Shown here one piece after another: positions 1 to 57,570 of a stretch of 57,570 nucleotides of DNA. The position numbers and the translations under genes are program-made. How positions within the stretch are numbered: position 1 is the stretch's first letter; the number at the start of each line of letters is the position of its first letter. The stretch spans positions 1 to 57,570 of the forward strand of contig DAOWLE010000022.1 in assembly GCA_030643545.1 (NCBI GenBank). The letters are read 5' to 3'. The stretch comes from a bacterium (GTDB lineage Bacteria > Patescibacteriota > Minisyncoccia > JAHIHE01 > DAOWLE01). The notes below the pieces were generated by a model that worked only from the letters and a program-made list of their open reading frames with translations, made no database searches and was not told the origin of the DNA.

Positions 1-30
1 ATTTCTTTATTTTAAACAATTTCTATTGTT

Positions 31-59
31 ATTATAATCTGAAATTAAGTATTTGTCAA
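31..59 (-). promoter_or_regulatory. sigma70 promoter pointing out of the left edge of the window
   Basis: Minus-strand TTGACA (59-54), 17-nt spacer, TATAAT (36-31). Confidence 0.6.
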
Positions 60-117
60 TAACAAATGGCTATGTTAAACTAAAATTGAAAATATATTAA
101 TAATGTTAAAATGATTT

Positions 118-567
118 ATGAATATCTTCAACCGCCGGGCAAATTATGATTATGAAATTTTGGAAAAATTTGAGGGCGGTTTGGTATTGAAAGGATACGA
201 AGTAAAAGCGATTAAGACCGGAAAAGCGAGTTTGAAAGGCGCTTATGTTGTTGTTCAAAATAATGAGGTGTTTTTGATAAACGCCCATATCAGTCCCTAT
301 CAAAAAGCGAATACGCCTGATAATTACCAGCCGGACCAAACCAGAAAAATTCTTCTTCATAAAAGCGAAATAAAATCACTTATTGGCAAAACAAGACAAA
401 AGGGCTTGACATTAGTGCCAATAAAAATGTATACTAAAAAAGGACGAATAAAATTGCAATTCGGGCTTGGCAAAGGTAAAAGGAAATTTGACAAAAGAGA
501 AGCAGTAGCCAAAAAAGAAGCGAAAAGAAGGATAGAAAGAGCGATGCGAGAAAAAAGTGATTTATGA
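118..567 (+). CDS. smpB: SsrA-binding protein SmpB
   Basis: NRRANYDYEILEKFEGGLVLKGYEVKAIK, RKILLHKSEI, GKGKRKFDKRE motifs; tmRNA nearby. Confidence 0.97.
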   Translation: MNIFNRRANYDYEILEKFEGGLVLKGYEVKAIKTGKASLKGAYVVVQNNEVFLINAHISPYQKANTPDNYQPDQTRKILLHKSEIKSLIGKTRQKGLTLVPIKMYTKKGRIKLQFGLGKGKRKFDKREAVAKKEAKRRIERAMREKSDL

Positions 568-654
568 TTTACGAATTAAGATTTACGATTTAAAAATTTT
601 ATATTTGTTCTTTTAAAATCAAATTTTTGCTGTTTGGAAAAAGGAGGTGTGAAA

Positions 655-909
655 ATGTATGATAAAACAATAAAAGAATTAGAAAAACGATTTAAGAAAA
701 AATTTCCAGGATTAAAACCGAATAGAAGAATAGACAAAAGATATCTACCTGAACATTTGCTTTTTATGTTGTCTCAAATTAAAGAATTTGATGACCAATT
801 AAAAGCGTCAAGGTGGATAGGTTGGGTTCAAGCATTAGCAACGAATCTTTATGGGATTATAACCGACGAAGAGAATGATGAACTTATAAGAGAAGATGTT
901 GAAAAATAA
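655..909 (+). CDS. Hypothetical protein (HLLFML...KASRWIGWVQ), SD-class accessory gene
   Basis: ATG at 655 preceded by AGGAGGTG; boxA-like GTTCTTTTAAAA near 607. Confidence 0.7.
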   Translation: MYDKTIKELEKRFKKKFPGLKPNRRIDKRYLPEHLLFMLSQIKEFDDQLKASRWIGWVQALATNLYGIITDEENDELIREDVEK

Positions 910-1016
910 AATCTATTTCTTCTCTCTTTTTTCTAAACAACAATATAAAGTTAAAATTAGTTTTACATTTTGAATTGTCATTTTTCATTTTGATATTTGA
1001 ATTTTGATTTTTATAC

Positions 1017-1412
1017 GGGGATGCTTGGCATCGATAGGAGTTCATTTTAAAAATTGCGGATCGAGGATGTCGATATCTCGTTAAACTTTCGGCAAAAATA
1101 TAAGTGCAAACTTATTTACAAAAGCAAAAGACGCTATCGCTTCGGCGTTTAGCGTTCCTAGCTATGTAACGGTTGCCGCTTAATCGCAGCAATCCATCTA
1201 ATCTTCTGACTCCTGATGGGAAGAATTGGGTGCCAATTTATCAGGATAGATAATTCAGATGTTCTGGCGAATTATCAAAACAAAACAGAACTAAAATTAT
1301 AAAGTTTTTGCCTAATTTATACTTTGTAATTTAAAATAATAATTGGGCTATATTCGTAGAAAATTTTTAGAAAAACTCACTACACGGGAGTTCGATTCTC
1401 CCCATCTCCACC
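1017..1412 (+). ncRNA. ssrA: tmRNA; tag ORF 1106-1183 ANLFTKAKDAIASAFSVPSYVTVAA*
   Basis: 5' GGGGATG pairs with 3' CATCTCCA; T-arm GGGAG-TTCGATT-CTCCC; resume context ATAAGT-GCA; tag ends in AA; next to smpB. Confidence 0.93.
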
Positions 1413-1469
1413 CCGTTCCAAATTTCACAAAGTTGTTTGTTACAATTAAATTTAATAAGCAAAATTACT

Positions 1470-2033
1470 ATTAGAAAATATTTTAAGAAAAAATTTAAAA
1501 AAAGATTAAGAACTAACGAGTGGATTAGAATTCCTCAAGTTCAGCTTATTGATGAAACTGGAAAAGATTTGGGCGTGCTTGATACTAATGAAGCGCGAAA
1601 AATAGCTCTTGAGAAAGAGCTTGATCTTGTTGAAGTTGACCCGACAAAAAATCCGTCAATCTGCAAGATTATGGATTTTGGAAAGCATCTTTATAAAGTT
1701 GCAAAACAGGAACGGATTCATAAAGCGCGCCAAAAAAAAACCGAGACAAAAGGAGTTAGATTTTCTTTGCGGACTTTTTCCAATGACTTGAATTTCAAAG
1801 CAAAGCAAGCGTATAAATTTTTAAAACAAGGGCATAAAGTCAAGATCGAAGTTATTTTAAAAGGACGGGAAAAAGCCCACCGCGATTTAGCCAAAGAAAA
1901 AATTGAAGAATTTTTAAAAATTATTTCTGATTTTAATGAACAAGAAGGAGAAAAATTTAAAATAATTACTGAGCAAGAAGCGAAAAGATCTCCTTTGGGG
2001 CTAATAATGATTATAGCAAGCAAACTTAATTAA
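1470..2033 (+). CDS. infC: Translation initiation factor IF-3; probable ATT start at 1470 (or 1464)
   Basis: RTNEWIR, LDLVEVDP, CKIMDFGK, GHKVK, KGREKAH; no in-frame ATG near the 5' end; first gene of infC-rpmI-rplT. Confidence 0.93.
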   Translation: MRKYFKKKFKKRLRTNEWIRIPQVQLIDETGKDLGVLDTNEARKIALEKELDLVEVDPTKNPSICKIMDFGKHLYKVAKQERIHKARQKKTETKGVRFSLRTFSNDLNFKAKQAYKFLKQGHKVKIEVILKGREKAHRDLAKEKIEEFLKIISDFNEQEGEKFKIITEQEAKRSPLGLIMIIASKLN

Positions 2034-2077
2034 ATATGATCAGCGATTTAACTCGCGATCAATTGGAAAATTGTTTT

Positions 2078-2272
2078 ATGAAAATGAAAACTAAAAAATC
2101 AATTGCTAAAAGGTTTAAGATAACTTCTAAAAAGAAAATTATGCACCGATCCGCGGGGCAGGATCATTTTAATTCTTCAGATAAAGGAAAAGTCACCCGA
2201 AGCAAACGCAAAGGAAAAACAATTTCCAAAGCGAATCAAAAAAGTGTTAGAAGAGCAATGCCGTATAGTTAA
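2078..2272 (+). CDS. rpmI: 50S ribosomal protein L35
   Basis: MKMKTKKSIAKRFKIT...HF; lies between infC and rplT. Confidence 0.92.
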   Translation: MKMKTKKSIAKRFKITSKKKIMHRSAGQDHFNSSDKGKVTRSKRKGKTISKANQKSVRRAMPYS

Positions 2273-2412
2273 TTTAAAATGTAAATATCAAAGATTAAAA
2301 TGACAGAGCAAAATGTTAAAATGAAATAAATTAAAAACTATTTTAACATTAGCTAATTTTGAATTTTACATTGTCATTTTACATTTTGATTTTTGAATTT
2401 TGAATTTTTACT

Positions 2413-2760
2413 ATGACAAGAATAAAACGCGGAATAATTGCAAAAAAGCGGCGCAACAAGGTAATCAAAAAAGCCAAGGGTTTTTTGGGGCGGCGAAGCA
2501 AGAAATTTAGAGCGGCAAAAGAAGCGCTGATGAAAGCGGGAACTTACGCTTACCGCGATCGGCGGACGAAAAAAAGAAGTTTTCGCCGGCTTTGGCAAAT
2601 TAGAATTAACGCCGCTGTTCGGGCTGAAGATTTGACTTACAGCAAATTTATCGCCGGATTAAAAAAAGCCAATATTGAAATTGACCGGAAAATATTGGCT
2701 GACTTGGCATTAAATAATTCGGAAATATTTAAAAAAATTGTTGAAGTTTGCAAGAAATAA
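2413..2760 (+). CDS. rplT: 50S ribosomal protein L20
   Basis: MTRIKRG...[23 protein letters not shown]...[10 protein letters not shown]. Confidence 0.98.
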
Positions 2761-2844
2761 AAATTATCTTAAGGTCATAGATTGTAACCTTAAGATAAAA
2801 AACCAAAAGAAAAAATCGATTTTAGTTCTAAAAAATAAACTATA

Positions 2845-2878
2845 AAAAAGACGAGGATATATGTTCTCGTCTTCTTTT
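2845..2878. terminator. Bidirectional hairpin terminator between convergent genes
   Basis: AAAAAGACGAGGA-TATATG-TTCTCGTCTTCTTTT. Confidence 0.6.
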
Positions 2879-2906
2879 AATTTAAACGCTGAATCTTTTT
2901 AATAAA

Positions 2907-3194
2907 TTATTTTCCGCCATATCTTTCTATTAAAACTTTTATATCTTTATCACATTCTGTATATGCTTCCCATATTTCTAAAGGAATGCCAGACTTATTA
3001 AGTTTAGGAACAACTTCATCATAAATTTCCGGCCCTTCTTTTAATAATTCCCCGAGCACGCTCGCCGCGCCTGGATGACCAGCACTTCTTTTTTTAATAT
3101 CTTCTTTATATTTTTCTTCTTGATTATCCGCATCAGCAATTTTTTCTATATCTAAACCTTTCATTGCTCCTAAATTTTCTATTCCTATTTCCAT
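2907..3194 (-). CDS. Hypothetical protein
   Basis: 95-aa ORF with AAAGGA upstream of the ATG. Confidence 0.6.
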   Translation of the reverse strand: MEIGIENLGAMKGLDIEKIADADNQEEKYKEDIKKRSAGHPGAASVLGELLKEGPEIYDEVVPKLNKSGIPLEIWEAYTECDKDIKVLIERYGGK

Positions 3195-3388
3195 AATATT
3201 GTCCTTTCTATTTTAAATTATGTTTTTATTATATTCGACCTCTGCTATTATAAAATACGCAAAATTTTTATAATGATATATAATAAATTCAATATGTAAA
3301 ATCATGCACTGGATTTCTTGAAAAGTGTCTCTGCTTAAGTTTATTTTACCATAATTGAAATTTTACGACAAATTCAGCGATTAAAAAA

Positions 3389-3772
3389 TTATTTGTCTTT
3401 CCATGATATCCAGCCGGCGATTATTATTCCCAAAGCGTCAATTCCAATATCAGAAATTTTTCCTTCGCGGGCTGAAATAAAAGTTTGGTGATATTCATCG
3501 GAAACCGCAAAAAGCGTTGCTAAAATAAATGACAAAGCAAGCGCTTTTTTAAATTTCAAATTTCGTTCTTCTATATTGTGAATAAGCAGAAAAGTTAAAA
3601 TAGCGTATTCAAAAATATGAGCGGTTTTGCGGAGAAAGAAATCCCAGAAATTGCCAAAGCCGGAAGCTAATCCGGGCTGATGGGAGAAAAAAAATATTAA
3701 ACCAACCCAAAGAAAAATCGGGATAAATGATTTAAAATCTGTAAAGATATTTTTTGAGATTGATTTTTTCAT
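3389..3772 (-). CDS. VanZ family membrane protein
   Basis: LIFFFSHQP, LRKTAHIFEYAIL, FAVSDEYHQTF, REGKISDIGID. Confidence 0.9.
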   Translation of the reverse strand: MKKSISKNIFTDFKSFIPIFLWVGLIFFFSHQPGLASGFGNFWDFFLRKTAHIFEYAILTFLLIHNIEERNLKFKKALALSFILATLFAVSDEYHQTFISAREGKISDIGIDALGIIIAGWISWKDK

Positions 3773-3801
3773 TTTTAAACTTTAATTCCTTCTATAGGAG
3801 C

Positions 3802-3914
3802 TTGATCCAGCCCCAAATTTTTAAAAAATTATCTGTTATGATTTATCTGTCCTAATTTAATTTTAACTATTCTTTTTCGCTATATTAACTTAAAATTTGG
3901 GGCTGGGGTTGACA
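3802..3914. repeat. TTGA-flanked inverted-repeat element abutting a -35 box (copy A)
   Basis: TTGA-TCCAGCCCCAAATTTT...AAAATTTGGGGCTGGGG-TTGACA; TATAAT at 3931-3936. Confidence 0.75.
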
Positions 3915-3970
3915 AATTTTTATTTATGAGTATAATTAGAATTATAGGAATAGGAGGTGAATAAAGAAAA

Positions 3971-4147
3971 ATGGAGAAAAAAATACCAAAAAGCATGCCG
4001 ATAGTAAATAGAACACATAGCGCGTCAGACAGTGAGTTGCTGAATCAATATTCGACAACAAGCCATCCAGTGTTATTGTCCGTAGAAGAAATAGCTATGG
4101 ATAATAGACAAGAAACGGGAAATATCAAATCCCCCTGTTGGGATTAA
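3971..4147 (+). CDS. 58-aa hypothetical protein not in the ORF track (MEKKIPKSMPIVNRTHSASDSELLNQYSTT...SPCWD)
   Basis: TTGACA(3909)-N16-TATAAT(3931), SD AGGAGGTGA (3952-3960), ATG 3971, TAA 4145-4147. Confidence 0.6.
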   Translation: MEKKIPKSMPIVNRTHSASDSELLNQYSTTSHPVLLSVEEIAMDNRQETGNIKSPCWD

Positions 4148-4356
4148 AGCTAATTGTAAATTGTACAAATAGCCACAATTCTAACATTTTTCTTTTTCAT
4201 TTTTATTTCTCCATCATCAGCACATTTACACTCAACTTTTTAAAAGTTAAAAAACCAAAAAATTTCAAAATCACAAAATCCAAAGGAAAGAGAATTCAAC
4301 AAAAACTCTTTCCTTCTTTTTTTACTTAAAAAATAAAATATGGTAAGATAAATCCA

Positions 4357-4384
4357 GAAGGCGACACGACCGCGTGTCGCCTTC
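4357..4384. repeat. REP-like palindrome, GAAGGCGAC...GTCGCCTTC family
   Basis: GAAGGCGACAC-GACCGC-GTGTCGCCTTC; relatives at 22652 and 22721. Confidence 0.7.
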
Positions 4385-4418
4385 AACAAAGAATAATGTG
4401 TCGTTTCTAATAAAAAAT

Positions 4419-5558
4419 ATGAATTTCACAAAAAAAAATGGCGCGGTTCCTTCGCAGAAAATTAAGGAAATGATTAAGGAAAATTATATTAAAAACGCGG
4501 ATGAAAAAAATGTTCAACCGGCGAGTTTGGATTTAACGATTAGCGAAGAAGCGTATCAAATGAAAGGAACTTTTCTTCCGCGGATTGGCGAAAAAATCCA
4601 AGATATTGTCAAAAACGGAGTTTCCTCCAAAGTTGATTTAGCGCAACCGCTTGAACAGAATAAAATTTACTGGATAAAACTTCAGGAAGAATTAAATTTA
4701 CCAAAAGGGATTTTCGCGCTTTCCAGCAATAAAAGTTCAACCGGAAGAATTAATATTCAGGCGCGGCTTCTGGCTGACGGAGTTCCGCGTTTTGACAGAG
4801 TCCATTCGCGTTATTGCGAAGATTCAAATTCTTATCGCGGATCTTTGTGGATTGAAATAATTCCCCGTTCTTTTCCGATAAAATTAACCGCCGGGGACAA
4901 GCTTAATCAGCTTCGTTTTTTTAATAATTGCTCTCATCTTTCAATTCGGGAATTAAAAAATACTTATTTGAAATACCAATTGCTTTTTGAAAAAGGCGGA
5001 AATTTTATCCAGGGTAAAGAAGTAAAAATCAGGGATGATGACGCCACTTTAATTTTATCTGTTGATTTGTCCAATTCCGGAAAAATAATCGGTTATAAAG
5101 CGATATCCTCTGATAAAATTCTGGAATTTCAAAAAATAGGATATTATAATTCTGAAGATTTCTTTGAACCGATTTTCGCGCCGAAAGACGACCATTTGAT
5201 TTTGAAAAAAAACGAGTTTTATCTTTTTTCCACCAAAGAATTTATCCGGGTTCCGCCTTGCCTTGCCGCAGAGATGATTGCTTATGATATTTCCAATGGC
5301 GAATTCAGAAGCCATTACGCAGGTTTCTTTGATCCGGGATTCGGCTATGGAAAAAACGGCGAAGTAAAAGGCACTCCGGCAGTTCTTGAAGTGAGAGCTT
5401 TTGACAATAATTTTATTTTAAGGGACAACCAGCCGATTTGCAAAATGATTTATGATAAATTAAGCAGCCAGCCGGATTTAATCTACGGCGAAAAAAATCT
5501 CGGATCCCATTACGCGTTTCAAAGAGGACCGAAATTAAGCAAGCATTTTAAAATTTGA
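4419..5558 (+). CDS. dcd: dCTP deaminase, two-domain DCD type
   Basis: VQPASLDL, NKSSTGRINI, GEFRSHYAGFFDPGFG, AVLEVR, KLSKHF; likely start MNFTKK at 4419. Confidence 0.9.
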   Translation: MNFTKKNGAVPSQKIKEMIKENYIKNADEKNVQPASLDLTISEEAYQMKGTFLPRIGEKIQDIVKNGVSSKVDLAQPLEQNKIYWIKLQEELNLPKGIFALSSNKSSTGRINIQARLLADGVPRFDRVHSRYCEDSNSYRGSLWIEIIPRSFPIKLTAGDKLNQLRFFNNCSHLSIRELKNTYLKYQLLFEKGGNFIQGKEVKIRDDDATLILSVDLSNSGKIIGYKAISSDKILEFQKIGYYNSEDFFEPIFAPKDDHLILKKNEFYLFSTKEFIRVPPCLAAEMIAYDISNGEFRSHYAGFFDPGFGYGKNGEVKGTPAVLEVRAFDNNFILRDNQPICKMIYDKLSSQPDLIYGEKNLGSHYAFQRGPKLSKHFKI

Positions 5559-5561
5559 AGG

Positions 5562-5635
5562 TGGGCCATCCTGGATTTGAACCAGGGACATCGACCTTAT
5601 AAGGATCGCGCTCTAACCGACTGAGCTAATGGCCC
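5562..5635 (-). tRNA. tRNA-Ile (anticodon UAU)
   Basis: GGGCCAT/ATGGCCC acceptor stem, anticodon arm CGATC-CTTATAA-GGTCG, T arm CCTGG-TTCAAAT-CCAGG. Confidence 0.92.
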
Positions 5636-5733
5636 TTAAATTAAGATTATCTTTTTTAAATAAAAATGTCAATTTTTCAATTGGCATTTTTGATTGATAA
5701 ATATTTGATTTTTTGCTAAAATAAAAGTATATG

Positions 5734-6723
5734 TTATTCTTTCTTGGCGAAAATTTGCCAAATATTTAACGAGCTGTTATTTGACGGCAATTCTCCGTTT
5801 AAAAATTCTTTTACTTCATTGATCGGAATAACAAAATTCACTAATTCTTCCTCTTCTTGGTTGGCTAAATATATTCCGACAACTTCACCCTTCAAATTTA
5901 TCAAAACCGAACCGCTGAATTCTTCGCCTAATTTTCTGTCAATTTTTATTAAAGTGCTTGTTTTTTTCTCTTTGGATGTTTCGCCTTCTTTATTTTCGGA
6001 AATTTCTTCTATCTGATCAATCCGTGAAACCATAACGCTTGTTGTTTCCTCCCCGACTACGCCGAGTTTCTGCCCGACTTCCAGATTATCCGAATTGCCC
6101 AAAAGAATTACCGGTAAATTAGACGCTTCTATCTTAAAGAGAGCAAGCCCCAAAAGAGATTCTTTTTCAATTAATTTTCCTTGAAATGTTTCATCGCTTT
6201 GTGTTTTAATTGTTAAAGATTTCCCTTTTTCTTTATTTTTGGAAATTTCGTTTTCAACAGATGAAATAATTTTTTGTTCAGTTAGAATAATGCCGTCGCT
6301 GCTGAAAATAAATCCCGGCGATTTGGCTGTTTCAGAAATTACCGCGACTTTTGCCGGCAAGATTTTTTTAATCGCCTGAAGCAGTATTTCCTCTTCAGAC
6401 ATTTTTATTTCTTTTGTCTGGTTGATAATTGTCGTTCCGTTGCTCGTTTTTTTCAAAAATTCATAGCGGCTCAATGACGGATGATTAGACAAATAAGGAA
6501 ATAAAAAACGGTCAGCCAAAATTCCGCCAAGCCCGCCGATGATTAAAATAAAAAATCCGATAAAAAACAATCGGACAATTTTATAAAATCGTTGCGGGCG
6601 ATAAGGTTTTGGAAATGTTTCTAATGGCTCCGTCTGATTCTCGCTTTTCTTAAAAAAATCTTCAGCTGTTCTTGAAGCCGTTTTCTGCCGAGCTTTAATA
6701 GATTTTATTTTAATATTTTTCAT
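5734..6723 (-). CDS. Membrane-anchored trypsin-like (HtrA/S1C) protein, probably catalytically inactive
   Basis: TM helix; PGFIFSSDGIILTEQK (His lost), GLALFKI (Asp lost), FSGSVLINLKGEVVGI. Confidence 0.8.
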   Translation of the reverse strand: MKNIKIKSIKARQKTASRTAEDFFKKSENQTEPLETFPKPYRPQRFYKIVRLFFIGFFILIIGGLGGILADRFLFPYLSNHPSLSRYEFLKKTSNGTTIINQTKEIKMSEEEILLQAIKKILPAKVAVISETAKSPGFIFSSDGIILTEQKIISSVENEISKNKEKGKSLTIKTQSDETFQGKLIEKESLLGLALFKIEASNLPVILLGNSDNLEVGQKLGVVGEETTSVMVSRIDQIEEISENKEGETSKEKKTSTLIKIDRKLGEEFSGSVLINLKGEVVGIYLANQEEEELVNFVIPINEVKEFLNGELPSNNSSLNIWQIFAKKE

Positions 6724-6793
6724 AGATAGAATATTATAAAACAATCTTCTATTAAAATAATAACATAAAATTTAATTTTCAACAAATATAATT

Positions 6794-7711
6794 ATGTCCG
6801 CAATTAATTCTCTCATCATTAATTACCTTGAATATCTTGAAATTGAGAAAAATCGCTCTAAGAAAACGATTGAAAACTATGATCGTTATTTGAAAAGATT
6901 TATTAACTGGTCAAAAATTGAAAAACCGGATAAGATTAATCTGGAGGCGATTCGCAAATACAGAATTTTTCTTAATCGTTTTCAAAACGAAAAAAAAGAA
7001 ACGTTAAAAAAAAATACCCAGAATTATCACTTAATCGCCTTAAGAAGTTTTTTAAAATATCTTGCCAAGCGGGATATTAAAACTTTAGCCGCGGAAAAAA
7101 TAGAATTAGGAAAAACATCTGTCCGCCAGGTTGAATTTTTGGAACCCGACGAATTAAACCGTCTTTTGGAAGTGTCAAACAAAGGAAATCTAATCGGTTT
7201 AAGAGACAGAGCGATTTTGGAATTATTTTTTTCAACTGGTTTGCGCGTTTCAGAACTTTCTAAATTAAACCGAAAAGATATTAATTTGAAAAAGGATGAG
7301 TTCACCGTACGGGGGAAAGGGGATAAATTAAGAATAGTTTTCGTTTCTGAGCAGGCAAAATCCGCGCTCAAAAATTATTTAAGCGAAAGAACTGATTTAG
7401 ATAAAACATTATTTATTAGAATTGATAGAGCGCAAAAAAATAAAAATGACCAAGAATCTTTCCGTTTAACTCCCCGAAGTATTCAGAGAATTGTTAAAAA
7501 ATACGCGCTTGCCGCCGGGATTACCAAGAAAGTTACTCCGCATACAATCCGCCACAGTTATGCCACCGATCTTTTAGCCGCCGGAGCCGACATTCGTTCG
7601 GTCCAGACAATGCTGGGGCACAGCAGCATCACCACCACGCAAATTTACACTCATATTACTGACAAAAAATTAAAGGAAACTTATAAAAGCTATCACGGTA
7701 AATCAAAATAA
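6794..7711 (+). CDS. Site-specific tyrosine recombinase, XerC/XerD-like
   Basis: RDRAILELFFSTGLRVSEL, GKGDKLR, TPHTIRHSYAT, LGHSSITTTQIYTH. Confidence 0.95.
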   Translation: MSAINSLIINYLEYLEIEKNRSKKTIENYDRYLKRFINWSKIEKPDKINLEAIRKYRIFLNRFQNEKKETLKKNTQNYHLIALRSFLKYLAKRDIKTLAAEKIELGKTSVRQVEFLEPDELNRLLEVSNKGNLIGLRDRAILELFFSTGLRVSELSKLNRKDINLKKDEFTVRGKGDKLRIVFVSEQAKSALKNYLSERTDLDKTLFIRIDRAQKNKNDQESFRLTPRSIQRIVKKYALAAGITKKVTPHTIRHSYATDLLAAGADIRSVQTMLGHSSITTTQIYTHITDKKLKETYKSYHGKSK

Positions 7712-7734
7712 TTTTTATTTTTAAATTTAATATT

Positions 7735-8451
7735 ATGTATCTTTCTATCGTCATTCCCGCTTATAACGAAGAAAAGCGGATCGGCAAAACAATTTTTGCA
7801 ATAAATGAATATTTACAAAAGCAAAATTATCCTTATGAAATAATCGTTTCTGACGACGGTTCAAAAGACAATACAGTTGAATTGGTAAAAAAATTAGGAG
7901 AAAAAATAGAAAATTTAAGAGTAATTGACAATAAGGAAAATCACGGAAAAGGATATGTTGTCCGCCAGGGAATTATGGAAGCAAAAGGAGAATATCGCTT
8001 GTTTATGGACGCTGACAACGCGACGACTGTAAATCAGGTTGAAAACTTGCTGCCATTTTTTAAAGACAGTTATGATGTTGTAATCGGCGATCGCGATTTA
8101 AAAGAAAGCGAGATTAAAAAACATCAATCGCGTTTTAAAGAAACTCTGGGAAATATGGCAAATGTTTTAATTCAAATTCTGGCAGTGCCGGGAATTAAAG
8201 ACACCCAATGCGGGTTTAAATGTTTTTCAAAAAAATTCGTGGAAAACATTTTTCCAAAATTAAAAGTGGACCGCTGGGGTTTTGATATTGAAATTTTGGC
8301 TTTAGCGAGAAAATTCGGATATAAAATAAAAACCGTTCCGGTTGTCTGGATAAACGACGAAGAAAGTAAAGTTTCTATGAGCGGATATATTAATACTCTT
8401 AAAGAATTGTTTCAGATAAAGTGGAATTTAATAAGCGGAAAATATAAATAA
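7735..8451 (+). CDS. GT2 glycosyltransferase, dolichyl-phosphate beta-glucosyltransferase-like
   Basis: SIVIPAYNEE, DDGSKDNT, NHGKG, FMDAD, DTQCGFK, WGFDIE. Confidence 0.9.
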   Translation: MYLSIVIPAYNEEKRIGKTIFAINEYLQKQNYPYEIIVSDDGSKDNTVELVKKLGEKIENLRVIDNKENHGKGYVVRQGIMEAKGEYRLFMDADNATTVNQVENLLPFFKDSYDVVIGDRDLKESEIKKHQSRFKETLGNMANVLIQILAVPGIKDTQCGFKCFSKKFVENIFPKLKVDRWGFDIEILALARKFGYKIKTVPVVWINDEESKVSMSGYINTLKELFQIKWNLISGKYK

Positions 8452-8465
8452 TAACAAATTCATTT

Positions 8466-8978
8466 ATGATAATTTTAGGAATTGATCCGGGAACTGCTAC
8501 AATCGGATACGGAGTTATTACGGCAGGCGGCAAACGGCAGGCGGCAAACGGCAAATTACAAAAAGAAGATTTGGAATTAATTGATTATGGGTGTATTATT
8601 ACTAAGCCGGATTCAAGCACGTCTGAACGGCTTTTAATTTTAAATAAAGAATTGAAAAAAATAATTGAAAAATTCAAGCCGGATCTGATGGCTGTGGAAG
8701 ATATTTTCTTTTTTAAAAATTTGAAAACAGCGATTAAAGTCGCCCAGGCGCGGGGAGTAATTTTATTAACCGGAGAAGAGGCAAAACTGCGGATTTTTGA
8801 ATACACCCCTTTGCAAATAAAACAGGCGATTGTCAGTTATGGCCGGGCTGATAAAAGGCAGGTTCAGGAAATGGTTAAAATTTTATTAAGATTAAAAGAA
8901 ATTCCAAAATCCGACGACGCCGCCGATGCTTTAGCTGCGGCAATCTGCTGCGGACATTCAGTCGGAAATGGGTTTTAA
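8466..8978 (+). CDS. ruvC: Holliday junction resolvase RuvC
   Basis: ILGIDPGTATIGYGVI, AQARGVI, EYTPLQIKQAI, DDAADALAAA. Confidence 0.97.
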   Translation: MIILGIDPGTATIGYGVITAGGKRQAANGKLQKEDLELIDYGCIITKPDSSTSERLLILNKELKKIIEKFKPDLMAVEDIFFFKNLKTAIKVAQARGVILLTGEEAKLRIFEYTPLQIKQAIVSYGRADKRQVQEMVKILLRLKEIPKSDDAADALAAAICCGHSVGNGF

Positions 8979-8996
8979 AAATTAAAAAATAAACTT

Positions 8997-10199
8997 ATGA
9001 AATTAAAAATATTATTTTTGCAAACTTTCCCTCTTTGGGGATGCGGCAGCGGAACTTATGTTCGCCATTTAACTAAAGAAATAGCAAAAGCCGGACATAA
9101 AGTTGCTATTATCTGCCCTGACAAACGAAAAGTCAAGGGAGTAAAATTATTTAATATTAAACTTCCTTTTTTTGTTGCTTTTACCGGACATCCCGAACAT
9201 AAAGAATGCAAGCTCTATCATAAAATTTCCAATAAAGAAATTGCTATTATTTATCAAACATTTTTAAAGTCAGTTATTGAAATAGTTGAAGAATTCAAGC
9301 CGGATATTATTCATGTTCAGCATCTTTCTATTTTTAGCTGGGTGGCTAATTTTATTAAATCTATCTACAGAATAAATTATATTATCACTTCGCATGGAAC
9401 CGGACTTTACGCAGCTTCTTTAGACAAAAGATATATTCCCTTTACTTCCAGCGCTATTAAAAGAGCAAAAAAAATAACCGCGGTAAGTGGAGATACAAAA
9501 GGATGGATCACTGAAATATTCGGTAAAGAACATTTAAAAAAAATACGCATTATTCCCGGCGGCATTGATATCAAAAATTTTCCTTCTGAAAAAGAAACTA
9601 AAATTATTAATAAAAAATATAATTTAGATAATAAAAAAATTGTTTTATTCTCCGGTAAATTGACTCGTTTAAAAGGAGTAGAATATCTTATTAAGGCATC
9701 CTCTAAAATCAAAGGGGATGTTTATATTATCGGCGGTGGTTCTGAATTAGATAGATTAAAAAAAATGACAAAAGATTTAAAATTAAAAAATGTCCATTTT
9801 CTGGGATATATGGGTGAGCAAGAATCTAAAAAGTTAAGAGATTTTTATTATCGGGCTGATGTTTTTGTCGCGCCGTCTGTCTGGGACGAACCGTTAGGAT
9901 TAGTAATTTTAGAAGCGATGATTTGTAAAACTCCGGTAGTGGTAACTCGAAAAGGAGGAATTCCTTTAGCGGTTAAAGATGGTTATAATGGACTTTTTGT
10001 TCGTCCGCGAAATAGCAACCAAATCGCCGAAGCAGTTAACAAACTTTTAGACGATGAAAAATTGCGAAAAAAAATGGGTGAAAACGCGCGAAAGACAGTT
10101 AAAGAAAAATTTAGCTGGAAAAAAATCAGTAAAAAATTTGAATATCTTTATAGTAAATATGCTAATAACGGAAGCAAAAAAAATAATCAAAAAAAATAA
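8997..10199 (+). CDS. GT4 glycosyltransferase
   Basis: GSGTY, KGVEYLI, PSVWDEPLGLVILEAM. Confidence 0.9.
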   Translation: MKLKILFLQTFPLWGCGSGTYVRHLTKEIAKAGHKVAIICPDKRKVKGVKLFNIKLPFFVAFTGHPEHKECKLYHKISNKEIAIIYQTFLKSVIEIVEEFKPDIIHVQHLSIFSWVANFIKSIYRINYIITSHGTGLYAASLDKRYIPFTSSAIKRAKKITAVSGDTKGWITEIFGKEHLKKIRIIPGGIDIKNFPSEKETKIINKKYNLDNKKIVLFSGKLTRLKGVEYLIKASSKIKGDVYIIGGGSELDRLKKMTKDLKLKNVHFLGYMGEQESKKLRDFYYRADVFVAPSVWDEPLGLVILEAMICKTPVVVTRKGGIPLAVKDGYNGLFVRPRNSNQIAEAVNKLLDDEKLRKKMGENARKTVKEKFSWKKISKKFEYLYSKYANNGSKKNNQKK

Positions 10200-10232
10200 G
10201 CGAACATGGTAAGCAAGTTCGCTTAAAAATTT

Positions 10233-11009
10233 TTAAAGATAGATTGCGGGATCGTTCACAATTATTCCGTCAGCACCAAGTTTCATTAGCTTTTCAAATT
10301 GCCCTTTTGATATTTCTCCGCCTTGAATTTCGTTCATTCTGCCGGCAGTAACGATGACTTTCTTTTTAGCGAGTTGCATTTTCTCTAGAATATAATTAGG
10401 ATCTATAATTTCATCAAAATCGTTTTGTAGCCAACCTTGCCAGACTCGGACATAATCTATAGCATTATTATCTGGTTTAATGTTTATTACATTCTCAATT
10501 GTTCCAAGCAACAAAGTGGTCATCCGACTTTGCAATTTTATGCACATCGCGTCTTCTGTGAAAGGAGTACCAAGTATTACCTGCTCTACGAGATTGAAAC
10601 TTCTCACTAAGCTTACTATTTTATCAAGCACTTCTTCGTTTTTCTGTTCTTTTTTGATATCAAGAACAACTTTTATTTCTTTTCCGCTTTCCGCTACCAA
10701 GTTTAAAACTTCTGGCAATGTTGGTATTCTGGCGACATCGCTTCTGCCGTGGACTGTTGCCGGCGCAAAAACAATTGAGCCGTCGTTTCTGTTTATCCCG
10801 AATTTTCTTACTGCTTCAATTGGATACTGGCTGATATGGTCTTGTCTTAATTTCTCGTGATGAGCGATCACTAATCCATTTTGGCACATTCGCACATCTA
10901 TTTCAAAGTTCAATCCCATCGCGACACAATACTGGATTCCCTCTATCGTATTCCCTATAAAGCATCCGCATCCTGCCCGATGGGCAAATATTCTATCTTT
11001 TATTTTCAA
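10233..11009 (-). CDS. Glycerophosphodiester phosphodiesterase family protein (SD-class gene, TTG start)
   Basis: FAHRAG, FEIDVR, IPTLPEVL, LDIK, GADGIIVNDP; AGGAGG before TTG at 11009; promoter TTGACA(11098-11093)-N17-TATACT. Confidence 0.82.
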   Translation of the reverse strand: MKIKDRIFAHRAGCGCFIGNTIEGIQYCVAMGLNFEIDVRMCQNGLVIAHHEKLRQDHISQYPIEAVRKFGINRNDGSIVFAPATVHGRSDVARIPTLPEVLNLVAESGKEIKVVLDIKKEQKNEEVLDKIVSLVRSFNLVEQVILGTPFTEDAMCIKLQSRMTTLLLGTIENVINIKPDNNAIDYVRVWQGWLQNDFDEIIDPNYILEKMQLAKKKVIVTAGRMNEIQGGEISKGQFEKLMKLGADGIIVNDPAIYL

Positions 11010-11091
11010 TTTTATCCCTCCTATAAAGGTGCATTTGCTATAATTGCTTAAAGCAATCATAACTAAAGAAGTATAGCAAAATTATAAAAAT

Positions 11092-12357
11092 ATGTCAATA
11101 GTCAGTGCTAAAATAGAAAAATTTGTCAAAGCATCAAAAAAAGTTTTTAATTTATGCCGCGTAGAAAATAAATTAGGAACTGCTTTTTTTGCTTCTGATC
11201 CAAATTTAAGATATCCATGGATTTACATCAGAGATTTTTCTTGTGTTATAAATGGATTTTCAGAATTAGGCGATTTTAAAACAACCAAAAAGTGCTGTGA
11301 ATTTTTATTAAATATTCAAGCTGAAGATGGGCAATGGTTTCAAAAATATGACGATTTAGGCAGGCGTAAAGATATTGAAAAAGAAAAATCAATTATTCAG
11401 GAAGACAATACTCCTTTGGCTCTTTGGGCAATACTTTCTTATATTTATGAATCAGGCGATGAAAAATTTAAAAATGAAAATAAAAAGAAAATAGAAAAAT
11501 CATTGTTTTGGATAGAAACTTGTCATCAAAAAAGCTTGGAAAAATTAGGATTAGTTTATTCTACGACATCTATCCATCAAACGCCCGGCTTTAATCAAGG
11601 TTATGAAATTTGGCATAATTCATTAGTAGTAAAAGTTTTTTCATTAGCCACTAAAATTTACAATAATAATCATTATAAAGAATTAGTTGATTACATAAAA
11701 AAGAACATTAGCGAAAAATTAATTGTTGATGATAGATTTATTAGAAAACTTGATGATAACAAAAAACCGGATTTGGCGCCGGATATAATTATAATCAGTC
11801 CGTCTCATTTTAATATTTTCGCCCGAGAAGATTTAATAAACAAAGAATTAAGTTTTTCTAAAACGATAAAAAATTCCTTAAAATATTTAGAAGAAAAATT
11901 ACCTGACAAAGAAATGGGCGGATTTTTCCGCTATCCTAACGAGATTACTAAAAAATGGCATTCTAAAGATAATTGGACAATCAATGATCCGTTAGTGCCT
12001 GGACCTTATTTTATAACTACTACTTTTATAATACAATCATATTGGCAGTTAAGAGAGAAAAATAAAGCGAATAAATTACTTGATTGGCTGTTGAACCAAG
12101 CTGTAAATGGGCAAATGGCAGAACATCTTACTTCCCGCAAAAGATTTTTTGCTTATCGCGGCAAAGAATGGAAATATATGCTAAAACACAAAAAAGACAA
12201 AAAATATTTAGAAGGAGTTAAGAAAAATTTTGATAATTTAGAGAAAGAAGCGAAAAAAAGCGATATTCTTCATTATGTTCTGCCTTTTCCTTGGGCGCAA
12301 ATGGAAGGATTAAAATGTTTAAAAGCAGGAAAATATATTAATAAATTTATTTTATAA
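11092..12357 (+). CDS. GH15-like (glucoamylase-type alpha/alpha barrel) glycoside hydrolase
   Basis: YPWIYIRD, QAEDGQWFQKY, QEDNT, GGFFRY, MAEH, PFPWAQ. Confidence 0.7.
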   Translation: MSIVSAKIEKFVKASKKVFNLCRVENKLGTAFFASDPNLRYPWIYIRDFSCVINGFSELGDFKTTKKCCEFLLNIQAEDGQWFQKYDDLGRRKDIEKEKSIIQEDNTPLALWAILSYIYESGDEKFKNENKKKIEKSLFWIETCHQKSLEKLGLVYSTTSIHQTPGFNQGYEIWHNSLVVKVFSLATKIYNNNHYKELVDYIKKNISEKLIVDDRFIRKLDDNKKPDLAPDIIIISPSHFNIFAREDLINKELSFSKTIKNSLKYLEEKLPDKEMGGFFRYPNEITKKWHSKDNWTINDPLVPGPYFITTTFIIQSYWQLREKNKANKLLDWLLNQAVNGQMAEHLTSRKRFFAYRGKEWKYMLKHKKDKKYLEGVKKNFDNLEKEAKKSDILHYVLPFPWAQMEGLKCLKAGKYINKFIL

Positions 12358-12359
12358 TT

Positions 12360-13433
12360 ATGAAAAACAAAACAAAATTAAAAATCGCTGTTGTTGCTCC
12401 GCCGTTTACTGTTGTGCCTCCAAAAGGGCAGGGAGGAACTGAAAGAATTATTTATCAAATGATAGAAGAATTTAAAAAAAGAAAACATAGCGTAACGCTT
12501 TTTGGCGCCGGCAAATGCAAAACTTCGGCAAAATTTGTCCAAGTTTTTAAAAAAACAATCAGCGAAAGAAAAATTGACACCACTTACATAGAGGCGTCAA
12601 GAAATCTTCGATTGGAAACCGTTTATATCGCCAGTGTGATGGAAGAAATTCTAAAAAGAGAAAAAGATTTTGACATTGTTTTCAACCATATGCGGGGCGG
12701 GTATCTTTTTTTACCTTTGAGCAAATTTTTGAAAATTCCAGTAGTTAGCATTCTTCACTTGCCGATTTTTGAAGAATTGGGAAAACTTTTTTTACATTAT
12801 AAAAATCCGAATATTATTACTATTTCAAACAACCAGAGAAAACCAGCGCCAAAAGTAAATTATTTAGCCACTGTTTATAACGGAGTTGATTTAAATGAAT
12901 TTGAATTTTGCGACAAGCCAAAAGATTATTTTTTATTTGTCAGCGCAATCGGCGAACATAAAAATCCAAAAGAAGCGATTTTGGCGGCAAAGCGGACAAA
13001 TTCAAAATTAATTTTAGCCGGCGGAAAAAAACGAGAACCGTATTTTTCAAAAGAAATAAAACCATTGATTGACGGAAAGCAAATTAAATATGTTGGAGAA
13101 GTATCAGGGAAAAAGAGGATTGATTTATACAAAAATGCCAAAGCGCTTTTATTTCCTATAAAATGGCCAGAACCGTTTGGCTTAGTGATGATTGAAGCAA
13201 TGGCCTGCGGAACGCCGGTAATCGGATTTAAAAACGCTTCAGTGCCAGAAGTAGTAAAAAACGGAAAAACCGGTTTTATAGTTGATTCTTCAGTAAAAGG
13301 ATTAGTTCAAGGAATTAAAAAAATAAATTCAATTAACAGAAAGGATTGCCGAAAATTAGTTGAAGAAAAATTTTCTTTAGAAAAAATGATTGACGGATAC
13401 GAAAAAGTTTGTTTTAAAATATTAAAAAAATAA
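12360..13433 (+). CDS. GT4 glycosyltransferase, tandem paralog 1
   Basis: VPPKGQGGTER, VYNG, WPEPFGLVMIEAMACGTPVI. Confidence 0.9.
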   Translation: MKNKTKLKIAVVAPPFTVVPPKGQGGTERIIYQMIEEFKKRKHSVTLFGAGKCKTSAKFVQVFKKTISERKIDTTYIEASRNLRLETVYIASVMEEILKREKDFDIVFNHMRGGYLFLPLSKFLKIPVVSILHLPIFEELGKLFLHYKNPNIITISNNQRKPAPKVNYLATVYNGVDLNEFEFCDKPKDYFLFVSAIGEHKNPKEAILAAKRTNSKLILAGGKKREPYFSKEIKPLIDGKQIKYVGEVSGKKRIDLYKNAKALLFPIKWPEPFGLVMIEAMACGTPVIGFKNASVPEVVKNGKTGFIVDSSVKGLVQGIKKINSINRKDCRKLVEEKFSLEKMIDGYEKVCFKILKK

Positions 13434-13450
13434 CATTAATTGTCCAAATT

Positions 13451-14530
13451 ATGAGAATAGCTCAAGTAGCTCCATTGTGGTTTTCGCTGCCTCCGAAAAA
13501 ATTCGGCGGAACAGAATTAGTTGCTTATAATTTAAGCGAAGGTTTAGTTAAACGAGGCCATCAGGTTACTGTTTTTGCTTCTGGCGATTCTAATGTTTCA
13601 GGCAAATTAATTTCTGCTTGGCCGAAACATTTAATTAAAGAAAAAATAAACGGCAAAGTAGTCCCATGGAATAACGCACATTTTCCCTTGCTAAATCTTT
13701 ACGAAGCTTTTTCTCGCGCTGATGAGTTTGACATTATTCATGTCCATGAAAATAGTTCTATCCTTTCTGGTTTTTTTGTTGATTTAGTTAGAACGCCAGT
13801 TATTACTACTTTGCACGATCCATTTATTGGACAGAAAAGCAAAGATAAGTGGGCTACTTTTAATAAATTTAAAAAACATAATTATATAAGCATTAGCAAT
13901 ACTCATAGAAAAAGCGCGTCATTAAAAATTAATTTTGTTGGCACAATTTATAACGGAATTGACTTAGAAAAATATAAATTTCAGGAAAGACCAAAGGGAG
14001 ATTATTTAGTTTGGCTTGGAAGATTTTATCCAAGTAAAGGTGTTTCTGAAGCTATAAAAGTAGCTAAAAAAAGCGGTAAAAAAATAATTTTAGCGGGAAT
14101 GATAGCCCAAAATAGTCCGTTGTCTTATAATTATTTTGAACAAAAAATTAAACCGCAATTTGAAAAAGGGAAAGTTGAATATGTGGGTGAAGTAAATTTA
14201 TCTCAAAAAAATAAATTGTTAAAAAACGCTTTTGCTTTTCTTAATCCTATTCAATGGGAAGAGCCGTTCGGTTTGGTAATGATTGAAGCAATGGCTTGCG
14301 GAACGCCGGTGATTGCATTTAATCGAGGAGCGGTGCCGGAAATTATAAAACACGGGAAAACCGGTTTTATCGTGAAAAATGAAAAAGAAATGATTAGCGC
14401 CGTTAAAAAAGTTGATAAAATTAAACGGCAAGATTGCCGCAAACATATTGAAAAAAAATTCTCCACAGAAAAAATGGTAATAGAATATGAAAAAATTTAT
14501 AAAAAATTAATTGAAAGGAAACAATTATGA
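13451..14530 (+). CDS. GT4 glycosyltransferase, tandem paralog 2
   Basis: PPKKFGGTE, WEEPFGLVMIEAMACGTPVI. Confidence 0.9.
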   Translation: MRIAQVAPLWFSLPPKKFGGTELVAYNLSEGLVKRGHQVTVFASGDSNVSGKLISAWPKHLIKEKINGKVVPWNNAHFPLLNLYEAFSRADEFDIIHVHENSSILSGFFVDLVRTPVITTLHDPFIGQKSKDKWATFNKFKKHNYISISNTHRKSASLKINFVGTIYNGIDLEKYKFQERPKGDYLVWLGRFYPSKGVSEAIKVAKKSGKKIILAGMIAQNSPLSYNYFEQKIKPQFEKGKVEYVGEVNLSQKNKLLKNAFAFLNPIQWEEPFGLVMIEAMACGTPVIAFNRGAVPEIIKHGKTGFIVKNEKEMISAVKKVDKIKRQDCRKHIEKKFSTEKMVIEYEKIYKKLIERKQL

Positions 14531-15672
14531 AAAAGAAGAAATTAAAAATTGCTATGTTTTGCACTAATAAAATATCAACTCCGTTAAAAGGGAAAACGAT
14601 ATATGCTCCAGTAATGGTAACCAATCAATTAGTAGAAGGGATGATAAAAAAAGGGCACGATGTTACTCTTTTTGCCACTAAAGGTTCAAAAACAAAAGCT
14701 CGTCTTATTCATTGTGGATTAAATCCATTGGAATCGAAAAAAGTTTTGTTTAATTTGTTTGAAAAAGAAAAGGTTGAAACAGATCGTTTTTTTGAAAAAG
14801 TTTTACATTCTTATGAAACAATCGCTATTTCAAAAATTTATCAAATGGCTCAAAAAGAAAAATTTGATGTTATTCATATTCATCCATCAGATCGCGCCTT
14901 GCCTTTAGCTCCTCTTGTTTCAACACCTACAATTTTTACTCTGCATGATCCTATTGCTCCTTGGAGAAAATTTATTTATTCAGCTTATAAAAATATTCCT
15001 CAGATTTATTATGTTTCAATAAGTGACATACAAAGAAAACCATTGAAAAATTTGAATTATATTAACACTATTTATAACGGACTTGATTTAGAAAAATATC
15101 CTTTCAACGAAAAACCTAAAGAATCATTTATTTGCGCCGGAAGAATTACACAAGAAAAGGGAATTCATACTGCCATACAAGGAGCTAAAAAAGCTAAGGT
15201 TAAACTTTCTATTATCGGGTTTGCAAAAAAAGAAGAAGATTATTGGCAAAAAAAGATTAAGCCATATCTTGATAAAAATATAAAATACAAAGGAATGGTT
15301 CCTCTATCAGAAGTTTTTGAATTTTATCAAAATTCCAAAGCATTGCTTTTCCCTATCCAATGGGAAGAGCCATTCGGCTTGGTAATGATTGAAGCAATGG
15401 CCTGCGGTACGCCGGTGATTGCATTTAATCGAGGAGCGGTGCCGGAAGTGGTAAAAGATGGAAAAACAGGATTTATTATTCCTCAATTTGATAAAAATAA
15501 AAAGGTCAATATTAAAGGATTGGTTGAGGCAATAAAAAAGATAGATCAAATAGATAGAAAAGAATGCCGTAAACATGTTGAAGAAAATTTCACTATTAAA
15601 AAAATGGTTGATGGATATGAAGATGCTTATTATAAAGTAATTAAAGATTGGAGGATAAAAAATGGAAAATAA
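14527..15672 (+). CDS. GT4 glycosyltransferase, tandem paralog 3
   Basis: GHDVTLFA, WEEPFGLVMIEAMACGTPVI. Confidence 0.9.
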   Translation: MKKKKLKIAMFCTNKISTPLKGKTIYAPVMVTNQLVEGMIKKGHDVTLFATKGSKTKARLIHCGLNPLESKKVLFNLFEKEKVETDRFFEKVLHSYETIAISKIYQMAQKEKFDVIHIHPSDRALPLAPLVSTPTIFTLHDPIAPWRKFIYSAYKNIPQIYYVSISDIQRKPLKNLNYINTIYNGLDLEKYPFNEKPKESFICAGRITQEKGIHTAIQGAKKAKVKLSIIGFAKKEEDYWQKKIKPYLDKNIKYKGMVPLSEVFEFYQNSKALLFPIQWEEPFGLVMIEAMACGTPVIAFNRGAVPEVVKDGKTGFIIPQFDKNKKVNIKGLVEAIKKIDQIDRKECRKHVEENFTIKKMVDGYEDAYYKVIKDWRIKNGK

Positions 15673-16777
15673 TTTTGAAAAATATTCTTTTTTTAATATT
15701 GAAGCAATAGAAGATAAAAAAAGCAATATAAAAGAAAAGTTAAAAAATATTTCTGAAGATTTATCAGAAAAAAAACTTATTCCTATCAAACTTTTTCAAA
15801 AAAACAATATTATTGATTTAACTATTAAAAAAAAACATAAAACAATTTTTAAAGGTCCTTTTATTGTTTTGGAAGTAAAAAAAACAGACAAAAATGGAAA
15901 AATTAAAAAGTTTTTATACAAAGGTCAGATTAAAGACAATGTTCCGTTCAGAGATATAAGGAAAGAAGAAATAATGTATAGAGATATTTTGCCGGAGATT
16001 TATAAAAATCTTCCAGAAAATATTAAAAGAAAAGTCGTTTTTCCAAAATTGATTGAAGGTGTAAGTCCAAAAACAAAAATAAAATCAATTGTTAGAGAAA
16101 AAATAGAAGGCGTGATTTGCGGAACTCACGATGCGACTAAAAAAAATATCTGGGATAAAAAAGATATAGAAGCAATTTGTTATCTTATAAAAGAATTTCA
16201 GAAGTTAAATCCAGCAAAAATAAAAAAGGGTTTTCCGGAACTTTTAGAAAGAAATTTTATTGAGTTTTATAAAAATAATTTTGAAAAATACGCTGAACCG
16301 GTAAAAAATTTACTAAGTGAAAAATATGTAGAAAAAATGAAAAAACTCCTTCAAAAAGATGAAAAGGTTATTTCAAAACAATCGCCCGTTCTGCTTTCTG
16401 AAGATATATTTTGTTTTAATATTTTTAAAACATCCGAAGAAAAACTTGGATTTATTGATTGGGAAAGGCCTCATATCGGAAAAGATATAAGCGCGGATTA
16501 CGGAAAACTTATTTCAAGATTATGGACAAATCCTGAATTACAAGAAGAAGCTATTAAAATTACTTTAAAAATAAATAAAGAAAATCCACAGTTTAAAGAT
16601 ATGTTAAGAGCAAGTTTAGTATTTTTGGAAGGAGGATATTCTTTTCATTATTACTTTAAAAAATTAGATAGTAATAATCCGCAAGAAAAAAGGGAGGCGG
16701 AAAAAGCCGTAAAAGTTTTCAAAAAACTTTTTAAAGATATTTTAGATAATAAAGGAATATGGCAGGAAAAAAATTAA
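15662..16777 (+). CDS. APH/choline-kinase-like phosphotransferase fold protein
   Basis: FPKLI, LLSEDIFCFNIF (degenerate HxDxxxxN), GFIDWE. Confidence 0.55.
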   Translation: MENNFEKYSFFNIEAIEDKKSNIKEKLKNISEDLSEKKLIPIKLFQKNNIIDLTIKKKHKTIFKGPFIVLEVKKTDKNGKIKKFLYKGQIKDNVPFRDIRKEEIMYRDILPEIYKNLPENIKRKVVFPKLIEGVSPKTKIKSIVREKIEGVICGTHDATKKNIWDKKDIEAICYLIKEFQKLNPAKIKKGFPELLERNFIEFYKNNFEKYAEPVKNLLSEKYVEKMKKLLQKDEKVISKQSPVLLSEDIFCFNIFKTSEEKLGFIDWERPHIGKDISADYGKLISRLWTNPELQEEAIKITLKINKENPQFKDMLRASLVFLEGGYSFHYYFKKLDSNNPQEKREAEKAVKVFKKLFKDILDNKGIWQEKN

Positions 16778-18636
16778 TAAAAAATAATAATCAAATCTCG
16801 AAAAATCTCTGGATTGCCGGAGGATATTATGTTGATTTTGATGAGATGAGCCAATTCAGAATTATCGGGCCAAATAATCATCTTTATTGCGGCTTAATTG
16901 ATATTCCGCGCCATAAGATAAAAATAGAAAGTATTAAGGATAAAAATAATATTTTAGAAATAAAAGGATATTTTCTCGGAAAAAATATTAATCTATATTA
17001 TCCGGCGATGGATGATATCAGAACTGTAAGAAATTTAACAAAAAATGCCTGTTCTTTTCTTGAAATCAGAAATCAGCATTTTAATCAAATGATTCCTAAG
17101 AAAATTCAATTTAAAGATACAAAAAACAGTTCATCAATTACTTTCAAACGGTCGTATGAAGAAAATTTATATTATCAAACAACTTTCAATTTTCCAAAAA
17201 ATATTCTGGTTGAAAAAATAAAAAAGCCGTTTAAGGGATTTAAAATTTCCGCAAAAACAGAAAATAAAATTAAATTTATTATTTTAGCGGAAACAAATGA
17301 TTTGCGCCAAAAAGAATTCAAGGATTTTTTTCTTTCAGGCACAAATTTTTTTGATTTTAAAAAATTTGGCAAGCATTCAAAAGCAGTAAAAAAAATTTGG
17401 CAGAGAACAGAAAAAGAAATTATTCATCTTATCAACTGGGGTAAAACTTCCGGCGATAATTTTGGAACAATTTTTCCCCGCGACTGGATGGAATCAGCGG
17501 ATTTAGGAATTCATGATTTGCGTCCGGAAATTATCAGTTATATGTATGAAGCGTCTTTAAAAAATGTCAATCAAAAAGGTGAGAGCTGGCATGAAGATGT
17601 TGTTGGAGAATATAAATATGAGCATGAAATTTCCGGCAAGGATATTTTAGACCGCCATATGATTGATATTGAACCGCATTATATTATCGGATTGAAAAAT
17701 TTGCCAAGCGATTTTTTAGTTGATAAAAAAAATAAAGAAAAGATGAAAAAAACGGCTGAATATTTAGTCAGGCAAGCGAGAAAAAATGATTTTATTATTT
17801 TTAAAAAACTTCCTAAAAATATTCAGAAAAAAGGCCAAAAATATTATTTTAGCGGCAATTGGCGGGATAGTGGCTGGGCGTTTAAAAAAATCAGCCAAGT
17901 AATCGCTCCTTTTGATGTAAATTGCGTTTTTTATCCGGAAGCGTTAAAAACATTAAAAAAATTCCAGAAAAAATTAGGTTTAAAAATAAAAGACATAAAT
18001 AAATTAATAAAAAAATGGGAAGGCAAAAAGAAATATTATTCTTTTAAAAATTCAGACGGAAAATCAGCTTACGCTTTAGCTGTTTACGGAATAGAAAATA
18101 AAAAAGGAAAAATAGAATATAAAAAAATGAAAGTTAATCATTTAGACGAATCATATCTTTTCACTTACAATGACGGAACACAAACAGATATAAAAAGTTT
18201 TTGCCAGCGTCTTTTAGATTCAAATTATTTTTATACGCCTTCCGGTCCAACGCTTATATCTAAAAATAATAAATACGGCTACACTTCTAACGAGTATCAC
18301 GGATTAGTTGTCTGGACAAAACAAACCGCTTTTGTTATTTTAGGATTAAGCAAATATTTAAAAAAAGCTATTGTTGAAGAATGGCCGAAAGATTTACAAA
18401 AATTAATTAAAAAAACGATTTTGACTATTTCTGAAGATACAATAAAAACTTTCGATTATTTAGATTATATTCCAGAAGTCCATTGGGACGACAACGGAAC
18501 TCCTTTGCTTTATTCTGATCAGCCGAATATGAAAATGTCCGTAAGCGAAGTCCAACTTTGGTCGGCTGTTGGCGCAAGAAGAATTATCAGAAAATATTAC
18601 GAATTGTTAACTGATCCAAAATATAAAAAAATATGA
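16759..18636 (+). CDS. Six-hairpin glycosidase, amylo-alpha-1,6-glucosidase/debranching-like
   Basis: TIFPRDWMES, NWRDS, PFDVN, YHGLVVW, QLWS. Confidence 0.65.
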   Translation: MAGKKLIKNNNQISKNLWIAGGYYVDFDEMSQFRIIGPNNHLYCGLIDIPRHKIKIESIKDKNNILEIKGYFLGKNINLYYPAMDDIRTVRNLTKNACSFLEIRNQHFNQMIPKKIQFKDTKNSSSITFKRSYEENLYYQTTFNFPKNILVEKIKKPFKGFKISAKTENKIKFIILAETNDLRQKEFKDFFLSGTNFFDFKKFGKHSKAVKKIWQRTEKEIIHLINWGKTSGDNFGTIFPRDWMESADLGIHDLRPEIISYMYEASLKNVNQKGESWHEDVVGEYKYEHEISGKDILDRHMIDIEPHYIIGLKNLPSDFLVDKKNKEKMKKTAEYLVRQARKNDFIIFKKLPKNIQKKGQKYYFSGNWRDSGWAFKKISQVIAPFDVNCVFYPEALKTLKKFQKKLGLKIKDINKLIKKWEGKKKYYSFKNSDGKSAYALAVYGIENKKGKIEYKKMKVNHLDESYLFTYNDGTQTDIKSFCQRLLDSNYFYTPSGPTLISKNNKYGYTSNEYHGLVVWTKQTAFVILGLSKYLKKAIVEEWPKDLQKLIKKTILTISEDTIKTFDYLDYIPEVHWDDNGTPLLYSDQPNMKMSVSEVQLWSAVGARRIIRKYYELLTDPKYKKI

Positions 18637-19622
18637 AACAAAATAAATCCATAATTGCTTTTGATATTGGCGCGAGTAAAATTGCCTACGGCGTTGCCGG
18701 CCTTCCGCTCTTGCCTGCCAGCAGGCAAGGTTCGGCTTCCAGTTTTCAACATTTCAATAAAATTAAAACTCCGAAGAGCAAAAAAGAAATTATTGAAAAA
18801 ATTATTGAAATTGTCGCACCCCTCCTTGATCCTCCCCTTGCGAATAAGGGGAGGAAGAATGCTTATGGGAAAATTATCGGCGTTGGAATTGGAATGGCCG
18901 GGCAAATGGATTTTAAAAAAGGGAAAGTTTTGTCTTCTTTGGTTGCGGATGGATGGAAAAATGTTCCTTTAAAAAATATTTTAGAGAAAAGATTGAAAAT
19001 TCCGGTTACGCTTGATAATGACGCTCATTGTTTTGTTTTGGGCGAAGTAAAATTCGGCGTGGCGAAAAATTATCAGCATATTGTTGGGCTAACCTTGGGA
19101 ACTGCTATTGGAGGCGGGATTATTATTGACGGCAAACTTTACCACGGAATGAATAACACTACTGGTGAATTTACTTATACTGTTGTTAATACAAATAAAG
19201 ATTTAGAAGTTCTTATTAAAGGAGCAAAAGACACTTGCAAAAAAACTGGTTGTTATCATTTAGGAGAGTGGGCGGCTGGCAAAGGAATGGAAAGATTATA
19301 TAAAAAATTGACCAGCAAGAATTTGGCCGCTTTTGAAATAAAAAAAAGAGCGCTCAAAGGAGAAAAAGCGGCTCTTAAAATAATTAATTTATCAGCTGAA
19401 TCCTTGGGGTGTGAAATAGCGAATATTATTAATTTTTTAAATCCGGAAATTATTGTCATCGGCGGCGGATTGAGCAAAATGGATATTCTTTGGAAACCGA
19501 TGATTCAGGAAGCAAAAAAAAGAGTTTTCTTCGCTCCTTTGAAAAAAACAAAAATAGTCCGTTCGCAATTATTAGAAAAAGCAAACCTTCTCGGCGCGGC
19601 AAGTTTGGTTTTAAAATCTTAA
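18633..19622 (+). CDS. ROK family sugar kinase with in-frame palindromic inserts
   Basis: FDIGASKI, GVGIGMAG, LDNDAHC, TLGTAIGGG, NPEIIVIGGG. Confidence 0.9.
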   Translation: MKQNKSIIAFDIGASKIAYGVAGLPLLPASRQGSASSFQHFNKIKTPKSKKEIIEKIIEIVAPLLDPPLANKGRKNAYGKIIGVGIGMAGQMDFKKGKVLSSLVADGWKNVPLKNILEKRLKIPVTLDNDAHCFVLGEVKFGVAKNYQHIVGLTLGTAIGGGIIIDGKLYHGMNNTTGEFTYTVVNTNKDLEVLIKGAKDTCKKTGCYHLGEWAAGKGMERLYKKLTSKNLAAFEIKKRALKGEKAALKIINLSAESLGCEIANIINFLNPEIIVIGGGLSKMDILWKPMIQEAKKRVFFAPLKKTKIVRSQLLEKANLLGAASLVLKS

Positions 19623-19651
19623 TATAGTAATACTATTTTAAAATCAACTGC

Positions 19652-19733
19652 TGTCATTCCCGCGCAGGAGAGAATCCACTATTAAAATAAGTGTTACTAT
19701 AAACATAGATTCCTGCCTCCGCAGGAATGACAG
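19652..19733. repeat. GTCATTCCC...GGAATGAC composite palindrome family
   Basis: TGTCATTCCCGCGCAGGAGAGAATCC...GATTCCTGCCTCCGCAGGAATGACA; other copies near 22687, 23227, 37572, 48376-48505. Confidence 0.75.
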
Positions 19734-19748
19734 ATTGAGAAAATTATC

Positions 19749-19794
19749 AAAACAAATAATCTCCTTACCGATCGGTAAGGAGATTATTTGTTTT
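19749..19794. repeat. 46-bp perfect palindrome; second partial copy at 20840-20860
   Basis: AAAACAAATAATCTCCTTACCGATCGGTAAGGAGATTATTTGTTTT. Confidence 0.85.
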
Positions 19795-20053
19795 CGGACT
19801 TGACATTTTTTCGGACTTATGATAATCTATAAAAACAAAATACAAAAAATAATTAAATGAAATTCAATTATTCCCCTCTTGCTGTGTCCCGTTTTTTTCG
19901 GGAAGAGGGATTAGGAGTGGATTTGCTCTTTTAAAATTAAATGAAGAATCTCTATGATTATTTGTTTTTTTTGAAACGAATGATTACAAGGATTCTTCAT
20001 AAAAGGAGGTAAAAAGAATCTCAAAAAAGGAGAATAAAAAGAAGTGACAAAAA

Positions 20054-20287
20054 ATGGTAGAAGAAAGTTTAGTAGATTTAACAGAAGCGAAAATATTGCG
20101 CGATGAGCATAATTTCAGAAAAGCAATGGAAACCACAGACAAGATTGAAAAAGATTTGGAAAAGAAATGGGAATTAGGGGACATAGAAGAATTTCTATAT
20201 CTTCTGGAAATATTGAGAATAGAAAATTTTAGAATATCTGTTTTGTTTAAAATGTTAATTGAAAAGAAAGCAAAAAGAGGTGAATAA
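20054..20287 (+). CDS. Hypothetical helical protein (SD-class)
   Basis: 77-aa ORF; purine-rich leader with AGGAGG and AAGTGA; promoter TTGACA(19800)-N17-TAATCT. Confidence 0.6.
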   Translation: MVEESLVDLTEAKILRDEHNFRKAMETTDKIEKDLEKKWELGDIEEFLYLLEILRIENFRISVLFKMLIEKKAKRGE

Positions 20288-20291
20288 AACA

Positions 20292-20744
20292 ATGAAAGCA
20301 TTAGAAGAAAAAACGGGAAAGAAAGTAGAAAGCGAGGATTCTGAATTGGCTCGGATAGGGGTATCACTGCCATCTAATCTGTTGAATAAGTTTGAGAAGA
20401 TAATTAGAGGGCGAGGATATTCATCAAGGTCTGAAGGGATAAGAGATGCGATTAGAGCATATATAATAGAACATGAGTGGATGGAGCGCGAATCCGGAGA
20501 AAAGATAGGAGTTATAGCCTATACCTACGACCATAGTCAAAGAGAATTACGGAGGAAACTGGAGGAAACAGAGAATGATTTCAAAGATATTATAGAAACA
20601 TCCAGCAGAGCTTTAGTAGATGATAAAACTGATTTCGCGACAGTGACAGTAAAGGGCGATGCCAAACAGATAAAAGAATTAGCAGAAAGAATAATGAGTC
20701 AAAGAGGAGTAAAGTATTTGAAATTAACGATAACTCGCATCTGA
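20292..20744 (+). CDS. nikR: NikR-family regulator of methanogen-like type, Ni ligands lost
   Basis: RHH domain RIGVSLP..LL.KF..II..RGYSSRSEGIRDAIR; YDH; GVKYLKLT; SD GAGGTGA. Confidence 0.88.
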   Translation: MKALEEKTGKKVESEDSELARIGVSLPSNLLNKFEKIIRGRGYSSRSEGIRDAIRAYIIEHEWMERESGEKIGVIAYTYDHSQRELRRKLEETENDFKDIIETSSRALVDDKTDFATVTVKGDAKQIKELAERIMSQRGVKYLKLTITRI

Positions 20745-20874
20745 AAAGAACAAAAAACTAAAAACTTAAGGGGAATAAATTCATTTTGAATGTCCCCTCT
20801 TTTTTTTGCTTAAATTTTAAAACAAAAACTTCTCCTTTACTTACCGATCGGTAAGGAGATTTAGTAATTGAGAA

Positions 20875-20996
20875 TTGACCCCGCCCTAACTCCAAAGCAC
20901 AACTTTCATTTAAAAATAACCAAAAGGCGAAGCCGCCTTGCGGCTCTGTCATTCTATCATAAAAAATATTGTGAAAGAATTAGGGCGGGGTTGACA
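20875..20996. repeat. TTGA-flanked inverted-repeat element abutting a -35 box (copy B)
   Basis: TTGA-CCCCGCCCTAA...TTAGGGCGGGG-TTGACA; interior homologous to copy C. Confidence 0.8.
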
Positions 20997-21096
20997 AATA
21001 TTTAAATACTTGATAAAGTTTGATTGATGGTAAAAAAAAAGAAGCCATCCAATAGAAACAAAAAAAATAATATTAAAAAATAAGAGGGTATGAAAG

Positions 21097-21300
21097 ATGG
21101 ATATAAAACCAATAAGAAAAATTTTGAAAGAACAAAGGAGAAAAGCAATATATGAAGGAGAGCGGCAAGAACTTTTACAATATGGTATAAATATTTTCTG
21201 TGAGCCGGATGGAAGAATTCATGGCGAAGATAACGAAGAGGGTAAAACTTTTGAAGGAATTGATGCAGTATTAGAAGAAATAAAAGCAAGGAGTGGGTAA
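21097..21300 (+). CDS. Hypothetical protein (SD-class)
   Basis: GAGGGT before ATG; promoter TTGACA(20991)-N17-TAAAGT. Confidence 0.6.
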   Translation: MDIKPIRKILKEQRRKAIYEGERQELLQYGINIFCEPDGRIHGEDNEEGKTFEGIDAVLEEIKARSG

Positions 21301-21318
21301 AAAAAGAGATGATGTGAA

Positions 21319-21720
21319 ATGAAAAAAGAAAAAATAGTAGCAATCGGTATCGTTGAAAAAGGAGGAAAGATATTATTAATCCGTCGTGTAATTCAAGAAG
21401 GAGATCTTCAATGGTGTTTTCCTGGTGGAGAAATAGAAACGAAAGATGGCACAGAACAAGAAGCAATAATTAGGGAAGTCAAGGAAGAAACAAATATTAA
21501 TTGTTTGCCAGTTAGCAAATTAGGAGAAAGAATACATCCCGATACAGAAAAAACCTTAACCTATTGGAGATGCACTTACAAAGACGGCAAACACGCTATA
21601 CAAGATCCAAAAGAAATAGCTGATATTTTATGGGCTTCACCTTCAGAAGTATTTAAATTGATCACTACTGATATTTTCCCGCCCGTTAAACTCCTCTTGG
21701 AAGAAATCTTAGCGAAATAA
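21319..21720 (+). CDS. NUDIX hydrolase, MutT-like (SD-class)
   Basis: WCFPGGEIE...EAIIREVKEETN Nudix box; GATGATGTGAAATG RBS. Confidence 0.9.
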   Translation: MKKEKIVAIGIVEKGGKILLIRRVIQEGDLQWCFPGGEIETKDGTEQEAIIREVKEETNINCLPVSKLGERIHPDTEKTLTYWRCTYKDGKHAIQDPKEIADILWASPSEVFKLITTDIFPPVKLLLEEILAK

Positions 21721-21804
21721 ATCAAAACTCAAAATCATTTAAAACTAAAGGAGTTTAAGAAATCAACGATTTCTAATTATGCTCCTTCTTTTTTTATCTA
21801 AATT

Positions 21805-23493
21805 TCAACAAGTTTTATTTATCCTACAACTTGCCAATAAAAGCCCGGCAATAAGCCAAAAAGTTAGTTGTCCTTGCTGAATTGTCCAGAAATAATGGTC
21901 AAAAAAGCCAATAAATAAAAATCCTAAGAAAATTACTGAAATAAATCCAGTACATAAATTTATGTGCTGGGTAAAAATTGTTTCACGTGAAACAATTTGA
22001 TTTCTTCCCTTTAAATAAGCCATTTTTAGTATTTTAAAAATGAAAAAGATAAATAAAATCAATCCAATTATGCCAATTTCCGCGGCAATTAATAAATAAA
22101 AATTATGAACCGGCTGGTATTGCCAGGATTCTAAAGAAGACCCCTGTTTCTCCCCCTTGATAAGGAGGAGATTAAGAGGGGGTATTTTTTCCTTATTAAA
22201 GGGGAAAAAATTATCATAATTTAAAACAAAATTTCCCATTCCTACGCCCAAAAATGGGCTTTTTTTAATCATTTCAAAAGAAAAGGAATTAAATAAAAAA
22301 CGATCGCTGATTGCTTGATCATTTTTATTTAATTCAAATCGCGTGGAAATTTGTGGGGAAAGTATAATTGAAAAACAAGAAATAATAAGAATTATAATTA
22401 TCAAAGAAGTGAATTTTCGTTTAAATAAAGCAAAAATTGGAATTGTTTCATGTGAAACATTTTTATAATAAAGAAAAATAAAGCAAAAAAGAGAAAATAG
22501 GCCAGCCAACCACGCGGTTCTTGAAAAAGTAAGAATAAAAGCCAAAAATTGTATGCTAATTAAAGCAATTAAAAGCAAAAATTGCCAATTTTGTTTTAAA
22601 AATTGTTTAAATAAAGAAATCCCCCTAACCCCCTTTAAAAAGGGGGAAACAGAAGGCGACATTCCGGAATGTCGCCTTCGGAAAATTGTCATTCCCAATT
22701 TGATTGGAAATCCAGAATCTGAAGGCGATACGACGTCGTGTCGCCTTTTTATGTAAAAAAACAAAAAATAAAAACTAATAAATAAACTCATCAACAAAAA
22801 TCCGGCTAAAACATTTGGGTGTGGAAAAGTTCCATAAACGCGGATGATTTTTTCTCCATCAACGACAATTTTTGCCACTCCAGCTAAATCAGGGGATAAA
22901 ATCGGTTCTCCAAGCCATTTTAAACCTAAATTACTTTGTTTATAATATTGTGCGACACTAATTATTGCCTGTGTAAAACCTGTGGATAAGATGAGAATAA
23001 AGCAGAAATAAAGCTTTTTTAAGCTGTTAATAAGTTTTCCAGCAAGGATAAATAGTAAAACAAATTCAAATAATTTTAAAACTTGATAAGTCCCCACTAT
23101 ATTGTTTTTCGCTGAAAATATGCTTAAAACAGCGCAAATTAGGAAAAAGAATAGAATATAATAAATAATGTTTTGTTTTAGAGACATTTTTAAAGATTGT
23201 GCCGACAGAAAAATCCTCCTTAAAATTGTCATTCTCAACCTGCCTACCGGACAGACAGGTTTGATTGGGAATCCAGATTTTTTTACCTGTCTTAAAATCC
23301 AAAAAAATAAAGCTAAAATAAAAAAAATATCCGATAAATAAAGGAAAAAAGTTGTATAATGGACAAAAGCGCCGGTAAAATAAGAATCTTTTGACAAAAA
23401 TACCAATTTAGTTCCCAGTGGAATGGATAAAATAAAAAAATAGAAAAAAGTTAAGTCAAGATTATTTGAGATTTTTTTAAAAATTGATCGCAT
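21805..23493 (-). CDS. O-antigen ligase family membrane protein with several in-frame repeat inserts
   Basis: RVYGTFPHPNVLAGF, TFSRTAW, GVGMGNF, QPVHNFYLLIAAEIG, FFDHYFWT. Confidence 0.88.
   Translation of the reverse strand: MRSIFKKISNNLDLTFFYFFILSIPLGTKLVFLSKDSYFTGAFVHYTTFFLYLSDIFFILALFFWILRQVKKSGFPIKPVCPVGRLRMTILRRIFLSAQSLKMSLKQNIIYYILFFFLICAVLSIFSAKNNIVGTYQVLKLFEFVLLFILAGKLINSLKKLYFCFILILSTGFTQAIISVAQYYKQSNLGLKWLGEPILSPDLAGVAKIVVDGEKIIRVYGTFPHPNVLAGFLLMSLFISFYFLFFYIKRRHDVVSPSDSGFPIKLGMTIFRRRHSGMSPSVSPFLKGVRGISLFKQFLKQNWQFLLLIALISIQFLAFILTFSRTAWLAGLFSLFCFIFLYYKNVSHETIPIFALFKRKFTSLIIIILIISCFSIILSPQISTRFELNKNDQAISDRFLFNSFSFEMIKKSPFLGVGMGNFVLNYDNFFPFNKEKIPPLNLLLIKGEKQGSSLESWQYQPVHNFYLLIAAEIGIIGLILFIFFIFKILKMAYLKGRNQIVSRETIFTQHINLCTGFISVIFLGFLFIGFFDHYFWTIQQGQLTFWLIAGLLLASCRINKTC
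21979..21994. promoter_or_regulatory. parS centromere site, perfect consensus
   Basis: TGTTTCACGTGAAACA; parAB about 8 kb away, oriC about 14-15 kb away. Confidence 0.9.
22444..22459. promoter_or_regulatory. parS site with one mismatch
   Basis: TGTTTCATGTGAAACA. Confidence 0.85.
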
Positions 23494-23624
23494 ATTTTGA
23501 TAATTTTAATCTACACACTTTTATTATACTCAAAAAATCAGTTTTTTGCCAGAAAAAAAAGAACCAAGATGTATTTTACAACTTGGCTTTTAATTTGATT
23601 TATTTTTTTTCAAATCGATTTCTT

Positions 23625-24293
23625 TCAAATCGATCCGAATGCTCTATCTCCAGCATCGCCTAATCCAGGAACAATATAGCCATCACTATTCAATACGGGA
23701 TCAATTGAAACTGTGACGATAATAGTATCTGGATACGCTTTTCTAATTTTATCTATGCCAATTTTTGTTGAAATTATAGACAGAAGAATTATTTTTTTCG
23801 GTTTTTGCTTTCCTTCTGTTATATATTTCATAATTTCTAAAAGCGTACTTCCGGTCGCAAGCATTGGATCAGCGATTATTACTACGTCTTCGTCTGTAAT
23901 CTCTGGGAATTTGGCATAATTAATTTCAATATCAAAAGAATCGTTCTTCATTCCTTTTTCTTCTTTTCTTCTGGCGCTAATTACTCCTTGTTTTGCGTGC
24001 GGAAATGCTTTAAGAAGTCCTTCAACAAAAGGAGACGCTGCTCTTAAAACATTGATTATCACTATTTTCTCTTTATCAACAACAGCAACTCCCATACATT
24101 TACCTAATGGTGTTTCAATTTCTATTTCTTCTGTATTTAAAAGCTCCATCGATTCATATCCACCAATTCGCCCCATTTTGACAACGCTTTTTCTAAAACC
24201 AACCTGTTGAGTTTTTTTATCCCTTATCGTTGTTAATGCATCGCGCGCGACAACACTTCCAATAATCCATACCTTTTCTTCTACTTCTTTCAT
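23625..24293 (-). CDS. upp: Uracil phosphoribosyltransferase, euryarchaeal-type
   Basis: IETPLG, VIINVLRAASPFVEGLLKAFPHAKQGVISA, IADPMLATGST, YIVPGLGDAGDRAFG. Confidence 0.93.
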   Translation of the reverse strand: MKEVEEKVWIIGSVVARDALTTIRDKKTQQVGFRKSVVKMGRIGGYESMELLNTEEIEIETPLGKCMGVAVVDKEKIVIINVLRAASPFVEGLLKAFPHAKQGVISARRKEEKGMKNDSFDIEINYAKFPEITDEDVVIIADPMLATGSTLLEIMKYITEGKQKPKKIILLSIISTKIGIDKIRKAYPDTIIVTVSIDPVLNSDGYIVPGLGDAGDRAFGSI

Positions 24294-25291
24294 TCTCTAT
24301 CCTCCTTATAAAAATATCCAAATTCCCCGCCCTTTTTTAGATTCTCTTCGGCAGTTAGAAAACAACTCCAGTAACATCCAGGACAATCTGTTTCTTCTCT
24401 CTCTTTTTTCCAATCTTTTTTGAATTCTTCAAATCTTTCTTTGTTCATTTCAAGTATATTGTATTTCTTGGATACTTCTCCTCTAATATCATTGCAAAGC
24501 ATAAAAACTCCATCTGCGTCAATCCGCAATTGCGCGAGTTCACTGCATCTCCAGTTGCTGCGTATCCCGTATTTTGACATATTTACAAGGTAGGAATCAG
24601 GCATCGCTATTTTGCAACCTTCGTGTTTCATTTGCAATAATTTTATCACGACATTATTGATTTCCGGTCTATCTGCGTCTGTAAGTCTAAATTCGTCAGA
24701 AACATTCGCTCTAAATTCCCAATCATTTCCTTTTCCGCAAACAACAGGACATAAATTAACCCATATGCCATTGTCTGATAATGCTTTTACAATTTCAGGT
24801 ATGTCTTGCAGATTTTTCTTGGAAATAACTACGTTCGCGCCAAGAAGTTTTATTCCTCCTCGTTTAAACTCCATAAGTTTCTTAAACCCGGCTTGCGATT
24901 TTGCGCTCCCGTCTTCATCTAAAGCTTTTACATCGCCGACACTATCAACACTAGCAAAATATCCCTGAATTCCAGCGCTTATCAAACTTTCTGTTTTATC
25001 ATCGCCGAACATAGAATTAGACAAAACAGCGTATTTTATTGAAGTTTCCTTATTTATAAATCTGATTAAATCTTCAAAACCTTCTATAATAGTCGGTTCG
25101 CCGCCTAAAATTTTTACTGTTTTTATTCCTATTTTTTCTAAGTTCATAAACGCTTTTTCCCATTCATTGATACTCAATTCTTTTTTAAGCTGTTTTTTAA
25201 CAAGGTTACAGTACCCACAGTGTAAATTACATCCTCTCGTCAAAAAAATCTGGCATTCTGTAATTTTTTTTCCTATTTTTCCTTTTCCCAT
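24290..25291 (-). CDS. Radical SAM protein with C-terminal Cys-rich (SPASM/twitch-like) region
   Basis: CNLHCGYC, LGGEPT, C...IDADGVFMLCND...CPGCYWSC; SD GGGGTGA; ATGA overlap with upp. Confidence 0.88.
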   Translation of the reverse strand: MGKGKIGKKITECQIFLTRGCNLHCGYCNLVKKQLKKELSINEWEKAFMNLEKIGIKTVKILGGEPTIIEGFEDLIRFINKETSIKYAVLSNSMFGDDKTESLISAGIQGYFASVDSVGDVKALDEDGSAKSQAGFKKLMEFKRGGIKLLGANVVISKKNLQDIPEIVKALSDNGIWVNLCPVVCGKGNDWEFRANVSDEFRLTDADRPEINNVVIKLLQMKHEGCKIAMPDSYLVNMSKYGIRSNWRCSELAQLRIDADGVFMLCNDIRGEVSKKYNILEMNKERFEEFKKDWKKEREETDCPGCYWSCFLTAEENLKKGGEFGYFYKEDRE

Positions 25292-25452
25292 TTTTTCTCA
25301 CCCCTTTTTTCCTAAATTGTTTAATGTGCCGTCTTTGAAAATAACGTATCTTTAAAATCAACCTACCATAAATTAAAAATTCTGTCAAAAAAAGAAGCCA
25401 TCCGAAAATGACTTTTTACTTTATTTGTTTTGAAAAAAAAATAAAATCCCTT

Positions 25453-25902
25453 TTATTTTTTCTTTATAACATCAAACTCCTTCATTATCTCTTTTCTTTT
25501 TGCGACTTTTTTTTCTAGACTGTTATTTGACAAATTTATCTTTCCTTGCAACCACTGTAACTGAGGCAAATGTTTTTCTAATGCAATTGACAAAGCCGCT
25601 ATTGCCGTTGCTTTTCTGTTTTTATCTGACTTATTTAACTTTATTTCCCCCTCTTTTTCTCGCCTTTCAAATTCATTCCCTATATCAATGGCTACTCTTT
25701 TAATATTGTCTTTTGGATCAAATCTTTCCAAGATACCAGAAATATTGTTTCTCATTATTATTTCATCTACCAGTTCTTCCATTGTTTTCGCGTTTCTTTT
25801 TGCCACTTTCCCTGTTTCTTCTTGTTGTGAATATCTTAATAACTCCTTACATTTCATCTTTGCAATATTGGATATCTCAATTAACTTTTTTTCTTCTCCC
25901 AT
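25453..25902 (-). CDS. Hypothetical protein, possible single cyclin-fold (TFB-core-like) repeat
   Basis: IKRVAIDI...KATAIAALSIA resembles TFB cyclin helices; own promoter TTGACA(25979-25974)-N17-TAATCT and SD GGGGGT. Confidence 0.55.
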   Translation of the reverse strand: MGEEKKLIEISNIAKMKCKELLRYSQQEETGKVAKRNAKTMEELVDEIIMRNNISGILERFDPKDNIKRVAIDIGNEFERREKEGEIKLNKSDKNRKATAIAALSIALEKHLPQLQWLQGKINLSNNSLEKKVAKRKEIMKEFDVIKKK

Positions 25903-26003
25903 TTTTTTTAATTCTACCCCCCCTAATTATTAGCGTTCATCTTTAAAGTTAGATTACCGCAAAATAAAAAAAATGTCAACTTTGTTTTGTATTTTTTTAA
26001 AAA

Positions 26004-26124
26004 TTGACCCCGTTCCAATCCTAAAGCATAACTTTCGTTTAAGATAAACAAAAGGCGAAGCCGCCTTACGGCTCTATAATTCTATTACAATAAATCTTGC
26101 GATAGAATTGGAATGGGGTTGACA
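26004..26124. repeat. TTGA-flanked inverted-repeat element abutting a -35 box (copy C)
   Basis: TTGA-CCCCGTTCCAAT...ATTGGAATGGGG-TTGACA. Confidence 0.8.
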
Positions 26125-26235
26125 AAATCCGCTTGCCTTGTTATAAATACAATACCTGACAATAATTTATGATGGGTGATGATTTCAGCACCTTGAAAAT
26201 TAGAAGGAGGAATAAAAAAGGGAGGTAAATAAAAA
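26119..26235 (+). promoter_or_regulatory. Promoter and leader shared with the TFB gene
   Basis: TTGACA-N17-TATAAA with extended -10 TG; GCACCTTGAAAA; double SD AGAAGGAGG / GGGAGGT. Confidence 0.8.
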
Positions 26236-26976
26236 ATGGATATTGTAGATGCATTAAGATTTGTTAAAAGAATTAGCGTAGGTCGATCTTGGATAGAAGA
26301 AAACAGAGGTAAATTATATCTTTTAGGGATAGACCCAAAAAATGTTCTTGCTTATAATATTAAAATAGACAGTGAATGTATTGAAAAAGAAACAAGCAAG
26401 AAAATTCATGGAAAATTAAATTTTTCTGGAGCAAATGTTTTTTGGGACAAGACGATTCCAAGAGAAAAAGCGTCATCAGTGATAATCAGACCGAAAGAAA
26501 TTATTATTATATGGAATAATAACGGATTGAAAGCAGAAAAAACAATTTATATAATGCCAGATAAACAACCCGGGATAAATAAAAAAAATATAGGGAAAAT
26601 AAAAAGGATGCTGCCTAAACCAGTAAAAACAACCATTGATATAAAGAAACTTAAAAAGATACTAAGATTTATAAATCAAAACTGGAAAGTAAGAATAGAA
26701 GGAAAAGAAAATATCTGCAACATTGTTTTCCAAGAAGTTTTCTCGCGCTGGGATTATATAGAAAATGACCGCATAGAAATAGAAAAAGATACGATAAAAC
26801 TAATATGTCAAACTGGCGATATAAACGGAAAAATTAGTATAAAATATACATATCTACAAAAAATAGCGCCGCTGTTATCGGATCCTTTGCGTTTAGCGAT
26901 AAAAACAGAGATGCCACTATACATAGCGACAAAAACAGGAGCAGAATTTTTAATAGCACCTCTTTATAACTTTTAA
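26236..26976 (+). CDS. Divergent archaeal-type DNA sliding clamp (PCNA-like)
   Basis: 246 aa (PCNA length); GIDPKNVLAY compares with AVDPANVAMV; C-terminal YL..I...L.L....EMPL.I.....AEFLIAP. Confidence 0.65.
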   Translation: MDIVDALRFVKRISVGRSWIEENRGKLYLLGIDPKNVLAYNIKIDSECIEKETSKKIHGKLNFSGANVFWDKTIPREKASSVIIRPKEIIIIWNNNGLKAEKTIYIMPDKQPGINKKNIGKIKRMLPKPVKTTIDIKKLKKILRFINQNWKVRIEGKENICNIVFQEVFSRWDYIENDRIEIEKDTIKLICQTGDINGKISIKYTYLQKIAPLLSDPLRLAIKTEMPLYIATKTGAEFLIAPLYNF

Positions 26977-27006
26977 GGACTATATTTAAATAGTCCTCTT
27001 TTTTTA
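26977..27006 (+). terminator. Intrinsic terminator after the PCNA-like gene
   Basis: GGACTAT-ATTTAA-ATAGTCC-TCTTTTTTT. Confidence 0.75.
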
Positions 27007-27031
27007 TTCAAATTAAAACAAAAATAAAAGA

Positions 27032-27145
27032 TTGACCCCGTTCCTAATTTCATAAGACGGTATAATACAAAAAAAGGGCCCAGAGCAACTTCGAATAGTT
27101 GGATTGTAACAGACGGTATTGCGAAATTAGGAAACGGGATTGACA
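27032..27145. repeat. TTGA-flanked inverted-repeat element abutting a -35 box (copy D)
   Basis: TTGA-CCCCGTTCCTAATTTC...GAAATTAGGAAACGGGA-TTGACA. Confidence 0.8.
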
Positions 27146-27262
27146 AAATCTGCCTGTCTTGCTATAAATACAATATCTGACAATAATTTAATGATAGGTG
27201 ATTGTAATTTAGCACCTTGAAAATTAGAAGGAGGGAAAACAAAAAAGGGAGGTAAAAAAATA
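27140..27262 (+). promoter_or_regulatory. Promoter and leader, paralog of 26119-26235
   Basis: TTGACA-N17-TATAAA; TGACAATAATTTA; AGCACCTTGAAAATTAGAAGGAGG; GGGAGGTAAA. Confidence 0.8.
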
Positions 27263-28201
27263 ATGGATAAAAAGAGAATGGGCAGAAAGACAACAGAAAA
27301 GACAGAAAGAGAATATCCCAGAAAATGTCTAGAATGCGGTTCTAAAAATATAGTAACTGGAAATGGAGAAACTTATTGCGCTGACTGCGGATTAGTAATA
27401 ATAGAGAACATTATAGATCTTGGTTCTGAATGGAGCGCGTATGATTCTGAACAAGCAACAAAAAGAATAAGAGTAGGCCCGCCGATGACTTATAGAATAA
27501 ATGATAAAGGATTAAAAGTTCCTATTGAGAAATTTTTAAAAGGAAAAGAAGGACATGCAGGAATAAATACAACAAAGGAACAAAGCTTTATTTTTGCGCT
27601 TTCTCAAATAGAACGAATGTCAAGCGCGCTTAGATTGCCAGAAAATATTAGAGAAGCCGCATCATTATTATACAGAAAAGCAATGCGTAAAAAGTTAATT
27701 AAGGGACGAAGCATAGAAGCCATAACTTCGGCAATTCTTTATATTGTTTGCAGACAATATGGAATACCTCGAACACTTGAAGAGATAAAACAAGTATCAT
27801 GGGAGAATAAAGAGAAAAAAATATATAAAGCTGTAAATCTTCTCTTACGAAAACTTGAACTAAAAATTCCGCCTGCTTCTCCTGTGGACTTTGTACCTCG
27901 CTTTTGTTCTCTACTTGAGTTAAATAAAGAAACAGAGTCAATAGCGTTAGAAATAGCAGGAAAAATAGAATTAAACAATAATGGACAATTACCAACAGGA
28001 GTGACAGCCGGAGCTATTTATATCGCGGCAGCATTAAATGATGATGAGTATCGCGCAAAAAAAGAAATAGCTGAAATCACAGGCGTATCTATTCCTACAA
28101 TCTTTGATAGATCCAAGGAAATATCAAAACAATTAGGCATAGATATGCCTGAAACTAAAAATAGAAAAAGAAGGACAAAAAACTCCTTCTCTTTTTTTTA
28201 A
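27263..28201 (+). CDS. tfb: Archaeal transcription initiation factor IIB (TFB), divergent
   Basis: Zn ribbon CLEC...CADCGLVI; IDLGSEW..YD..Q..KR.RVG.PMTY...DKGL; two cyclin repeats (GRSIE, YIVCRQ..IPRTLEEI, VPRFCS, PTGV.A.AIYIA). Confidence 0.95.
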   Translation: MDKKRMGRKTTEKTEREYPRKCLECGSKNIVTGNGETYCADCGLVIIENIIDLGSEWSAYDSEQATKRIRVGPPMTYRINDKGLKVPIEKFLKGKEGHAGINTTKEQSFIFALSQIERMSSALRLPENIREAASLLYRKAMRKKLIKGRSIEAITSAILYIVCRQYGIPRTLEEIKQVSWENKEKKIYKAVNLLLRKLELKIPPASPVDFVPRFCSLLELNKETESIALEIAGKIELNNNGQLPTGVTAGAIYIAAALNDDEYRAKKEIAEITGVSIPTIFDRSKEISKQLGIDMPETKNRKRRTKNSFSFF

Positions 28202-28242
28202 TTAGAATAAAAAAAAAGACCTCATTTAGAATAATTTATTTT

Positions 28243-28740
28243 TTATCCCATCGTCCTCCTAAAACTCTCTTTCAAATTAGAAACAATATCAAAGTTTTTT
28301 AATTCTTTTGGATCAATCCATTTATATTCCAAATGCTCCCAGTCCAATTTTATCTCGCATTTGTTTTTTAATTTACATAAAACAGGAACAATAATCCAAG
28401 TTTTATTTATTTCAGAATCTATAAATTTATACGATTCCCTGATTTGAATTGATAAAATATTTTCTTTGCTGATTTTTGTCTCTTCCTGAATTTCTTCCAA
28501 CGCTTTTTCCTGAATCGGCTTTACTTCATCAAGATAACCGGCAACCACATTCCATTTTCCCTGATAAGTCCGAACCTTATCGCTTCTTTTCAACAAAAGA
28601 ATTTCGTTTTTGTATTTTATAAAAACAATTATCACTGGCGCGATGTTTGAATTTGAATAATCAATCCTGCCGTCAGAAAACTTCGGCAATTTTTCCGAAA
28701 AATTTTTGATGGTATTTAAAATTTTTTGTTCTGAATTCAT
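28243..28740 (-). CDS. NUDIX hydrolase
   Basis: LLLKRS...GKWNVVAG...ALEEIQEET, LDWEH; likely start MNSEQK. Confidence 0.85.
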   Translation of the reverse strand: MNSEQKILNTIKNFSEKLPKFSDGRIDYSNSNIAPVIIVFIKYKNEILLLKRSDKVRTYQGKWNVVAGYLDEVKPIQEKALEEIQEETKISKENILSIQIRESYKFIDSEINKTWIIVPVLCKLKNKCEIKLDWEHLEYKWIDPKELKNFDIVSNLKESFRRTMG

Positions 28741-28757
28741 AATATTAAAAATTATCT

Positions 28758-29771
28758 TCACCGGCAGAAGCAAAACCAAACTATTAAAAGCAATAAAATC
28801 GTTCTCAAGAGAAAAAATATTTTTAAAATAATCCGATGTTTGTCAGCCCGCAAAATTGCGTACCAGTTCATCGCGTTGACAAACAAAAAAGACCGTAAGC
28901 AGAATTTTAATATTTTCCATCTGTTAAATTTTTTGGACTGCTCTTGCCAATTATATTTTAACTGAATCGCTTCTTTGGCAAAATTAAAATTGAATAATTT
29001 TTGATAACCAAAATTCAAAATCAAATCCATTTCCATCATTCCCCAGAAATTATGCTTATATCCGATTCCTTGCTTAATTTCTTTTTCAACTTCTTCAGTT
29101 GCTTTATTAATTCCTTTGCCAATCGGTTTATCTAAGAAAAATAAAATTGACTCAACAGAATAAATTGCCGCTTTGTCAGACATTTTTAAAGCGATTTTCG
29201 GAAAAAGCAAAGCGCCTAAAACAGAGCAAAAGGAAATATGATAAGGAATTAAAAGCGCTTTTGATTTTTCCCACCAGCTTGGCTTGATGTGAATAATTTT
29301 TCTAATGTCCCGTCCATACAAAATTTTCCCTTCATATTTCATTTTTTGGAAAAGCATTGCCTGTGAAGCAACTAATTTCGCTCCCAAAATTAAATCTCTT
29401 CTTTTTATTTTTCCATTCGTCCAATCAATATCTCCCGGCCCAAAAATTTCAAAAGGCACATAAAGTTTTGTTTTTTCAATTATTTTTTTAATTTTATCTT
29501 TTTTTCCTCCAATAGAACAGGACTCTTCAAATTTTGTCCCGTGTTTTGCGTCTAATTCCCAAAATATTTTATTTGAAAATTCTTTCGCGTTTTCAACCGC
29601 TTCTATTTTTTTCATCTGGATAATCAAGTCCACATCGCTTATTCCTTTCTTCCATTCGCCTCTTGCCGCGCTTCCAAAAAGAAGAATAAAATCCAAATCA
29701 TCGCTGAATTTTTCAGCCAACTTTTGGCAAAATTCTCTTAAAAAATTTTGAACTAATTGCTGGTTTTCCAT
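28758..29771 (-). CDS. Nucleotidyltransferase-domain (Pol-beta/MNT-like) protein
   Basis: ILLFGSAARGE....SDVDL. Confidence 0.8.
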   Translation of the reverse strand: MENQQLVQNFLREFCQKLAEKFSDDLDFILLFGSAARGEWKKGISDVDLIIQMKKIEAVENAKEFSNKIFWELDAKHGTKFEESCSIGGKKDKIKKIIEKTKLYVPFEIFGPGDIDWTNGKIKRRDLILGAKLVASQAMLFQKMKYEGKILYGRDIRKIIHIKPSWWEKSKALLIPYHISFCSVLGALLFPKIALKMSDKAAIYSVESILFFLDKPIGKGINKATEEVEKEIKQGIGYKHNFWGMMEMDLILNFGYQKLFNFNFAKEAIQLKYNWQEQSKKFNRWKILKFCLRSFLFVNAMNWYAILRADKHRIILKIFFLLRTILLLLIVWFCFCR

Positions 29772-29866
29772 AATAAATTATTTTAAATTTAAAAACACTT
29801 ATATTTTTATTTTATCAAACTTATGTCCTGTTGCCAATTAAAAAAAATAAAACTATAATATAGATA

Positions 29867-30646
29867 ATGGCAAAAATTATTACTCTAACTAATCAAAAAG
29901 GAGGCACTGGCAAAACAACCAGCGCCGTGAATTTAGCGGCTTATTTGGCAGCCAAAGGCAAGCTCGTTCTTTTGGTTGACCTTGATCCTCAGGCAAACGC
30001 CACCAGCGGAATCGGCTTCAATCCAAAAGAAGTTTCAAAAAGCTTGTATCATTTTATTTCAGAATTGGAAGATTTTCCAAAAATAATCAGGAAAACAAAA
30101 ATTTTCGGATTGGAAATTCTGCCGGCTAATCAGGACTTAGCCGGATCAACGATTGAATTGATAAATCAGGAAGAGCGCGAATTCAAGTTGAAATTTGCTT
30201 TGGAAAAGCTTGCGAATAATTATGATTATATTTTGATTGACTGTCCGCCAAGTTTGGGAATTCTGACTATTAACGGATTGGTGGCTGCTCAGGAAATAAT
30301 TATTCCGGTTCAATGCGAATATTACGCGCTTGAAGGATTGAGCCAGCTTTTGGAAACAATAAATTTAATCAAGGAAAATCTTGAGCCGAATTTAGAAATT
30401 ATGGGTGCGCTTTTGACAATGTATGATTCCCGCAACCAGCTTTCCCATCAGGTGGCAAAAGAAATTTACCGCCATTTTCCCGGCCGGGTTTTTGACGCGG
30501 TTATTCCGAGAAATGTAAGTTTGGCAGAATCCCCGAGCCATGGGCTTTCCATTCTTGAATATGATTCTTTTTCCAAAGGTGCCAAAGCATATCGGCAATT
30601 AGCAGAGGAAGTTATTGAATTAGAGAAAAAGCATCTTAACATATGA
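29867..30646 (+). CDS. parA: Chromosome partitioning ATPase ParA/Soj
   Basis: NQKGGTGKTT, DLDPQANAT, DCPPSLG, PVQCEYYALEG, IPRNVSLAESPS. Confidence 0.97.
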   Translation: MAKIITLTNQKGGTGKTTSAVNLAAYLAAKGKLVLLVDLDPQANATSGIGFNPKEVSKSLYHFISELEDFPKIIRKTKIFGLEILPANQDLAGSTIELINQEEREFKLKFALEKLANNYDYILIDCPPSLGILTINGLVAAQEIIIPVQCEYYALEGLSQLLETINLIKENLEPNLEIMGALLTMYDSRNQLSHQVAKEIYRHFPGRVFDAVIPRNVSLAESPSHGLSILEYDSFSKGAKAYRQLAEEVIELEKKHLNI

Positions 30647-30672
30647 ACATTTTAACATATTAACAAAATCTT

Positions 30673-31545
30673 ATGGCAAAAAATAGTTTGGGTAGGGGAT
30701 TATCTTCTTTGATTCCCAAAAAGCCCTTGCAAAAAACAAAAACAAATTTAGAAACTTCGGAAAATGAAGAAAAAAATGGAATCGCTTTTATTAATGTTGA
30801 AAAAATTATTCCTAATCCTCATCAGCCGCGTCAGGATTTTAATCTGGAAAAAATTCAGGAACTATCCGACTCAATTAGAGAGCACGGGATTCTGGAGCCG
30901 CTGATTGTCAGTAAAAAAAATTCCCAATGGGAATTAATCGCCGGAGCGCGGCGGCTTGAAGCGGCAAAAAAAGCCGGACTCAAACAAGCGCCGGCGATTA
31001 TCCGCGAAGTTAATGATGAGCAAAAATTGGAAATAGCTTTGGTGGAAAATATCCAAAGGGACTCGCTTAATCCGATTGAAGAAGCGCGCGCTTATCAAAG
31101 TTTGTCCAAGCAGTTTAATTTAACGCAGGAAAAAATCAGCCAGAAAACCGGAAAAAGTAGGACGGTTATCGCCAATACTTTGAGATTATTAAGTTTGCCT
31201 TTGGAAATTCAGAAAGGATTGATTTCTGGAAAAATCAGCGAAGGCCACGGACGAGTGATTTTATCTCTTTCTTTTCCGGAAAAACAAAGGGCGCTCTATC
31301 AAGAAATCATCAGGTCAAATCTGACTGTCCGCCAAGCCGAAGAAAAAGCCAAAAAACTTTCCGACCCGTTTTTTATAAAAAGGATTAAAAAAATTGATCC
31401 GGATATTGAAGAAAAAGAAGAAGTCCTCTCGCAGTCGTTAGGAACAAAGGCATCCATCCAAAAATTCAGCAAAGGCGGAAAGATTGTAATTAGTTTTTAT
31501 TCAAGAGAAGAGTTGGAAAGTTTAATTAATAAAATTGCAAATTAA
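30673..31545 (+). CDS. parB: Chromosome partitioning protein ParB/Spo0J
   Basis: LGRGLSSLI, PNPHQPR, LIAGARR, ENIQRDSLNPIEEA, GKSRTVIANTLRLL. Confidence 0.97.
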   Translation: MAKNSLGRGLSSLIPKKPLQKTKTNLETSENEEKNGIAFINVEKIIPNPHQPRQDFNLEKIQELSDSIREHGILEPLIVSKKNSQWELIAGARRLEAAKKAGLKQAPAIIREVNDEQKLEIALVENIQRDSLNPIEEARAYQSLSKQFNLTQEKISQKTGKSRTVIANTLRLLSLPLEIQKGLISGKISEGHGRVILSLSFPEKQRALYQEIIRSNLTVRQAEEKAKKLSDPFFIKRIKKIDPDIEEKEEVLSQSLGTKASIQKFSKGGKIVISFYSREELESLINKIAN

Positions 31546-31554
31546 ATTTATATA

Positions 31555-31582
31555 GTAGGGAGCGAAAATTTTCGTTCCCTGT
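31555..31582. repeat. GTAG-family REP-like palindrome
   Basis: GTAGGGAGCGAAAATTTTCGTTCCCT. Confidence 0.65.
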
Positions 31583-31592
31583 ATTTTTTATA

Positions 31593-33167
31593 ATGAAATT
31601 AAATTTTGAATCAAAAACAATAGCCTCCGGAGCAATTATTATTGCCTGCGCGACATTAGTCAGCAAAATTTTTGGCTTAATTCGTGAAAGAATTTTCGCC
31701 GGACAATTTGGCGCCGGCGATATAATGGACATTTATCAGGTTGCTTTTCGGGCGCCTGATTTTGTTTTTAATCTTTTGGTTCTGGGCGCGATTTCCGCCG
31801 GGTTTATTCCGGTTTTTACCGGATATTTAAAAAAGAAAAAAGAAGACCAGGAAATCTGGAATTTAGTGAACAATCTTTTGAATATTATGGTAGTCGGATT
31901 AATCGCTGTCTGCGCTTTTTTGGCAATCATCACTCCTTTTTTAATTCCTTTAATCGCTCCGGGTTTTTCCCAGGAAAAAATTCAGCTTGCGATCGGAATG
32001 ACCCGGATAATGTTTTTAAGCCCGATATTTTTGGGAATCAGCAGTATTTTCGGCGGCATACTAAACTCTTTCCGTAGATTTTTCATCTATTCTTTGGCGC
32101 CGATTTTTTATAATATTGGAATTATTATCGGCGTTTTATTTTTTTACCAATGGTGGGGAATTTACGGATTAGCGGCCGGAGTCGCTTTCGGAGCTTTTCT
32201 GCACTTGGCAATTCAAATTCCCGCGGCGTACCAATTAGGTTTTCGCTGGAAAAATATTTTTGATTTTTCTTCGCCGGGAATCCGCCAAATTGCCAGAATG
32301 ATGGTTCCGCGAACTCTTGCTCTGGCTATTTCCCAAATTAATCTTTTGGCAATTACCATAATCGCCTCAACTTTGGCCAGCGGAAGCATCGCTGTTTTTC
32401 ATTACGCCAACAATCTCCAATCGTTCCCATTGGGTATTGTCGGAATTTCTTTTTCAATCGCCGCTTTTCCGTTTTTGTCTTCCCGAGCCGCCGATAAAAA
32501 AACAAAAGAATTCGTTTTCGCGCTTTCTTCAACAATCAGGCAGATTCTTTTTTTAATTATTCCAGCAAGCGTTTTGATTTTTATTCTGCGCGCCCAGATT
32601 GTCCGTATAATTCTGGGAACTGGAAATTTTGACTGGACTGACACAAAACTGACTTTAAGCTGTTTGGGTATTTTTTCTTTTTCTCTTTTTGCTCAGGCCT
32701 TAATTCCTCTTTTTGCTCGCGCCTTTTTTGCTTATCAAGACGCGCGCACTCCGTTTTTTACCGGCATGGTAAGCGTTTCATTAAATATTATTTTAGCTTT
32801 ATCTTTTGTTTCACATCTGGGCATTGTCGGTTTGGTTCTGGCGTTTTCAATTTCAAGCATTTTTAATCTGATTTTGCTTTATTTATTTTTAAGGTTAAAA
32901 ATCGGATTTTTTGACGAAAAAAATATTTTTCAAATGATTCTTAAAATAATTCCTTCGTCTTTATTGGCCGGATTTTTTTCCTGGAAAACTTTATACCTAA
33001 TTGAACCGTTTTTAAACACCAGAACCGGTCTGGGAATTTTAATCCAAGCGCTTGTCGCTGGATTTGCCGGCATAGGAATCTATTTTATTTGCTGCTATCT
33101 TTTAAAAGTAAAAGAAATCTTTTCTTTGAAAAATTTGATTTTAAGATCGTTTGTAAATTTTAAATAA
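31593..33167 (+). CDS. murJ: Lipid II flippase MurJ/MviN
   Basis: SKIFGLIRE, AFRAPD, GAISAGFIPVF, RAFFAYQDARTP; about 13-14 TM helices. Confidence 0.95.
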   Translation: MKLNFESKTIASGAIIIACATLVSKIFGLIRERIFAGQFGAGDIMDIYQVAFRAPDFVFNLLVLGAISAGFIPVFTGYLKKKKEDQEIWNLVNNLLNIMVVGLIAVCAFLAIITPFLIPLIAPGFSQEKIQLAIGMTRIMFLSPIFLGISSIFGGILNSFRRFFIYSLAPIFYNIGIIIGVLFFYQWWGIYGLAAGVAFGAFLHLAIQIPAAYQLGFRWKNIFDFSSPGIRQIARMMVPRTLALAISQINLLAITIIASTLASGSIAVFHYANNLQSFPLGIVGISFSIAAFPFLSSRAADKKTKEFVFALSSTIRQILFLIIPASVLIFILRAQIVRIILGTGNFDWTDTKLTLSCLGIFSFSLFAQALIPLFARAFFAYQDARTPFFTGMVSVSLNIILALSFVSHLGIVGLVLAFSISSIFNLILLYLFLRLKIGFFDEKNIFQMILKIIPSSLLAGFFSWKTLYLIEPFLNTRTGLGILIQALVAGFAGIGIYFICCYLLKVKEIFSLKNLILRSFVNFK

Positions 33168-33173
33168 AAAAAT

Positions 33174-33842
33174 ATGAATATTAAATTAAATTATCTATTA
33201 ATTCCTCTCCTTGTTGTCTTATTGGCAGGAAATGTTTTGTTTTATTTTAAAATTGGTGAATTGGAAGAAGAAATTAAAAAAGTTGGCCAATATCAATATA
33301 AAAATCAATCATTGCCTGTTGAGAAAAACGAGAATCAAGATCAAAGCGACAATGTCATATACAAAACTTTTTCTTCCCCCAAAGCGAATTTTACTTTTGA
33401 ATATCCAAGTACGTGGGCGTATGATGAAAAAGAATATGAAAGGGAAGTTAACAATACAACGATTTGGGGGTTTTATCCAAACTTGGAAGATAATTATAGA
33501 AATAGACCGCCTTATCTTGAGGTTAGTTCTCCAGCCTATGAAGTGGTGGATTTTTGCTCAGGTGGACCTGATACAGCGAAGGGAGATCCTTACGGTTTTA
33601 CTATCTCTGTTTTTCCAACGAATGATCCCAAAACTTTTGTTACTTATGAACAATGCGGCGCAGACGGAGGAAACGGAGATGGTGGTTATATTTATTGGCA
33701 AAAAGGTAAATATTTTGCAAATGCCACAGATATAGGTATAGATAATATTTACAAAGTCAATATTATGATATGTCACGGTTCAGATGAATTAAAAGGAAAA
33801 AAAGTCGCCCAACGTATAGCCAAAAGCATAAAAATAAAATAG
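33174..33842 (+). CDS. Hypothetical exported or membrane-anchored protein
   Basis: N-terminal hydrophobic helix; YKTFSSPKANFTFEYPSTW. Confidence 0.7.
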   Translation: MNIKLNYLLIPLLVVLLAGNVLFYFKIGELEEEIKKVGQYQYKNQSLPVEKNENQDQSDNVIYKTFSSPKANFTFEYPSTWAYDEKEYEREVNNTTIWGFYPNLEDNYRNRPPYLEVSSPAYEVVDFCSGGPDTAKGDPYGFTISVFPTNDPKTFVTYEQCGADGGNGDGGYIYWQKGKYFANATDIGIDNIYKVNIMICHGSDELKGKKVAQRIAKSIKIK

Positions 33843-33921
33843 AATTATTTATTAATTAAAAAAAGCCGAGAATAAAAAAATAAATCTCGGCTTTTAATTT
33901 TGGTTATTCTTAAATTTTAAT

Positions 33922-35001
33922 TTAAAGTTTCAAAGCTTCAACCATTTGTTTAATCAAAGCAACAGCAACCGGCGGGGCAAGCAAACTGTAAGAAGGAACT
34001 CCATTATCATCCGGAATTTCCCATGACTTTTCAATGATTTTTACTTTTTTCTCATTTTTCTCCCATTGATAAACATACTCCGGAGTAATTTCATAATCAT
34101 CAACATAATTATTCGCTTCTTCAACCGAAACCGAATTTTTTAAAAGAATTTTCGGAATGCCGTAAAGCGAAAACGCCTGTTTGATTAATTTTTCATCCAA
34201 AGCCAGACGGTCTTTAATTGTTTCTATCCCCAATTCGTCGCCTTCTTTTGAAACCATCCGCGCTTCCTGACATTTTGGATTTTCACAGATGAGATAAAAC
34301 TTTTTTTCATTTGCGTCATATTCAATTTTTTGCGTAGGAAATAATTTTAAATTTCTCGGCGTGTGGCATTTCGGACAAATTCGACGGTATTTAATTCTCT
34401 CGTCAATCACCGTTTCCGGAACATCAATCAAAACAAAAACATCCGGATCCTCGCGGTAATTAATTAAATCGCGGAAAAACAAAGAATATGAAATCTGGTC
34501 CATTTCTCTTGGAAATCCGTCAATAAAAAGCGCTTTCTTGCCCATTCCATCTATTTCCCTTTTTGCTAAAAATAAAATAAATTCTGTTGGCAAAAGCGTT
34601 TTAGTGTCCCGGGAAAGCAAATTTTCCATTGCTTTTTCCGGAGAAATATAACCGCGGTAATTTTTTTTAAGAAATTTTGCCAGTTCTTCTTTTTTATCCG
34701 GGTTATCTATAATTTCCTGATGAACTTTTCTAACAACATCGCCGATAGAAATATGGGTTACCCTTTTTGGGTCAATAATTTCCTGAAATAATTTTGCGTA
34801 AGTTCCTTTGCCTGAATTTTTCTTGCCAAGGAGATAAGCGATAAAAGTATTTCCGGAATTTAAGTAATCTTTCAATTTTTGGATTTCTTTTCCAGCTTTT
34901 AAATTAAAATATTCCAATCGCTCTTCTGGATTGGATAAATTAAATTTTTTTTCTTGATTATCTGATTTGGTTTTGAAAATTGGAAAATTAATGTCTTTCA
35001 T
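33922..35001 (-). CDS. Nucleoside monophosphate (adenylate) kinase-like protein, long form
   Basis: GKKNSGKGT P-loop, HISIGD, FIDGFPR, RRICPKC Zn-lid. Confidence 0.8.
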   Translation of the reverse strand: MKDINFPIFKTKSDNQEKKFNLSNPEERLEYFNLKAGKEIQKLKDYLNSGNTFIAYLLGKKNSGKGTYAKLFQEIIDPKRVTHISIGDVVRKVHQEIIDNPDKKEELAKFLKKNYRGYISPEKAMENLLSRDTKTLLPTEFILFLAKREIDGMGKKALFIDGFPREMDQISYSLFFRDLINYREDPDVFVLIDVPETVIDERIKYRRICPKCHTPRNLKLFPTQKIEYDANEKKFYLICENPKCQEARMVSKEGDELGIETIKDRLALDEKLIKQAFSLYGIPKILLKNSVSVEEANNYVDDYEITPEYVYQWEKNEKKVKIIEKSWEIPDDNGVPSYSLLAPPVAVALIKQMVEALKL

Positions 35002-35007
35002 AATTTT

Positions 35008-35874
35008 TTACTTTTCATTTTGAATTTTAAAGTCATTTTCTTTAAATATAATTTTAACATCCCCATCAATATCTGTACGATACACTTTTATTTTTTTCCT
35101 GTCAAGTTTTTCCAATACTTCTTTAGTCGGCATACCCCAACTATTTTTCCCAACGGAAATTATCGCTGTTTCCGGCGAAACTTCCTTTAGAAAATTTTCT
35201 GAAGTGGAATATTTGCTTCCGTGATGGGCAATTTTTAAAAAATCGCTTTGAAGATTAAAATTATTTTCAACTAACTTTCCTTCCGATTTTGAAGTAATAT
35301 CGCCTGTTAAAAGAACAGAATTTTTTCCAACAATAAATTTAGCGACAATAGAAGCATCGTTTTTATTCTCTACATTTTCTCCAGATAAATTTTCCAAAGG
35401 GTTGAGAATCCCCAAAAAAATATTATCGCCGATAAAAATTGTTTGCCCTGTTTGAGCAATCTCCACCTGTATTTTCTTTTCTTTAATTTCTTTTTGCCAT
35501 ATTTGACAAACTTCTGTTGAACATTCAATTCCGGTTGTTAAAATCTTATCTACTTTGTAGCGTTTAACAACTTCTATTAATCCGCTAATATGATCTTTAT
35601 CTGGATGAGTTAGAATAATCAACTCAATTTTTTTATCGTAAAACGGCAGAGTTTTACCTAATTTATCAACAACAGAATTATTTGGGCCGCCGTCAATTAA
35701 AATCTGCTGATTATTTTTTGCGTTTATTAAAATGGAATCGCCTTGCCCTATATCAAAGAAAATTATTTCCAATTTTTGGTTTTCAAGCGAAAAAACCGCT
35801 ATCCAGATTAAAATAACAATTAAAAATAAAATTCCTAAAACAATATAAGCAATTTTTTTCATTTGTGAATTCAT
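35008..35874 (-). CDS. ComEC/Rec2-like metallo-beta-lactamase-fold competence protein
   Basis: FFDIGQGDS, IDGG, LTHPDKDHISG, LLTGD, IAHHGS. Confidence 0.9.
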   Translation of the reverse strand: MNSQMKKIAYIVLGILFLIVILIWIAVFSLENQKLEIIFFDIGQGDSILINAKNNQQILIDGGPNNSVVDKLGKTLPFYDKKIELIILTHPDKDHISGLIEVVKRYKVDKILTTGIECSTEVCQIWQKEIKEKKIQVEIAQTGQTIFIGDNIFLGILNPLENLSGENVENKNDASIVAKFIVGKNSVLLTGDITSKSEGKLVENNFNLQSDFLKIAHHGSKYSTSENFLKEVSPETAIISVGKNSWGMPTKEVLEKLDRKKIKVYRTDIDGDVKIIFKENDFKIQNEK

Positions 35875-35899
35875 ATTTTCATAATAACTGAAATTTCAT

Positions 35900-35930
35900 T
35901 TATTCACAATTCATCCACAGGTTATTGACA
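35900..35930. promoter_or_regulatory. DnaA boxes upstream of dnaA
   Basis: TTATTCACA 35900-35908, TCATCCACA 35911-35919. Confidence 0.7.
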
Positions 35931-36028
35931 GCATCTTTTATTTAAGCTATTTTAATATTAGGAATTGAATGTGTTATAATAATAATGCTTAAAGCTTTTT
36001 ATATTTTTAAAATTTTAAAATAAAAAAA

Positions 36029-37411
36029 ATGACCAATGAACAAATTTGGCAAACAGTTTTAGGAGAAGTTGAATTAACTGTTAGCAAAGCTAATTTCACA
36101 ACTTGGTTTAAAAGCACTTCTATTGCTAATCAACAGAATGAAGTGATGATTATTAATGTACCGAATGGATTTACTAAAGAATGGTTGGAAAATAAATATA
36201 ATAAATTTATTTTGAAGTCGCTTAAAAACATTATTCCTGAAATTAAAGAAATTAAATATATCATTGGAAAAATAACGGTAAACCAGCAGATAAGGCCGCA
36301 AATTTATTCTTTAGAAAAAGCAGAAGGAAACAAATTAGAATCTTATCCAGAAGAAATCCAAAAAAAAGATATTCCTCAAGAAAAAATGCAAATCAGTTTA
36401 AATCCGAAATACACTTTTGGATCTTTTGTCGTTGCTTCAAGCAATGAACTCGCCCAGGCAACCTGCGCCGCAATAACTAAAAAAATTGGAAAAATTTATA
36501 ATCCTCTTTTTATTTATGGAGGAGTCGGCTTAGGCAAAACACATCTTTTGCAGGCAACCGGCAATGAAATTTTAAAAAATTATCCGAATAAAAAAATAAA
36601 ATACACCACTTCGGAAAAATTTACAAACGAGCTTATCCAGGCAATTAAAAATCGCCGAATCGCGCATTTTAAAAATGACCACCGCAAAGTAGATGTTTTA
36701 ATTATTGATGATATCCAATTTTTAGCGGGAAAAGAAAAAACGCAAGAAGAATTTTTTCATACTTTTAATACACTCCATGAAGCAAATAAACAAATTATTA
36801 TTTCTTCCGACCGTCTGCCAAAAGCCATTCCTTCTTTAGAAGAACGGCTAATAAGCCGTTTTGAAGGAGGGATGATTGCTGATGTCGGCTATCCGGATTT
36901 TGAAACCAGAATGGCTATTCTTAAAAGTAAAATTAAAGAAATGGATTTTTATATTGATGATGACGCTTTAAAATATATCGCCACTCATATTCAAAAAAAT
37001 GTCAGAGAATTAGAAGGAGCTTTAAATAAATTAGCCGCTACCTGCCAATTTCAGCATCAGGAACCAAATCTCAAAACAACTGAAAAAATTTTGAAAGATA
37101 TTATTTCCAAAACCTTTAAAAAATCTCTTACTCCGCGGCAGATTATTAAAATTGTCGCGGAATTTTACGACATTACTGTTGAATCTTTAAAAAATAAAAG
37201 CCGTAAAAAAGAAATTGTCAGACCTCGGCAGATTTCAATGTTTTTAATGCGCAAAGAAATTAAAAGTTCTTATCCTGATATTGGAATGCATCTCGGCTCA
37301 AGGGATCATACAACCGCTATTCACGCTTTTGAAAAAATTAATAAAGAAATTGAAGATAATAAAAATCTTGAACAGGAAATTAATTTAATTAAAGAACGAT
37401 TGTATGTTTAA
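36029..37411 (+). CDS. dnaA: Chromosomal replication initiator DnaA
   Basis: YNPLFIYGGVGLGKTHL, IDDIQF, QEEFFHTFN, NVRELEGAL, RDHTT. Confidence 0.98.
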   Translation: MTNEQIWQTVLGEVELTVSKANFTTWFKSTSIANQQNEVMIINVPNGFTKEWLENKYNKFILKSLKNIIPEIKEIKYIIGKITVNQQIRPQIYSLEKAEGNKLESYPEEIQKKDIPQEKMQISLNPKYTFGSFVVASSNELAQATCAAITKKIGKIYNPLFIYGGVGLGKTHLLQATGNEILKNYPNKKIKYTTSEKFTNELIQAIKNRRIAHFKNDHRKVDVLIIDDIQFLAGKEKTQEEFFHTFNTLHEANKQIIISSDRLPKAIPSLEERLISRFEGGMIADVGYPDFETRMAILKSKIKEMDFYIDDDALKYIATHIQKNVRELEGALNKLAATCQFQHQEPNLKTTEKILKDIISKTFKKSLTPRQIIKIVAEFYDITVESLKNKSRKKEIVRPRQISMFLMRKEIKSSYPDIGMHLGSRDHTTAIHAFEKINKEIEDNKNLEQEINLIKERLYV

Positions 37412-37770
37412 GGTTGGGTGATATCCTGTTGATAAATTATTAACTTACAGTGGATAAATTTTAAAGTTTTTCTTAGTCAAAAATTTACTAATTTTTATTC
37501 ACAGATTATTAAAAAGTTATTCACAGATTTTCCAGTTAATTATAAATTGTATTGAAAATTTTTTCTTCTTTTGTCATTCCCGCGAAGGCGGGAATCCACT
37601 ATTAAAATAAACAAAATTCTTGCCTTTATAGAAATGATAATTTAATAAAAATTAAGAAATATTTTTATCCACATATCCACACTCTCTATAACTACTACTA
37701 TAATTTATATAAATAAAAAATTATAGTTATAGAGGTATGAAATATAAATTATAACTTTAATAAAAAAACT
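37412..37770. other. oriC in the dnaA-dnaN intergenic region
   Basis: DnaA boxes at 37427, 37449, 37495, 37517 and tandem 37665/37673, then ACTACTACTA (DnaA-trio-like) and an AT-rich tract. Confidence 0.85.
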
Positions 37771-38877
37771 ATGAAACTTATTTGCACTCAGGAAAATTTA
37801 ATTAAAGCTTTGAATGTTGCCGAGAAAATTGTTGGCAGAAATGTCAATCTGCCGATTTTAAATAATATTTTATTGGAAACAGACGATGGGCAGTTAAAAC
37901 TTTCATCAACAAACTTAGAAATCGGCTTGAATTATTGGACAAGAGGAAAAATAGAAAAAGAAGGATCTTTAACTGTGCCGGCAAAAATTATTACCAATTT
38001 TGTGATGAACCTTCCAAAGAAAAATATAGAAATAGAAGTTAAAAATGAAACTTTAAATTTGAAATGCGAAAATTATCAGGCGAAAATTAAAGGCGTAAGC
38101 GCTCAAGAATTTCCTATAATTCCTAAAATAAAAGAAGAACCGTTAGTAATTTTACCAGCGGAAGAATTTAAAAATGCGGCGAACAGAGTAATTTCAAGCG
38201 TGGCTGTTTCAGAAACAAGGCCTGAAATTACCGGCGTTTTTATGAAAATTGAAAAAGATAATTTGACTTTAGCGGCAACTGACAGCTATCGGCTGGCTGA
38301 GAAAAAAATTAAACTGCAAAAACCCGTTCAGGAATCAATTTCAATGATTATTCCAAGAACAACAATAAATGAATTGATTTATATTATTGGTGAGAATCAA
38401 GGAGAATTAAAAATTTCCATTTCCCAGAATCAAATTTTATTTAACTTTAATAATATTAATTTAGTTTCACGCTTAATTGACGGACAATACCCAGATTATC
38501 AACAGATTATCCCCAACTCCTTTAAAATAAAGGCAATAATTAAAACAGCTGAATTAAAAAATGCGGTTAAAATCGCCGGATTTTTCACTAATGCGCAAGT
38601 AAGCGGGATTAAAATTAAATTAGATTTGCCAACAAATAAAATTAAAGTTAACGCGGAAACCGGCGAAGTCGGCGCGAGTAATTCTGAAGTGGAGGCAAAA
38701 ATTGAAGGCGATTCAGTAGAAGTTATTTTTAATTACAAATATATTTTAGACGCTTTAAATAATATGCTGACTGATCAGGTTATTTTAGAAATGAATGATT
38801 CGTCCAGTCCGGTATTATTAAAACCGGAAAATGTTAAAGATTATTTATATTTAATTATGCCGATAAAAACAGAATGA
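37771..38877 (+). CDS. dnaN: DNA polymerase III beta clamp
   Basis: LPILNNILL, STNLE, ATDSYRLAE, SRLIDGQYPDY, LIMPI. Confidence 0.97.
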   Translation: MKLICTQENLIKALNVAEKIVGRNVNLPILNNILLETDDGQLKLSSTNLEIGLNYWTRGKIEKEGSLTVPAKIITNFVMNLPKKNIEIEVKNETLNLKCENYQAKIKGVSAQEFPIIPKIKEEPLVILPAEEFKNAANRVISSVAVSETRPEITGVFMKIEKDNLTLAATDSYRLAEKKIKLQKPVQESISMIIPRTTINELIYIIGENQGELKISISQNQILFNFNNINLVSRLIDGQYPDYQQIIPNSFKIKAIIKTAELKNAVKIAGFFTNAQVSGIKIKLDLPTNKIKVNAETGEVGASNSEVEAKIEGDSVEVIFNYKYILDALNNMLTDQVILEMNDSSSPVLLKPENVKDYLYLIMPIKTE

Positions 38878-38952
38878 AAAGTCAAAAGTTTATAAAGTCA
38901 TAAAGTAGAAAGTTAATCTTCCTCCTTTTTAAAGGGGGGCTAAGGGGGATTT

Positions 38953-39246
38953 ATGTTAACTAAATTAAGTTCTTCAATAAGTTTTCAGGTAAATAGATTA
39001 GGTTTAGGCAAGGAAATTGAAGCGGCGCGAGTTTGCGCTTTTTGGGATAAAATTATTACGGAAAAATTTGATCAAACCGCTTCGGAAAAATCAAAAGCAA
39101 TCAGGTTTAAAGATAAAATTTTAACCGTGGCGGTTCTTTCTTCTGTCTGGGCGCAGGAATTTCAATACAACCAGCAGGATATTATTGAGAAAATTAATAA
39201 AAAATTTGGAAGAAATATTGTAGAAAGAATAAGGTTTGAGTGTTAA
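38953..39246 (+). CDS. DUF721/DciA-family protein
   Basis: W..I......KSKAIRFKDKILTVAVLSSVWAQEF; follows dnaN. Confidence 0.8.
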   Translation: MLTKLSSSISFQVNRLGLGKEIEAARVCAFWDKIITEKFDQTASEKSKAIRFKDKILTVAVLSSVWAQEFQYNQQDIIEKINKKFGRNIVERIRFEC

Positions 39247-39247
39247 T

Positions 39248-39296
39248 AATACGGAAGTTAAACTTCTGTAATTACAGAAGTTTAACTTCCGTATTA
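39248..39296. repeat. GGAAGTTAAACTTC-type double palindrome
   Basis: TACGGAAGTTAAACTTCTGTAATTACAGAAGTTTAACTTCCGTA. Confidence 0.75.
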
Positions 39297-39445
39297 CTTC
39301 CGTATTGTTGTTCTTTGAAAAATATTTTTTAAAGGCGAAAAAATGGGCAGTAAAATTTCCTCCTTTACTATTCAACTTTTCGCCTTGAAAAAATCATAAG
39401 GCGAAAGAGATATTGAAAAAAATTAGGAGAGTGAATGTGGAAAAA

Positions 39446-40186
39446 ATGGTAGAAAGTAAAATTATTGTGGCTTTAGATAGAATGGCTGAGAGTGATGCTT
39501 TTGAACTCGCAGAAAAACTAAAAGGAGAGGTCTGGGGATTTAAAGCAAACGATTTATTAGACAAAATGGGACCAAGAGAATGTATTTATGCTCTTAGAAA
39601 ATATGGTAAAGTAATGGCAGATCCAAAACTTTACGATATTCCTAACACGATGAAGAATAGAATCGAAGTGTATTTTGGAGGGGTGGAAGAGAAAGGCAAA
39701 ATAACAATTGAAGAAATGTATCAAGCAGACATAGTGACGGTAATGGCTTGTGTCGGAATAGACGCGCTAATAGGAGTAGCGGAAACAAAATCAGGGTTTA
39801 AAGTTCCTACCGATATAGCAGTAGTAACAGTATTAACTTCTTTTGATGAAGAAGAATGTAATATTAATCTCGGAGGACCAGTAAAAGCAAAAGTTTTACA
39901 GTATGCAAGAAACACAGTGCTTGCCGGTTGTGATGCAATTGTATGTTCAGCTCAAGAACTTTTATTCTTGAAAGAACATCCAGAACTTGATGGCTTGATA
40001 CGTATTACTCCGGGGATAAGGCCAAAAGGAACAAGCGCGGATGACCAGAAAAGGATAGACACACCAGGAGGAGCAGTGAAAAATGGAGCAGATCTATTAG
40101 TTATAGGTCGGGCAATAACTGAAAACGATGATCCATTAGCCGCGGTTTACGGAATCAACGCAAATATTAATAGTATAGATATGTAA
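39446..40186 (+). CDS. pyrF: Orotidine-5'-phosphate decarboxylase
   Basis: IIVALD, DPKLYDIPNT, VTVLTS, TPGIRP, DDQKR, LVIGRAI; start ATG 39446 or GTG 39437. Confidence 0.93.
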   Translation: MVESKIIVALDRMAESDAFELAEKLKGEVWGFKANDLLDKMGPRECIYALRKYGKVMADPKLYDIPNTMKNRIEVYFGGVEEKGKITIEEMYQADIVTVMACVGIDALIGVAETKSGFKVPTDIAVVTVLTSFDEEECNINLGGPVKAKVLQYARNTVLAGCDAIVCSAQELLFLKEHPELDGLIRITPGIRPKGTSADDQKRIDTPGGAVKNGADLLVIGRAITENDDPLAAVYGINANINSIDM

Positions 40187-40232
40187 AATTTTTCCTCGAG
40201 TGTTTTTTATATCCCGAGTTTGTGTGTTTTTG
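40187..40232 (+). repeat. Intergenic CTCGGG...CCCGAG hairpin/U-tract unit, copy 1 of 4 (others near 40555, 41272, 42154)
   Basis: AAATTTTTCCTCG(A/G)GTG.TTTTTT.ATCCCGAGTTTGTG.TTTT. Confidence 0.8.
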
Positions 40233-40264
40233 TAGGATGAAAATTAGGAAAGTGATAGAAAAAA

Positions 40265-40555
40265 ATGACAATAGTAAGTCCTGATGAATTAGAGAAGAAA
40301 TTAACGCCAGAAGAAGAGGAAAAATACAAGGAATTAGAAGAACAAATAAACGAAGATTTGCCGCAAGCAAGCGCTTATTCTTGTAAAGATCGGCTTTCTT
40401 GTTACAATGTAGATTTACACGAGATACCGTCGAGAAGAGTTCTGAGAAAAATTAACGAAGAAGCTAAAAAGGTAGGATGGGATAAAGTAACGCTTGAAGA
40501 TTCAAGTGAAGGGGATTATCTTAAGTTCTGGCCGAAAAAAGAGTTAGAAAGTTAA
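40265..40555 (+). CDS. Hypothetical protein (SD-class)
   Basis: 96-aa ORF; AGGAAAGTGAT RBS. Confidence 0.7.
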   Translation: MTIVSPDELEKKLTPEEEEKYKELEEQINEDLPQASAYSCKDRLSCYNVDLHEIPSRRVLRKINEEAKKVGWDKVTLEDSSEGDYLKFWPKKELES

Positions 40556-40628
40556 ATTTTTCTCTCGGGTGGTTTTTTTATCCCGAGTTTATGTTTTTTG
40601 TAAGTAAAGAAAGTGAGAAAAAAAGAAA

Positions 40629-41264
40629 ATGAATGACAAAGCAGAAAAAGCGGCGCTGATTCTTTTAGAAACAGGAATAGTAAGTTTTGATACTGGAAAA
40701 GGTTTTAAATGGCAGTCAGGAATAATAGCTCCGATTTATTGCGACCACAGAAAACTGCTTTCTTCTCCGAAAGCAAGAAACAAAATAACAGATATTTTAG
40801 TGGGTACAATAAGACAAATTTGGCCGCAAGTAGAAATTATAGCTGGAGTTGAAACAGGAGGAATCCCTTGGGGGACTTTGATAGCTGACAGAATGGATTT
40901 GCCTTTGATATATGTCCGGAAAAAAAGAAAAGAACACGGAAAGCAAAAAAGAATAGAGGGTGAACCACTACAAGAAGAACAAAATATTGGAGTAATAGAA
41001 GATTTAGTAAGCACAGGAGAAAGTATCGATAACGCGATTACAGTTATTAAAGAAAGCGGAGCTAATGTCAAAGGATTTTCTATTTTTACCTACGAGTTAG
41101 AAGAATCTAAAAAAAGATTCAGCGAGGGAAAAATCAAAATATTTTCTTTGATTAACTTAAGCATTCTATTAGAAATAGCTGTCAGAAAGGGATTTCTAAA
41201 AGAAAATGAAGTGAGAATTATTGAGCAATGGAGAAACAATCCATGGGGATGGAAAAATAAATAG
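40629..41264 (+). CDS. pyrE: Orotate phosphoribosyltransferase
   Basis: FKWQSGIIAPIYCDHR, YVRKKRKEHG, VIEDLVSTGES. Confidence 0.95.
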   Translation: MNDKAEKAALILLETGIVSFDTGKGFKWQSGIIAPIYCDHRKLLSSPKARNKITDILVGTIRQIWPQVEIIAGVETGGIPWGTLIADRMDLPLIYVRKKRKEHGKQKRIEGEPLQEEQNIGVIEDLVSTGESIDNAITVIKESGANVKGFSIFTYELEESKKRFSEGKIKIFSLINLSILLEIAVRKGFLKENEVRIIEQWRNNPWGWKNK

Positions 41265-41346
41265 TTCTTTAAAATTTTTCCTCGGGTGGTTTTTTTATCC
41301 CGAGTTTGTGTTTTTTTGGAAATAAAAAAATAGGAGATGATAAGAA

Positions 41347-41988
41347 ATGAAAAAAAGTATAGGAGATATAAATAAGGCAATAAAAGAAATTACTGTCATA
41401 AGAGATGGATTGATGTTAAAAGTATCAGGGTTTAAAGTATTTGGGATTTTTGATTCCCATTATATTTTCCTTACAATCCATTTGTCTCAGGACAAGGGCG
41501 AAAAGATTCAAGTAGATAGTAAAAGGGTAGCGAAAGAAATGAAAGAATGTTTAATAACTCGTCGAGCGTCTACTATTTACAAAGAATCTTCAAGTGATGA
41601 AACTAATTATTACACTCATTATAAGTTTGTATTCGATGATGACGGTGGAGCGCAACTAATAATATTGGAAGGGGAAAAGTATCCTATAAGAGAAGATCTT
41701 CAGCCAAAGCCAACAAAAACTGAATTCTATATTAATAGCGCAGAAAGTATTGCGGTAATTGCTGTTGTTGAACAATTCTTGACATTACAAGAGAAATACT
41801 ATGCTAACAAAAATACAATTAGAACAAAAATAACGAAATATCTGAAAGAGCAGAAAAATGAAGACGATAAATTTATTGGTAGATTGACAAAAGAGTCAAA
41901 ATTAGATTCTACAGATATTTCATTGCTTTTCAAAGAGCAAAAGGAATCTTTTCCTTTATTTTTTGGAATTATGCATAATTCCAAGTGA
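41347..41988 (+). CDS. Hypothetical protein (SD-class)
   Basis: 213-aa ORF; AGGAGATGAT RBS. Confidence 0.7.
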   Translation: MKKSIGDINKAIKEITVIRDGLMLKVSGFKVFGIFDSHYIFLTIHLSQDKGEKIQVDSKRVAKEMKECLITRRASTIYKESSSDETNYYTHYKFVFDDDGGAQLIILEGEKYPIREDLQPKPTKTEFYINSAESIAVIAVVEQFLTLQEKYYANKNTIRTKITKYLKEQKNEDDKFIGRLTKESKLDSTDISLLFKEQKESFPLFFGIMHNSK

Positions 41989-42025
41989 TAAAGTTTAAAA
42001 GATAAAAAAACAGAGCTGATAAAAA

Positions 42026-42145
42026 ATGGCAGAACTAACAGAACTTGATATTCAACTTCTTAGTAAAACAAAGGCAGAATACGAAAGAAGAATGAAAGAC
42101 CACGGAAAATTTCTTAAAGTCTGTTATCTCCATAGCCAACCATAA
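42026..42145 (+). CDS. 39-aa peptide MAELTELDIQLLSKTKAEYERRMKDHGKFLKVCYLHSQP
   Basis: GAGCTGATAAAAAATG RBS; followed by copy 4 of the hairpin repeat. Confidence 0.5.
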   Translation: MAELTELDIQLLSKTKAEYERRMKDHGKFLKVCYLHSQP

Positions 42146-42210
42146 TAGAATAAAATTTTTTCGGGTTTTTGTTTTTTTGCCCGATAAAAAATTTAGGAGA
42201 AATGATAGAA

Positions 42211-42345
42211 ATGACTGACGGAGAATTTGAGTGGATTTTTATTATAATAGCTGCGGTGCTTACAATAATTTACCTTGCGCGAGAATTTCGTACTTGGTGG
42301 AGAAAAATAAAGAGAGAAAGTAAGAATATTGCCAGCAAGAAATAG
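42211..42345 (+). CDS. 44-aa single-TM peptide MTDGEFEWIFIIIAAVLTIIYLAREFRTWWRKIKRESKNIASKK
   Basis: AGGAGAAATGATAGAAATG RBS; hydrophobic core with basic tail. Confidence 0.6.
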   Translation: MTDGEFEWIFIIIAAVLTIIYLAREFRTWWRKIKRESKNIASKK

Positions 42346-42374
42346 GAAAATAAAATTTAGGAGAGGTGATAAAA

Positions 42375-42476
42375 ATGAGCGAGAAGTTTTCGGCTTTTTC
42401 AATTGTGATATTGTTAGTAGCGGCTTATTTATATGAGCGATGGAAGAAAAAGAAAAGAAGTGAGAAAAATGACTGA
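42375..42476 (+). CDS. 33-aa single-TM peptide MSEKFSAFSIVILLVAAYLYERWKKKKRSEKND
   Basis: GGAGAGGTGATAAAAATG RBS. Confidence 0.6.
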   Translation: MSEKFSAFSIVILLVAAYLYERWKKKKRSEKND

Positions 42477-42606
42477 TGGATACGAAGAAATGCTGATTAC
42501 AATTATAACGATAGCAGTAATTTGTCTTGCATCTGGAGGGGGAGATATTTACGCATGGTTATGCAGTGAATATAACAAGTGGAGGAACTTAAAAAATGAA
42601 GATTAA
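42469..42606 (+). CDS. 45-aa single-TM peptide MTDGYEEMLITIITIAVICLASGGGDIYAWLCSEYNKWRNLKNED
   Basis: AAGTGAGAAAAATG RBS; shares the MTDG N-terminus with the 42211 ORF. Confidence 0.55.
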   Translation: MTDGYEEMLITIITIAVICLASGGGDIYAWLCSEYNKWRNLKNED

Positions 42607-42621
42607 AAACCAATGCACAAT

Positions 42622-42679
42622 GCCGATTTTTTGAGATCTTAAAAATAAATTAAGAAATCTCAAAGGTCGGTTTTTTTTA
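42622..42679 (+). terminator. Terminator closing the pyrF cluster
   Basis: GCCGATTTTTTGAGAT...ATCTCAAAGGTCGG-TTTTTTTT. Confidence 0.65.
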
Positions 42680-42895
42680 TTCAGCACTAACTTAAGTTGA
42701 TGCTGGATTTATCTTATTTCTTGCTTTTATTGAGAAAATGGGATACAATGGAAATAACAAAGAAACTAAAAACTGAAAATGAAAAACTAAAAACGACCCG
42801 CTCGCAACGCTTTCGCGTAGCGAATGTGGGAGAGGCAATTAAAAATTAAAAATTTTAGATTTTAAATTGTGGTTTTTCATTTTTCATTTACATTT

Positions 42896-44227
42896 ATGCA
42901 GCGGATACTATCCATTGAAACGCCAAAATTTATGAAAAAAAAGGTAAAACTTTCCGGCTGGGTTGATTCTCGGCGCGATCACGGAAAGATTATTTTTATT
43001 GACTTGCGGGATAGGTCGGGCTTGTGCCAAATTGTTTTTACTCCAAAGCACAAAGAGGTTTATCAAAAAGCGAACGAACTTCGTTCTGAATGGGTAATTT
43101 CAATAGTTGGAACAGTTAAAGAACGGCCGAAAGGAATGGAAAATCCAAAGATTCCTTTGGGCAAGATAGAAATTTCTGTTGAAGAATTAGAAATTTTATC
43201 TGAAGCCGAAACCCCGCCTTTTGAAATTTCTGAAGAAGAATCCGAAGAAGTGAGTTTGGAAAAAAGATTAAATTGGCGGTGGATTGATTTAAGAATGCCG
43301 GAAAAACAACTTATTTTCAAAGTTTGGACAATAATGGAGCAGGCATTTAGAAATTATTGGCTTGAAAATAAATATATTCAGATACATTCGCCGAAATTTA
43401 TGAACGCGGCAAGCGAGTCCGGCGCCGAACTTTTTGAAGTTTTATATTTTGACCGCAAAGCCTATCTTGCCCAGTCCCCGCAATTTTACAAACAAATGGC
43501 AATGGCCGCCGGATTTGAAAAAATATTTGAAATCGGTCCGGTTTTTCGCGCTGAGCCGTCTTTCACTCCGAGACACGCTACCGAATATATCGGTTATGAC
43601 GCGGAAATTTCTTTTATCAATTCATATCAGGATATTATTAAAGAAGAAGAAAAATTGCTCGTTGCTGTTCTTACGAAAATTAAAAATGAGTTTGGCGAGG
43701 AAATTTCAAAATTTTACAAACGGGATTTAGTTGTTCCTAAAATTCCTTTTCCTCAAATGACAATGGAAGAAGCAAAAGAAGTTTTAAAAAAAATGAATGT
43801 GCCGAGCAAAAAACCAGGCGACATCAGTCCGGAAGAAGAGAAAAAAATTTGCGAATTTATTAAAAAAGAAAAAGGACACGAATTTGTTTTTATAACCGAG
43901 TATCCGATTAATGAACGGCCGTTTTATCATATGCGGTCAGAAGAAAATCCTAAAATAACTGACGGCTTTGATCTTTTATGGAATGGAATAGAAATTACCA
44001 CCGGCTCACAGAGAGAGCACCGCTATGATATTTTGATTAAGCAAGCAAAAGAAAAAGGAATAAATATAAAATCAATTCAGCATTATTTTGATTTTTTCAA
44101 ATTCGGCTGTCCGCCTCACGGCGGATTAGGAATTGGTCCGGCGCGAATGATTATGAAAATTTTTAACCTTGATAATATTCGCGAAGCGACTTTTCTCCAT
44201 CGAGGGGTGAAAAGATTAACACCATAA
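42896..44227 (+). CDS. aspS: Non-discriminating (archaeal-type) aspartyl-tRNA synthetase
   Basis: GWVDSRRDHGKIIFIDLRD, AYLAQSPQFYKQ, FRAE, GSQREH, FGCPPHGG; no GAD insert. Confidence 0.93.
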   Translation: MQRILSIETPKFMKKKVKLSGWVDSRRDHGKIIFIDLRDRSGLCQIVFTPKHKEVYQKANELRSEWVISIVGTVKERPKGMENPKIPLGKIEISVEELEILSEAETPPFEISEEESEEVSLEKRLNWRWIDLRMPEKQLIFKVWTIMEQAFRNYWLENKYIQIHSPKFMNAASESGAELFEVLYFDRKAYLAQSPQFYKQMAMAAGFEKIFEIGPVFRAEPSFTPRHATEYIGYDAEISFINSYQDIIKEEEKLLVAVLTKIKNEFGEEISKFYKRDLVVPKIPFPQMTMEEAKEVLKKMNVPSKKPGDISPEEEKKICEFIKKEKGHEFVFITEYPINERPFYHMRSEENPKITDGFDLLWNGIEITTGSQREHRYDILIKQAKEKGINIKSIQHYFDFFKFGCPPHGGLGIGPARMIMKIFNLDNIREATFLHRGVKRLTP

Positions 44228-44239
44228 TTTATAAATACT

Positions 44240-44545
44240 ATGCCTAAAATTGATAAAAAACAAGTTGAACATATTGCTAAATTATCCAGAATTAAATTAA
44301 GCGAAGAAGAAAAAGAGAAATTTTCAGGAGAACTTTCTCAGATTTTGGATTATTTTGAAACTTTGAAAAAAGTTGACACGGAAAATGTTTCGCCGATATC
44401 CCAAGTAACCGGGATTAAAAATGTTTTACGTGAAGACGAGGAAGAAAAAATAGAAAAAAAAGCGCGTGATAAAAGGCGAGAAAAAATTTTAAAAAATGTT
44501 CCAAAAAAAGAAGGAGAATATATTAAAGTTAAATCGATTCAATAA
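44240..44545 (+). CDS. gatC: Asp/Glu-tRNA amidotransferase subunit C
   Basis: VEHIAKLSRI, ILDYFETLKKVDT, NVLRED. Confidence 0.92.
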   Translation: MPKIDKKQVEHIAKLSRIKLSEEEKEKFSGELSQILDYFETLKKVDTENVSPISQVTGIKNVLREDEEEKIEKKARDKRREKILKNVPKKEGEYIKVKSIQ

Positions 44546-44581
44546 GAGGTTTAACCTCTACAAATTCAGAGGTTAGACCTC
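44546..44581. repeat. Paired GAGGTTNAACCTC palindromes
   Basis: GAGGTTTAACCTC...GAGGTTAGACCTC. Confidence 0.65.
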
Positions 44582-44589
44582 ATAATAAA

Positions 44590-45204
44590 ATGAAAAATAT
44601 AAAAAAACAAAAAGGATTTACTCTGATTGAAACTATTGTTTTAATTTTTGTTTTTTCTTTAGCAATGGGAGCGATTACTACTTTTATTTTTTACGCTTAT
44701 AGAATTTCAGATTATGATTTCCAGCAGTCCCAAGCGATTAGAAACGCCCGCAATGGAATTGAAACGATGGTTGAAGAAATCAGGGAAGCCCAATCCGGAG
44801 ATGACGGTTCTTATATTTTAGAAAAAGCCGATGATCAGGAATTTATTTTTTACAGCGATATTGATAAAGATAATCACACAGAAAGAGTCCGCTATTTTTT
44901 AGAAGATTCAGTTTTGAAAAAAGAGATAACTAAGCCAACTGGCTCTCCGCCTGTTTATACAGACACAGAAGATCCTATTATTCTTTCGTCTTATGTCTGC
45001 AATGACGATACTCCGATTTTTACTTATTATAACGGCGACTGGCCCGGTGATGAAGTTAATAATCCTTTGCCGACTCCGACACGGCTGATAGAAACAAAAT
45101 TAATGCATGTTTATTTAAAAATAAATGTTGATCCAAGCCGAGCTCCAGTTAATTTTGAGTTAGAATCAAACGCGCAAATAAGGAATTTAAAAGATAATCT
45201 TTGA
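44590..45204 (+). CDS. Type IV pilin/pseudopilin (PilW-like)
   Basis: Class III signal KKQKG|FTLIE followed by a hydrophobic helix. Confidence 0.88.
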   Translation: MKNIKKQKGFTLIETIVLIFVFSLAMGAITTFIFYAYRISDYDFQQSQAIRNARNGIETMVEEIREAQSGDDGSYILEKADDQEFIFYSDIDKDNHTERVRYFLEDSVLKKEITKPTGSPPVYTDTEDPIILSSYVCNDDTPIFTYYNGDWPGDEVNNPLPTPTRLIETKLMHVYLKINVDPSRAPVNFELESNAQIRNLKDNL

Positions 45205-45230
45205 AAATTATAAATTTTTCAAAATCCAAA

Positions 45231-46748
45231 ATGAAAAATCAAAATCAAAAATTTAAAAAAGAATCAGGTTCAATATTAGTTTTGGTCATAGTTTTTGCCG
45301 CGGTTTTTACCACAATCGGAACCGGGCTTGTTGGAATGGTTTCCACCCAGCATAAATTGTCTTCCCAAAAAGTTGCTTCAAGGCAGGCGCTTCATATTGC
45401 CGAAGCCGGAATAAATTATTATCGCTGGCATTTAGCTCATGCTCCTGATGATTTTCAGGACGGAACCGGCGGATCCGGACCTTATATTCATGACTATAAA
45501 GATCCGGAAGGAACAGTGATTGGAAAATTTTCTTTAGAAATAACCGCTCCAAGCGGATGTGAATCAGCGATAAAAATCCAATCTACCGGATGGGCGTTAA
45601 GCCATCCGCAGACAAAACGAATAATACAAGTCAGATATGCGAAACAAGCTTTGGCAAAATACGCTTTTCTAACTAACGAGGATGTTTGGTTTGGCGATGA
45701 TGAAGGATTAAAAGGAGAATTTCATTCCAACGGCGGAATCAGAATGGACGGAACACAAAACTCAATAGCTCTCTCAGCAAAAGAAGATTATATCTGTCAA
45801 GGATGCCACGGCTGCTGCCCCCTTCCTTGTTCATGGAACGAAGGTTCAGGATGCTATTGTCCGATTGCCAATTGTAAAATAGATTGTCCGGATTTTGAGT
45901 GCCAAGATCCCTGCCATTGGGTGGAAGATGAAGGATGCGAATGTCCGGGAATTTGGGGAGAAGGCCATGGCGGACCAGACGGGCTTTGGCAGTTTTCAGT
46001 TCCGGTAATTGATTTTTTGAAAATCACCCAAAATTTAAAAACGCTTGAAACCGAAGCTCAAAGTTCTGGAATTTATTTAGGAAGTTCAGGATTGGGCTAT
46101 CATATTTATTTTAAAAATAACGGGACTTTTGATCTTTATCAGGTAACAAAAAAAAGGTCAAAAGTTTGGGGGTATAATGGCGAAAAATGGGTTCACCAAT
46201 CAAATGATATTCAAAATGAAACATTAATATTACCGCAAAATCGTCCTTTGCCTCCAAACTGCGCGCCGATTTTTGTCGCAGATGATGTTTGGGTTGACGG
46301 CGAAGTTAACGGCAGAGTTACTTTAGTGGCCGCTCGGCTTCCTGATTTTTCTCATAATAACGCAAAAATTATTATTAACGGCGATATAACTTATGCGAAT
46401 TCAAATTCTGTCTTGGGGCTGATCGGGCAAAAAGATATTTTAATCCCTTTTTATTCACCTAATGATTTAGTAATAGAAGCGGCAATGCTTGCCCAAAAAG
46501 GGCATGTTTTTCGTTATTATTATCCTTCATGGGAAAATCCTACTTATTATATTCGGGAAAATATTCACACTTTTGGTTCAATTATTACCAATACTGTTTG
46601 GACATTTAGCTGGACTGACGGAATAACAACCACTTCCGGCTACAGAAATACAGATATGAATTATGATTCTTCTTTAACTTTTAATCCTCCGCCATATTTT
46701 CCAACTGCCGGCGATTATCAATTTATTTCTTGGGAAGAAGTGGAATAA
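45231..46748 (+). CDS. PilX-like minor pilin with Cys-rich insert
   Basis: ESG|SILVLVIVF, ALHIAEAGINYY, C-terminal PPPYFP...SWEE; start 45201 or 45231. Confidence 0.8.
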   Translation: MKNQNQKFKKESGSILVLVIVFAAVFTTIGTGLVGMVSTQHKLSSQKVASRQALHIAEAGINYYRWHLAHAPDDFQDGTGGSGPYIHDYKDPEGTVIGKFSLEITAPSGCESAIKIQSTGWALSHPQTKRIIQVRYAKQALAKYAFLTNEDVWFGDDEGLKGEFHSNGGIRMDGTQNSIALSAKEDYICQGCHGCCPLPCSWNEGSGCYCPIANCKIDCPDFECQDPCHWVEDEGCECPGIWGEGHGGPDGLWQFSVPVIDFLKITQNLKTLETEAQSSGIYLGSSGLGYHIYFKNNGTFDLYQVTKKRSKVWGYNGEKWVHQSNDIQNETLILPQNRPLPPNCAPIFVADDVWVDGEVNGRVTLVAARLPDFSHNNAKIIINGDITYANSNSVLGLIGQKDILIPFYSPNDLVIEAAMLAQKGHVFRYYYPSWENPTYYIRENIHTFGSIITNTVWTFSWTDGITTTSGYRNTDMNYDSSLTFNPPPYFPTAGDYQFISWEEVE

Positions 46749-46755
46749 ATATTTT

Positions 46756-46770
46756 GGGTTCTTAACTCAG
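46756..46770 (+). repeat. Duplicated 5' fragment of tRNA-Val(GAC), att-like
   Basis: GGGTTCTTAACTCAG versus GGGTTCTTAGCTCAG at 47260. Confidence 0.6.
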
Positions 46771-46825
46771 CTTGCCCGCCAACACTCCGCGCATAATTTA
46801 TGCGCGGAGCTATTAAAAATTCAAA

Positions 46826-47254
46826 ATGCGAAAATGTCAATCTAAATTCAAAAAGAAACATTTATATACTTTGGCTATAGTTAGCGCTTTTATTGAAAGG
46901 AATAATAAATATCTTTTAATTTATGATCCAAGATTTAGTTGTTGGAGAATTCCGGGCGGTAAAGTAAATTTTGGAGAAAAAATTGAAAATGCACTTGCAA
47001 GAGAAATAAAAGAAGAATTAGGAGTGAAAATTATTATAGATAAATTTTTAGGTTTTGGACAAGATCAAATGATTTTTAAAAAGAAATTTCAAACATCAAG
47101 AGTTATCTTTTATTTTAAGTGTAAAATAAAATCTGATGAAATAAATCCTGACCAAAAAGAAATTTCAAAATATAGATGGCTATCTTTGCCTGAAATAAAA
47201 AAACATAGAAATTTAGAAGGAGCAATGAAAGATTATTTTAAAAGATTCTGTTAA
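46826..47254 (+). CDS. NUDIX hydrolase
   Basis: WRIPGGKVNFGEKIENALAREIKEELG. Confidence 0.9.
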   Translation: MRKCQSKFKKKHLYTLAIVSAFIERNNKYLLIYDPRFSCWRIPGGKVNFGEKIENALAREIKEELGVKIIIDKFLGFGQDQMIFKKKFQTSRVIFYFKCKIKSDEINPDQKEISKYRWLSLPEIKKHRNLEGAMKDYFKRFC

Positions 47255-47259
47255 AAATT

Positions 47260-47333
<74 letters not shown>

Positions 47334-47356
47334 CTTTTTAAAATTCCAAAATTTTA

Positions 47357-48310
47357 ATGACCAAAACTAATTTAAAAATTGAAAAAATAAAAGCCGGAGT
47401 TAGATTAGACAAATTTTTGGCGGAAAAGTTTCCACAGTATTCACGGCAGACAATCAAAAAAAATATTTCAGAAGGAAATATTTTAGTTAATAAAGAAAAA
47501 GTAAAGCCGAAATATATTTTAAAAGAAGACGATAAAATTTCAATTAAAATTTCTTTGCCGGAAAAAATAATTTTAAAACCTGATAGCTCTATCAAATTGA
47601 ATATCGTTTATAAAAATAAAGATGTAATTGTTATTGATAAACCGGCTGGAATGCTTGTCCATCCCGTTGAAAATTCTAAAATTAATCATAAAACTTTAGT
47701 GAATGCTTTATTAGCTTATTTTCCAAAAATAAAAAATGTCGGCGAGGATAAATTTCGTCCGGGAATTGTCCATCGTTTAGATAAAGAAACTTCAGGGCTT
47801 TTAATTGTCGCCAAGAATAATCAAGCATTTAATTATTTAAAAGAGCAGTTTCAAAAAAGAAAAATTGAAAAACATTATTTAGCGTTAGTTGCAGGAAAAT
47901 TAAAAAAAGAAAAAGGAGTAATTGAAAAACCAATTAGCCGTTCAAAAAAAACGCCGACAAAACAAATGATTGTTGAGAAAAATTTTACAGCGAAGAAAAT
48001 AAAGGAAGCAAAAACAGAATATAATGTTGTAAAAAGATTTGACGACTATACTTTAGTTAAAGCAATTCCGAAAACCGGGCGAATGCATCAAATCAGAATT
48101 CATTTTGCCAGCATAGGGCATCCAATTATCGGCGATAAAAAATATTCTTTTAAAAGGCAAAAAAAACTTTTAAAATTAGACCGCCACTTTCTCCACGCTG
48201 CCTACTTGAAATTTATTCTGCCTTGTGGTAGAATGATAGAACTGAAATCAAAGCTTCCAAAAGAGCTGGAAATAGCCCTAAAAACACTGGAAGATAGAAA
48301 GGATTTATGA
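47357..48310 (+). CDS. RluA/RluD family pseudouridine synthase
   Basis: S4 domain RLDKFL; DKPAGMLVHP; GIVHRLDKETSG; TGRMHQIRIH. Confidence 0.95.
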   Translation: MTKTNLKIEKIKAGVRLDKFLAEKFPQYSRQTIKKNISEGNILVNKEKVKPKYILKEDDKISIKISLPEKIILKPDSSIKLNIVYKNKDVIVIDKPAGMLVHPVENSKINHKTLVNALLAYFPKIKNVGEDKFRPGIVHRLDKETSGLLIVAKNNQAFNYLKEQFQKRKIEKHYLALVAGKLKKEKGVIEKPISRSKKTPTKQMIVEKNFTAKKIKEAKTEYNVVKRFDDYTLVKAIPKTGRMHQIRIHFASIGHPIIGDKKYSFKRQKKLLKLDRHFLHAAYLKFILPCGRMIELKSKLPKELEIALKTLEDRKDL

Positions 48311-48375
48311 TTTAAGATTTACGATTTACGAATTTTTCCTTTGTTTTATTTTTTTGTTGTTATCGGCTAACTTAT

Positions 48376-48506
48376 TGTCATTCCCGCCCCGTATCAGAGT
48401 ACGGGATAAACTCCGGCGGGAATCTCCGCCTACAGCGGATCAGCCGTAGGCTGACACTATTACAATAAATTATATTCGTAGATTCCCGTTTTCACGGGAA
48501 TGACAG
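48376..48506. repeat. Composite nested palindromic element, GTCATTCCC family
   Basis: TGTCATTCCCGCC...GGCGGGAATC...GATTCCCGTTTTCACGGGAATGACAG. Confidence 0.75.
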
Positions 48507-48536
48507 TTATTTGATAATTTAATAAATTTCAAGATT

Positions 48537-49061
48537 ATGAATCAATTAGACACTTTTACTAAATCGCAAATTGAAAAAGAACCGCCGTTGGTTAAGCCAG
48601 GGTGGGTTGTTAAAGTTTACCAAAAAATAAAAGAAGAAAGCGGCAAAGGAAAGAAAAAAAGCAAGAAATCCTCAGGCGAACGAATCCAGATTTTTGAAGG
48701 AACTGTTATTGCTGTAAAAGGCGGCAAAGGATTGAGCGCGACTTTTACTGTTCGCAAAGAATCTTACGGTGTTGGCGTTGAGCGCGTTTTCCCTTTGTAT
48801 TCTCCTCTGATTAAAAAAATTGAATTAGTCAAAAAAACAAAAGTCAGGCGGGCAAAACTTTATTATCTTCGCAAACTCACCGGCAAAAAACTTCGAGCAA
48901 GAGAAGTAATTGGCGGATTGAGTGGAAAAAATGGAAACAAGATTAAAAAAGAATCCGCCGACGCTTCTGCTGAAGCTATGGCGGACAAAGGAAAAAAGGA
49001 AGTGAAAGAAAAAGCAAAGAATGATGAAAAGAAAATTATTAAAGAAAAAGAGGAAAAGTAA
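48537..49061 (+). CDS. rplS: 50S ribosomal protein L19 with charged C-terminal extension
   Basis: [35 protein letters not shown]. Confidence 0.97.
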
Positions 49062-49076
49062 TTTTTCATTTGAAAC

Positions 49077-49159
49077 GCCCAGGTGGTGTAATTGGTAAAC
49101 ACGGCGGCTTGAGGAGCCGTGCCCTTTTGGGCGTGCGGGTTCGAGTCCCGCTCTGGGCA
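49077..49159 (+). tRNA. tRNA-Leu (GAG)
   Basis: Anticodon arm GCGGC-TTGAGGA-GCCGT; long variable arm GCCC-TTTT-GGGC. Confidence 0.93.
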
Positions 49160-49286
49160 CTATTCGCTTCGCTTAAGATCAAAAATTAAAAATCAAAATG
49201 CAAAAATAATTTTTAAAACTGCCAAAGAACCTGTTAAAAACACTGGCTCGAACCATATTTTAATTTTGGGGAAAAGAAAATTTATT

Positions 49287-49787
49287 ATGCCAACTACTAT
49301 AAACAAAAAAGCGCTGATCGTTGTAGATGTCCAAAATTATTTTGTAAATGATTATACTAAAAGTATTCCTAATAAGATAGCTAATTTTATCCAAAGTAGT
49401 AAATTTGATCTTGTGCTGTTTACAAAATTTGTTAATTACAAAAATTCCAATTTTTTTAAACTTTTAAATTGGAGAAAGTGTTTGTGTCCGCCCGATACAG
49501 ATATCCATCCGGTTCTTGTAAAATTTATTAATGATAATAATTTATTTAAAAAAGCAAGTTATTCTATTTTTAAGTCCGATAAATTAGTAAAAAGTTTAAA
49601 AAAGAGTAATATCAATCAAATATTCTTATGTGGTATTGATATTGATGCTTGTGTTTTATCCTCGGCTTTTGAAGGATTTGACTTAGGATATCAGGTTCAT
49701 ATTCTAAAAGATTTATCTTTAAGCCACTCAGGTAAAAAATTGGATAGTGCAGCATTTGAAATAATTAATAAGAATTTAGAAAAATAG
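49287..49787 (+). CDS. Isochorismatase/cysteine hydrolase family protein
   Basis: ALIVVDVQNYF, KASYS, CGIDIDACV; the ORF-track 5' extension overlaps tRNA-Leu and is spurious. Confidence 0.88.
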   Translation: MPTTINKKALIVVDVQNYFVNDYTKSIPNKIANFIQSSKFDLVLFTKFVNYKNSNFFKLLNWRKCLCPPDTDIHPVLVKFINDNNLFKKASYSIFKSDKLVKSLKKSNINQIFLCGIDIDACVLSSAFEGFDLGYQVHILKDLSLSHSGKKLDSAAFEIINKNLEK

Positions 49788-49807
49788 TAATTTGCCGTTA
49801 GATTTAT

Positions 49808-49993
49808 GGACGGTTAGCTCAGTTGGTAGCGCGTCTCGTTTATTCACCCTGTTAGATGTAAAAGGGCAATTAGCTCAGGGGTAGAGCGACTCGTTTACAC
49901 CGAGTAGGTCGTAGGTTCAAATCCTACATTGCCCACAAATATATCTAACGGGGCAAGCCGAGAAGGCCGCGGGTTCGAATCCTACATTGCCCA
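49808..49993 (+). pseudogene. Split outer tRNA-Val-like pseudogene (5' half 49808-49842, 3' half 49958-49993)
   Basis: GGACGGTTAGCTCAGTTGGTAGCGCGTCTCGTTTA ... CCGAGAAGGCCGCGGGTTCGAATCCTACATTGCCCA; anticodon stem TCTCG/CGAGA. Confidence 0.75.
49864..49935 (+). tRNA. tRNA-Val (UAC), nested inside the split tRNA
   Basis: GGGCAAT/ATTGCCC acceptor stem; ACTCG-TTTACAC-CGAGT; GTAGG-TTCAAAT-CCTAC. Confidence 0.95.
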
Positions 49994-50057
49994 CTCGTAA
50001 ACATTTATAAAATTATAAAATTTAAAAATAAAAAACGATTTAAAATCTAAAATTTAT

Positions 50058-50129
50058 TCTAGGGTAGCTCAGCGGTAGAGCAGGTGCCTGTTAAGCACTT
50101 GGTCGTGGGTTCGAATCCCTCCCCTAGAG
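50058..50129 (+). tRNA. tRNA-Asn (GUU)
   Basis: TCTAGGG/CCCTAGA acceptor stem; GGTGC-CTGTTAA-GCACT. Confidence 0.93.
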
Positions 50130-50254
50130 CATATTAAATAGGAAACTTTTTGTTTGGATAAGTTAGTTGCGCGCTAACCTTTTTAAAAACTTAATAAAGG
50201 AGAACAGTTTTGATAATTGATTTAATTTTTGATTAGAGATAGAAAAAAAGATAT

Positions 50255-51226
50255 ATGAATACAGTTATTGAAACAAAAAATTTAACTAAATACTATGGGA
50301 AGGATAGAGGAATTGAAAACCTCAATTTAGAAGTAAAAGAAGGGGAAATTTTTGGTTTTTTGGGTCCCAACGGCGCGGGGAAGACAACGACAATACGGCT
50401 TTTTTTGCGTCTTATAAATCCAACATCCGGAAAAGCGTTTATTTTTGGAAAGGATGTCAGCCAGCATTATGTTGATATTTTGCGCAATATTGGATATCTT
50501 TCCGGAGATTTGAATCTTTATGAAAAAATGTCTGGAAAAGAACTTTTAAATTTTTCTTCTTCGTTTTATAAAAAGAAAAACCTTTTTAAATTTAGGAAAG
50601 AGATTATAAAAAGATTAAAATGCAACCTTAACGCGCCGTTTAAAAAACTTTCCAAGGGTAATAAACAAAAGATAGGAGTTTTGTTAGCACTTTTTCACAA
50701 GCCGAAGTTATTAGTTTTAGACGAACCTACCGCAGGGCTTGATCCTTTAACTCAAAACGAACTTTATAAAATTTTGTTTGATTTGAAAAAAGAAGGAACA
50801 ACTGTTTTTCTTTCATCTCATAATCTTCCTGAGGTTGAAAAAGTTTGCGACAGAATAGGAATTATAAGAGAAGGAGAGCTTGTGGATGTGGAGACGATAG
50901 AGGAATTAAGGGCTCATCGAAAGAAAATAGCAGAGGTCCATTTTGAGGAGAGTTACAAGAAAGAAGATTTTTACAACCTTGAAGGTGCAGAAATTATAGA
51001 GGCAAGAGAAAATTTCCTACACCTTTATGTCAAAAGTTCTGCTATAAATTCGTTTTTAAAACTTTTGTCTGGTTATAAAATAAAAGATATTAATTTTTCC
51101 TATCCTGATTTGGAAAAGGTCTTTTTAAAGTATTATGAGAAACCTGCCTCTGCCCGAAATGCTATCGTTGCAGGCGGGCGCAATGCTTCCAGCATAGTTG
51201 AAGCAGGCGGGGAAAAAAATCAATGA
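50255..51226 (+). CDS. ABC-2 type transporter ATP-binding protein
   Basis: GPNGAGKTT, LSKGNKQK, LDEPTAGLDP, SSHNL. Confidence 0.95.
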   Translation: MNTVIETKNLTKYYGKDRGIENLNLEVKEGEIFGFLGPNGAGKTTTIRLFLRLINPTSGKAFIFGKDVSQHYVDILRNIGYLSGDLNLYEKMSGKELLNFSSSFYKKKNLFKFRKEIIKRLKCNLNAPFKKLSKGNKQKIGVLLALFHKPKLLVLDEPTAGLDPLTQNELYKILFDLKKEGTTVFLSSHNLPEVEKVCDRIGIIREGELVDVETIEELRAHRKKIAEVHFEESYKKEDFYNLEGAEIIEARENFLHLYVKSSAINSFLKLLSGYKIKDINFSYPDLEKVFLKYYEKPASARNAIVAGGRNASSIVEAGGEKNQ

Positions 51227-52032
51227 ACTTTTCTTTTTTTAAAAAAACAATCAAGGATTTTAAATGGAGCATTTTTTGGTATGGGCTGAGTGTTTTTCTG
51301 TACGGAGCTTTGATGGTCAGTTTTTTTCCTACGATGCGAGATATGGGCGAAGAGTTTGAAAAGTTAATGGAATCGTATCCTCCCGCTTTCCTTCAGGCTT
51401 TTGGAGTGGAGGATATAAGCAGCTTTAGCACTATTGAAGGGTTTTTATCGGTTGAATATCTTTCTTTTATCTGGGTTATTATTGTAGGAATTTTGCTTTT
51501 TACTCTGGGTGCGTCAATCGTTTCCGGAGAAATAGACAAAGGAACTTCTGAATTTTCGTTTACACTTCCTATAAAACGGCAAAAAATAGTTTTGGAAAAA
51601 TTCGCGGCGTCTTTTTTTATATCTTTGATTATAATTTTTATAACCTTAATCACTATTATAATCGGCGCTTATGTCGTCGGGGAAACTCCCCATTTTGAAG
51701 GATTCTTGGCTTTTTTTGCTGTTGCTTCGGCGCTATCTTTTTTCCTTTTGGCTTTTGCCACTTTTCTTTCTTCTTTTTCCAGCAGTAAAGGAAAAGTATA
51801 TGGCATTTGCGGAGGATTTTTTGCCCTTTCGTACGCCATTCATGTCCTTGTCGGAATAAGCGACAGAGCTTTGGATTTTTATTTCCTCTCGTTTTTTAAA
51901 TATTACGGCTCTCCGGGAGCTATTCTTACAAGCGGCAGCATTGACATTAGAAATATGGCAGTATTTTTAACGGCTGGCGCGATTTTTTTACTTCTCGGAC
52001 TTATGATTGCTGAAGGGAGAGATTTATTATAA
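51223..52032 (+). CDS. ABC-2 type transporter permease
   Basis: About 6 TM helices; GEIDKGT.E..FTLPIKR. Confidence 0.9.
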   Translation: MNFSFFKKTIKDFKWSIFWYGLSVFLYGALMVSFFPTMRDMGEEFEKLMESYPPAFLQAFGVEDISSFSTIEGFLSVEYLSFIWVIIVGILLFTLGASIVSGEIDKGTSEFSFTLPIKRQKIVLEKFAASFFISLIIIFITLITIIIGAYVVGETPHFEGFLAFFAVASALSFFLLAFATFLSSFSSSKGKVYGICGGFFALSYAIHVLVGISDRALDFYFLSFFKYYGSPGAILTSGSIDIRNMAVFLTAGAIFLLLGLMIAEGRDLL

Positions 52033-52233
52033 TTTGTTTTGTAAGATTTAAGCTATACTCCTTCGCTTTTCTAATTCCGATTTTACAAATTTCTAAAATT
52101 CTATTTTTTGTCTAAAATTGAACTAAAATTTTACACACGGCTTCGGAGCATATACTTAATTAGATAAACAAGGTAGTATATAATAAAATTAGAGATGATG
52201 ATTAAAGAAACATAAAAGAATATTCAAATCAAA

Positions 52234-53001
52234 ATGACAAACGGATTCAAAACAAAAGAAATAAATTTGCCAAGCTTGGGAGAGCAGCTGAAAAAAGCCC
52301 GGGAAGAACAGGGGGTTTCTTTGGAACAAGCGAGCAAAGCGACAAAAATTCAAATAAAATATTTGGATTTTTTAGAAAACGGAGAGTATGAAAAATTACC
52401 GGCTGATATTTATGTAAAAAGTTTTTTAAAAAGTTATACATCCTTTTTAAAAATAAATTCAGAAGATGCTGAAGCGCTTTTTAAAAAGGAAAAAAATATA
52501 GGAGAGAAACTGAAAGGAATATTTTTTAAAAAGCCAAAAGCAGTTTCTGAAAATCTTTCTAACTCTTCTTGCATGAAATTCGGGACGAACTTTTATAAAA
52601 AAGGAAATAATAAAGAAGAAAAAAACAAATTTTCTTTTGATAAAATTCCCTTTTTTGCCATTACTCCTAAAGCTCTTATTTTTGGATTAAGTATTATAAT
52701 TATTGCCGCAATTTCAATTTATTTTTTTTACCAATTAAGTTTTTTAACCAAACCTCCTGAACTTATTATTGAATATCCAAGCGAGGATTTGATTGTTAAT
52801 GAAGAAAAAATTTTAATCAAAGGAAAAACGCAAATAAACGCTGAAGTTTCTATTAATGGCGGCGGAGTTTGGCTTGATGAAAATGGTGTTTTTAATCAGG
52901 AACTTTTTCTTCAGGAAGGAATTAATATTATAAAAATTATCGCGGTTAATAAATTCGGCAGAAAAAATGAAATAATCAGAAAAATTATTTATGAAAAATG
53001 A
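52234..53001 (+). CDS. RodZ-like HTH membrane protein with C-terminal Ig-like domain
   Basis: LGEQLKKARE, YLDFLENGEYEKLPADIYVKSFLKSY, TM helix, LQEGINIIKIIAVN. Confidence 0.85.
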   Translation: MTNGFKTKEINLPSLGEQLKKAREEQGVSLEQASKATKIQIKYLDFLENGEYEKLPADIYVKSFLKSYTSFLKINSEDAEALFKKEKNIGEKLKGIFFKKPKAVSENLSNSSCMKFGTNFYKKGNNKEEKNKFSFDKIPFFAITPKALIFGLSIIIIAAISIYFFYQLSFLTKPPELIIEYPSEDLIVNEEKILIKGKTQINAEVSINGGGVWLDENGVFNQELFLQEGINIIKIIAVNKFGRKNEIIRKIIYEK

Positions 53002-53863
53002 TTTTCAAAAAATTTTCCCGGAAAGAAATCCTTGGTGCCACAAGGGACAATTCGGATATGTTTTAATTGTTGGCGGCGGCCGAGTTTATTCTGGCTCACC
53101 GATTTTTAATGCTGTTTCCGCTTTGAGATCCGGCGCTGATTTGACGATGATAATCACCAACCGCCGTGCCGCGGATATTGCGGCAAATTTCTCTCCGGAC
53201 ATTATCGCCCGCCCGCTTGATAGGGATTTAGACATAAAGCATACTGGAAAAATTATTTCTTTGTCAAAAAAATTTAATTCTTTAGTTATTGGCGGCGGAT
53301 TGCCAAGAGACAATAAAACTTATAAAGCAATAAAGGAGTTGATAAAAAAGATTGATTTGCCGATGGTTGTTGACGCTGAAGCGATTAGAGTTGTTGCTGA
53401 AGATAAAGAAATTTTGGAGAACAAAAAAGTTATTTTAACTCCTCATACTGAAGAATTCAGAATTTTGACTAATGAGAGCGTAGAGCGAAATATTAAAAAC
53501 AGAAAAGAAAAAGTTAAAAAATGGGCAAAAAAAATAGGAGCAATAATTTTGCTCAAAGGAAATGTTGATGTAATTTCTGACGGCGAAAAAGTTTTCTTAA
53601 ATGAAACTGGATCTCCTTTTATGACCAAAGGCGGATTTGGAGATACTTTGGCCGGAGTTTGCGGAGCAATACTTGCCAGAAAAATTGATTTATTGGAATC
53701 CGCCAGAGCGGCTGCGTTTATTAACGGCAAAGCCGGAGAAATGGCTGCGGAAATTTATAAAGAAGGATTAATGGCAAGCGATATTTTTAAATTTATACCA
53801 AAAGCGATAGAGCAAGTTAAAAGTGTAAAGTATAAAGTTGAAAGTCATAATCCAAAGTTTTAA
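52991..53863 (+). CDS. nnrD: ADP-dependent NAD(P)HX dehydratase
   Basis: HKGQFG, GG...YSGSP, VVDAEA, LTPHTEEF, MTKGGFGDTLAG. Confidence 0.92.
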   Translation: MKNDFQKIFPERNPWCHKGQFGYVLIVGGGRVYSGSPIFNAVSALRSGADLTMIITNRRAADIAANFSPDIIARPLDRDLDIKHTGKIISLSKKFNSLVIGGGLPRDNKTYKAIKELIKKIDLPMVVDAEAIRVVAEDKEILENKKVILTPHTEEFRILTNESVERNIKNRKEKVKKWAKKIGAIILLKGNVDVISDGEKVFLNETGSPFMTKGGFGDTLAGVCGAILARKIDLLESARAAAFINGKAGEMAAEIYKEGLMASDIFKFIPKAIEQVKSVKYKVESHNPKF

Positions 53864-53939
53864 ATTATAAATTAATTTAAAAAACTTTAAATTTTTAATT
53901 TTAACTTTGTACTTTTTAACTTTAAACTTTTAACTTCTA

Positions 53940-55784
53940 TCATTCCACAGTTACCGATTTAGCAAGATTACGAGGTTTGTCAATATCGCAACCTAATTCA
54001 AGTCCCATATAAGCGGAGAAAAGATGCAAAGGAATAACAGATAAAATCGGCGTGAGCATTTCCAAAGTTTTTGGAATGTAAATTACATCATCGGCGATTT
54101 TTTTTATTTCTTCGTTTCCTTCAGTGGCAATAGCGATTATTTTTCCTTTTCGCGCTTTAGTTTCCTCAATCGCGTTAATCATTTTTTCGTAAACCGAATC
54201 TGAAGGAACAATGAAAAGCGAAGGAAGATTTTCGTCAATTAAAGCAATCGGTCCGTGTTTCATTTCGCCGCCGGGATAACTTTCAGCATGAATATAATAG
54301 GCGATTTCTTTTAATTTTATAGCTCCTTCTTCGGCAATTCCTAAATTATATTTTCTTCCAAGAAAGAAAAAGTTTTTAAATTTAGAATATTTTTTAGCCA
54401 AGTTTTTAATTTGTTGGTCTTGTTTTAAAATTTTCTCCGCCAAGTCCGGCAATTTTTGAAGTTCCTGCCCGATTCTTCGTCCGGTTATCAAAGACATTTC
54501 TCTTTGTCGTCCTAAATATATTGCCAAAAGCGCCAAAACAGTTAATTGTGAAATGAATGCTTTAGTTGAACCAACGGCAATTTCTGGACCGACATGATTA
54601 TAAACTCCGGCTTCGGTTTCTCTGGACTGGGTTGAACCGACAACATTAGTAATTCCCAAAGTCAAAGCGCCTTTTCTTTTTGCTTCCCTAAGAGCAGCCA
54701 AAGTATCTGCTGTTTCTCCAGATTGAGAAATGGCCAATACGGCTGTTTTTTTATCAATAATCGGTTTGCGATAACGAAATTCAGAACCCATATCAACTTC
54801 AACTGGAATGCCGGCGTATTCTTCAATCATATATTCACCGACTAAACCGGCATAACGAGCCGTGCCGCAAGCAACAATAATTAATCGGTTGATTTCTTTT
54901 AATTTTTCAGTTACACTTTCCAATCCGCCTAACTTTGCCAAGCCGTCTTCGGGAATCAAACGGCCTCTAATGCTATTTTTAATTGCTTCCGGCTCTTCAA
55001 AAATTTCTTTAAGCATAAAATGAGAAAATCCGCTTTTTTGAATTTGCTTAACATCCCATTCTGTTTCTTGCGAAATTTTTTCTTTTTCAATATTATCAAA
55101 ACCAACAACTTTAAATCCATCCTTTTTAATTATTGCCATTTCTTCGTCGTCAAGATAAATCACTTGTTTTGTATAGCCGATAATCGCCGAAGGATCTGAA
55201 GCGATAAAATATTCATCTTGTCCAAGTCCGATAATAAGCGGACTTCCTTTGCGGACAGCAATAATTTTATCAGGTTCGTCCCGGGCAATAATTGCCAAAC
55301 CGTAAGCGCCTTCAATTTTTTCCAACGCTTGTCTTACCGCTTTTTCTAAATTCTGCCCGTTTTTTTTAAAATATTTTTCAATTAAATGCGAAATCACTTC
55401 GGTGTCGGTATCAGATTTAAATTGATGCCCTTCTTTTTCAAGCTGTTCCTTTAAAATTTTATAATTTTCAATTATTCCATTATGAGCCACCCAAATATTT
55501 TCTTCGCAATCAGAATGAGGATGAGCGTTTTTTTTGCTTGGTTCTCCATGGGTTGCCCAGCGGGTATGGGAAATTCCAATTGATCCTTTAAGCGGATCAT
55601 TTTTTCTTAATTCTTTTTCTAAAAGATTTATTCTTCCGTTCACTTTGATGGAATTAATTTTATTGTTTTTATCAATCACAGCCAAGCCAGCCGAATCATA
55701 ACCTCGGTATTCTAACTTTTTCAGCGATTCCAATAAAACTGGAGCCGCTTCATTTTTTCCAATATAACCGGCAATGCCACACAT
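53940..55784 (-). CDS. glmS: Glutamine--fructose-6-phosphate aminotransferase
   Basis: MCGIAG, LEYRGYDSAG, HTRWATHG, SQSGETADT, PRNLAKSVTVE. Confidence 0.98.
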   Translation of the reverse strand: MCGIAGYIGKNEAAPVLLESLKKLEYRGYDSAGLAVIDKNNKINSIKVNGRINLLEKELRKNDPLKGSIGISHTRWATHGEPSKKNAHPHSDCEENIWVAHNGIIENYKILKEQLEKEGHQFKSDTDTEVISHLIEKYFKKNGQNLEKAVRQALEKIEGAYGLAIIARDEPDKIIAVRKGSPLIIGLGQDEYFIASDPSAIIGYTKQVIYLDDEEMAIIKKDGFKVVGFDNIEKEKISQETEWDVKQIQKSGFSHFMLKEIFEEPEAIKNSIRGRLIPEDGLAKLGGLESVTEKLKEINRLIIVACGTARYAGLVGEYMIEEYAGIPVEVDMGSEFRYRKPIIDKKTAVLAISQSGETADTLAALREAKRKGALTLGITNVVGSTQSRETEAGVYNHVGPEIAVGSTKAFISQLTVLALLAIYLGRQREMSLITGRRIGQELQKLPDLAEKILKQDQQIKNLAKKYSKFKNFFFLGRKYNLGIAEEGAIKLKEIAYYIHAESYPGGEMKHGPIALIDENLPSLFIVPSDSVYEKMINAIEETKARKGKIIAIATEGNEEIKKIADDVIYIPKTLEMLTPILSVIPLHLFSAYMGLELGCDIDKPRNLAKSVTVE

Positions 55785-55848
55785 AAAAATTTAAAATTTA
55801 AAAATGGAGATAAAAACTTTCAAACTAAATTAAAATTAATCAAAAATA

Positions 55849-56493
55849 TTAAGGTTTTTTAGACCAAAAATGAACAATTTGTTCGTTAAATATTTTTTTT
55901 GGATAGGGTTTTATTTTAATAATTTTAAATCCTACTTGTTCCAGAATTTTTTTCATTTCTTCATTTGTATAATAAGCATAAAAACGAGGATTTTCTCCAT
56001 AAGATTGTGGATTTTTTTCAATCTTTTCGCTTATTCCAATTTTGAAATTAAAAGAAAATATTCCTGAAGATTTAAGTACTCGCATCACCTCTTTTAATAC
56101 TTTAGCAAAATCTTTTTTTGATACATGATAAATACAACCATTTGCCCAAATTCCATCAAACAAATCATTAGAAAATTCAAGATTTCTCATATCCATTTGA
56201 TGAAACTTACATTGTGTAAAAAGATTTTGCGCTTCTTTAAGCATACCTTCTGAAAAATCTATTCCTATCGCCGAGCATCCTTTTTGTTGAAAAAAATATG
56301 TATCTTTTCCATTGCCGCAACCTATGTCCAGAACTTTAGGTTTTGAAATTTTAATCATTAACAAAAATTTATTTAACAATTTTTTTTCAAATTCTCCAAC
56401 CCACGAATCCGAAATGAGTTTATTAATTTTAGATGAATAATCTGAAGATATTTTATTGTATGTTTCTTTTGTTTGTTGAGTAATGCCGTGCAT
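55849..56493 (-). CDS. Class I SAM-dependent methyltransferase
   Basis: VLDIGCGNG, GIDFSEGML, MDMRNL, FDGIWAN. Confidence 0.9.
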   Translation of the reverse strand: MHGITQQTKETYNKISSDYSSKINKLISDSWVGEFEKKLLNKFLLMIKISKPKVLDIGCGNGKDTYFFQQKGCSAIGIDFSEGMLKEAQNLFTQCKFHQMDMRNLEFSNDLFDGIWANGCIYHVSKKDFAKVLKEVMRVLKSSGIFSFNFKIGISEKIEKNPQSYGENPRFYAYYTNEEMKKILEQVGFKIIKIKPYPKKIFNEQIVHFWSKKP

Positions 56494-56506
56494 AATAAAA
56501 ATGAAT

Positions 56507-57570
56507 TTAAATTACAATATTTAAAAGTTTTCCTTTAACAAAAATAACTTTTTTAACTTTCTTTCCTTTTATCCATTTTATCACTTTTTTCCGTGATAAG
56601 GCAATTTCTTTTGCCTCCTGTTCTGAAATTTCCGCGTCAACTTCAATTTGGTCGCGGACTTTTCCGTTGATTTGAATAATTAAATTTATCTTTTCTTCTT
56701 TGATTAATTCCGGATTATACTTTGGCCAAGGTTCCTCAAAAATAGATTTAAACTGTTTTGAATTTTGCTTGCCCGTCGAAGTCCCTTCAAGAACGAAGGC
56801 GGGTTTTTTGAGTTTTTGATAAAGCTCTTCAGCAATATGTGGAGCAAAAGGCGACAAAAGTTTAATAAACAATAAACAGTGAACAGCGAACAGCGGTTTT
56901 TGCTTTTCCATTTCGTTTAACAAAATCATCAGCTGGGCAATAGCTGTATTAAATTTAAAATTATCAATATCCTCTGTAACTTTTTTAATTGTTTGATGGA
57001 GTAATCTTTCGTATTGCGTATTTTCTGTTTTTTGTTTTCTGTTCTTTGTTTCTTGAAACAGTTTCCAAACTCTTTCCAAAAATCTTCTCATTCCCACTGA
57101 TCCATCTGTATTCCAAGAAATTGTCTGCTCAAAAGGACCCATAAACATTTCGTAAAGCCGCAAAGCGTCAGCGCCGAATTTTTCAACGACATCATCGGGA
57201 TTAATCACATTTCCAAACGACTTGCTCATTTTTCGTCCATCTTCAGCCAAAACCATTCCGTGCGAAGTCCGTTTTTGATACGGCTCATCTTGCGGAACAA
57301 CGCCGATATCAAAAAGAAATTTATGCCAAAATCTGGAATATAAAAGATGCAAAGTTGTATGCTCCATTCCACCGTTGTAAAAATCAACCGGCATCCAATA
57401 TTTTATTTTTTCAAAATCAGCCAATGCTTTGTCGTTTTGCGGATCAAGATAACGGAGAAAATACCAGGAAGATCCGGCCCAATTCGGCATTGTGTCGGTT
57501 TCTCTTTTTGCCGCGCTTCCGCACTTCGGACATTTCACATTAACCCGTTTTGAAATATTTGTCAATGGCG
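56507..57570 (-). CDS. leuS: Leucyl-tRNA synthetase, C-terminal part (runs off the window)
   Basis: RETDTMPNWAGSSWY, GGMEHTTLHLLYSRFW, KMSKS, FGADALRLYEMF, QINGKVR. Confidence 0.96.
   Translation of the reverse strand, partial: PLTNISKRVNVKCPKCGSAAKRETDTMPNWAGSSWYFLRYLDPQNDKALADFEKIKYWMPVDFYNGGMEHTTLHLLYSRFWHKFLFDIGVVPQDEPYQKRTSHGMVLAEDGRKMSKSFGNVINPDDVVEKFGADALRLYEMFMGPFEQTISWNTDGSVGMRRFLERVWKLFQETKNRKQKTENTQYERLLHQTIKKVTEDIDNFKFNTAIAQLMILLNEMEKQKPLFAVHCLLFIKLLSPFAPHIAEELYQKLKKPAFVLEGTSTGKQNSKQFKSIFEEPWPKYNPELIKEEKINLIIQINGKVRDQIEVDAEISEQEAKEIALSRKKVIKWIKGKKVKKVIFVKGKLLNIVI

Follow-up and report, generated by a model that had tools for sequence, protein, structure and literature searches.

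ANME-1-derived TFB and NikR homologues in the chromosome of a cold-seep Patescibacterium: putative host-directed effectors

Archaeal viruses such as Sulfolobales viruses YNP1/YNP2, Halorubrum tailed viruses and Metallosphaera rod-shaped virus 1 carry a TFB, and nine archaeal-virus records with annotated TFB genes provide a precedent for a parasite that possesses the general initiation factor of its host. Those carriers replicate inside the archaeon, whereas the gene described here belongs to a cellular organism, a bacterium equipped with a bacterial transcription system. Intracellular bacteria, for example Legionella, keep host-derived eukaryote-like effector proteins, and by analogy the present locus may also represent a symbiont that keeps host-lineage genes in which the parts that bind the target are conserved while regulatory parts have changed; here, however, the presumed host is an archaeon and the target would be its basal transcription machinery. 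In Minisyncoccus archaeiphilus and related methanogen parasites (PMC12281837, PMC10936435), as far as the available portions of these papers describe them, a Patescibacterium is likewise associated with a methane-cycle archaeon, and one named relative of the TFB studied here is labelled Minisyncoccales. Their partners are Methanospirillum and Methanothrix in bioreactors, whereas the partner indicated here is ANME-1, from cold seeps and vents; neither TFB/TFIIB nor effectors nor ANME is mentioned in the available portions of PMC10936435 and PMC13293708.

The window analysed, a stretch of 57,570 nucleotides, belongs to the small genome (845 kb, 95 % complete) of a cold-seep bacterium, and the few named relatives of the proteins of this genome are labelled Minisyncoccales or Parcubacteria. 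The genome under study is denoted G000, and a congener from another assembly G001. The window is bacterial chromosome close to the replication origin and includes a variable gene island. An earlier note had placed four archaeal-type genes, of which three are confirmed and one is not supported, in a bacterial chromosome with a clamp of its own and with parS in an O-antigen ligase gene near parAB, and this chromosomal setting is borne out by the following features, together with MurJ and DnaA, which are also encoded in the window.

1017-1412: tmRNA, a bacterial marker
21319-21720, + strand: Nudix hydrolase gene, with no match in the syntenic contig of G001
21805-23493, - strand: resident Wzy_C / O-antigen-ligase-type membrane protein gene
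28243-29771, - strand: resident Nudix and nucleotidyltransferase (NTase) genes, 87 % identical to G001 (BLAST)
29867-30646, + strand: ParA
30673-31545, + strand: ParB
37771-38877: dnaN, in the same window as TFB, NikR and Upp

The Wzy_C gene contains a perfect parS (21979-21994), the only one in the genome, as well as a copy with one mismatch (22444-22459), where 0.02 would be expected by chance. On one 9.7-kb contig of G001 the gene order is g16759-ROK-NikR-Wzy-x-TFB-Nudix-NTase, and a DHO_dh-like gene replaces the Upp, radical SAM, orf149 and orphan genes of G000. Two genes are central to the present analysis.

27263-28201, + strand: TFB/TFIIB homologue, 312 aa, with Zn ribbon, B-reader and two cyclin repeats
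20292-20744, + strand: NikR homologue, 150 aa (listed ORF 20259-20744)
20342-20548, + strand: ribbon-helix-helix DNA-binding segment of nikR, exchanged with ANME-1

The TFB had been regarded as a clear one, and Pfam agrees (TFIIB repeat, 98.2 bits in two stretches; TFIIB Zn ribbon, 45.3 bits), with an NCBIfam score below the cut-off (266.6 vs 384) and a match to PHROG 20431 at 161 bits. In the TFB tree the window clade (10 sequences, support 99) is sister (82) to an ANME-1 TFB clade (100), both being nested in an ANME-1 group (99), and a further tree agrees, which places the origin of the protein within ANME-1 archaea and upholds the earlier claim of archaeal capture. Over species genomes, identity is highest for G001 (62 %), followed by ANME-1 (54-59 %) and other names from 49 %. 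Viral TFB proteins are 24.5-30.6 % identical and the viral contigs searched held no close relative, so that the source is a cellular ANME-1 TFB and not a virus. The ancestor of the genus already had TFB, and the gene is found in 5 of 61 relatives. Bacterial context was verified for G000, G001 and G002, in the last of which the copy sits among RNase III, TrmD and SMC genes; the other members of the TFB clade are metagenome proteins. P0083, a TFB labelled Minisyncoccales, is nested in another ANME-1 clade, and the phylogeny supports repeated capture, TFB having been acquired more than once in this order.

The four Zn-ribbon cysteines (C22, C25, C39 and C42) are invariant in 13 of 13 members of the TFB clade. 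In the alignment, the counterpart of the BRE-contacting helix carries changes (P278, F281), both residues aligned to human TFIIB V283 and R286 being replaced. Between G000 and G001, a single genome pair with short regions, TFB shows an omega of 0.45 at dS 0.52, and four resident genes show 0.04-0.29 at dS 0.44-0.58; within TFB, omega is 0.21 for Zn ribbon plus B-reader, 0.42-0.54 for the cyclin repeats and 1.4 over the 17 codons of the B-linker. Judged from these alignments, the Zn ribbon and B-reader are kept most strictly, the B-linker is fast-changing and the BRE-aligned residues are substituted. The gene is intact and under purifying selection, its omega not being near 1. This omega clearly exceeds those of the neighbouring genes and can be explained by relaxed constraint as readily as by adaptation, an observation which counts against effector use. 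Since the conserved basic C-terminal tail is a terminator hairpin read as codons, it gives no evidence of a secretion signal.

The likely start of nikR is the ATG at 20292, preceded by AAAGAGGTG. Its product had been described as a methanogen-like NikR; the assignment to NikR stands (NCBIfam PRK01002 156.9, cut-off 111; Pfam NikR_C 77 bits and RHH_1 37.4 bits; Pyrococcus horikoshii PDB 2bj1, E = 7.4e-26), but ANME-1-like is the better description, the best named matches being Methanophagales at 63-66 %. With canonical NikR (E. coli; P. horikoshii 2bj1) it shares the ribbon-helix-helix and the NikR_C tetramerisation fold. Canonical NikR has four high-affinity Ni ligands, which follow the pattern H..HxH..C in 2bj1 and are His76', His87, His89 and Cys95 in E. 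coli, according to the accessible part of the published description, whereas all four are replaced here (N95, R106, L108 and D114). The same columns are altered in the three other aligned clade sequences, that of G001 among them. The protein is thus predicted to be nickel-blind while keeping a host-type DNA-binding domain, and omega is 0.20-0.32 in its N- and C-domains, indicating purifying selection on an intact gene. For TFB and NikR alike, the earlier claim that intact frames carry changes at functional sites holds.

The DNA of the nikR N-domain matches 59 of 68 ANME-1-order species genomes, with 86-91 % nucleotide identity in seven of them. Its pS is 0.15-0.32 to those seven and at least 0.56 to the other five ANME-1 compared, while that of the C-domain to G065 is 0.85; among codons for the same residue, 48/57 are identical in the N-domain and 10/27 in the C-domain. 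Because the remainder outside the DNA-binding domain is saturated, nikR is a mosaic. In the DNA tree G000 and G001 together are sister to the seven-species subclade and nested in ANME-1, which points firmly to derivation from ANME-1 archaea and to an exchange of the DNA-binding part with one ANME-1 subclade about as recent as the split between G000 and G001. The strand of the ribbon-helix-helix is invariant in all 17 aligned NikRs, so that matching the host requires no selection. The exchange is a flow of DNA, and uptake of host DNA with recombination would also yield it, which likewise counts against effector use.

Both genes lie in small transcription units among repeats and hairpins.

19749-19794, no strand: 46-nt perfect palindrome (100 % complementary) that bounds the NikR unit on the left, a hairpin resembling a terminator for both directions
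19800-19828, + strand: promoter-like site for the NikR unit, with TTGACA, a 17-nt spacer and TAATCT after a TG (consensus match only)
20825-20861, no strand: terminator hairpin closing the NikR unit on the right, core common with 19749-19794
20868-20998, + strand: copy of dispersed hairpin repeat family A, whose end gives the TTGACA of the orf67/Nudix unit
25997-26126, + strand: second window copy of family A
26112-26235, + strand: orphan promoter and leader of about 90 nt (TTGACA 26119-26124, 17 nt, TATAAA)
27030-27140, + strand: copy of dispersed hairpin repeat family B
27133-27262, + strand: TFB promoter and leader (TTGACA 27140-27145, 17 nt, TATAAA)
28169-28190, + strand: terminator stem-loop, also coding the last TFB residues RRTKNSFSFF

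The description of these units as having promoter, ribosome-binding site and terminator stood in part. Exact TTGACA-N17 boxes occur at 19800, 20991, 26119 and 27140, GGAGG-type ribosome sites are present and terminator-like hairpins are in excess (20 vs 6.1 +/- 2.7 expected); however, taken together, promoter-like sites are no more frequent than chance predicts (52 vs 40.7 +/- 7.2 expected), and three of the four boxes are ends of a dispersed repeat.

The remaining genes of the island are of a different kind.

23625-24293, - strand: archaeal-type uracil phosphoribosyltransferase (Upp), TIGR01091 220 (cut-off 208.35)
24290-25291, - strand: radical SAM protein, which shares 4 bases with the start of upp
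25453-25902, - strand: 149-aa ORF of no family
26236-26976, + strand: 246-aa orphan protein, earlier called PCNA-like

Among 1.84 billion representatives the orphan has a single homologue, from a record named Parcubacteria, and it has no sequence match in Pfam, NCBIfam, PHROG or PDB. Its reading as a PCNA finds no support in sequence or profile, hhalign against 30 archaeal PCNAs giving a probability of 2 % (control 100 %), and PCNA_N was not found in the genome even at E <= 10; the suggested reprogramming of host replication loses its support with it. The promoter and leader of the orphan are 85 % identical to those of TFB and are found nowhere else in the genome, and for this reason the two are probably co-expressed. 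Upp is archaeal-type, as stated before, its best relatives being 66-75 % identical and the sole named one an archaeon, but a role as an effector is not supported, Upp being an intact salvage enzyme that is not ANME-1-derived. It occurs only in this genome among 61 relatives, it was not found in ANME-1 (0/61), and the radical SAM protein has generic matches only (20-27 %, in 5 ANME-1 genomes). Since Upp does not come from ANME-1, the island is not a one-host cassette; together with the radical SAM gene, Upp most likely supports pyrimidine salvage in the bacterium itself.

For TFB and NikR, which their phylogenies identify as captures from ANME-1, we tentatively propose, with confidence just short of even, that the bacterium uses them as host-directed effectors. 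The bacterium would live on ANME-1 cells, and both proteins would act on the machinery of the host, not on its own. TFB might act as a decoy or competitor, engaging archaeal RNA polymerase, TBP-DNA or both but failing to recognise or open promoters in the normal way. NikR might occupy the NikR operators of the host irrespective of nickel, or enter the host's NikR tetramers as a poison subunit. A delivery route would be needed, for example a genome-encoded type IV secretion ATPase system, and the VirB4-like gene of G000 is a possible one. Within the accessible portions of the literature, 2,417 of 3,035 Patescibacteria assemblies are reported to carry VirB4; in those portions no Patescibacterium is on record as passing a protein into an archaeon, which counts against the proposal.

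Rather unlikely, yet to be taken seriously, is that TFB and NikR regulate the bacterium's own genes, the ANME-1-like segment of nikR being a by-product of uptake. The promoters, ribosome sites and terminators of both genes are bacterial in type, the genus keeps both vertically (the dS of TFB equals that of its neighbours), NikR is a repressor in bacteria too (the family profile also matches E. coli and Caulobacter controls) and the lost Ni ligands are consistent with a protein that binds another ligand or none. Moreover, a second, core-only TFB paralogue adjoins a bacterial RND-type transporter gene, and the cyclin-repeat helix-turn-helix of the short TFB paralogue also scores against sigma-70 region 4. 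The Zn ribbon and B-reader, however, form the module that contacts archaeal or eukaryotic RNA polymerase, so that the most constrained part of TFB is polymerase-contacting, and the genome-wide search called for in the earlier note found no TBP, Rpb5/RpoH or RFC in this 95 %-complete genome. Repeated capture also argues against such a domestic role, as does the search for an operator in the bacterium's genome, from which no motif was derived.

It is distinctly improbable that both are functionless passengers, left behind by frequent DNA uptake from abundant ANME-1 neighbours and now neutral or in slow decay. The variable island, the lost functional residues of NikR, the elevated omega of TFB and ANME-1 DNA more than 100 times as abundant as the bacterium's in the samples would suit this explanation, but frames are intact in G000, G001 and the 11 further clade proteins listed, omega is well under 1 in TFB and both NikR domains, the Zn-ribbon cysteines are invariant, and the genes are fully ameliorated within a streamlined genome (GC3 0.21 for TFB, 0.23 for Upp and 0.33 for NikR, residents 0.26-0.38).

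An artefact, in which archaeal DNA was misjoined to a bacterial contig in assembly or binning, is scarcely credible, for although the source sample is very rich in ANME-1, with which a stretch of 204 nt is shared at ~90 % identity, and independent contigs end at the repeats flanking the NikR unit on both sides, the separately assembled G001 keeps the gene order, GC3 resembles the rest of the genome, the longest exact run in common with the seven closest ANME-1 nikR alleles is 29 nt (none >=31 nt), and the contigs of an independent assembler tile 18607-29983, except for 22645-22906 and 24183-24396, at an even depth of 7.6-13.2 (8.9 for the NikR piece, against 1672 for the ANME-1 allele), connecting Wzy with Upp, radical SAM with the orphan, and TFB with the resident Nudix/NTase genes. 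The chimera of which the earlier note had warned is thereby excluded.

ANME-1 with the same nikR allele dominates the same cold-seep and vent samples (depth 411-3217 vs ~10), its allele contigs being deep in 4 of the 4 runs examined, from three studies (X1 1672, X2 1309-3217, X3 1262, X4 411). At their loose ends these contigs match the nikR flanks of G065/G116 and G115 letter for letter. Recent DNA exchange and co-occurrence together strongly indicate an archaeal partner for the bacterium, and the findings point to a previously unknown partnership between a bacterium and an archaeon, possibly involving manipulation of the host.

The earlier note's claim that archaeal genes had been captured into this bacterial chromosome is borne out, apart from the PCNA-like protein, and for TFB and NikR the donor can be narrowed to ANME-1 archaea. 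The genome comprises 845,155 bases in 45 contigs (95.2% complete, 2% contaminated), the window being contig C32. The window is itself bacterial, with a tmRNA gene (1017-1412) and genes for ParA, ParB, MurJ, DnaA and DnaN (all three domains), which place the dnaA-dnaN origin region about 8 kb from the stretch 19749-28210. It also holds a tRNA-Ile gene with anticodon TAT (5560-5635), an uncommon bacterial means of reading ATA.

Features of 19749-28210 (genes from reading frames and family scans; repeats from blastn)
20292-20744, NikR homologue
20868-20998 and 25997-26126, family A hairpin repeat, about 18 copies on 14 contigs of the genome
21319-21720, Nudix gene
21805-23493, Wzy_C/O-antigen-ligase-type gene
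23625-24293, Upp
24290-25291, radical SAM gene
25453-25902, 149-residue reading frame, no family
26236-26976, 246-residue reading frame, no family
27030-27140, family B hairpin repeat, about 11 copies in the genome
27263-28201, TFB

Beyond TFB lie resident genes for a Nudix protein and a nucleotidyltransferase, with parAB after them, and the ligase gene carries a perfect parS site (21979-21994), the sole one in the genome, with a one-mismatch copy at 22444-22459; the reported position beside parS/parAB is thus correct. The small transcription units are likewise present, with TTGACA and a 17-nt spacer before NikR, the orf67-Nudix pair, the 246-residue frame and TFB. Terminator-like hairpins are about threefold enriched (20 against 6.1 ± 2.7 by chance); promoter-like matches as a class are not (52 against 40.7 ± 7.2). 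Three of the four TTGACA boxes belong to dispersed hairpin repeats of 115-135 nt, whose ends they form; the repeats make up two families scattered over many contigs and fold far better than shuffled sequences (z of -7.0, -4.7 and -3.5). Each repeat has GGGGTTGACAAA at its end, which gives the following gene its -35 box. The promoter and roughly 90-nt leader of the 246-residue frame (26112-26235) and of TFB (27133-27262) are 85% identical, and the shared stretch includes two GGAGG boxes. No further copy occurs in the genome. The stretch is also missing upstream of TFB in G001, a congener genome with a syntenic contig, which speaks against a conserved regulatory RNA; the pair reflects either local duplication or co-regulation. 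Two bins of the window (19314-19720 and 22570-22976) reach depths of 42-595 in all four metagenome runs compared with the region, against 8-13 elsewhere, and carry short repeats widespread in these metagenomes, one beside the ligase gene and the other within its coding frame.

The identification of TFB was confirmed by a Zn ribbon (PF08271, 45.3 bits) and two stretches of PF00382 (98.2 bits), and residues 104-296 align to the Pyrococcus woesei TFB core (1d3u/1ais); the protein scores 266.6 bits, below the curated NCBIfam cut-off of 384 for archaeal TFB (PRK00423). Amongst 441 relatives, the 11 closest are metagenome proteins at 62-76% identity, followed at about 56% by proteins named ANME-1, Methanophagales or Methanospirareceae; one relative at 54% is named Minisyncoccales bacterium. 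When one genome per species is ranked, the G001 contig comes first (62%), then ANME-1 (54-59%), with other names from 49%. In a tree with named archaea, the TFB of the window belongs to a clade of 10 rows (support 99) whose sister group (82) is one of two ANME-1 clades (100), and the ANME-1 group including the window clade is separated, with support 99, from Methanobacteria, Thermoplasmatota, Archaeoglobi and Methanofastidiosa; a second tree agrees. The phylogeny thereby upholds an archaeal donor and narrows it to ANME-1.

TFIIB repeats occur in five of 61 related genomes and in five of the 32 genomes of the order. The TFB of G002, another genome of this order, stands in a bacterial context amongst RNase III, TrmD and SMC genes and sits on a long branch at another point of the ANME-1 group, while the Minisyncoccales TFB is nested in the other ANME-1 clade. 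TFB uptake thus happened more than once in bacteria of the order. G016, a 1.9-Mb genome of the same order, has a 358-residue TFB (locus L019, C11:16500-36499) that groups with non-ANME archaeal TFBs on a contig of 44% GC, with no bacterial hallmark amongst the scanned neighbours; either a further capture or a binning error could account for it. A metagenome scan returned 45 TFB loci, all at 55% identity or less, three of them with 33-37% GC, and close members of the window clade were absent from these loci. A viral route was rejected, as no relative was found on viral contigs and identity in nine phage or virus records is 24.5-30.6%. A second TFB paralogue of 203 residues lies in the same genome (C18:6610-7221, L021) and in G001 (C47, L017:2453-3058); it consists of two cyclin repeats only, lacking the Zn ribbon and B-reader, lies downstream of an RND-type transporter gene, and finds its best matches among the loci compared, at 38-40% identity, in Thermoplasmatota-labelled TFBs.

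NikR was also correctly recognised, with a ribbon-helix-helix domain (PF01402, 37.4 bits), NikR_C (PF08753, 77 bits) and a family score of 156.9 against a cut-off of 111 (NF002169); the family scores above this cut-off in two of 61 related genomes, this one and G001. The earlier description of it as methanogen-like holds as to archaeal origin, and the donor is sharpened to ANME-1, the best named relatives being Methanophagales at 63-66% identity. At the DNA level, on the evidence of its codons, nikR is a mosaic gene. Its N-terminal segment is 90% identical in the ANME-1 species genome G065, and 59 of 68 genomes of the ANME-1 order match it, seven of them at 86-91%, a further three at 81% and the remainder at 69-83%. 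The proportion of synonymous differences in this N-terminal part is 0.15-0.32 against the seven and 0.30 against G001, but at least 0.56 against the other five ANME-1 genomes compared, and in the C-terminal part it rises to 0.85 against G065. Correspondingly, same-residue codons shared with G065 are identical at 48 of 57 N-terminal positions versus 10 of 27 C-terminal ones, whereas two ANME-1 species (G064 and G065) diverge evenly along nikR (0.66 and 0.77). In the DNA tree of the segment, the two bacterial sequences form a pair (92) whose sister is the seven-species subclade (81), both together falling within ANME-1 (90). The graded similarity across ANME-1 shows that the segment is native to ANME-1 and moved into the bacterium, and since its synonymous distance does not exceed that of resident genes between the congeners (dS 0.44-0.58), the exchange is dated to about their split or later. 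A comparative search for a NikR operator was given up because nikR lies directly behind its upstream gene in 12 ANME-1 loci, leaving no comparable promoter region.

The four runs, X1-X4 from three studies, contain abundant contigs (depths 1672, 1309-3217, 1262 and 411) that match 20345-20548 only, at about 90% identity, and continue unlike the window at both ends. Their loose ends are letter-identical to the nikR flanks of the ANME-1 genomes G065 and G116 (X1) and G115 (X2), which makes donor-type ANME-1 the dominant carrier of nikR in these cold-seep and vent samples. In the other runs, relatives of the bacterium occur at 88-99% identity. No RNA run was listed as carrying the stretch. The co-occurrence with ANME that had been proposed as a check is therefore seen in all of X1-X4.

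Both captured regulators are altered at functional sites, as had been supposed. Nickel ligands of Escherichia coli NikR, as published accounts give them, are His87, His89 and Cys95 together with His76 of the neighbouring chain. Archaeal NikRs including that of Pyrococcus horikoshii share the same pattern (H-x10-H-x-H-x5-C), whereas alignment places N95, R106, L108 and D114 at these positions in the window protein, none of the four high-affinity ligands being kept; they are also missing in the three other clade rows aligned, one of which is the G001 protein. The ribbon-helix-helix domain, in contrast, differs little from that of ANME-1, sharing 59 of 68 residues with G065, and its strand is invariant in 17 of 17 aligned NikRs. 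In TFB the Zn-ribbon cysteines C22, C25, C39 and C42 do not vary among all 13 clade members. At the positions of V283 and R286 of human TFIIB, BRE contacts of the C-terminal helix-turn-helix, TFB has P278 and F281, so that neither residue is conserved in the alignment. In the TFB subclade the ANME-1 motif TEVTIRNRYKE is replaced by SIPTIFDRSKE. A terminator stem-loop and T run (28169-28201) is in frame with the last ten codons of TFB (RRTKNSFSFF), so the conservation of this tail in the clade may be of DNA and not of protein, and the basic tail was dropped as a secretion signal. A shortened B-linker was likewise dropped as a special feature of the clade, the sister ANME-1 clade having equal linker length.

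Between the two congeners, both NikR domains are under purifying selection (omega 0.20 and 0.32), and TFB, with a dS equal to that of its neighbours (0.52), has an omega of 0.45 against 0.04-0.29 in four resident genes. By region, omega is 0.21 in the Zn ribbon and B-reader, 0.54 and 0.42 in the cyclin repeats and 1.4 in the B-linker (17 aligned codons), values that come from one genome pair and short stretches. Archaeal partner proteins were sought in the genome, as the earlier note had advised, and TBP, Rpb5/RpoH and RFC are all absent from this 95% complete assembly, each search being positive in four archaeal controls. A TFE-like match was set aside as sub-threshold (20.9 against 22.9 bits) and not archaeal-specific, being a winged-helix reading frame beside DNA ligase.

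The two other proteins to which an archaeal origin had been ascribed fared differently. Upp is of archaeal type as stated: it scores 220 over residues 11-220 against an equivalog cut-off of 208.35 (TIGR01091), its closest relatives are 66-75% identical with a 'Methanosarcinales archaeon' (70%) as the sole named one, and the next tier (at most 58%) is followed by haloarchaea, with no bacterial name among the 120 relatives listed. An origin in ANME-1 was rejected: no protein match was found in 61 genomes of the ANME-1 order or in the five of that set reached through their TFB loci, nor any DNA match. The query is found in three of 61 related genomes, a close copy occurring in this genome only. 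To judge from these homologues, Upp is an archaeal-type enzyme acquired by this species alone from a donor outside ANME-1, and is most simply a putative salvage enzyme of a bacterium relying on imported bases. In G001, the slot taken here by Upp, the radical SAM gene and the two frames without family holds a dihydroorotate-dehydrogenase-like gene (L016:5301-6239; PF01180, 93.5 bits), and the variable slot thus carries a pyrimidine-metabolism gene in both genomes. The radical SAM gene, which overlaps Upp, found only generic matches of 20-27% in five of five ANME-1 genomes and was not accepted as ANME-1-derived, and the 149-residue frame was rejected as a cyclin-repeat fragment (hhalign probability 0.2%).

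The PCNA-like clamp could not be upheld. Sequence, family and profile-profile comparisons all leave this assignment of the 246-residue protein without support: searches of Pfam, NCBIfam, PHROGs and PDB sequences gave no match, no internal two-domain repeat is present, and hhalign with 30 archaeal PCNAs yields a probability of 2%, the control of two PCNAs against 28 reaching 100%. PCNA_N (PF00705) goes unmatched throughout the genome even at E ≤ 10. The protein occurs in one of 61 related genomes, its own, and has a single homologue (36% identity) among 1.84 billion representatives, a cluster mate of which is named Candidatus Parcubacteria bacterium.

The capture from ANME-1, the long residence, the recent DNA exchange and the co-occurrence, all of which the data demonstrate, strongly suggest that the bacterium lives on ANME-1. 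That the captured regulators are directed at the host is the leading reading, plausible at somewhat less than even odds. The Zn ribbon and B-reader module of TFB/TFIIB reaches into archaeal RNA polymerase, and the main argument for effectors is that this most tightly constrained part of TFB would address an enzyme absent from the bacterium. Further arguments are the repeated capture of TFB in the order, the TFB genes that archaeal viruses also carry, and the combination in NikR of a host-type DNA-binding domain with a seemingly dead sensor. If TFB binds polymerase or TBP-DNA while its linker and promoter-contact regions are altered, it would be a competitor of the host's own TFB; NikR, blind to nickel, could sit on operators of the host or act as a poison subunit in its tetramers. 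The fuller scenario can be put forward only tentatively: an episymbiotic or parasitic Patescibacterium would deliver rewired TFB and NikR into ANME-1, hijacking archaeal transcription and nickel supply, and repeated recombination would keep the DNA-binding part of nikR matched to the host allele. A VirB4-like ATPase gene is the sole hint of type IV secretion found in the genome. VirB4-type systems are described, in the published accounts surveyed, as common in Patescibacteria and, for one class, as indispensable to epibiotic growth; the same body of literature contains no precedent for such protein transfer into a host.

Some findings weigh against action on the host. The nikR exchange would follow just as well if the bacterium took up host DNA, the ribbon-helix-helix strand does not vary among the 17 aligned NikRs, so that a match to the host calls for no selection, and the raised omega of TFB also fits relaxed constraint. 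Domestication of the captured regulators for internal use is an alternative to which we give limited though real weight. That these genes are functionless passengers seems improbable; the dN/dS check proposed for decay gave 0.45 for TFB and 0.20 and 0.32 for the NikR domains.

An assembly artefact, in which archaeal DNA was mis-joined to a bacterial contig, is scarcely credible, and the chimera check revealed no sign of such a join. One 9.7-kb contig of G001 has the same order of genes (g16759, ROK, NikR, Wzy, one other gene, TFB, Nudix, nucleotidyltransferase). In X1, which may be the source sample, contigs of an independent assembler tile 18607-29983 at depth 7.6-13.2, leaving 22645-22906 and 24183-24396 uncovered between the listed pieces; they break at repeats only and have no differences from the window in seven of the eight pieces listed. 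Single pieces link Wzy with Upp (22907-24182), the radical SAM gene with the 246-residue frame (24397-27132), and TFB with the resident Nudix and nucleotidyltransferase genes (27104-29262). GC3 is 0.21 in TFB, 0.23 in Upp and 0.33 in NikR against 0.26-0.38 in the neighbours; 42 of the 45 archaeal-like TFB loci have 40-58% GC. For nikR, no exact match to any of the seven closest ANME-1 alleles is longer than 29 nt, which together with its own depth of 8.9 excludes a mis-join.

Amongst known systems, the closest analogue is the TFB that archaeal viruses themselves carry (nine records), the closest principle that of host-mimic effectors of intracellular bacteria, and the closest organisms the methanogen-parasitising Minisyncoccales. 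The passages of the literature surveyed hold no report of a link between Patescibacteria and ANME-1, nor of TFB/TFIIB in Patescibacteria; supplementary tables such as those of PMC12455944 (HGT) and PMC10936435 (genes) might list such cases.

The nikR segment records a recent exchange of DNA that links one bacterial genus with a single ANME-1 subclade, dominant in the samples they share, and points to a candidate host of this uncultured bacterium. Much of the methane rising through marine sediments is consumed by ANME-1 archaea, and we know of no bacterial parasite or episymbiont of them. Should TFB and NikR act on the host, effectors that mimic host proteins would be a principle valid for archaeal as well as eukaryotic hosts, TFB would become the first bacterial effector directed against the basal transcription machinery of archaea, and natural inhibitors or modulators of archaeal transcription initiation would be at hand. 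Even if they act inside the bacterium, an archaeal general initiation factor under selection there would be a striking re-use.

Follow-up and report, generated by a model that had tools for sequence, protein, structure and literature searches.

A NikR-family regulator with a replaced nickel site and an ANME-1-like DNA-binding segment in a cold-seep member of the Patescibacteria

The gene and its genomic setting

The window, that is, the whole 57,570-nt stretch of contig DAOWLE010000022.1 (assembly GCA_030643545.1) that was analysed, harbours on its forward strand a NikR-family gene, referred to here as P0001 (20292–20744, +), which starts with ATG and codes for 150 amino acids plus a stop codon. 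A Shine-Dalgarno-like GAGGTG can be read from the sequence at 20277–20282 (+), 9 nt before the ATG. The Pfam search delimited two domains in the translated product: a ribbon-helix-helix (RHH) DNA-binding domain (PF01402, RHH_1, E 1.5e-9; residues 21–58, 20352–20465, +) and NikR_C (PF08753; residues 72–148, 20505–20735, +), the ACT-like domain of tetramerisation and former metal binding, which matched the profile over its full length (1–77) with an E value of 1.1e-21 and a score of 77.2 bits (cut-off 22). The product of P0001 also scored above the cut-offs of the NCBIfam models NF002169 (157.2 vs 111), NF003381 (119.6 vs 105) and NF002815 (99.4 vs 83), and below those of TIGR02793 (91.5 vs 175.45) and NF001884 (99.6 vs 119). 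The best sequence match in the PDB was NikR of P. horikoshii (2bj1, E 7.4e-26); H. pylori NikR (2ca9, E 5.9e-19) and E. coli NikR (1q5v, E 2.1e-14) were matched as well, and all three are homologous to P0001 over both domains. Residues 1–17 (20292–20342, +) form a hydrophilic, CPR-specific N-terminal extension, which is longer in the other members of the CPR clade described below, is absent from the NikRs of ANME-1 archaea and resembles none of the ANME-1 loci compared at the nucleotide level.

The genome that carries P0001 comprises 845,155 bases in 45 contigs and is estimated to be 95.23% complete. The window itself (∼32% G+C) contains tmRNA and five tRNAs, and the named relatives of its dCTP deaminase belong to Parcubacteria, Paceibacterota or Patescibacteria; taken together with the size and completeness of the genome, these features place the gene on the chromosome of a small CPR bacterium rather than in a phage or virus. 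The genes next to P0001 code for a ROK kinase, a NUDIX protein, glycosyltransferases and an O-antigen-ligase-like protein, none of which is nickel-related, and P0001 is the single NikR_C match in the whole 845-kb genome. Searches of this 95%-complete genome for CbiM, NicO and the large subunit of [NiFe]-hydrogenase (PF01891, PF03824, PF00374) gave 0 matches each, so that nickel transporters and hydrogenase are to be described as not found rather than absent. ANME-1 organisms differ in this respect, CbiM-type transporters having been detected in four of the five genomes searched. CODH/ACS-like genes were also seen in ANME-1 loci, as judged from a reading of the ORFs alone.

Replacement of the nickel ligands

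In the solved NikRs, DNA binding is activated by Ni at four square-planar His3Cys sites per tetramer, and in the H. pylori protein this conserved site is built of His99, His101, Cys107 and His88' of the opposing subunit (PMC9860126). When P0001 was aligned with the NikRs of P. horikoshii and H. pylori, residues His88', His99, His101 and Cys107 of the latter fell exactly on N95, R106, L108 and D114: the cross-subunit histidine is replaced by N95 (20574–20576, +), the H-x-H motif by R106-A107-L108 (20607–20615, +) and the cysteine by D114 (20631–20633, +). All four positions are replaced with respect to the E. coli protein as well. The original prediction, in which all four nickel ligands were said to be substituted, is therefore confirmed, and the strings EN, RAL and D.A are literally present at codons 20571–20576, 20607–20615 and 20631–20639. 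In E. coli numbering, the four ligands presumably correspond to residues 76, 87, 89 and 95. In P0001 the replacement is no accident of alignment, for H,H,H,C stands at these columns in 108 of the 120 top-ranking database homologs and in 113 of 150 representatives of 50%-identity clusters.

The DNA-binding domain had been predicted to be intact, and this agrees both with the RHH_1 match and with the 88% amino acid identity shared with ANME-1 NikR over residues 17–68. Because an intact RHH domain is thus combined with the replacement of all four high-affinity ligands, “Ni-blind” seems a reasonable description of the deduced protein. The His3Cys high-affinity site that characterizes a nickel-responsive NikR is missing, and P0001, as far as can be judged from its sequence, belongs to the NikR family by homology but not, in function, to the nickel sensors. 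Trp63 is retained, the equivalent of H. pylori Trp54, a residue of the allosteric network (PMC9860126), and other residues of the protein could still bind metal or another ligand.

Ligand-poor members of the NikR family

P0001 is not unique within the known NikR family in having no nickel ligands. Twelve of the 120 best homologs, the query counted, are non-canonical at the ligand columns, as are 37 of the 150 cluster representatives; among these 37, 11 are full-length proteins that keep none of the four ligands, 20 keep some of them, and in the other six the alignment is gapped or the protein truncated there. It must be borne in mind that the ranking of the 150 representatives was biased towards ligand-poor proteins, since the profile used for it was built from the degenerate clade. 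NikR_C was found in four of 401 sampled genomes of the phylum, this genome included: one of the four proteins is canonical and two, from another family (G106 and G154), read Q,E,F,K at the ligand positions. The latter two derive from a different, bacterial-type NikR and represent a second, unrelated CPR lineage in which the ligands were lost. Relatives of P0001 occur in two of 61 related genomes, again with this one counted.

On these counts, ligand-poor NikR homologs recur, especially in CPR bacteria. The original prediction had conceded that it would lose its ground if equally ligand-less NikRs with a self-regulatory role proved to be ordinary in archaea or CPR; this objection carries in part, ligand-poor homologs being recurrent, other CPR lineages included. 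The other ligand-poor NikRs of CPR bacteria (L035/P0045 of Nealsonbacteria, L034/P0049 of an organism named merely as “bacterium”, P0125/P0072 of Ca. Parcubacteria, and G106/G154) resemble P0001 in that a single NikR_C gene with a degenerate nickel site is found in a small genome, the genomes G456–G458 measuring 0.6–0.7 Mb.

One degenerate relative bears the database name “NikR [Candidatus Parcubacteria bacterium]”, and curated HMMs still label ligand-less proteins as “nickel-responsive regulator NikR”. In the literature searched (titles and abstracts, for the most part from outside the subscription journals), no paper characterising a ligand-less NikR was found. A recent survey (bioRxiv 10.64898/2026.05.01.721428) regards all members of the family alike as nickel sensors, whereas a sizeable minority of the clusters near P0001 have no nickel site.

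Archaeal origin of the gene

Among the best 80 loci in species-representative genomes, 75 are titled as archaeal, and those of Methanophagales/ANME-1 rank highest with 59–67% identity; only three are of the CPR type, namely L004, which belongs to a congener, L034 and L035 (Ca. Nealsonbacteria). The ANME-1/Methanophagales NikRs (for example L010, L011, L015, P0005 and P0018) have the same two-domain architecture and length as P0001 and are 63–66% identical to it overall. The likeness is uneven, however: the RHH domain (residues 17–68) is 88% identical in amino acid and up to 92% in nucleotide sequence, whereas the C-domain (residues 69–150) is only 51–54% identical, and the archaeal proteins keep H,H,H,C and have no CPR-type N-terminal extension.

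The original prediction had proposed an alignment and a tree with archaeal NikRs, and both were made. The protein tree consisted of 78 rows, i.e. 56 of the 80 loci, 15 further proteins, six outgroup representatives and the window, the rows left out being mostly duplicates from Methanothrix and Methanocella and short contigs. In this tree, the window, L004, P0003, L034, L035, P0046, P0055 and P0059 form one clade (SH-aLRT 95), which is nested within a 52-row ANME-1/Alkanophaga clade (SH-aLRT 98). A second degenerate clade (P0072, P0080, P0132; SH-aLRT 95) was placed in the same unresolved region of the tree. The ligand columns read C/S, S, H/Y and C/Y in the Nealsonbacteria-type relatives, and N/S, R, L/P and D/Y in the subclade of the window. 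The nesting indicates that nikR passed from an archaeon to CPR bacteria and that the ligands were lost stepwise afterwards. The Nealsonbacteria-type relatives differ from P0001 in that they have kept two or three possible ligands and show none of the L010-like patch described next.

An ANME-1-like patch within the gene

The segment that runs from the RHH domain through the linker to the first C-domain strand (20345–20548, +) is a recombinant patch that originated from ANME-1 archaea of the L010 clade, on the evidence of blastn, codon statistics, a breakpoint scan and a metagenome contig, and this patch is the unexpected part of the finding. Blastn aligned positions 20342–20548 with L010 at 91.3% identity over 207 nt (E 2e-78), and the nucleotide identity to this locus is 91.5% in the patch as against 55% in the rest of the gene. 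When L010, L011 and L015 are considered together, codons 17–68 are 92% identical at the nucleotide level, with third positions at 87–88%, whereas the C-domain is 61–62% identical, with third positions at 47–49%. In comparison with the congener L004, both parts of the gene are alike (87% nucleotide identity for codons 17–68 and 77% for the C-domain). The dS value is 0.15 for the patch part and 2.06 for the rest of the gene.

The residues that are identical between the window and L010 are specified by the same codon in 50 of 56 cases within codons 18–85 and in 10 of 28 cases thereafter (Fisher p=7e-7), and L004 exhibits the same contrast with L010 (39/54 vs 7/22, p=0.0017). The sequence pairs for this test, 22 in number, were picked by hand; no contrast was obtained for L034 and L035 (p 0.35 and 0.83) or for the five ANME-ANME control pairs. 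The breakpoint scan with the window, L010 and L035 delimited a region at 20356–20542 with 40 ANME-like and 4 CPR-like informative sites, compared with 21 and 45 outside it (p=2.5e-10). The scan of L004 returned p values of 1.4e-8 to 2.4e-8 and the same 3' breakpoint as in the window, and the values of both genes were reached by 0 of 300 permutations.

DNA trees of 43 rows each were built for the patch and for the C-terminal part. On the patch, the window and L004 fall together with six ANME-1 loci in one clade (SH-aLRT 96), while in the tree of the C-terminal part the four CPR genes make up a clade of their own with a support of 100 and a long branch. A topology in which both these genes were constrained to join the ANME-1 clade, the window and L004 alike, was rejected for the C-terminal part (p-AU 0.026). 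Meanwhile, a constraint of CPR monophyly on the patch was not rejected by the AU test (p-AU 0.154), and the case for topological incongruence rests, therefore, on the C-terminal test together with the codon statistics. The distance of L010 from other ANME-1 clades is the same for the patch as for the rest of the gene, which identifies the archaeon as the donor. The simplest reading of these data is a single event in the ancestor of the genus, by which ANME-1 DNA overwrote the 5' two-fifths of an old, ligand-poor CPR gene.

Both ComEC (E 7.6e-60) and RecA (E 9.6e-136) are encoded in the CPR genome, so that the uptake and homologous integration of foreign DNA seem plausible. A blastn comparison of the whole genome with ∼0.5 Mb of archaeal loci, which are small parts of the archaeal genomes, revealed only the nikR patch and one weak match of 69%. 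That a patch of ∼200 nt in a CPR bacterium shares ∼91% of its nucleotides with the ANME-1 that dominates the same seep is direct evidence of recent archaeon-to-bacterium DNA flow by homologous recombination, and it provides a clue, open to testing, as to which organisms CPR bacteria of cold seeps live with.

The mosaic gene in the probable source metagenome

In run X1, a public “cold seep metagenome”, a 1156-nt contig of depth 8.9 covers positions 19765–20900 with 0 differences and spans both junctions of the patch. No RNA data set was listed among those containing this DNA. The same run contains a 728-nt ANME-1-type contig of depth 1672, which matches the window only at 20345–20548, with 19 differences, and runs on both sides into ANME-1-type NikR sequence. 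The presence of both contigs in one run means that the donor lineage co-occurs with the CPR bacterium, the ANME-1 nikR being ∼190-fold deeper than the CPR contig, although contig depth is a rough measure. The contig from X1 does not count as independent evidence, because the window itself probably derives from this run, and the congener L004 is the only independent assembly in which the mosaic is found.

The coexistence of a scarce CPR gene with an ANME-1 nikR of depth 1672 that carries a similar patch raises the question of whether reads of the latter might have been stitched into the CPR contig, particularly as the evidence comes from contigs and not from raw reads. Such an artefact seems, nevertheless, extremely improbable: the patch differs from the abundant variant at 19 of 204 positions, so spaced that the two have almost no 31-mer in common, the contig that covers 19765–20900 shows 0 differences and an even depth of 8.9, and the independently assembled L004 possesses this patch as well, ending at an identical 3' breakpoint.

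Selection and remodelling of the C-domain

Comparison with the congener gave dN/dS values of 0.14 for the DNA-binding domain and 0.38 for the C-domain, both of which indicate purifying selection. The RHH domain is nearly invariant across the CPR clade and the ANME-1 NikRs; the changes relative to ANME-1 NikR cluster in helix alpha-3 and in the ligand loop. Residues R87, L90, E91, E94, F97 and I101 differ from the ANME-1 consensus and are invariant in the eight proteins of the CPR clade, and since many of the changes in these two elements are common to every member of the clade, they look like rebuilding rather than decay.

These observations bear on the notion of a functionless relic, according to which a transferred gene, purposeless in a genome devoid of nickel enzymes, is simply decaying. 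Such a fate might be expected where neither nickel transporters nor [NiFe]-hydrogenase were found, all four ligands have been lost and the C-domain evolves faster than the DNA-binding domain. It is hard to reconcile, however, with a reading frame that is open and full-length in the window, in L004, in P0003 and in five further members of the clade, with dN/dS below 1 in both domains, with a NikR_C match that still reaches E 1e-21, and with the retention of the gene in a reduced genome of 845 kb, and the relic is thus regarded as very improbable.

A homotetramer model of four copies of residues 18–150 scored 0.50 compared with 0.07 for the best control; the agreement between runs amounts to ≥94% of contacts, the pLDDT of the partner is 73 or more, and residues 87–108 lie in the modelled interface. 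Of the solved one-chain pairs, 20 of 30 attained the mark for this score, as did 1 of 23 single chains; because NikR tetramers have already been solved, the pass may reflect likeness only and not binding. In the model, the former metal site is located in the predicted subunit interface of the tetramer. With alpha-3 and the ligand loop rebuilt, the clade may be viewed as a natural experiment on the replacement of nickel in the NikR switch.

Probable function of P0001

On balance, the data are best explained, with a little more confidence than doubt, by a chromosomal NikR-family RHH regulator of a cold-seep member of the Patescibacteria (CPR, Parcubacteria/Paceibacteria-like) that no longer senses nickel. 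Phylogeny and codon statistics indicate that nikR passed from an archaeon of the ANME-1/Methanophagales type into CPR bacteria, where the C-domain lost the square-planar His3Cys site stepwise and helix alpha-3 was rebuilt around the clade-conserved residues R87, E91 and E94. Later, in the ancestor of the genus, ∼200 nt of the DNA-binding domain were overwritten by homologous recombination with nikR of one ANME-1 clade, the one that dominates the same sample. The protein would still be a NikR-like tetramer with two RHH dimers and would bind DNA with no requirement for nickel, acting inside the CPR cell as a repressor, constitutive or otherwise controlled, probably of its own transcription unit, for which a palindrome that flanks the gene would be the single candidate operator. 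A nickel-independent tetrameric repressor in the CPR cell would accordingly be the most likely function. Metal-independent repression is not foreign to the Arc/MetJ/CopG superfamily, in which an RHH dimer reads the DNA and cooperativity comes from oligomerisation; the metal-independent RHH repressors of that superfamily share RHH_1 with P0001 but do not have the ACT-like tetramerisation domain NikR_C.

A modest chance remains with the view that P0001 is still a sensor, whose ACT-like C-domain has a different ligand, either a small molecule or another metal held by other residues, so that DNA binding stays under allosteric control. The purifying selection on the C-domain (dN/dS 0.38), the conservation of its remodelled region within the clade and the retained Trp63 all fit with this view, and in the sister subclade Cys, His and Cys persist at three of the four positions (C,S,H,C in P0045 and P0055) and could hold a metal. 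A methanogen NikR homolog adjoining a zinc transporter was, moreover, suggested to be zinc-responsive (PMC3087415). In the genus of the window, however, the four positions offer no typical soft-metal ligand except Asp, the replacements themselves vary (P0003 has Pro and Tyr), and no adjoining transporter or enzyme gene names a ligand.

The original prediction went beyond nickel blindness and cast the protein as a mimic that acts on the NikR operators or tetramers of a host, a claim which finds no support in a chromosomal CPR gene whose product has a hydrophilic N-terminus, as assessed by eye, and for which nothing points to delivery. Applied to the archaea considered here, it would mean that a CPR bacterium living on ANME-1 delivers a nickel-blind NikR that occupies host operators or poisons host tetramers and so uncouples nickel uptake from supply. 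What speaks for such a role is the DNA-binding domain itself, which is 88% identical in amino acid and 91–92% in nucleotide sequence to nikR of one ANME-1 clade, alike even at synonymous sites, so that the patch amounts to a DNA-reading head renewed from that archaeon, and the same clade is ∼190-fold more abundant in the run. Patescibacteria attached to and parasitising methanogenic archaea have been described (PMC10936435; bioRxiv 10.1101/2022.04.20.488981), which makes an ANME-1 partner conceivable. The titles and abstracts searched, mostly from outside the subscription journals, yielded no report of a CPR-ANME-1 association. The N-terminus, again by eye, is not signal-like, and no secretion or injection genes adjoin P0001. 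Recombination limited to the most conserved segment is, furthermore, to be expected for purely mechanical reasons, and with a C-domain identity of only 51–54% mixed CPR/ANME-1 tetramers are not obviously favoured. Finally, ligand-poor NikRs also occur in the unrelated CPR lineage of bacterial-type NikR, where the logic of an archaeal host fails. The delivered mimic is consequently held to be improbable, and plain recombination where the genes had stayed similar enough is a simpler account of the ANME-1-like head than a host-directed function.

A related and decidedly improbable scenario makes the CPR bacterium a partner or parasite of ANME-1 that repeatedly takes up host DNA, the head of its nickel-blind NikR being kept in register by recombination and used on host operators. 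If this were true, P0001 would decouple the nickel homeostasis of the host from supply, whether it was first moved into the host or acted within the CPR cell on DNA taken up from the host.

Palindromes flanking the gene

The candidate target of the proposed nickel-independent repressor is a perfect 28-bp palindrome, AATCTCC-N14-GGAGATT, at 19758–19785, 507 nt upstream of the start of P0001, whose perfect symmetry extends to 19749–19794 and which may be either an operator or a hairpin. A second, imperfect copy with an insertion of ∼5 nt in its left arm is situated at 20830–20862, 86 nt after the stop codon. These two copies, which flank P0001, are the only ones in the genome, and looser dyad patterns searched across the same genome produced no convincing extra sites. 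Thirty nucleotides of the palindrome are identical upstream of the ortholog in the congener (L004), where the flanks differ, while no copy was found near the homologs in L034 and L035 or elsewhere in those two genomes.

NikR boxes are 27–28-bp inverted repeats of the form 7-N13/14-7 upstream of target genes (PMC545781), and the palindrome, with its 7-N14-7 arrangement, has this form. On the other hand, since its centre is conserved and the insertion in the second copy shifts the outer half-sites, it fits poorly with the NikR-type recognition of outer half-sites (PMC545781), and its resemblance to a hairpin or terminator, with an RNA folding energy of −29.2 kcal/mol (z −8.1), counts against an operator too. 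The 18-mer core of the palindrome was also met with in 14 unrelated metagenome contigs of GC 0.50–0.70, none of which has a relative of P0001 by tblastn.

Several other candidates were considered and set aside. The matches of the palindrome in ANME-1 genomes all have 3 mismatches, and those that recur fall in coding regions (one of them in a cdhC-like gene), and they are taken as chance matches. An archaeal NikR operator was sought in 41 nikR upstream regions, where the two recurring dyads turned out to lie in the coding sequence of the upstream gene, and no clean inverted repeat was detected upstream of seven ANME-1 cbiM loci. Next to the first palindrome, a TTGACA hexamer follows, for which the promoter scan found no acceptable −10 element. 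After the gene, at 20768–20810 (+), an inverted repeat (GGGGA...TCCCC) and the RNA fold reveal a terminator-like hairpin, unlisted by the consensus scan, which is followed by a T8 run.

Surroundings of the NikR-like gene

The stretch that separates the ROK gene from the palindrome at 19758-19785 (a candidate operator or hairpin) also contains an element of ∼85 nt with inverted ends (TGTCATTCC ... GGAATGACA; window positions 19652-19735), which is missing from the same place in the intergenic alignment with the congener. Across the 845-kb genome, 109 copies of this element's end motif were counted, and in the contigs of three runs depths of 410-1730 were recorded over window positions 19700-19740. 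The element looks like a dispersed MITE-like repeat. Further upstream, in the part that leads from the glycosyltransferases to the ROK gene, two large ORFs on the forward strand (371 aa, 15662-16777, and 625 aa, 16759-18636) are both without a Pfam match at E <= 0.001.

The ORF call also placed a 77-aa ORF, a putative gene, on the forward strand (20054-20287), the end of which lies 4 nt upstream of the start codon of the NikR-like gene. This ORF has no match in Pfam, and no counterpart was found in the aligned intergenic region of the congener.

As regards the downstream side, the top-scoring sigma-70-like match of the region in the promoter scan (TTGACA-17-TAAAGT with TG, 10/12; 20991-21019) is situated past the second, imperfect palindrome copy (20830-20862) and is followed on the forward strand by a 67-aa ORF and a NUDIX gene (together at 21097-21720). 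If the palindromes are operators, these two may constitute a second unit sharing common control with the NikR-like gene.

NikR and NikR-like genes in other genomes

The surroundings of the NikR-like gene of Ca. Nealsonbacteria (contig L035, 6506-8584) are quite different from those in the window: downstream there are a DUF7411/PAPS-reductase-like gene, a SLOG cluster-4 (LOG-like) gene, a small EF-Tu-domain-2-like ORF and an acylphosphatase gene; upstream, on the opposite strand, there is an ELP3-like radical SAM gene.

In the species-representative genomes, ANME-1-type or methanogen-type NikR genes were also encountered at loci L019, L045 and L074, each on a short contig of a MAG, the titles being Nitrosotalea, Desulfuromonadales and Cloacimonadota. 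The NikR protein tree shows almost no difference between L019 and the Methanophagales locus L013. These three genes probably represent binning errors rather than transfers.

Follow-up and report, generated by a model that had tools for sequence, protein, structure and literature searches.

TFB typifies the transcription of archaea and eukaryotes, and no role for it in bacteria is known to us. The 312-aa TFB homologue described here is encoded by a bacterium, and its closest points of comparison are the two TFB paralogues of ANME-1 archaea (Methanophagales). Paralogue 1 carries the canonical reader GPEWRAF, the linker KLKKWQQRTH and the helix TEVTIRNRYKE. The 312-aa protein resembles it in the Zn ribbon, the reader and the two cyclin folds (55-59% identity over the whole protein, 68% in cyclin 1, 58% in cyclin 2), but is without the B-linker motif, has lost the Arg/Tyr pair both in the BRE helix and at the equivalent place in repeat 1, and is encoded by a bacterium that has neither TBP nor archaeal RNAP. 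Paralogue 2 forms a short-linker clade (L062, L085, L087, P0096 and others). It shares with the 312-aa protein a GPEWR[SA]Y-type reader, a Pro-rich turn after DKGL and a linker shortened by 8 columns; it differs from that protein in having kept a basic stretch (KRLR) and a canonical helix (TIR.RYKE). Over its N-terminal third, the clade to which the 312-aa TFB belongs is nearer paralogue 2 (58% versus 42% in the Zn-ribbon region), whereas the cyclin folds are nearer paralogue 1.

Sulfolobus TFB3, likened here by description, is also TFB-derived and acts beside a canonical factor that it cannot replace, according to the available part of PMC7289017; it is, however, an archaeal protein working in its own cell. 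Precedents for inhibition, as described in the available parts of PMC7289017, PMC5715097 and PMC5123050, are TFS4, a basal-factor paralogue that inhibits RNAP after losing key residues, and the viral RIP/ORF145, with which a foreign genome shuts down archaeal transcription. These have unrelated folds and RNAP targets and come from archaeal or viral genomes rather than bacterial ones, and in contrast to both we only infer inhibition by the 312-aa protein. The bacterial sigma factors of DPANN are a mirror case, with the initiation factor of the other domain present in reduced symbiont genomes without regulators (PMC8204110, available part), but in the opposite direction and with a different protein family. 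Virus-encoded TFB homologues (phrog_20431) likewise place a TFB fold on a mobile or parasitic genome; all eight IMG/VR loci (L155-L162) are only 34-38% identical to the 312-aa protein, so that nothing points to a viral intermediate.

The window, that is the whole stretch of DNA analysed, comprises 57,570 nt of contig DAOWLE010000022.1 (Table 1). The genome is Parcubacteria-like, 845 kb in size, 95% complete and 2% contaminated. Roughly 8 kb separate the TFB gene from dnaA/dnaN, MurJ is encoded on the same contig, and the relatives of DnaA carry the names Parcubacteria, Pacebacteria or Paceibacterota.

Table 1. Features of the TFB contig, with the second TFB gene of the genome in the last row.
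Feature	Position	Strand	Evidence or remark
tmRNA	1017-1413		
Predicted sigma-70-like promoter (TTGACA, 17 nt, TATAAA)	27140..27168	+	26/29 bases identical in same-genus locus L020
Conserved 5' leader, two GGAGG-type ribosome-binding motifs (27230-27235; 27247-27252, the latter ending 10 nt ahead of the ATG)	27169..27262	+	84/94 bases identical to L020, ungapped
TFB/TFIIB homologue ORF, 312 aa, stop codon included	27263..28201	+	Pfam, alignment, AlphaFold model
Zn ribbon, residues 20-47, Cys 22/25/39/42	27320..27403	+	PF08271; three strands modelled
B-reader region, residues 48-84; GSEWSAY (residues 54-60) at 27422-27442	27404..27514	+	18/22 ANME-invariant columns kept
Degenerate, shortened B-linker region, residues 85-103, after DKGL	27515..27571	+	10-17% identity to either ANME-1 paralogue
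Cyclin repeat 1, residues 104-200	27572..27862	+	68% mean identity to ANME-1 paralogue 1
Cyclin repeat 2, residues 201-296, with altered HTH / BRE-recognition helix at 28055-28135	27863..28150	+	T276S, R281F, Y284S, L287I
C-terminal tail ETKNRKRRTKNSFSFF, residues 297-312	28151..28198	+	Encoded by hairpin and T run; pLDDT <50
Bidirectional terminator-like hairpin common to TFB and convergent NUDIX gene	28165..28199	.	Fold z -2.26; both strands
NUDIX and nucleotidyltransferase-like (NTase) genes, syntenic with TFB in same-genus genome	28243..29771	-	Pfam; L020 ORFs
ParA/ParB	29867-31545		
DnaA	36029-37411		
DnaN	37771-38877		
Core-only TFB paralogue, 203 aa	C18:6610-7221		Without Zn ribbon, reader, linker

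The open reading frame is a real, intact and long-resident archaeal-type TFB gene in a Patescibacterium chromosome. An ANME-1 fragment misjoined to a bacterial contig during assembly or binning might be suspected, as ANME-1 and this bacterium occur in one habitat, the cold seep. However, the GC content of the gene (0.342) fits that of the bacterial genome (0.339) and not that of ANME-1 TFB genes (0.47-0.50), a contig that an independent assembler produced (X1 record 3, 27104-29262) joins the TFB gene to its NUDIX and NTase neighbours with 0 differences, and another genome of the genus has the TFB together with its promoter and the downstream genes. Such an artefact is effectively refuted and would be most surprising.

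The frame is the sole long one at the locus and is unbroken. Its product has both hallmarks of the TFB/TFIIB superfamily, a four-cysteine Zn ribbon and two cyclin-like repeats, as the earlier note had claimed. Pfam recovers PF08271 (Zn_Ribbon_TF, E 6.1e-12, 45.3 bits versus a cut-off of 29) and, in two stretches, the PF00382 TFIIB repeat (E 2.9e-28, 98.2 bits versus 23.6), and C22, C25, C39 and C42 are invariant in an alignment of 21 sequences (A1). In the AlphaFold model, the cyclin folds reach pLDDT 85-93 and the Zn ribbon 65-76, with values below 50 at residues 48-102 and 299-312; Foldseek aligns the model with P. woesei TFBc at TM 0.87-0.89 (1ais_B: TM 0.89, rmsd 1.8 A). A complex prediction for residues 100-296 with an ANME-1 TBP (L149) scored 0.19 against a mark of 0.32, a value that counts neither way.

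It is improbable, in our judgement, that the gene is a slowly decaying passenger, picked up from environmental or host DNA, functionless and drifting. Its dN (0.24, with dS 0.52) is 3-9 times that of neighbouring genes, otherwise invariant motifs are lost (including the genome-private R58S), the ORF now extends into its terminator, and the product matches the NCBIfam model of canonical archaeal TFB (NF001658) in 2 stretches with 266.6 bits, under the cut-off of 384. Against decay, all four Zn-ribbon cysteines are kept in 13/13 clade sequences of a second alignment (A2), pairwise omega is 0.31-0.53 and not about 1, all three genomes of the bacterial family have the TFB family, the 123 nt 5' of the ATG, with promoter and leader, are 89% conserved in the congener (110/123 identical), and the cyclin folds are confidently modelled. 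Dead genes are also not expected to persist in a genome reduced to this size. With an unbroken frame and omega below 1, the "decaying pseudogene" that the earlier note had named as a possible refutation finds no support. The gene is old and maintained, fast-evolving yet under constraint; at similar dS, the neighbours have omega values of 0.18-0.37 (NUDIX) and 0.05-0.10 (NTase), and the raised dN of the TFB could reflect relaxed constraint instead of an arms race.

Expression of the gene is predicted to be driven by bacterial-type signals, namely the sigma-70-like promoter, the leader and the GGAGG motifs. The promoter was not listed by the promoter scan because its -10 element ends in A, not T. 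Further upstream (27040-27139), unlike in the leader, just 38/88 bases align identically with L020. Rfam gave no match at E<=1 for the leader (fold z-score -0.11) or for an upstream inverted repeat (fold z-score -2.6). Downstream, the NUDIX and NTase products are 87% and 94% identical in amino acid sequence to their L020 counterparts.

The basic tail NRKRRTK reported earlier is present (residues 300-306). The tail is translated from the terminator-like hairpin, whose core (28169-28190) is followed by a T run and kept in L020; in the congener the stop codon precedes the same hairpin, an 8-nt indel sets the two loci apart, and G002, P0010 and P0012 are without the tail. Read-through into the terminator explains it better than a functional addition would.

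In the B-reader, the alignment confirms the sequence GSEWSAY and the loss of the conserved Arg. ANME-1 TFBs read GPEWRAF or GPEWRSY, and the changes are P55S and R58S, the E-W-R motif of canonical TFB thus reading E-W-S. The Arg is kept in 8/9 clade members, and its replacement by Ser at residue 58 is private to this genome. The B-linker, described earlier as short and unrecognisable, is indeed at least 9 columns shorter than in paralogue 1 and is without the KLKKWQQRTH motif, so that neither the normal length nor the basic/aromatic motif of a canonical linker is found; as a departure from the normal, the claim is weakened by paralogue 2, which is also short. A short linker and an RSY reader need not mean lost function, because both occur in ANME-1 paralogue 2.

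The C-terminal HTH is altered, as the earlier note had it, and here the losses are derived and specific to the clade of the 312-aa TFB. Residues 265-286 read AKKEIAEITGVSIPTIFDRSKE, versus TQKEVSDVTGVTEVTIRNRYKE in ANME-1, and with T276S, R281F and Y284S the BRE-recognition helix no longer conforms to that of canonical TFB. The columns of residues 281 and 284 are invariant (Arg and Tyr) in at least 22/24 ANME-1 TFBs, whereas just one of nine clade members retains the Arg and none the Tyr; position 281, the recognition-helix residue, is variable within the clade (F, L, H or R). In human TFIIB (...TIR) and in P. woesei (...TVR), the residue aligned with F281 is an Arg, which we take to be the base-contacting one. 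The Arg/Tyr pair, invariant in both ANME-1 paralogues, is gone from the equivalent (last) helix of both cyclin repeats. Cyclin repeat 1 keeps 39/46 ANME-invariant columns and shows the clade-wide losses R180W, R189K and Y191V. Over the 9-member clade, the share of ANME-invariant cells kept is 70% in the Zn ribbon, 83% in the reader, 83% in cyclin 1, 80% in cyclin 2, 56% in the HTH and 0% in the linker. The objection that the changes fall within normal TFB paralogue variation is therefore valid for the GPEWRSY-type reader and the short linker, and not for the HTH.

The nearest relatives are 11 clade members at 62-76% identity, followed by ANME-1/Methanophagales TFBs at 53-57%, and 76 of the 80 loci kept in the relatives search carry archaeal labels, mostly ANME-1. 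The gene was apparently taken from ANME-1-type archaea. A metagenome scan with alignment A2 gave 45 loci, all ANME-like and at most 55% identical; the same scan with the single 312-aa protein as query found no relative. Three canonical TFBs of other CPR lineages, L074 (Nealsonbacteria), P0083 (Minisyncoccales) and G411, fall within ANME-1 paralogue 1 (support 97/92), while TFB trees do not settle the placement of the clade of the 312-aa TFB. A single clade of this clade with L074, P0083 and G411 was not rejected (AU test, p 0.174), so repeated independent capture by CPR lineages cannot be claimed.

We found no published report of a TFB in Patescibacteria. A survey of the kind proposed in the earlier note placed the TFB family in 3/3 genomes of the bacterial family, 5/32 of the order and 6/401 of the class sample; in the phylum sample, 1/401 exceeded the cut-off, namely this genome itself. 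In the same genus, genome G002 has both TFB paralogues, and G001, of the sister genus, has a single TFB, in which the Arg is canonical and the linker partial.

A canonical TFB has TBP and archaeal RNAP in the same genome; the 312-aa TFB does not. Neither TBP nor Rpb5 had any match in this genome (95% complete), the best matches for TFS (17.2 bits) and TFE (20.9 bits) were below cut-off, and Sigma70_r2 had three, corresponding to three sigma-70 genes. TBP is also missing from 5/5 other TFB-bearing CPR genomes. Related Paceibacteria are described as parasites of methanogenic archaea, and three Paceibacteria lineages, including Ca. Nealsonbacteria, as attaching to methanogens, such cells being low in ribosomal activity (PMC10936435, available part). 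Taken with the ANME-1 relatives, these observations make the "host" of the earlier note a reasonable framing. We presume an ANME-1-like archaeal host from sequence similarity and from habitat, the probable source sample being from a cold seep; the second line of evidence is not independent.

The only partners we know of for the conserved TFB surfaces (the RNAP dock and cleft, and TBP) are in archaeal cells, and the protein would therefore most likely act on the transcription machinery of an ANME-1-like host. We tentatively propose, at somewhat less than even confidence, that it is a host-directed TFB mimic. It would engage RNAP and/or TBP of the host but neither read the BRE productively nor open the promoter, and the outcome would be dominant-negative squelching of host transcription. 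The roles assumed for the Zn ribbon, the B-linker and the second cyclin fold are those given in the available part of PMC7289017. Delivery into the host might use the VirB4-type system of the genome or a cell-cell bridge. A VirB4-like ATPase ORF is present in the genome, and the best match for VirD4 (14.7 bits) is below cut-off. Type IV secretion is widespread in Patescibacteria, for which the available part of the source defines no export signal (PMC12102498). The 312-aa protein itself has no known secretion signal and, by eye, no signal peptide-like N-terminus; the sole candidate is the basic C-terminal tail, which the terminator encodes and which the genus as a whole does not share.

Finding no export signal is also what would be expected of a domesticated endogenous factor with a job inside the bacterium, for example as a DNA-binding regulator or nucleoid protein (through cyclin folds and HTH) or as an accessory factor of bacterial RNAP, the lost BRE-reading residues and linker then reflecting adaptation to new partners. 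We regard this as rather unlikely, though worth serious attention. Conservation is higher in the bacterial promoter, leader and ribosome-binding motifs than in the coding sequence, the GC content is fully ameliorated, the gene keeps its place beside NUDIX and NTase throughout the genus, and omega is below 1. Radical SAM, GH38, HAD and MBL genes of the genome likewise show high similarity to those of ANME-like contigs; these resemble ordinary metabolic acquisitions, and the TFB may thus be one of many scavenged genes. Furthermore, the HTH of the core-only TFB has a sub-threshold Pfam match to Sigma70_r4 (21.8 bits versus a cut-off of 24.1). On the other hand, the best-conserved parts of the clade (Zn ribbon, reader and cyclin 1) are those that contact archaeal RNAP and TBP, and the DNA-reading helix is less conserved than any of them, where a new DNA-binding role would predict the reverse. 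Fully canonical ANME-type TFBs are also kept by other CPR lineages despite genomes without TBP, and no TFB has a known bacterial partner.

Retention of the Zn ribbon and reader would also suit an alternative-specificity or trans-acting TFB that steers the RNAP of the archaeal host to promoters useful to the symbiont. Multiple archaeal TFBs set promoter specificity, and TFB3 activates in trans with canonical TFB (PMC7289017, available part). The variable recognition-helix residue of the clade also fits such re-programming, and as ANME-1 keeps a short-linker paralogue, short-linker TFBs can be functional. However, loss of the Arg/Tyr pair in both repeats looks like lost DNA contact, not retuning, the linker is more degenerate than that of paralogue 2 and is without KRLR, and no target promoters are known; we give re-programming little credence. 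The two roles offered in the earlier note, decoy or alternative-specificity factor, both fit the kept Zn ribbon, reader and cyclins and the lost linker and DNA contacts, but the reader and linker on which they drew are partly normal variation.

The core-only TFB retains the canonical BRE helix, with TIR.RYKE in 6/8 family members. In the host-directed mimic that we favour it would be the complementary half, occupying TBP/BRE promoters and unable to recruit RNAP. Extended to the lineage, the proposal would be that a cold-seep Patescibacteria family parasitises ANME-1, disarming or re-routing host transcription via two stolen, split TFB mimics; this fuller account is doubtful. If true, it would be the first bacterium-to-archaeon effector mimicking a basal transcription factor and would also point to the host of an uncultured CPR lineage. 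Should the function prove endogenous, a TFIIB-fold factor would for the first time be seen at work in a bacterium.

Under either reading, a TFB is fixed and selectively remodelled, under predicted bacterial signals, in a reduced symbiont genome. It provides a sequence-based clue to the host, candidate ANME-1-type archaea, of an uncultured methane-seep Patescibacteria family, and a cheap and concrete route to how bacterial episymbionts might control archaeal hosts. The two proteins may also serve as natural separation-of-function TFBs, one with ribbon, reader and core but without linker or BRE reading, the other core-only with BRE reading, a pair useful for studying initiation.

Two upstream ORFs were considered as well. 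A 149-aa ORF was rejected as a cyclin-fold relative (hhalign probability 0.3). A 246-aa ORF, for which a sliding clamp had been considered, had no sequence match in Pfam, NCBIfam, PHROG or PDB, and its single-sequence model (pLDDT 30.7) was unusable; an Atlas lead connects it to phage clusters, including one in which 10% of the members have gp45-slide_C.

The anatomy of the window TFB is consistent across methods. Pfam recognized two TFIIB cyclin repeats (E 2.9e-28) and a TFIIB Zn ribbon (E 6.1e-12), both over the curated cut-offs, and comparison with solved structures gave 13 distinct sequences at E<=1e-5, headed by human TFIIB (9.8e-38) and the P. woesei TFB core (1.6e-32). An AlphaFold model from a 21-row alignment had a mean pLDDT of 70.6, with 85-93 in both cyclin folds, 65-76 in the Zn ribbon and <50 in residues 1-17, 48-102 and 299-312. 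Foldseek placed the model on TFIIB/TFB chains (1ais_B, TM 0.89, rmsd 1.8 A, 195 columns). As these results agree, the earlier note was correct that the Zn ribbon and both cyclin repeats are retained. The NCBIfam TFB model scored 266.6 bits, under its 384-bit cut-off.

Coordinates of features in the window and in related sequences
Feature	Location	Remarks
tmRNA gene	window 1017-1413	
tRNA-Ile	window 5560-5635	anticodon TAT
Variable cassette	window 25380-27137	149-aa ORF (-), 246-aa ORF (+)
Depth spikes	window 25869-26135, 30408-30674	
Inverted repeat	window 27037-27145	~20 nt per arm, ~70 nt enclosed
Independent X1 contig	window 27104-29262	
TFB/TFIIB ORF	window 27263-28201 (+)	312 aa
Terminator-like hairpin	window 28169-28190	followed by T run
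dnaA-dnaN origin region	window 36029-38877	parAB and murJ nearby
Core-only TFB-like gene	C18:6610-7221 (L001 1165-1776)	203 aa, two cyclin repeats only
Radical SAM gene	C19:7951-9450	500 aa, HMPTM-type Zn ribbon
MBL-fold gene	C21:1077-1679	
GH38 mannosidase-like and HAD phosphatase genes	C44:13387-16903	
Insertion in congener	L020 5857-5994	138 nt
TFB of G411	L014 1039-2382	448 aa, C-terminal extension ~140 aa
TFB of Ca. Nealsonbacteria	L074 5944-6837	

The gene is resident, not recent or misassembled, because four observations concur. Its GC content (0.342) matches that of the genome (0.339), versus 0.47-0.50 for ANME-1 TFB genes. The 123 nt upstream of the ATG align without gaps to the same-genus locus L020 (110/123 identical) and hold TTGACA-17-TATAAA and two GGAGG motifs; farther upstream the two are unalignable. 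A contig made by a different assembler from cold-seep run X1, the probable source, spans the gene with 0 differences, at a depth equal to that of its neighbours. The congener also keeps the downstream synteny of TFB with NUDIX and NTase genes. An assembly or binning artefact, against which the X1 contig and the GC match both speak, is therefore extremely improbable. The genome (845 kb, 45 contigs, 95% complete, 2% contaminated) is bacterial: the window carries a tmRNA as well as genes for DnaA, DnaN, MurJ and ParA/ParB (Pfam), the genome gave three Sigma70_r2 matches, and relatives of its DnaA carry the names Parcubacteria, Pacebacteria or Paceibacterota. Neither TBP nor Rpb5 was found in this 845-kb, 95% complete genome, and nothing scored over the cut-off for TFS or TFE.

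The alignment comprised the window TFB, eight further members of its clade, four TFBs of other Patescibacteria and 24 TFBs of ANME-1 archaea, whose genomes contain two TFB paralogue clades (e.g. loci L062, L085, L087 and L055). Paralogue 1 combines a GPEWRAF reader with a long, KLKKWQQRTH-containing linker and a TEVTIRNRYKE helix, whereas paralogue 2 has a GPEWR[SA]Y reader and a linker 8 columns shorter (GTPTP..LPARTKRLRGI), with TIR.RYKE retained. The B-reader GSEWSAY with its lost Arg, as described in the earlier note, was confirmed, but the change to Ser is private to this genome: the clade otherwise reads GPEWR[SA]Y, as in paralogue 2, with R retained in 8/9 members and P55 in 6/9. The B-linker had been called shortened and unrecognisable. 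Shortness as such lies within natural ANME-1 variation, since paralogue 2 is naturally short; the clade linker, however, lacks the KRLR stretch and, at 10-17% identity to either paralogue, is by this alignment degenerate beyond that variation.

The reported alteration of the BRE helix also lies outside normal paralogue variation. R281F, Y284S and T276S occupy columns invariant in at least 22 of the 24 ANME-1 TFBs, in both paralogues; the Arg is present in one of nine clade members, and the original Tyr and Thr in none. At the position of F281, human TFIIB (...TIR) and the P. woesei protein (...TVR) have an Arg that is presumably a BRE base contact. In the equivalent helix of repeat 1, R189 and Y191 are gone in 9/9 members. 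Expressed as the share of ANME-invariant cells kept across the clade, retention was 83% for the B-reader and for cyclin 1, 80% for cyclin 2, 70% for the Zn ribbon, 56% for the HTH and 0% for the linker (1 column).

Such losses might be those of a decaying passenger gene. Between window and congener, the TFB has 64.5% amino acid identity, dN 0.24, dS 0.52 and omega 0.31-0.53 (three methods), compared with 87% and 0.18-0.37 for NUDIX and 94% and 0.05-0.10 for NTase, values that are rough because they come from a single pair in an AT-rich genome. dS was alike in the three genes. The comparison indicates fast evolution under residual constraint rather than a pseudogene, and we regard a decaying passenger as unlikely.

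The basic tail noted after the HTH is present, but is most simply explained as read-through into a terminator. Residues 297-312 are encoded by a hairpin and T run, scored on both strands in a terminator scan and also serving the convergent NUDIX gene; in L020 the same hairpin is conserved just 3' of the TGA stop, and one 8-nt indel sets the two versions apart. The tail is identical in clade proteins P0002-P0006 and missing in the same-genus genome G002, P0010 and P0012.

A second, core-only TFB paralogue belongs to a small family (175-203 aa) in which 6/8 members retain TIR.RYKE. This gene has a canonical BRE helix, adjoins an AcrB-like transporter gene and is syntenic in G002. Both paralogues are present in G002, and the sister genus (G001) encodes just one TFB, which is full-length and combines a GPEWRAF reader with part of the linker and the helix sequence TIRGRFKE. 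These few genomes suggest that labour was divided between the TFB copies once two existed.

PMC7289017 assigns docking on RNAP to the TFB Zn ribbon, entry into RNAP and stabilization of the template strand to the B-linker, and reading of the BRE to the second cyclin fold. The window TFB keeps ribbon, reader and cyclin scaffold, and its linker and DNA-reading residues are gone. Surfaces for archaeal partners are thus kept, yet none of the known partners of these parts is encoded by the bacterium. We therefore tentatively propose that the protein could be a host-directed mimic, which would engage archaeal host RNAP and/or TBP and tie them up unproductively, complemented by the core-only protein. 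An endogenous bacterial role is somewhat less probable, and a factor re-programming the host seems unlikely. Against the mimic reading, no export signal was found in the window TFB. Circumstantial support for it comes from the resemblance to ANME-1 TFBs, a VirB4-type ATPase encoded in the genome, and a probable cold-seep source sample; two more studies also include cold-seep runs with pieces that match the TFB 3' half at 90-97% identity. In addition, the literature describes Paceibacteria attached to methanogens with lower ribosomal activity in those cells (PMC10936435), and gives precedents for inhibitors of archaeal RNAP that are foreign or derive from basal factors (PMC7289017, PMC5715097, PMC5123050).

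Searching 5.8 billion proteins with the window TFB gave 441 of 2000 candidates at E<=1e-3, the nearest being 11 clade members (62-76% identity), then ANME-1/Methanophagales TFBs (53-57%). Of 600 candidate stretches from the species-genome collection, 589 encoded relatives; among the 80 retained, 76 had archaeal labels, mostly ANME-1, and four bacterial ones, namely L020 (uncultured bacterium), L074 (Ca. Nealsonbacteria), and L093 and L094 (Desulfo-labelled bins; labels as given). The TFIIB family occurs in 3/3 genomes of the bacterial family, 5/32 of the order, 6/401 of the class sample and, over the cut-off, 1/401 of the phylum sample, which is this genome itself. TBP was found in 0/5 other TFB-bearing CPR genomes. 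In a 45-row tree, the window clade had support 100/100, and L074, P0083 (Minisyncoccales) and the patescibacterial genome G411 fell inside ANME-1 paralogue 1 (97/92); an AU test did not reject a single clade of all these (p 0.174), so the TFB may have been acquired once or several times. The L074 TFB sits among murC, efp and the gene for aspartyl-tRNA synthetase, in a LigT-TFB-radical SAM order that recurs in G411. Both TFBs are canonical ANME-1-type proteins, and the L074 gene GC (0.426) is still above that of its locus (0.339). The open literature, outside subscription journals and supplementary tables, yielded no paper on TFB/TFIIB genes in Patescibacteria; the nearest sources concern infA only (PMC12455944), Aenigmarchaeota (PMC8407114) and DPANN.

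Other genes of this genome also have highly similar relatives on ANME-like contigs, which, against the mimic reading, might make the TFB just one among numerous scavenged genes. These encode the radical SAM protein (58.8% over 500 aa), the GH38 mannosidase-like protein (55% over 882 aa) with an adjoining HAD phosphatase (56% over 273 aa), and the MBL-fold protein (53% over 221 aa), possible cases of further archaeon-CPR gene exchange.

The cassette directly 5' of the TFB promoter is missing from L020. Neither of its ORFs matched a family, and the 246-aa ORF gave a lead to phage clusters only (Atlas). A cold-seep contig (run X2) passes straight from 25379 to 27138, and other contigs connect ~26101/26112 with 27032. 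The inverted repeat has a fold energy of -33 kcal/mol (z -2.6) and reaches as far as the promoter -35 box; the two X1 contigs break there with a 29-nt overlap. The L020 insertion, between ribosome-binding site and TFB start, duplicates the GGAGG motif and lengthens the open frame by a Cys-rich N-terminal extension of 46 aa. At the two tabulated depth spikes, contig depth peaks in several runs from cold seeps (maximum 183 in X2, 147 in X1), which suggests short elements that are repeated or common to many organisms.
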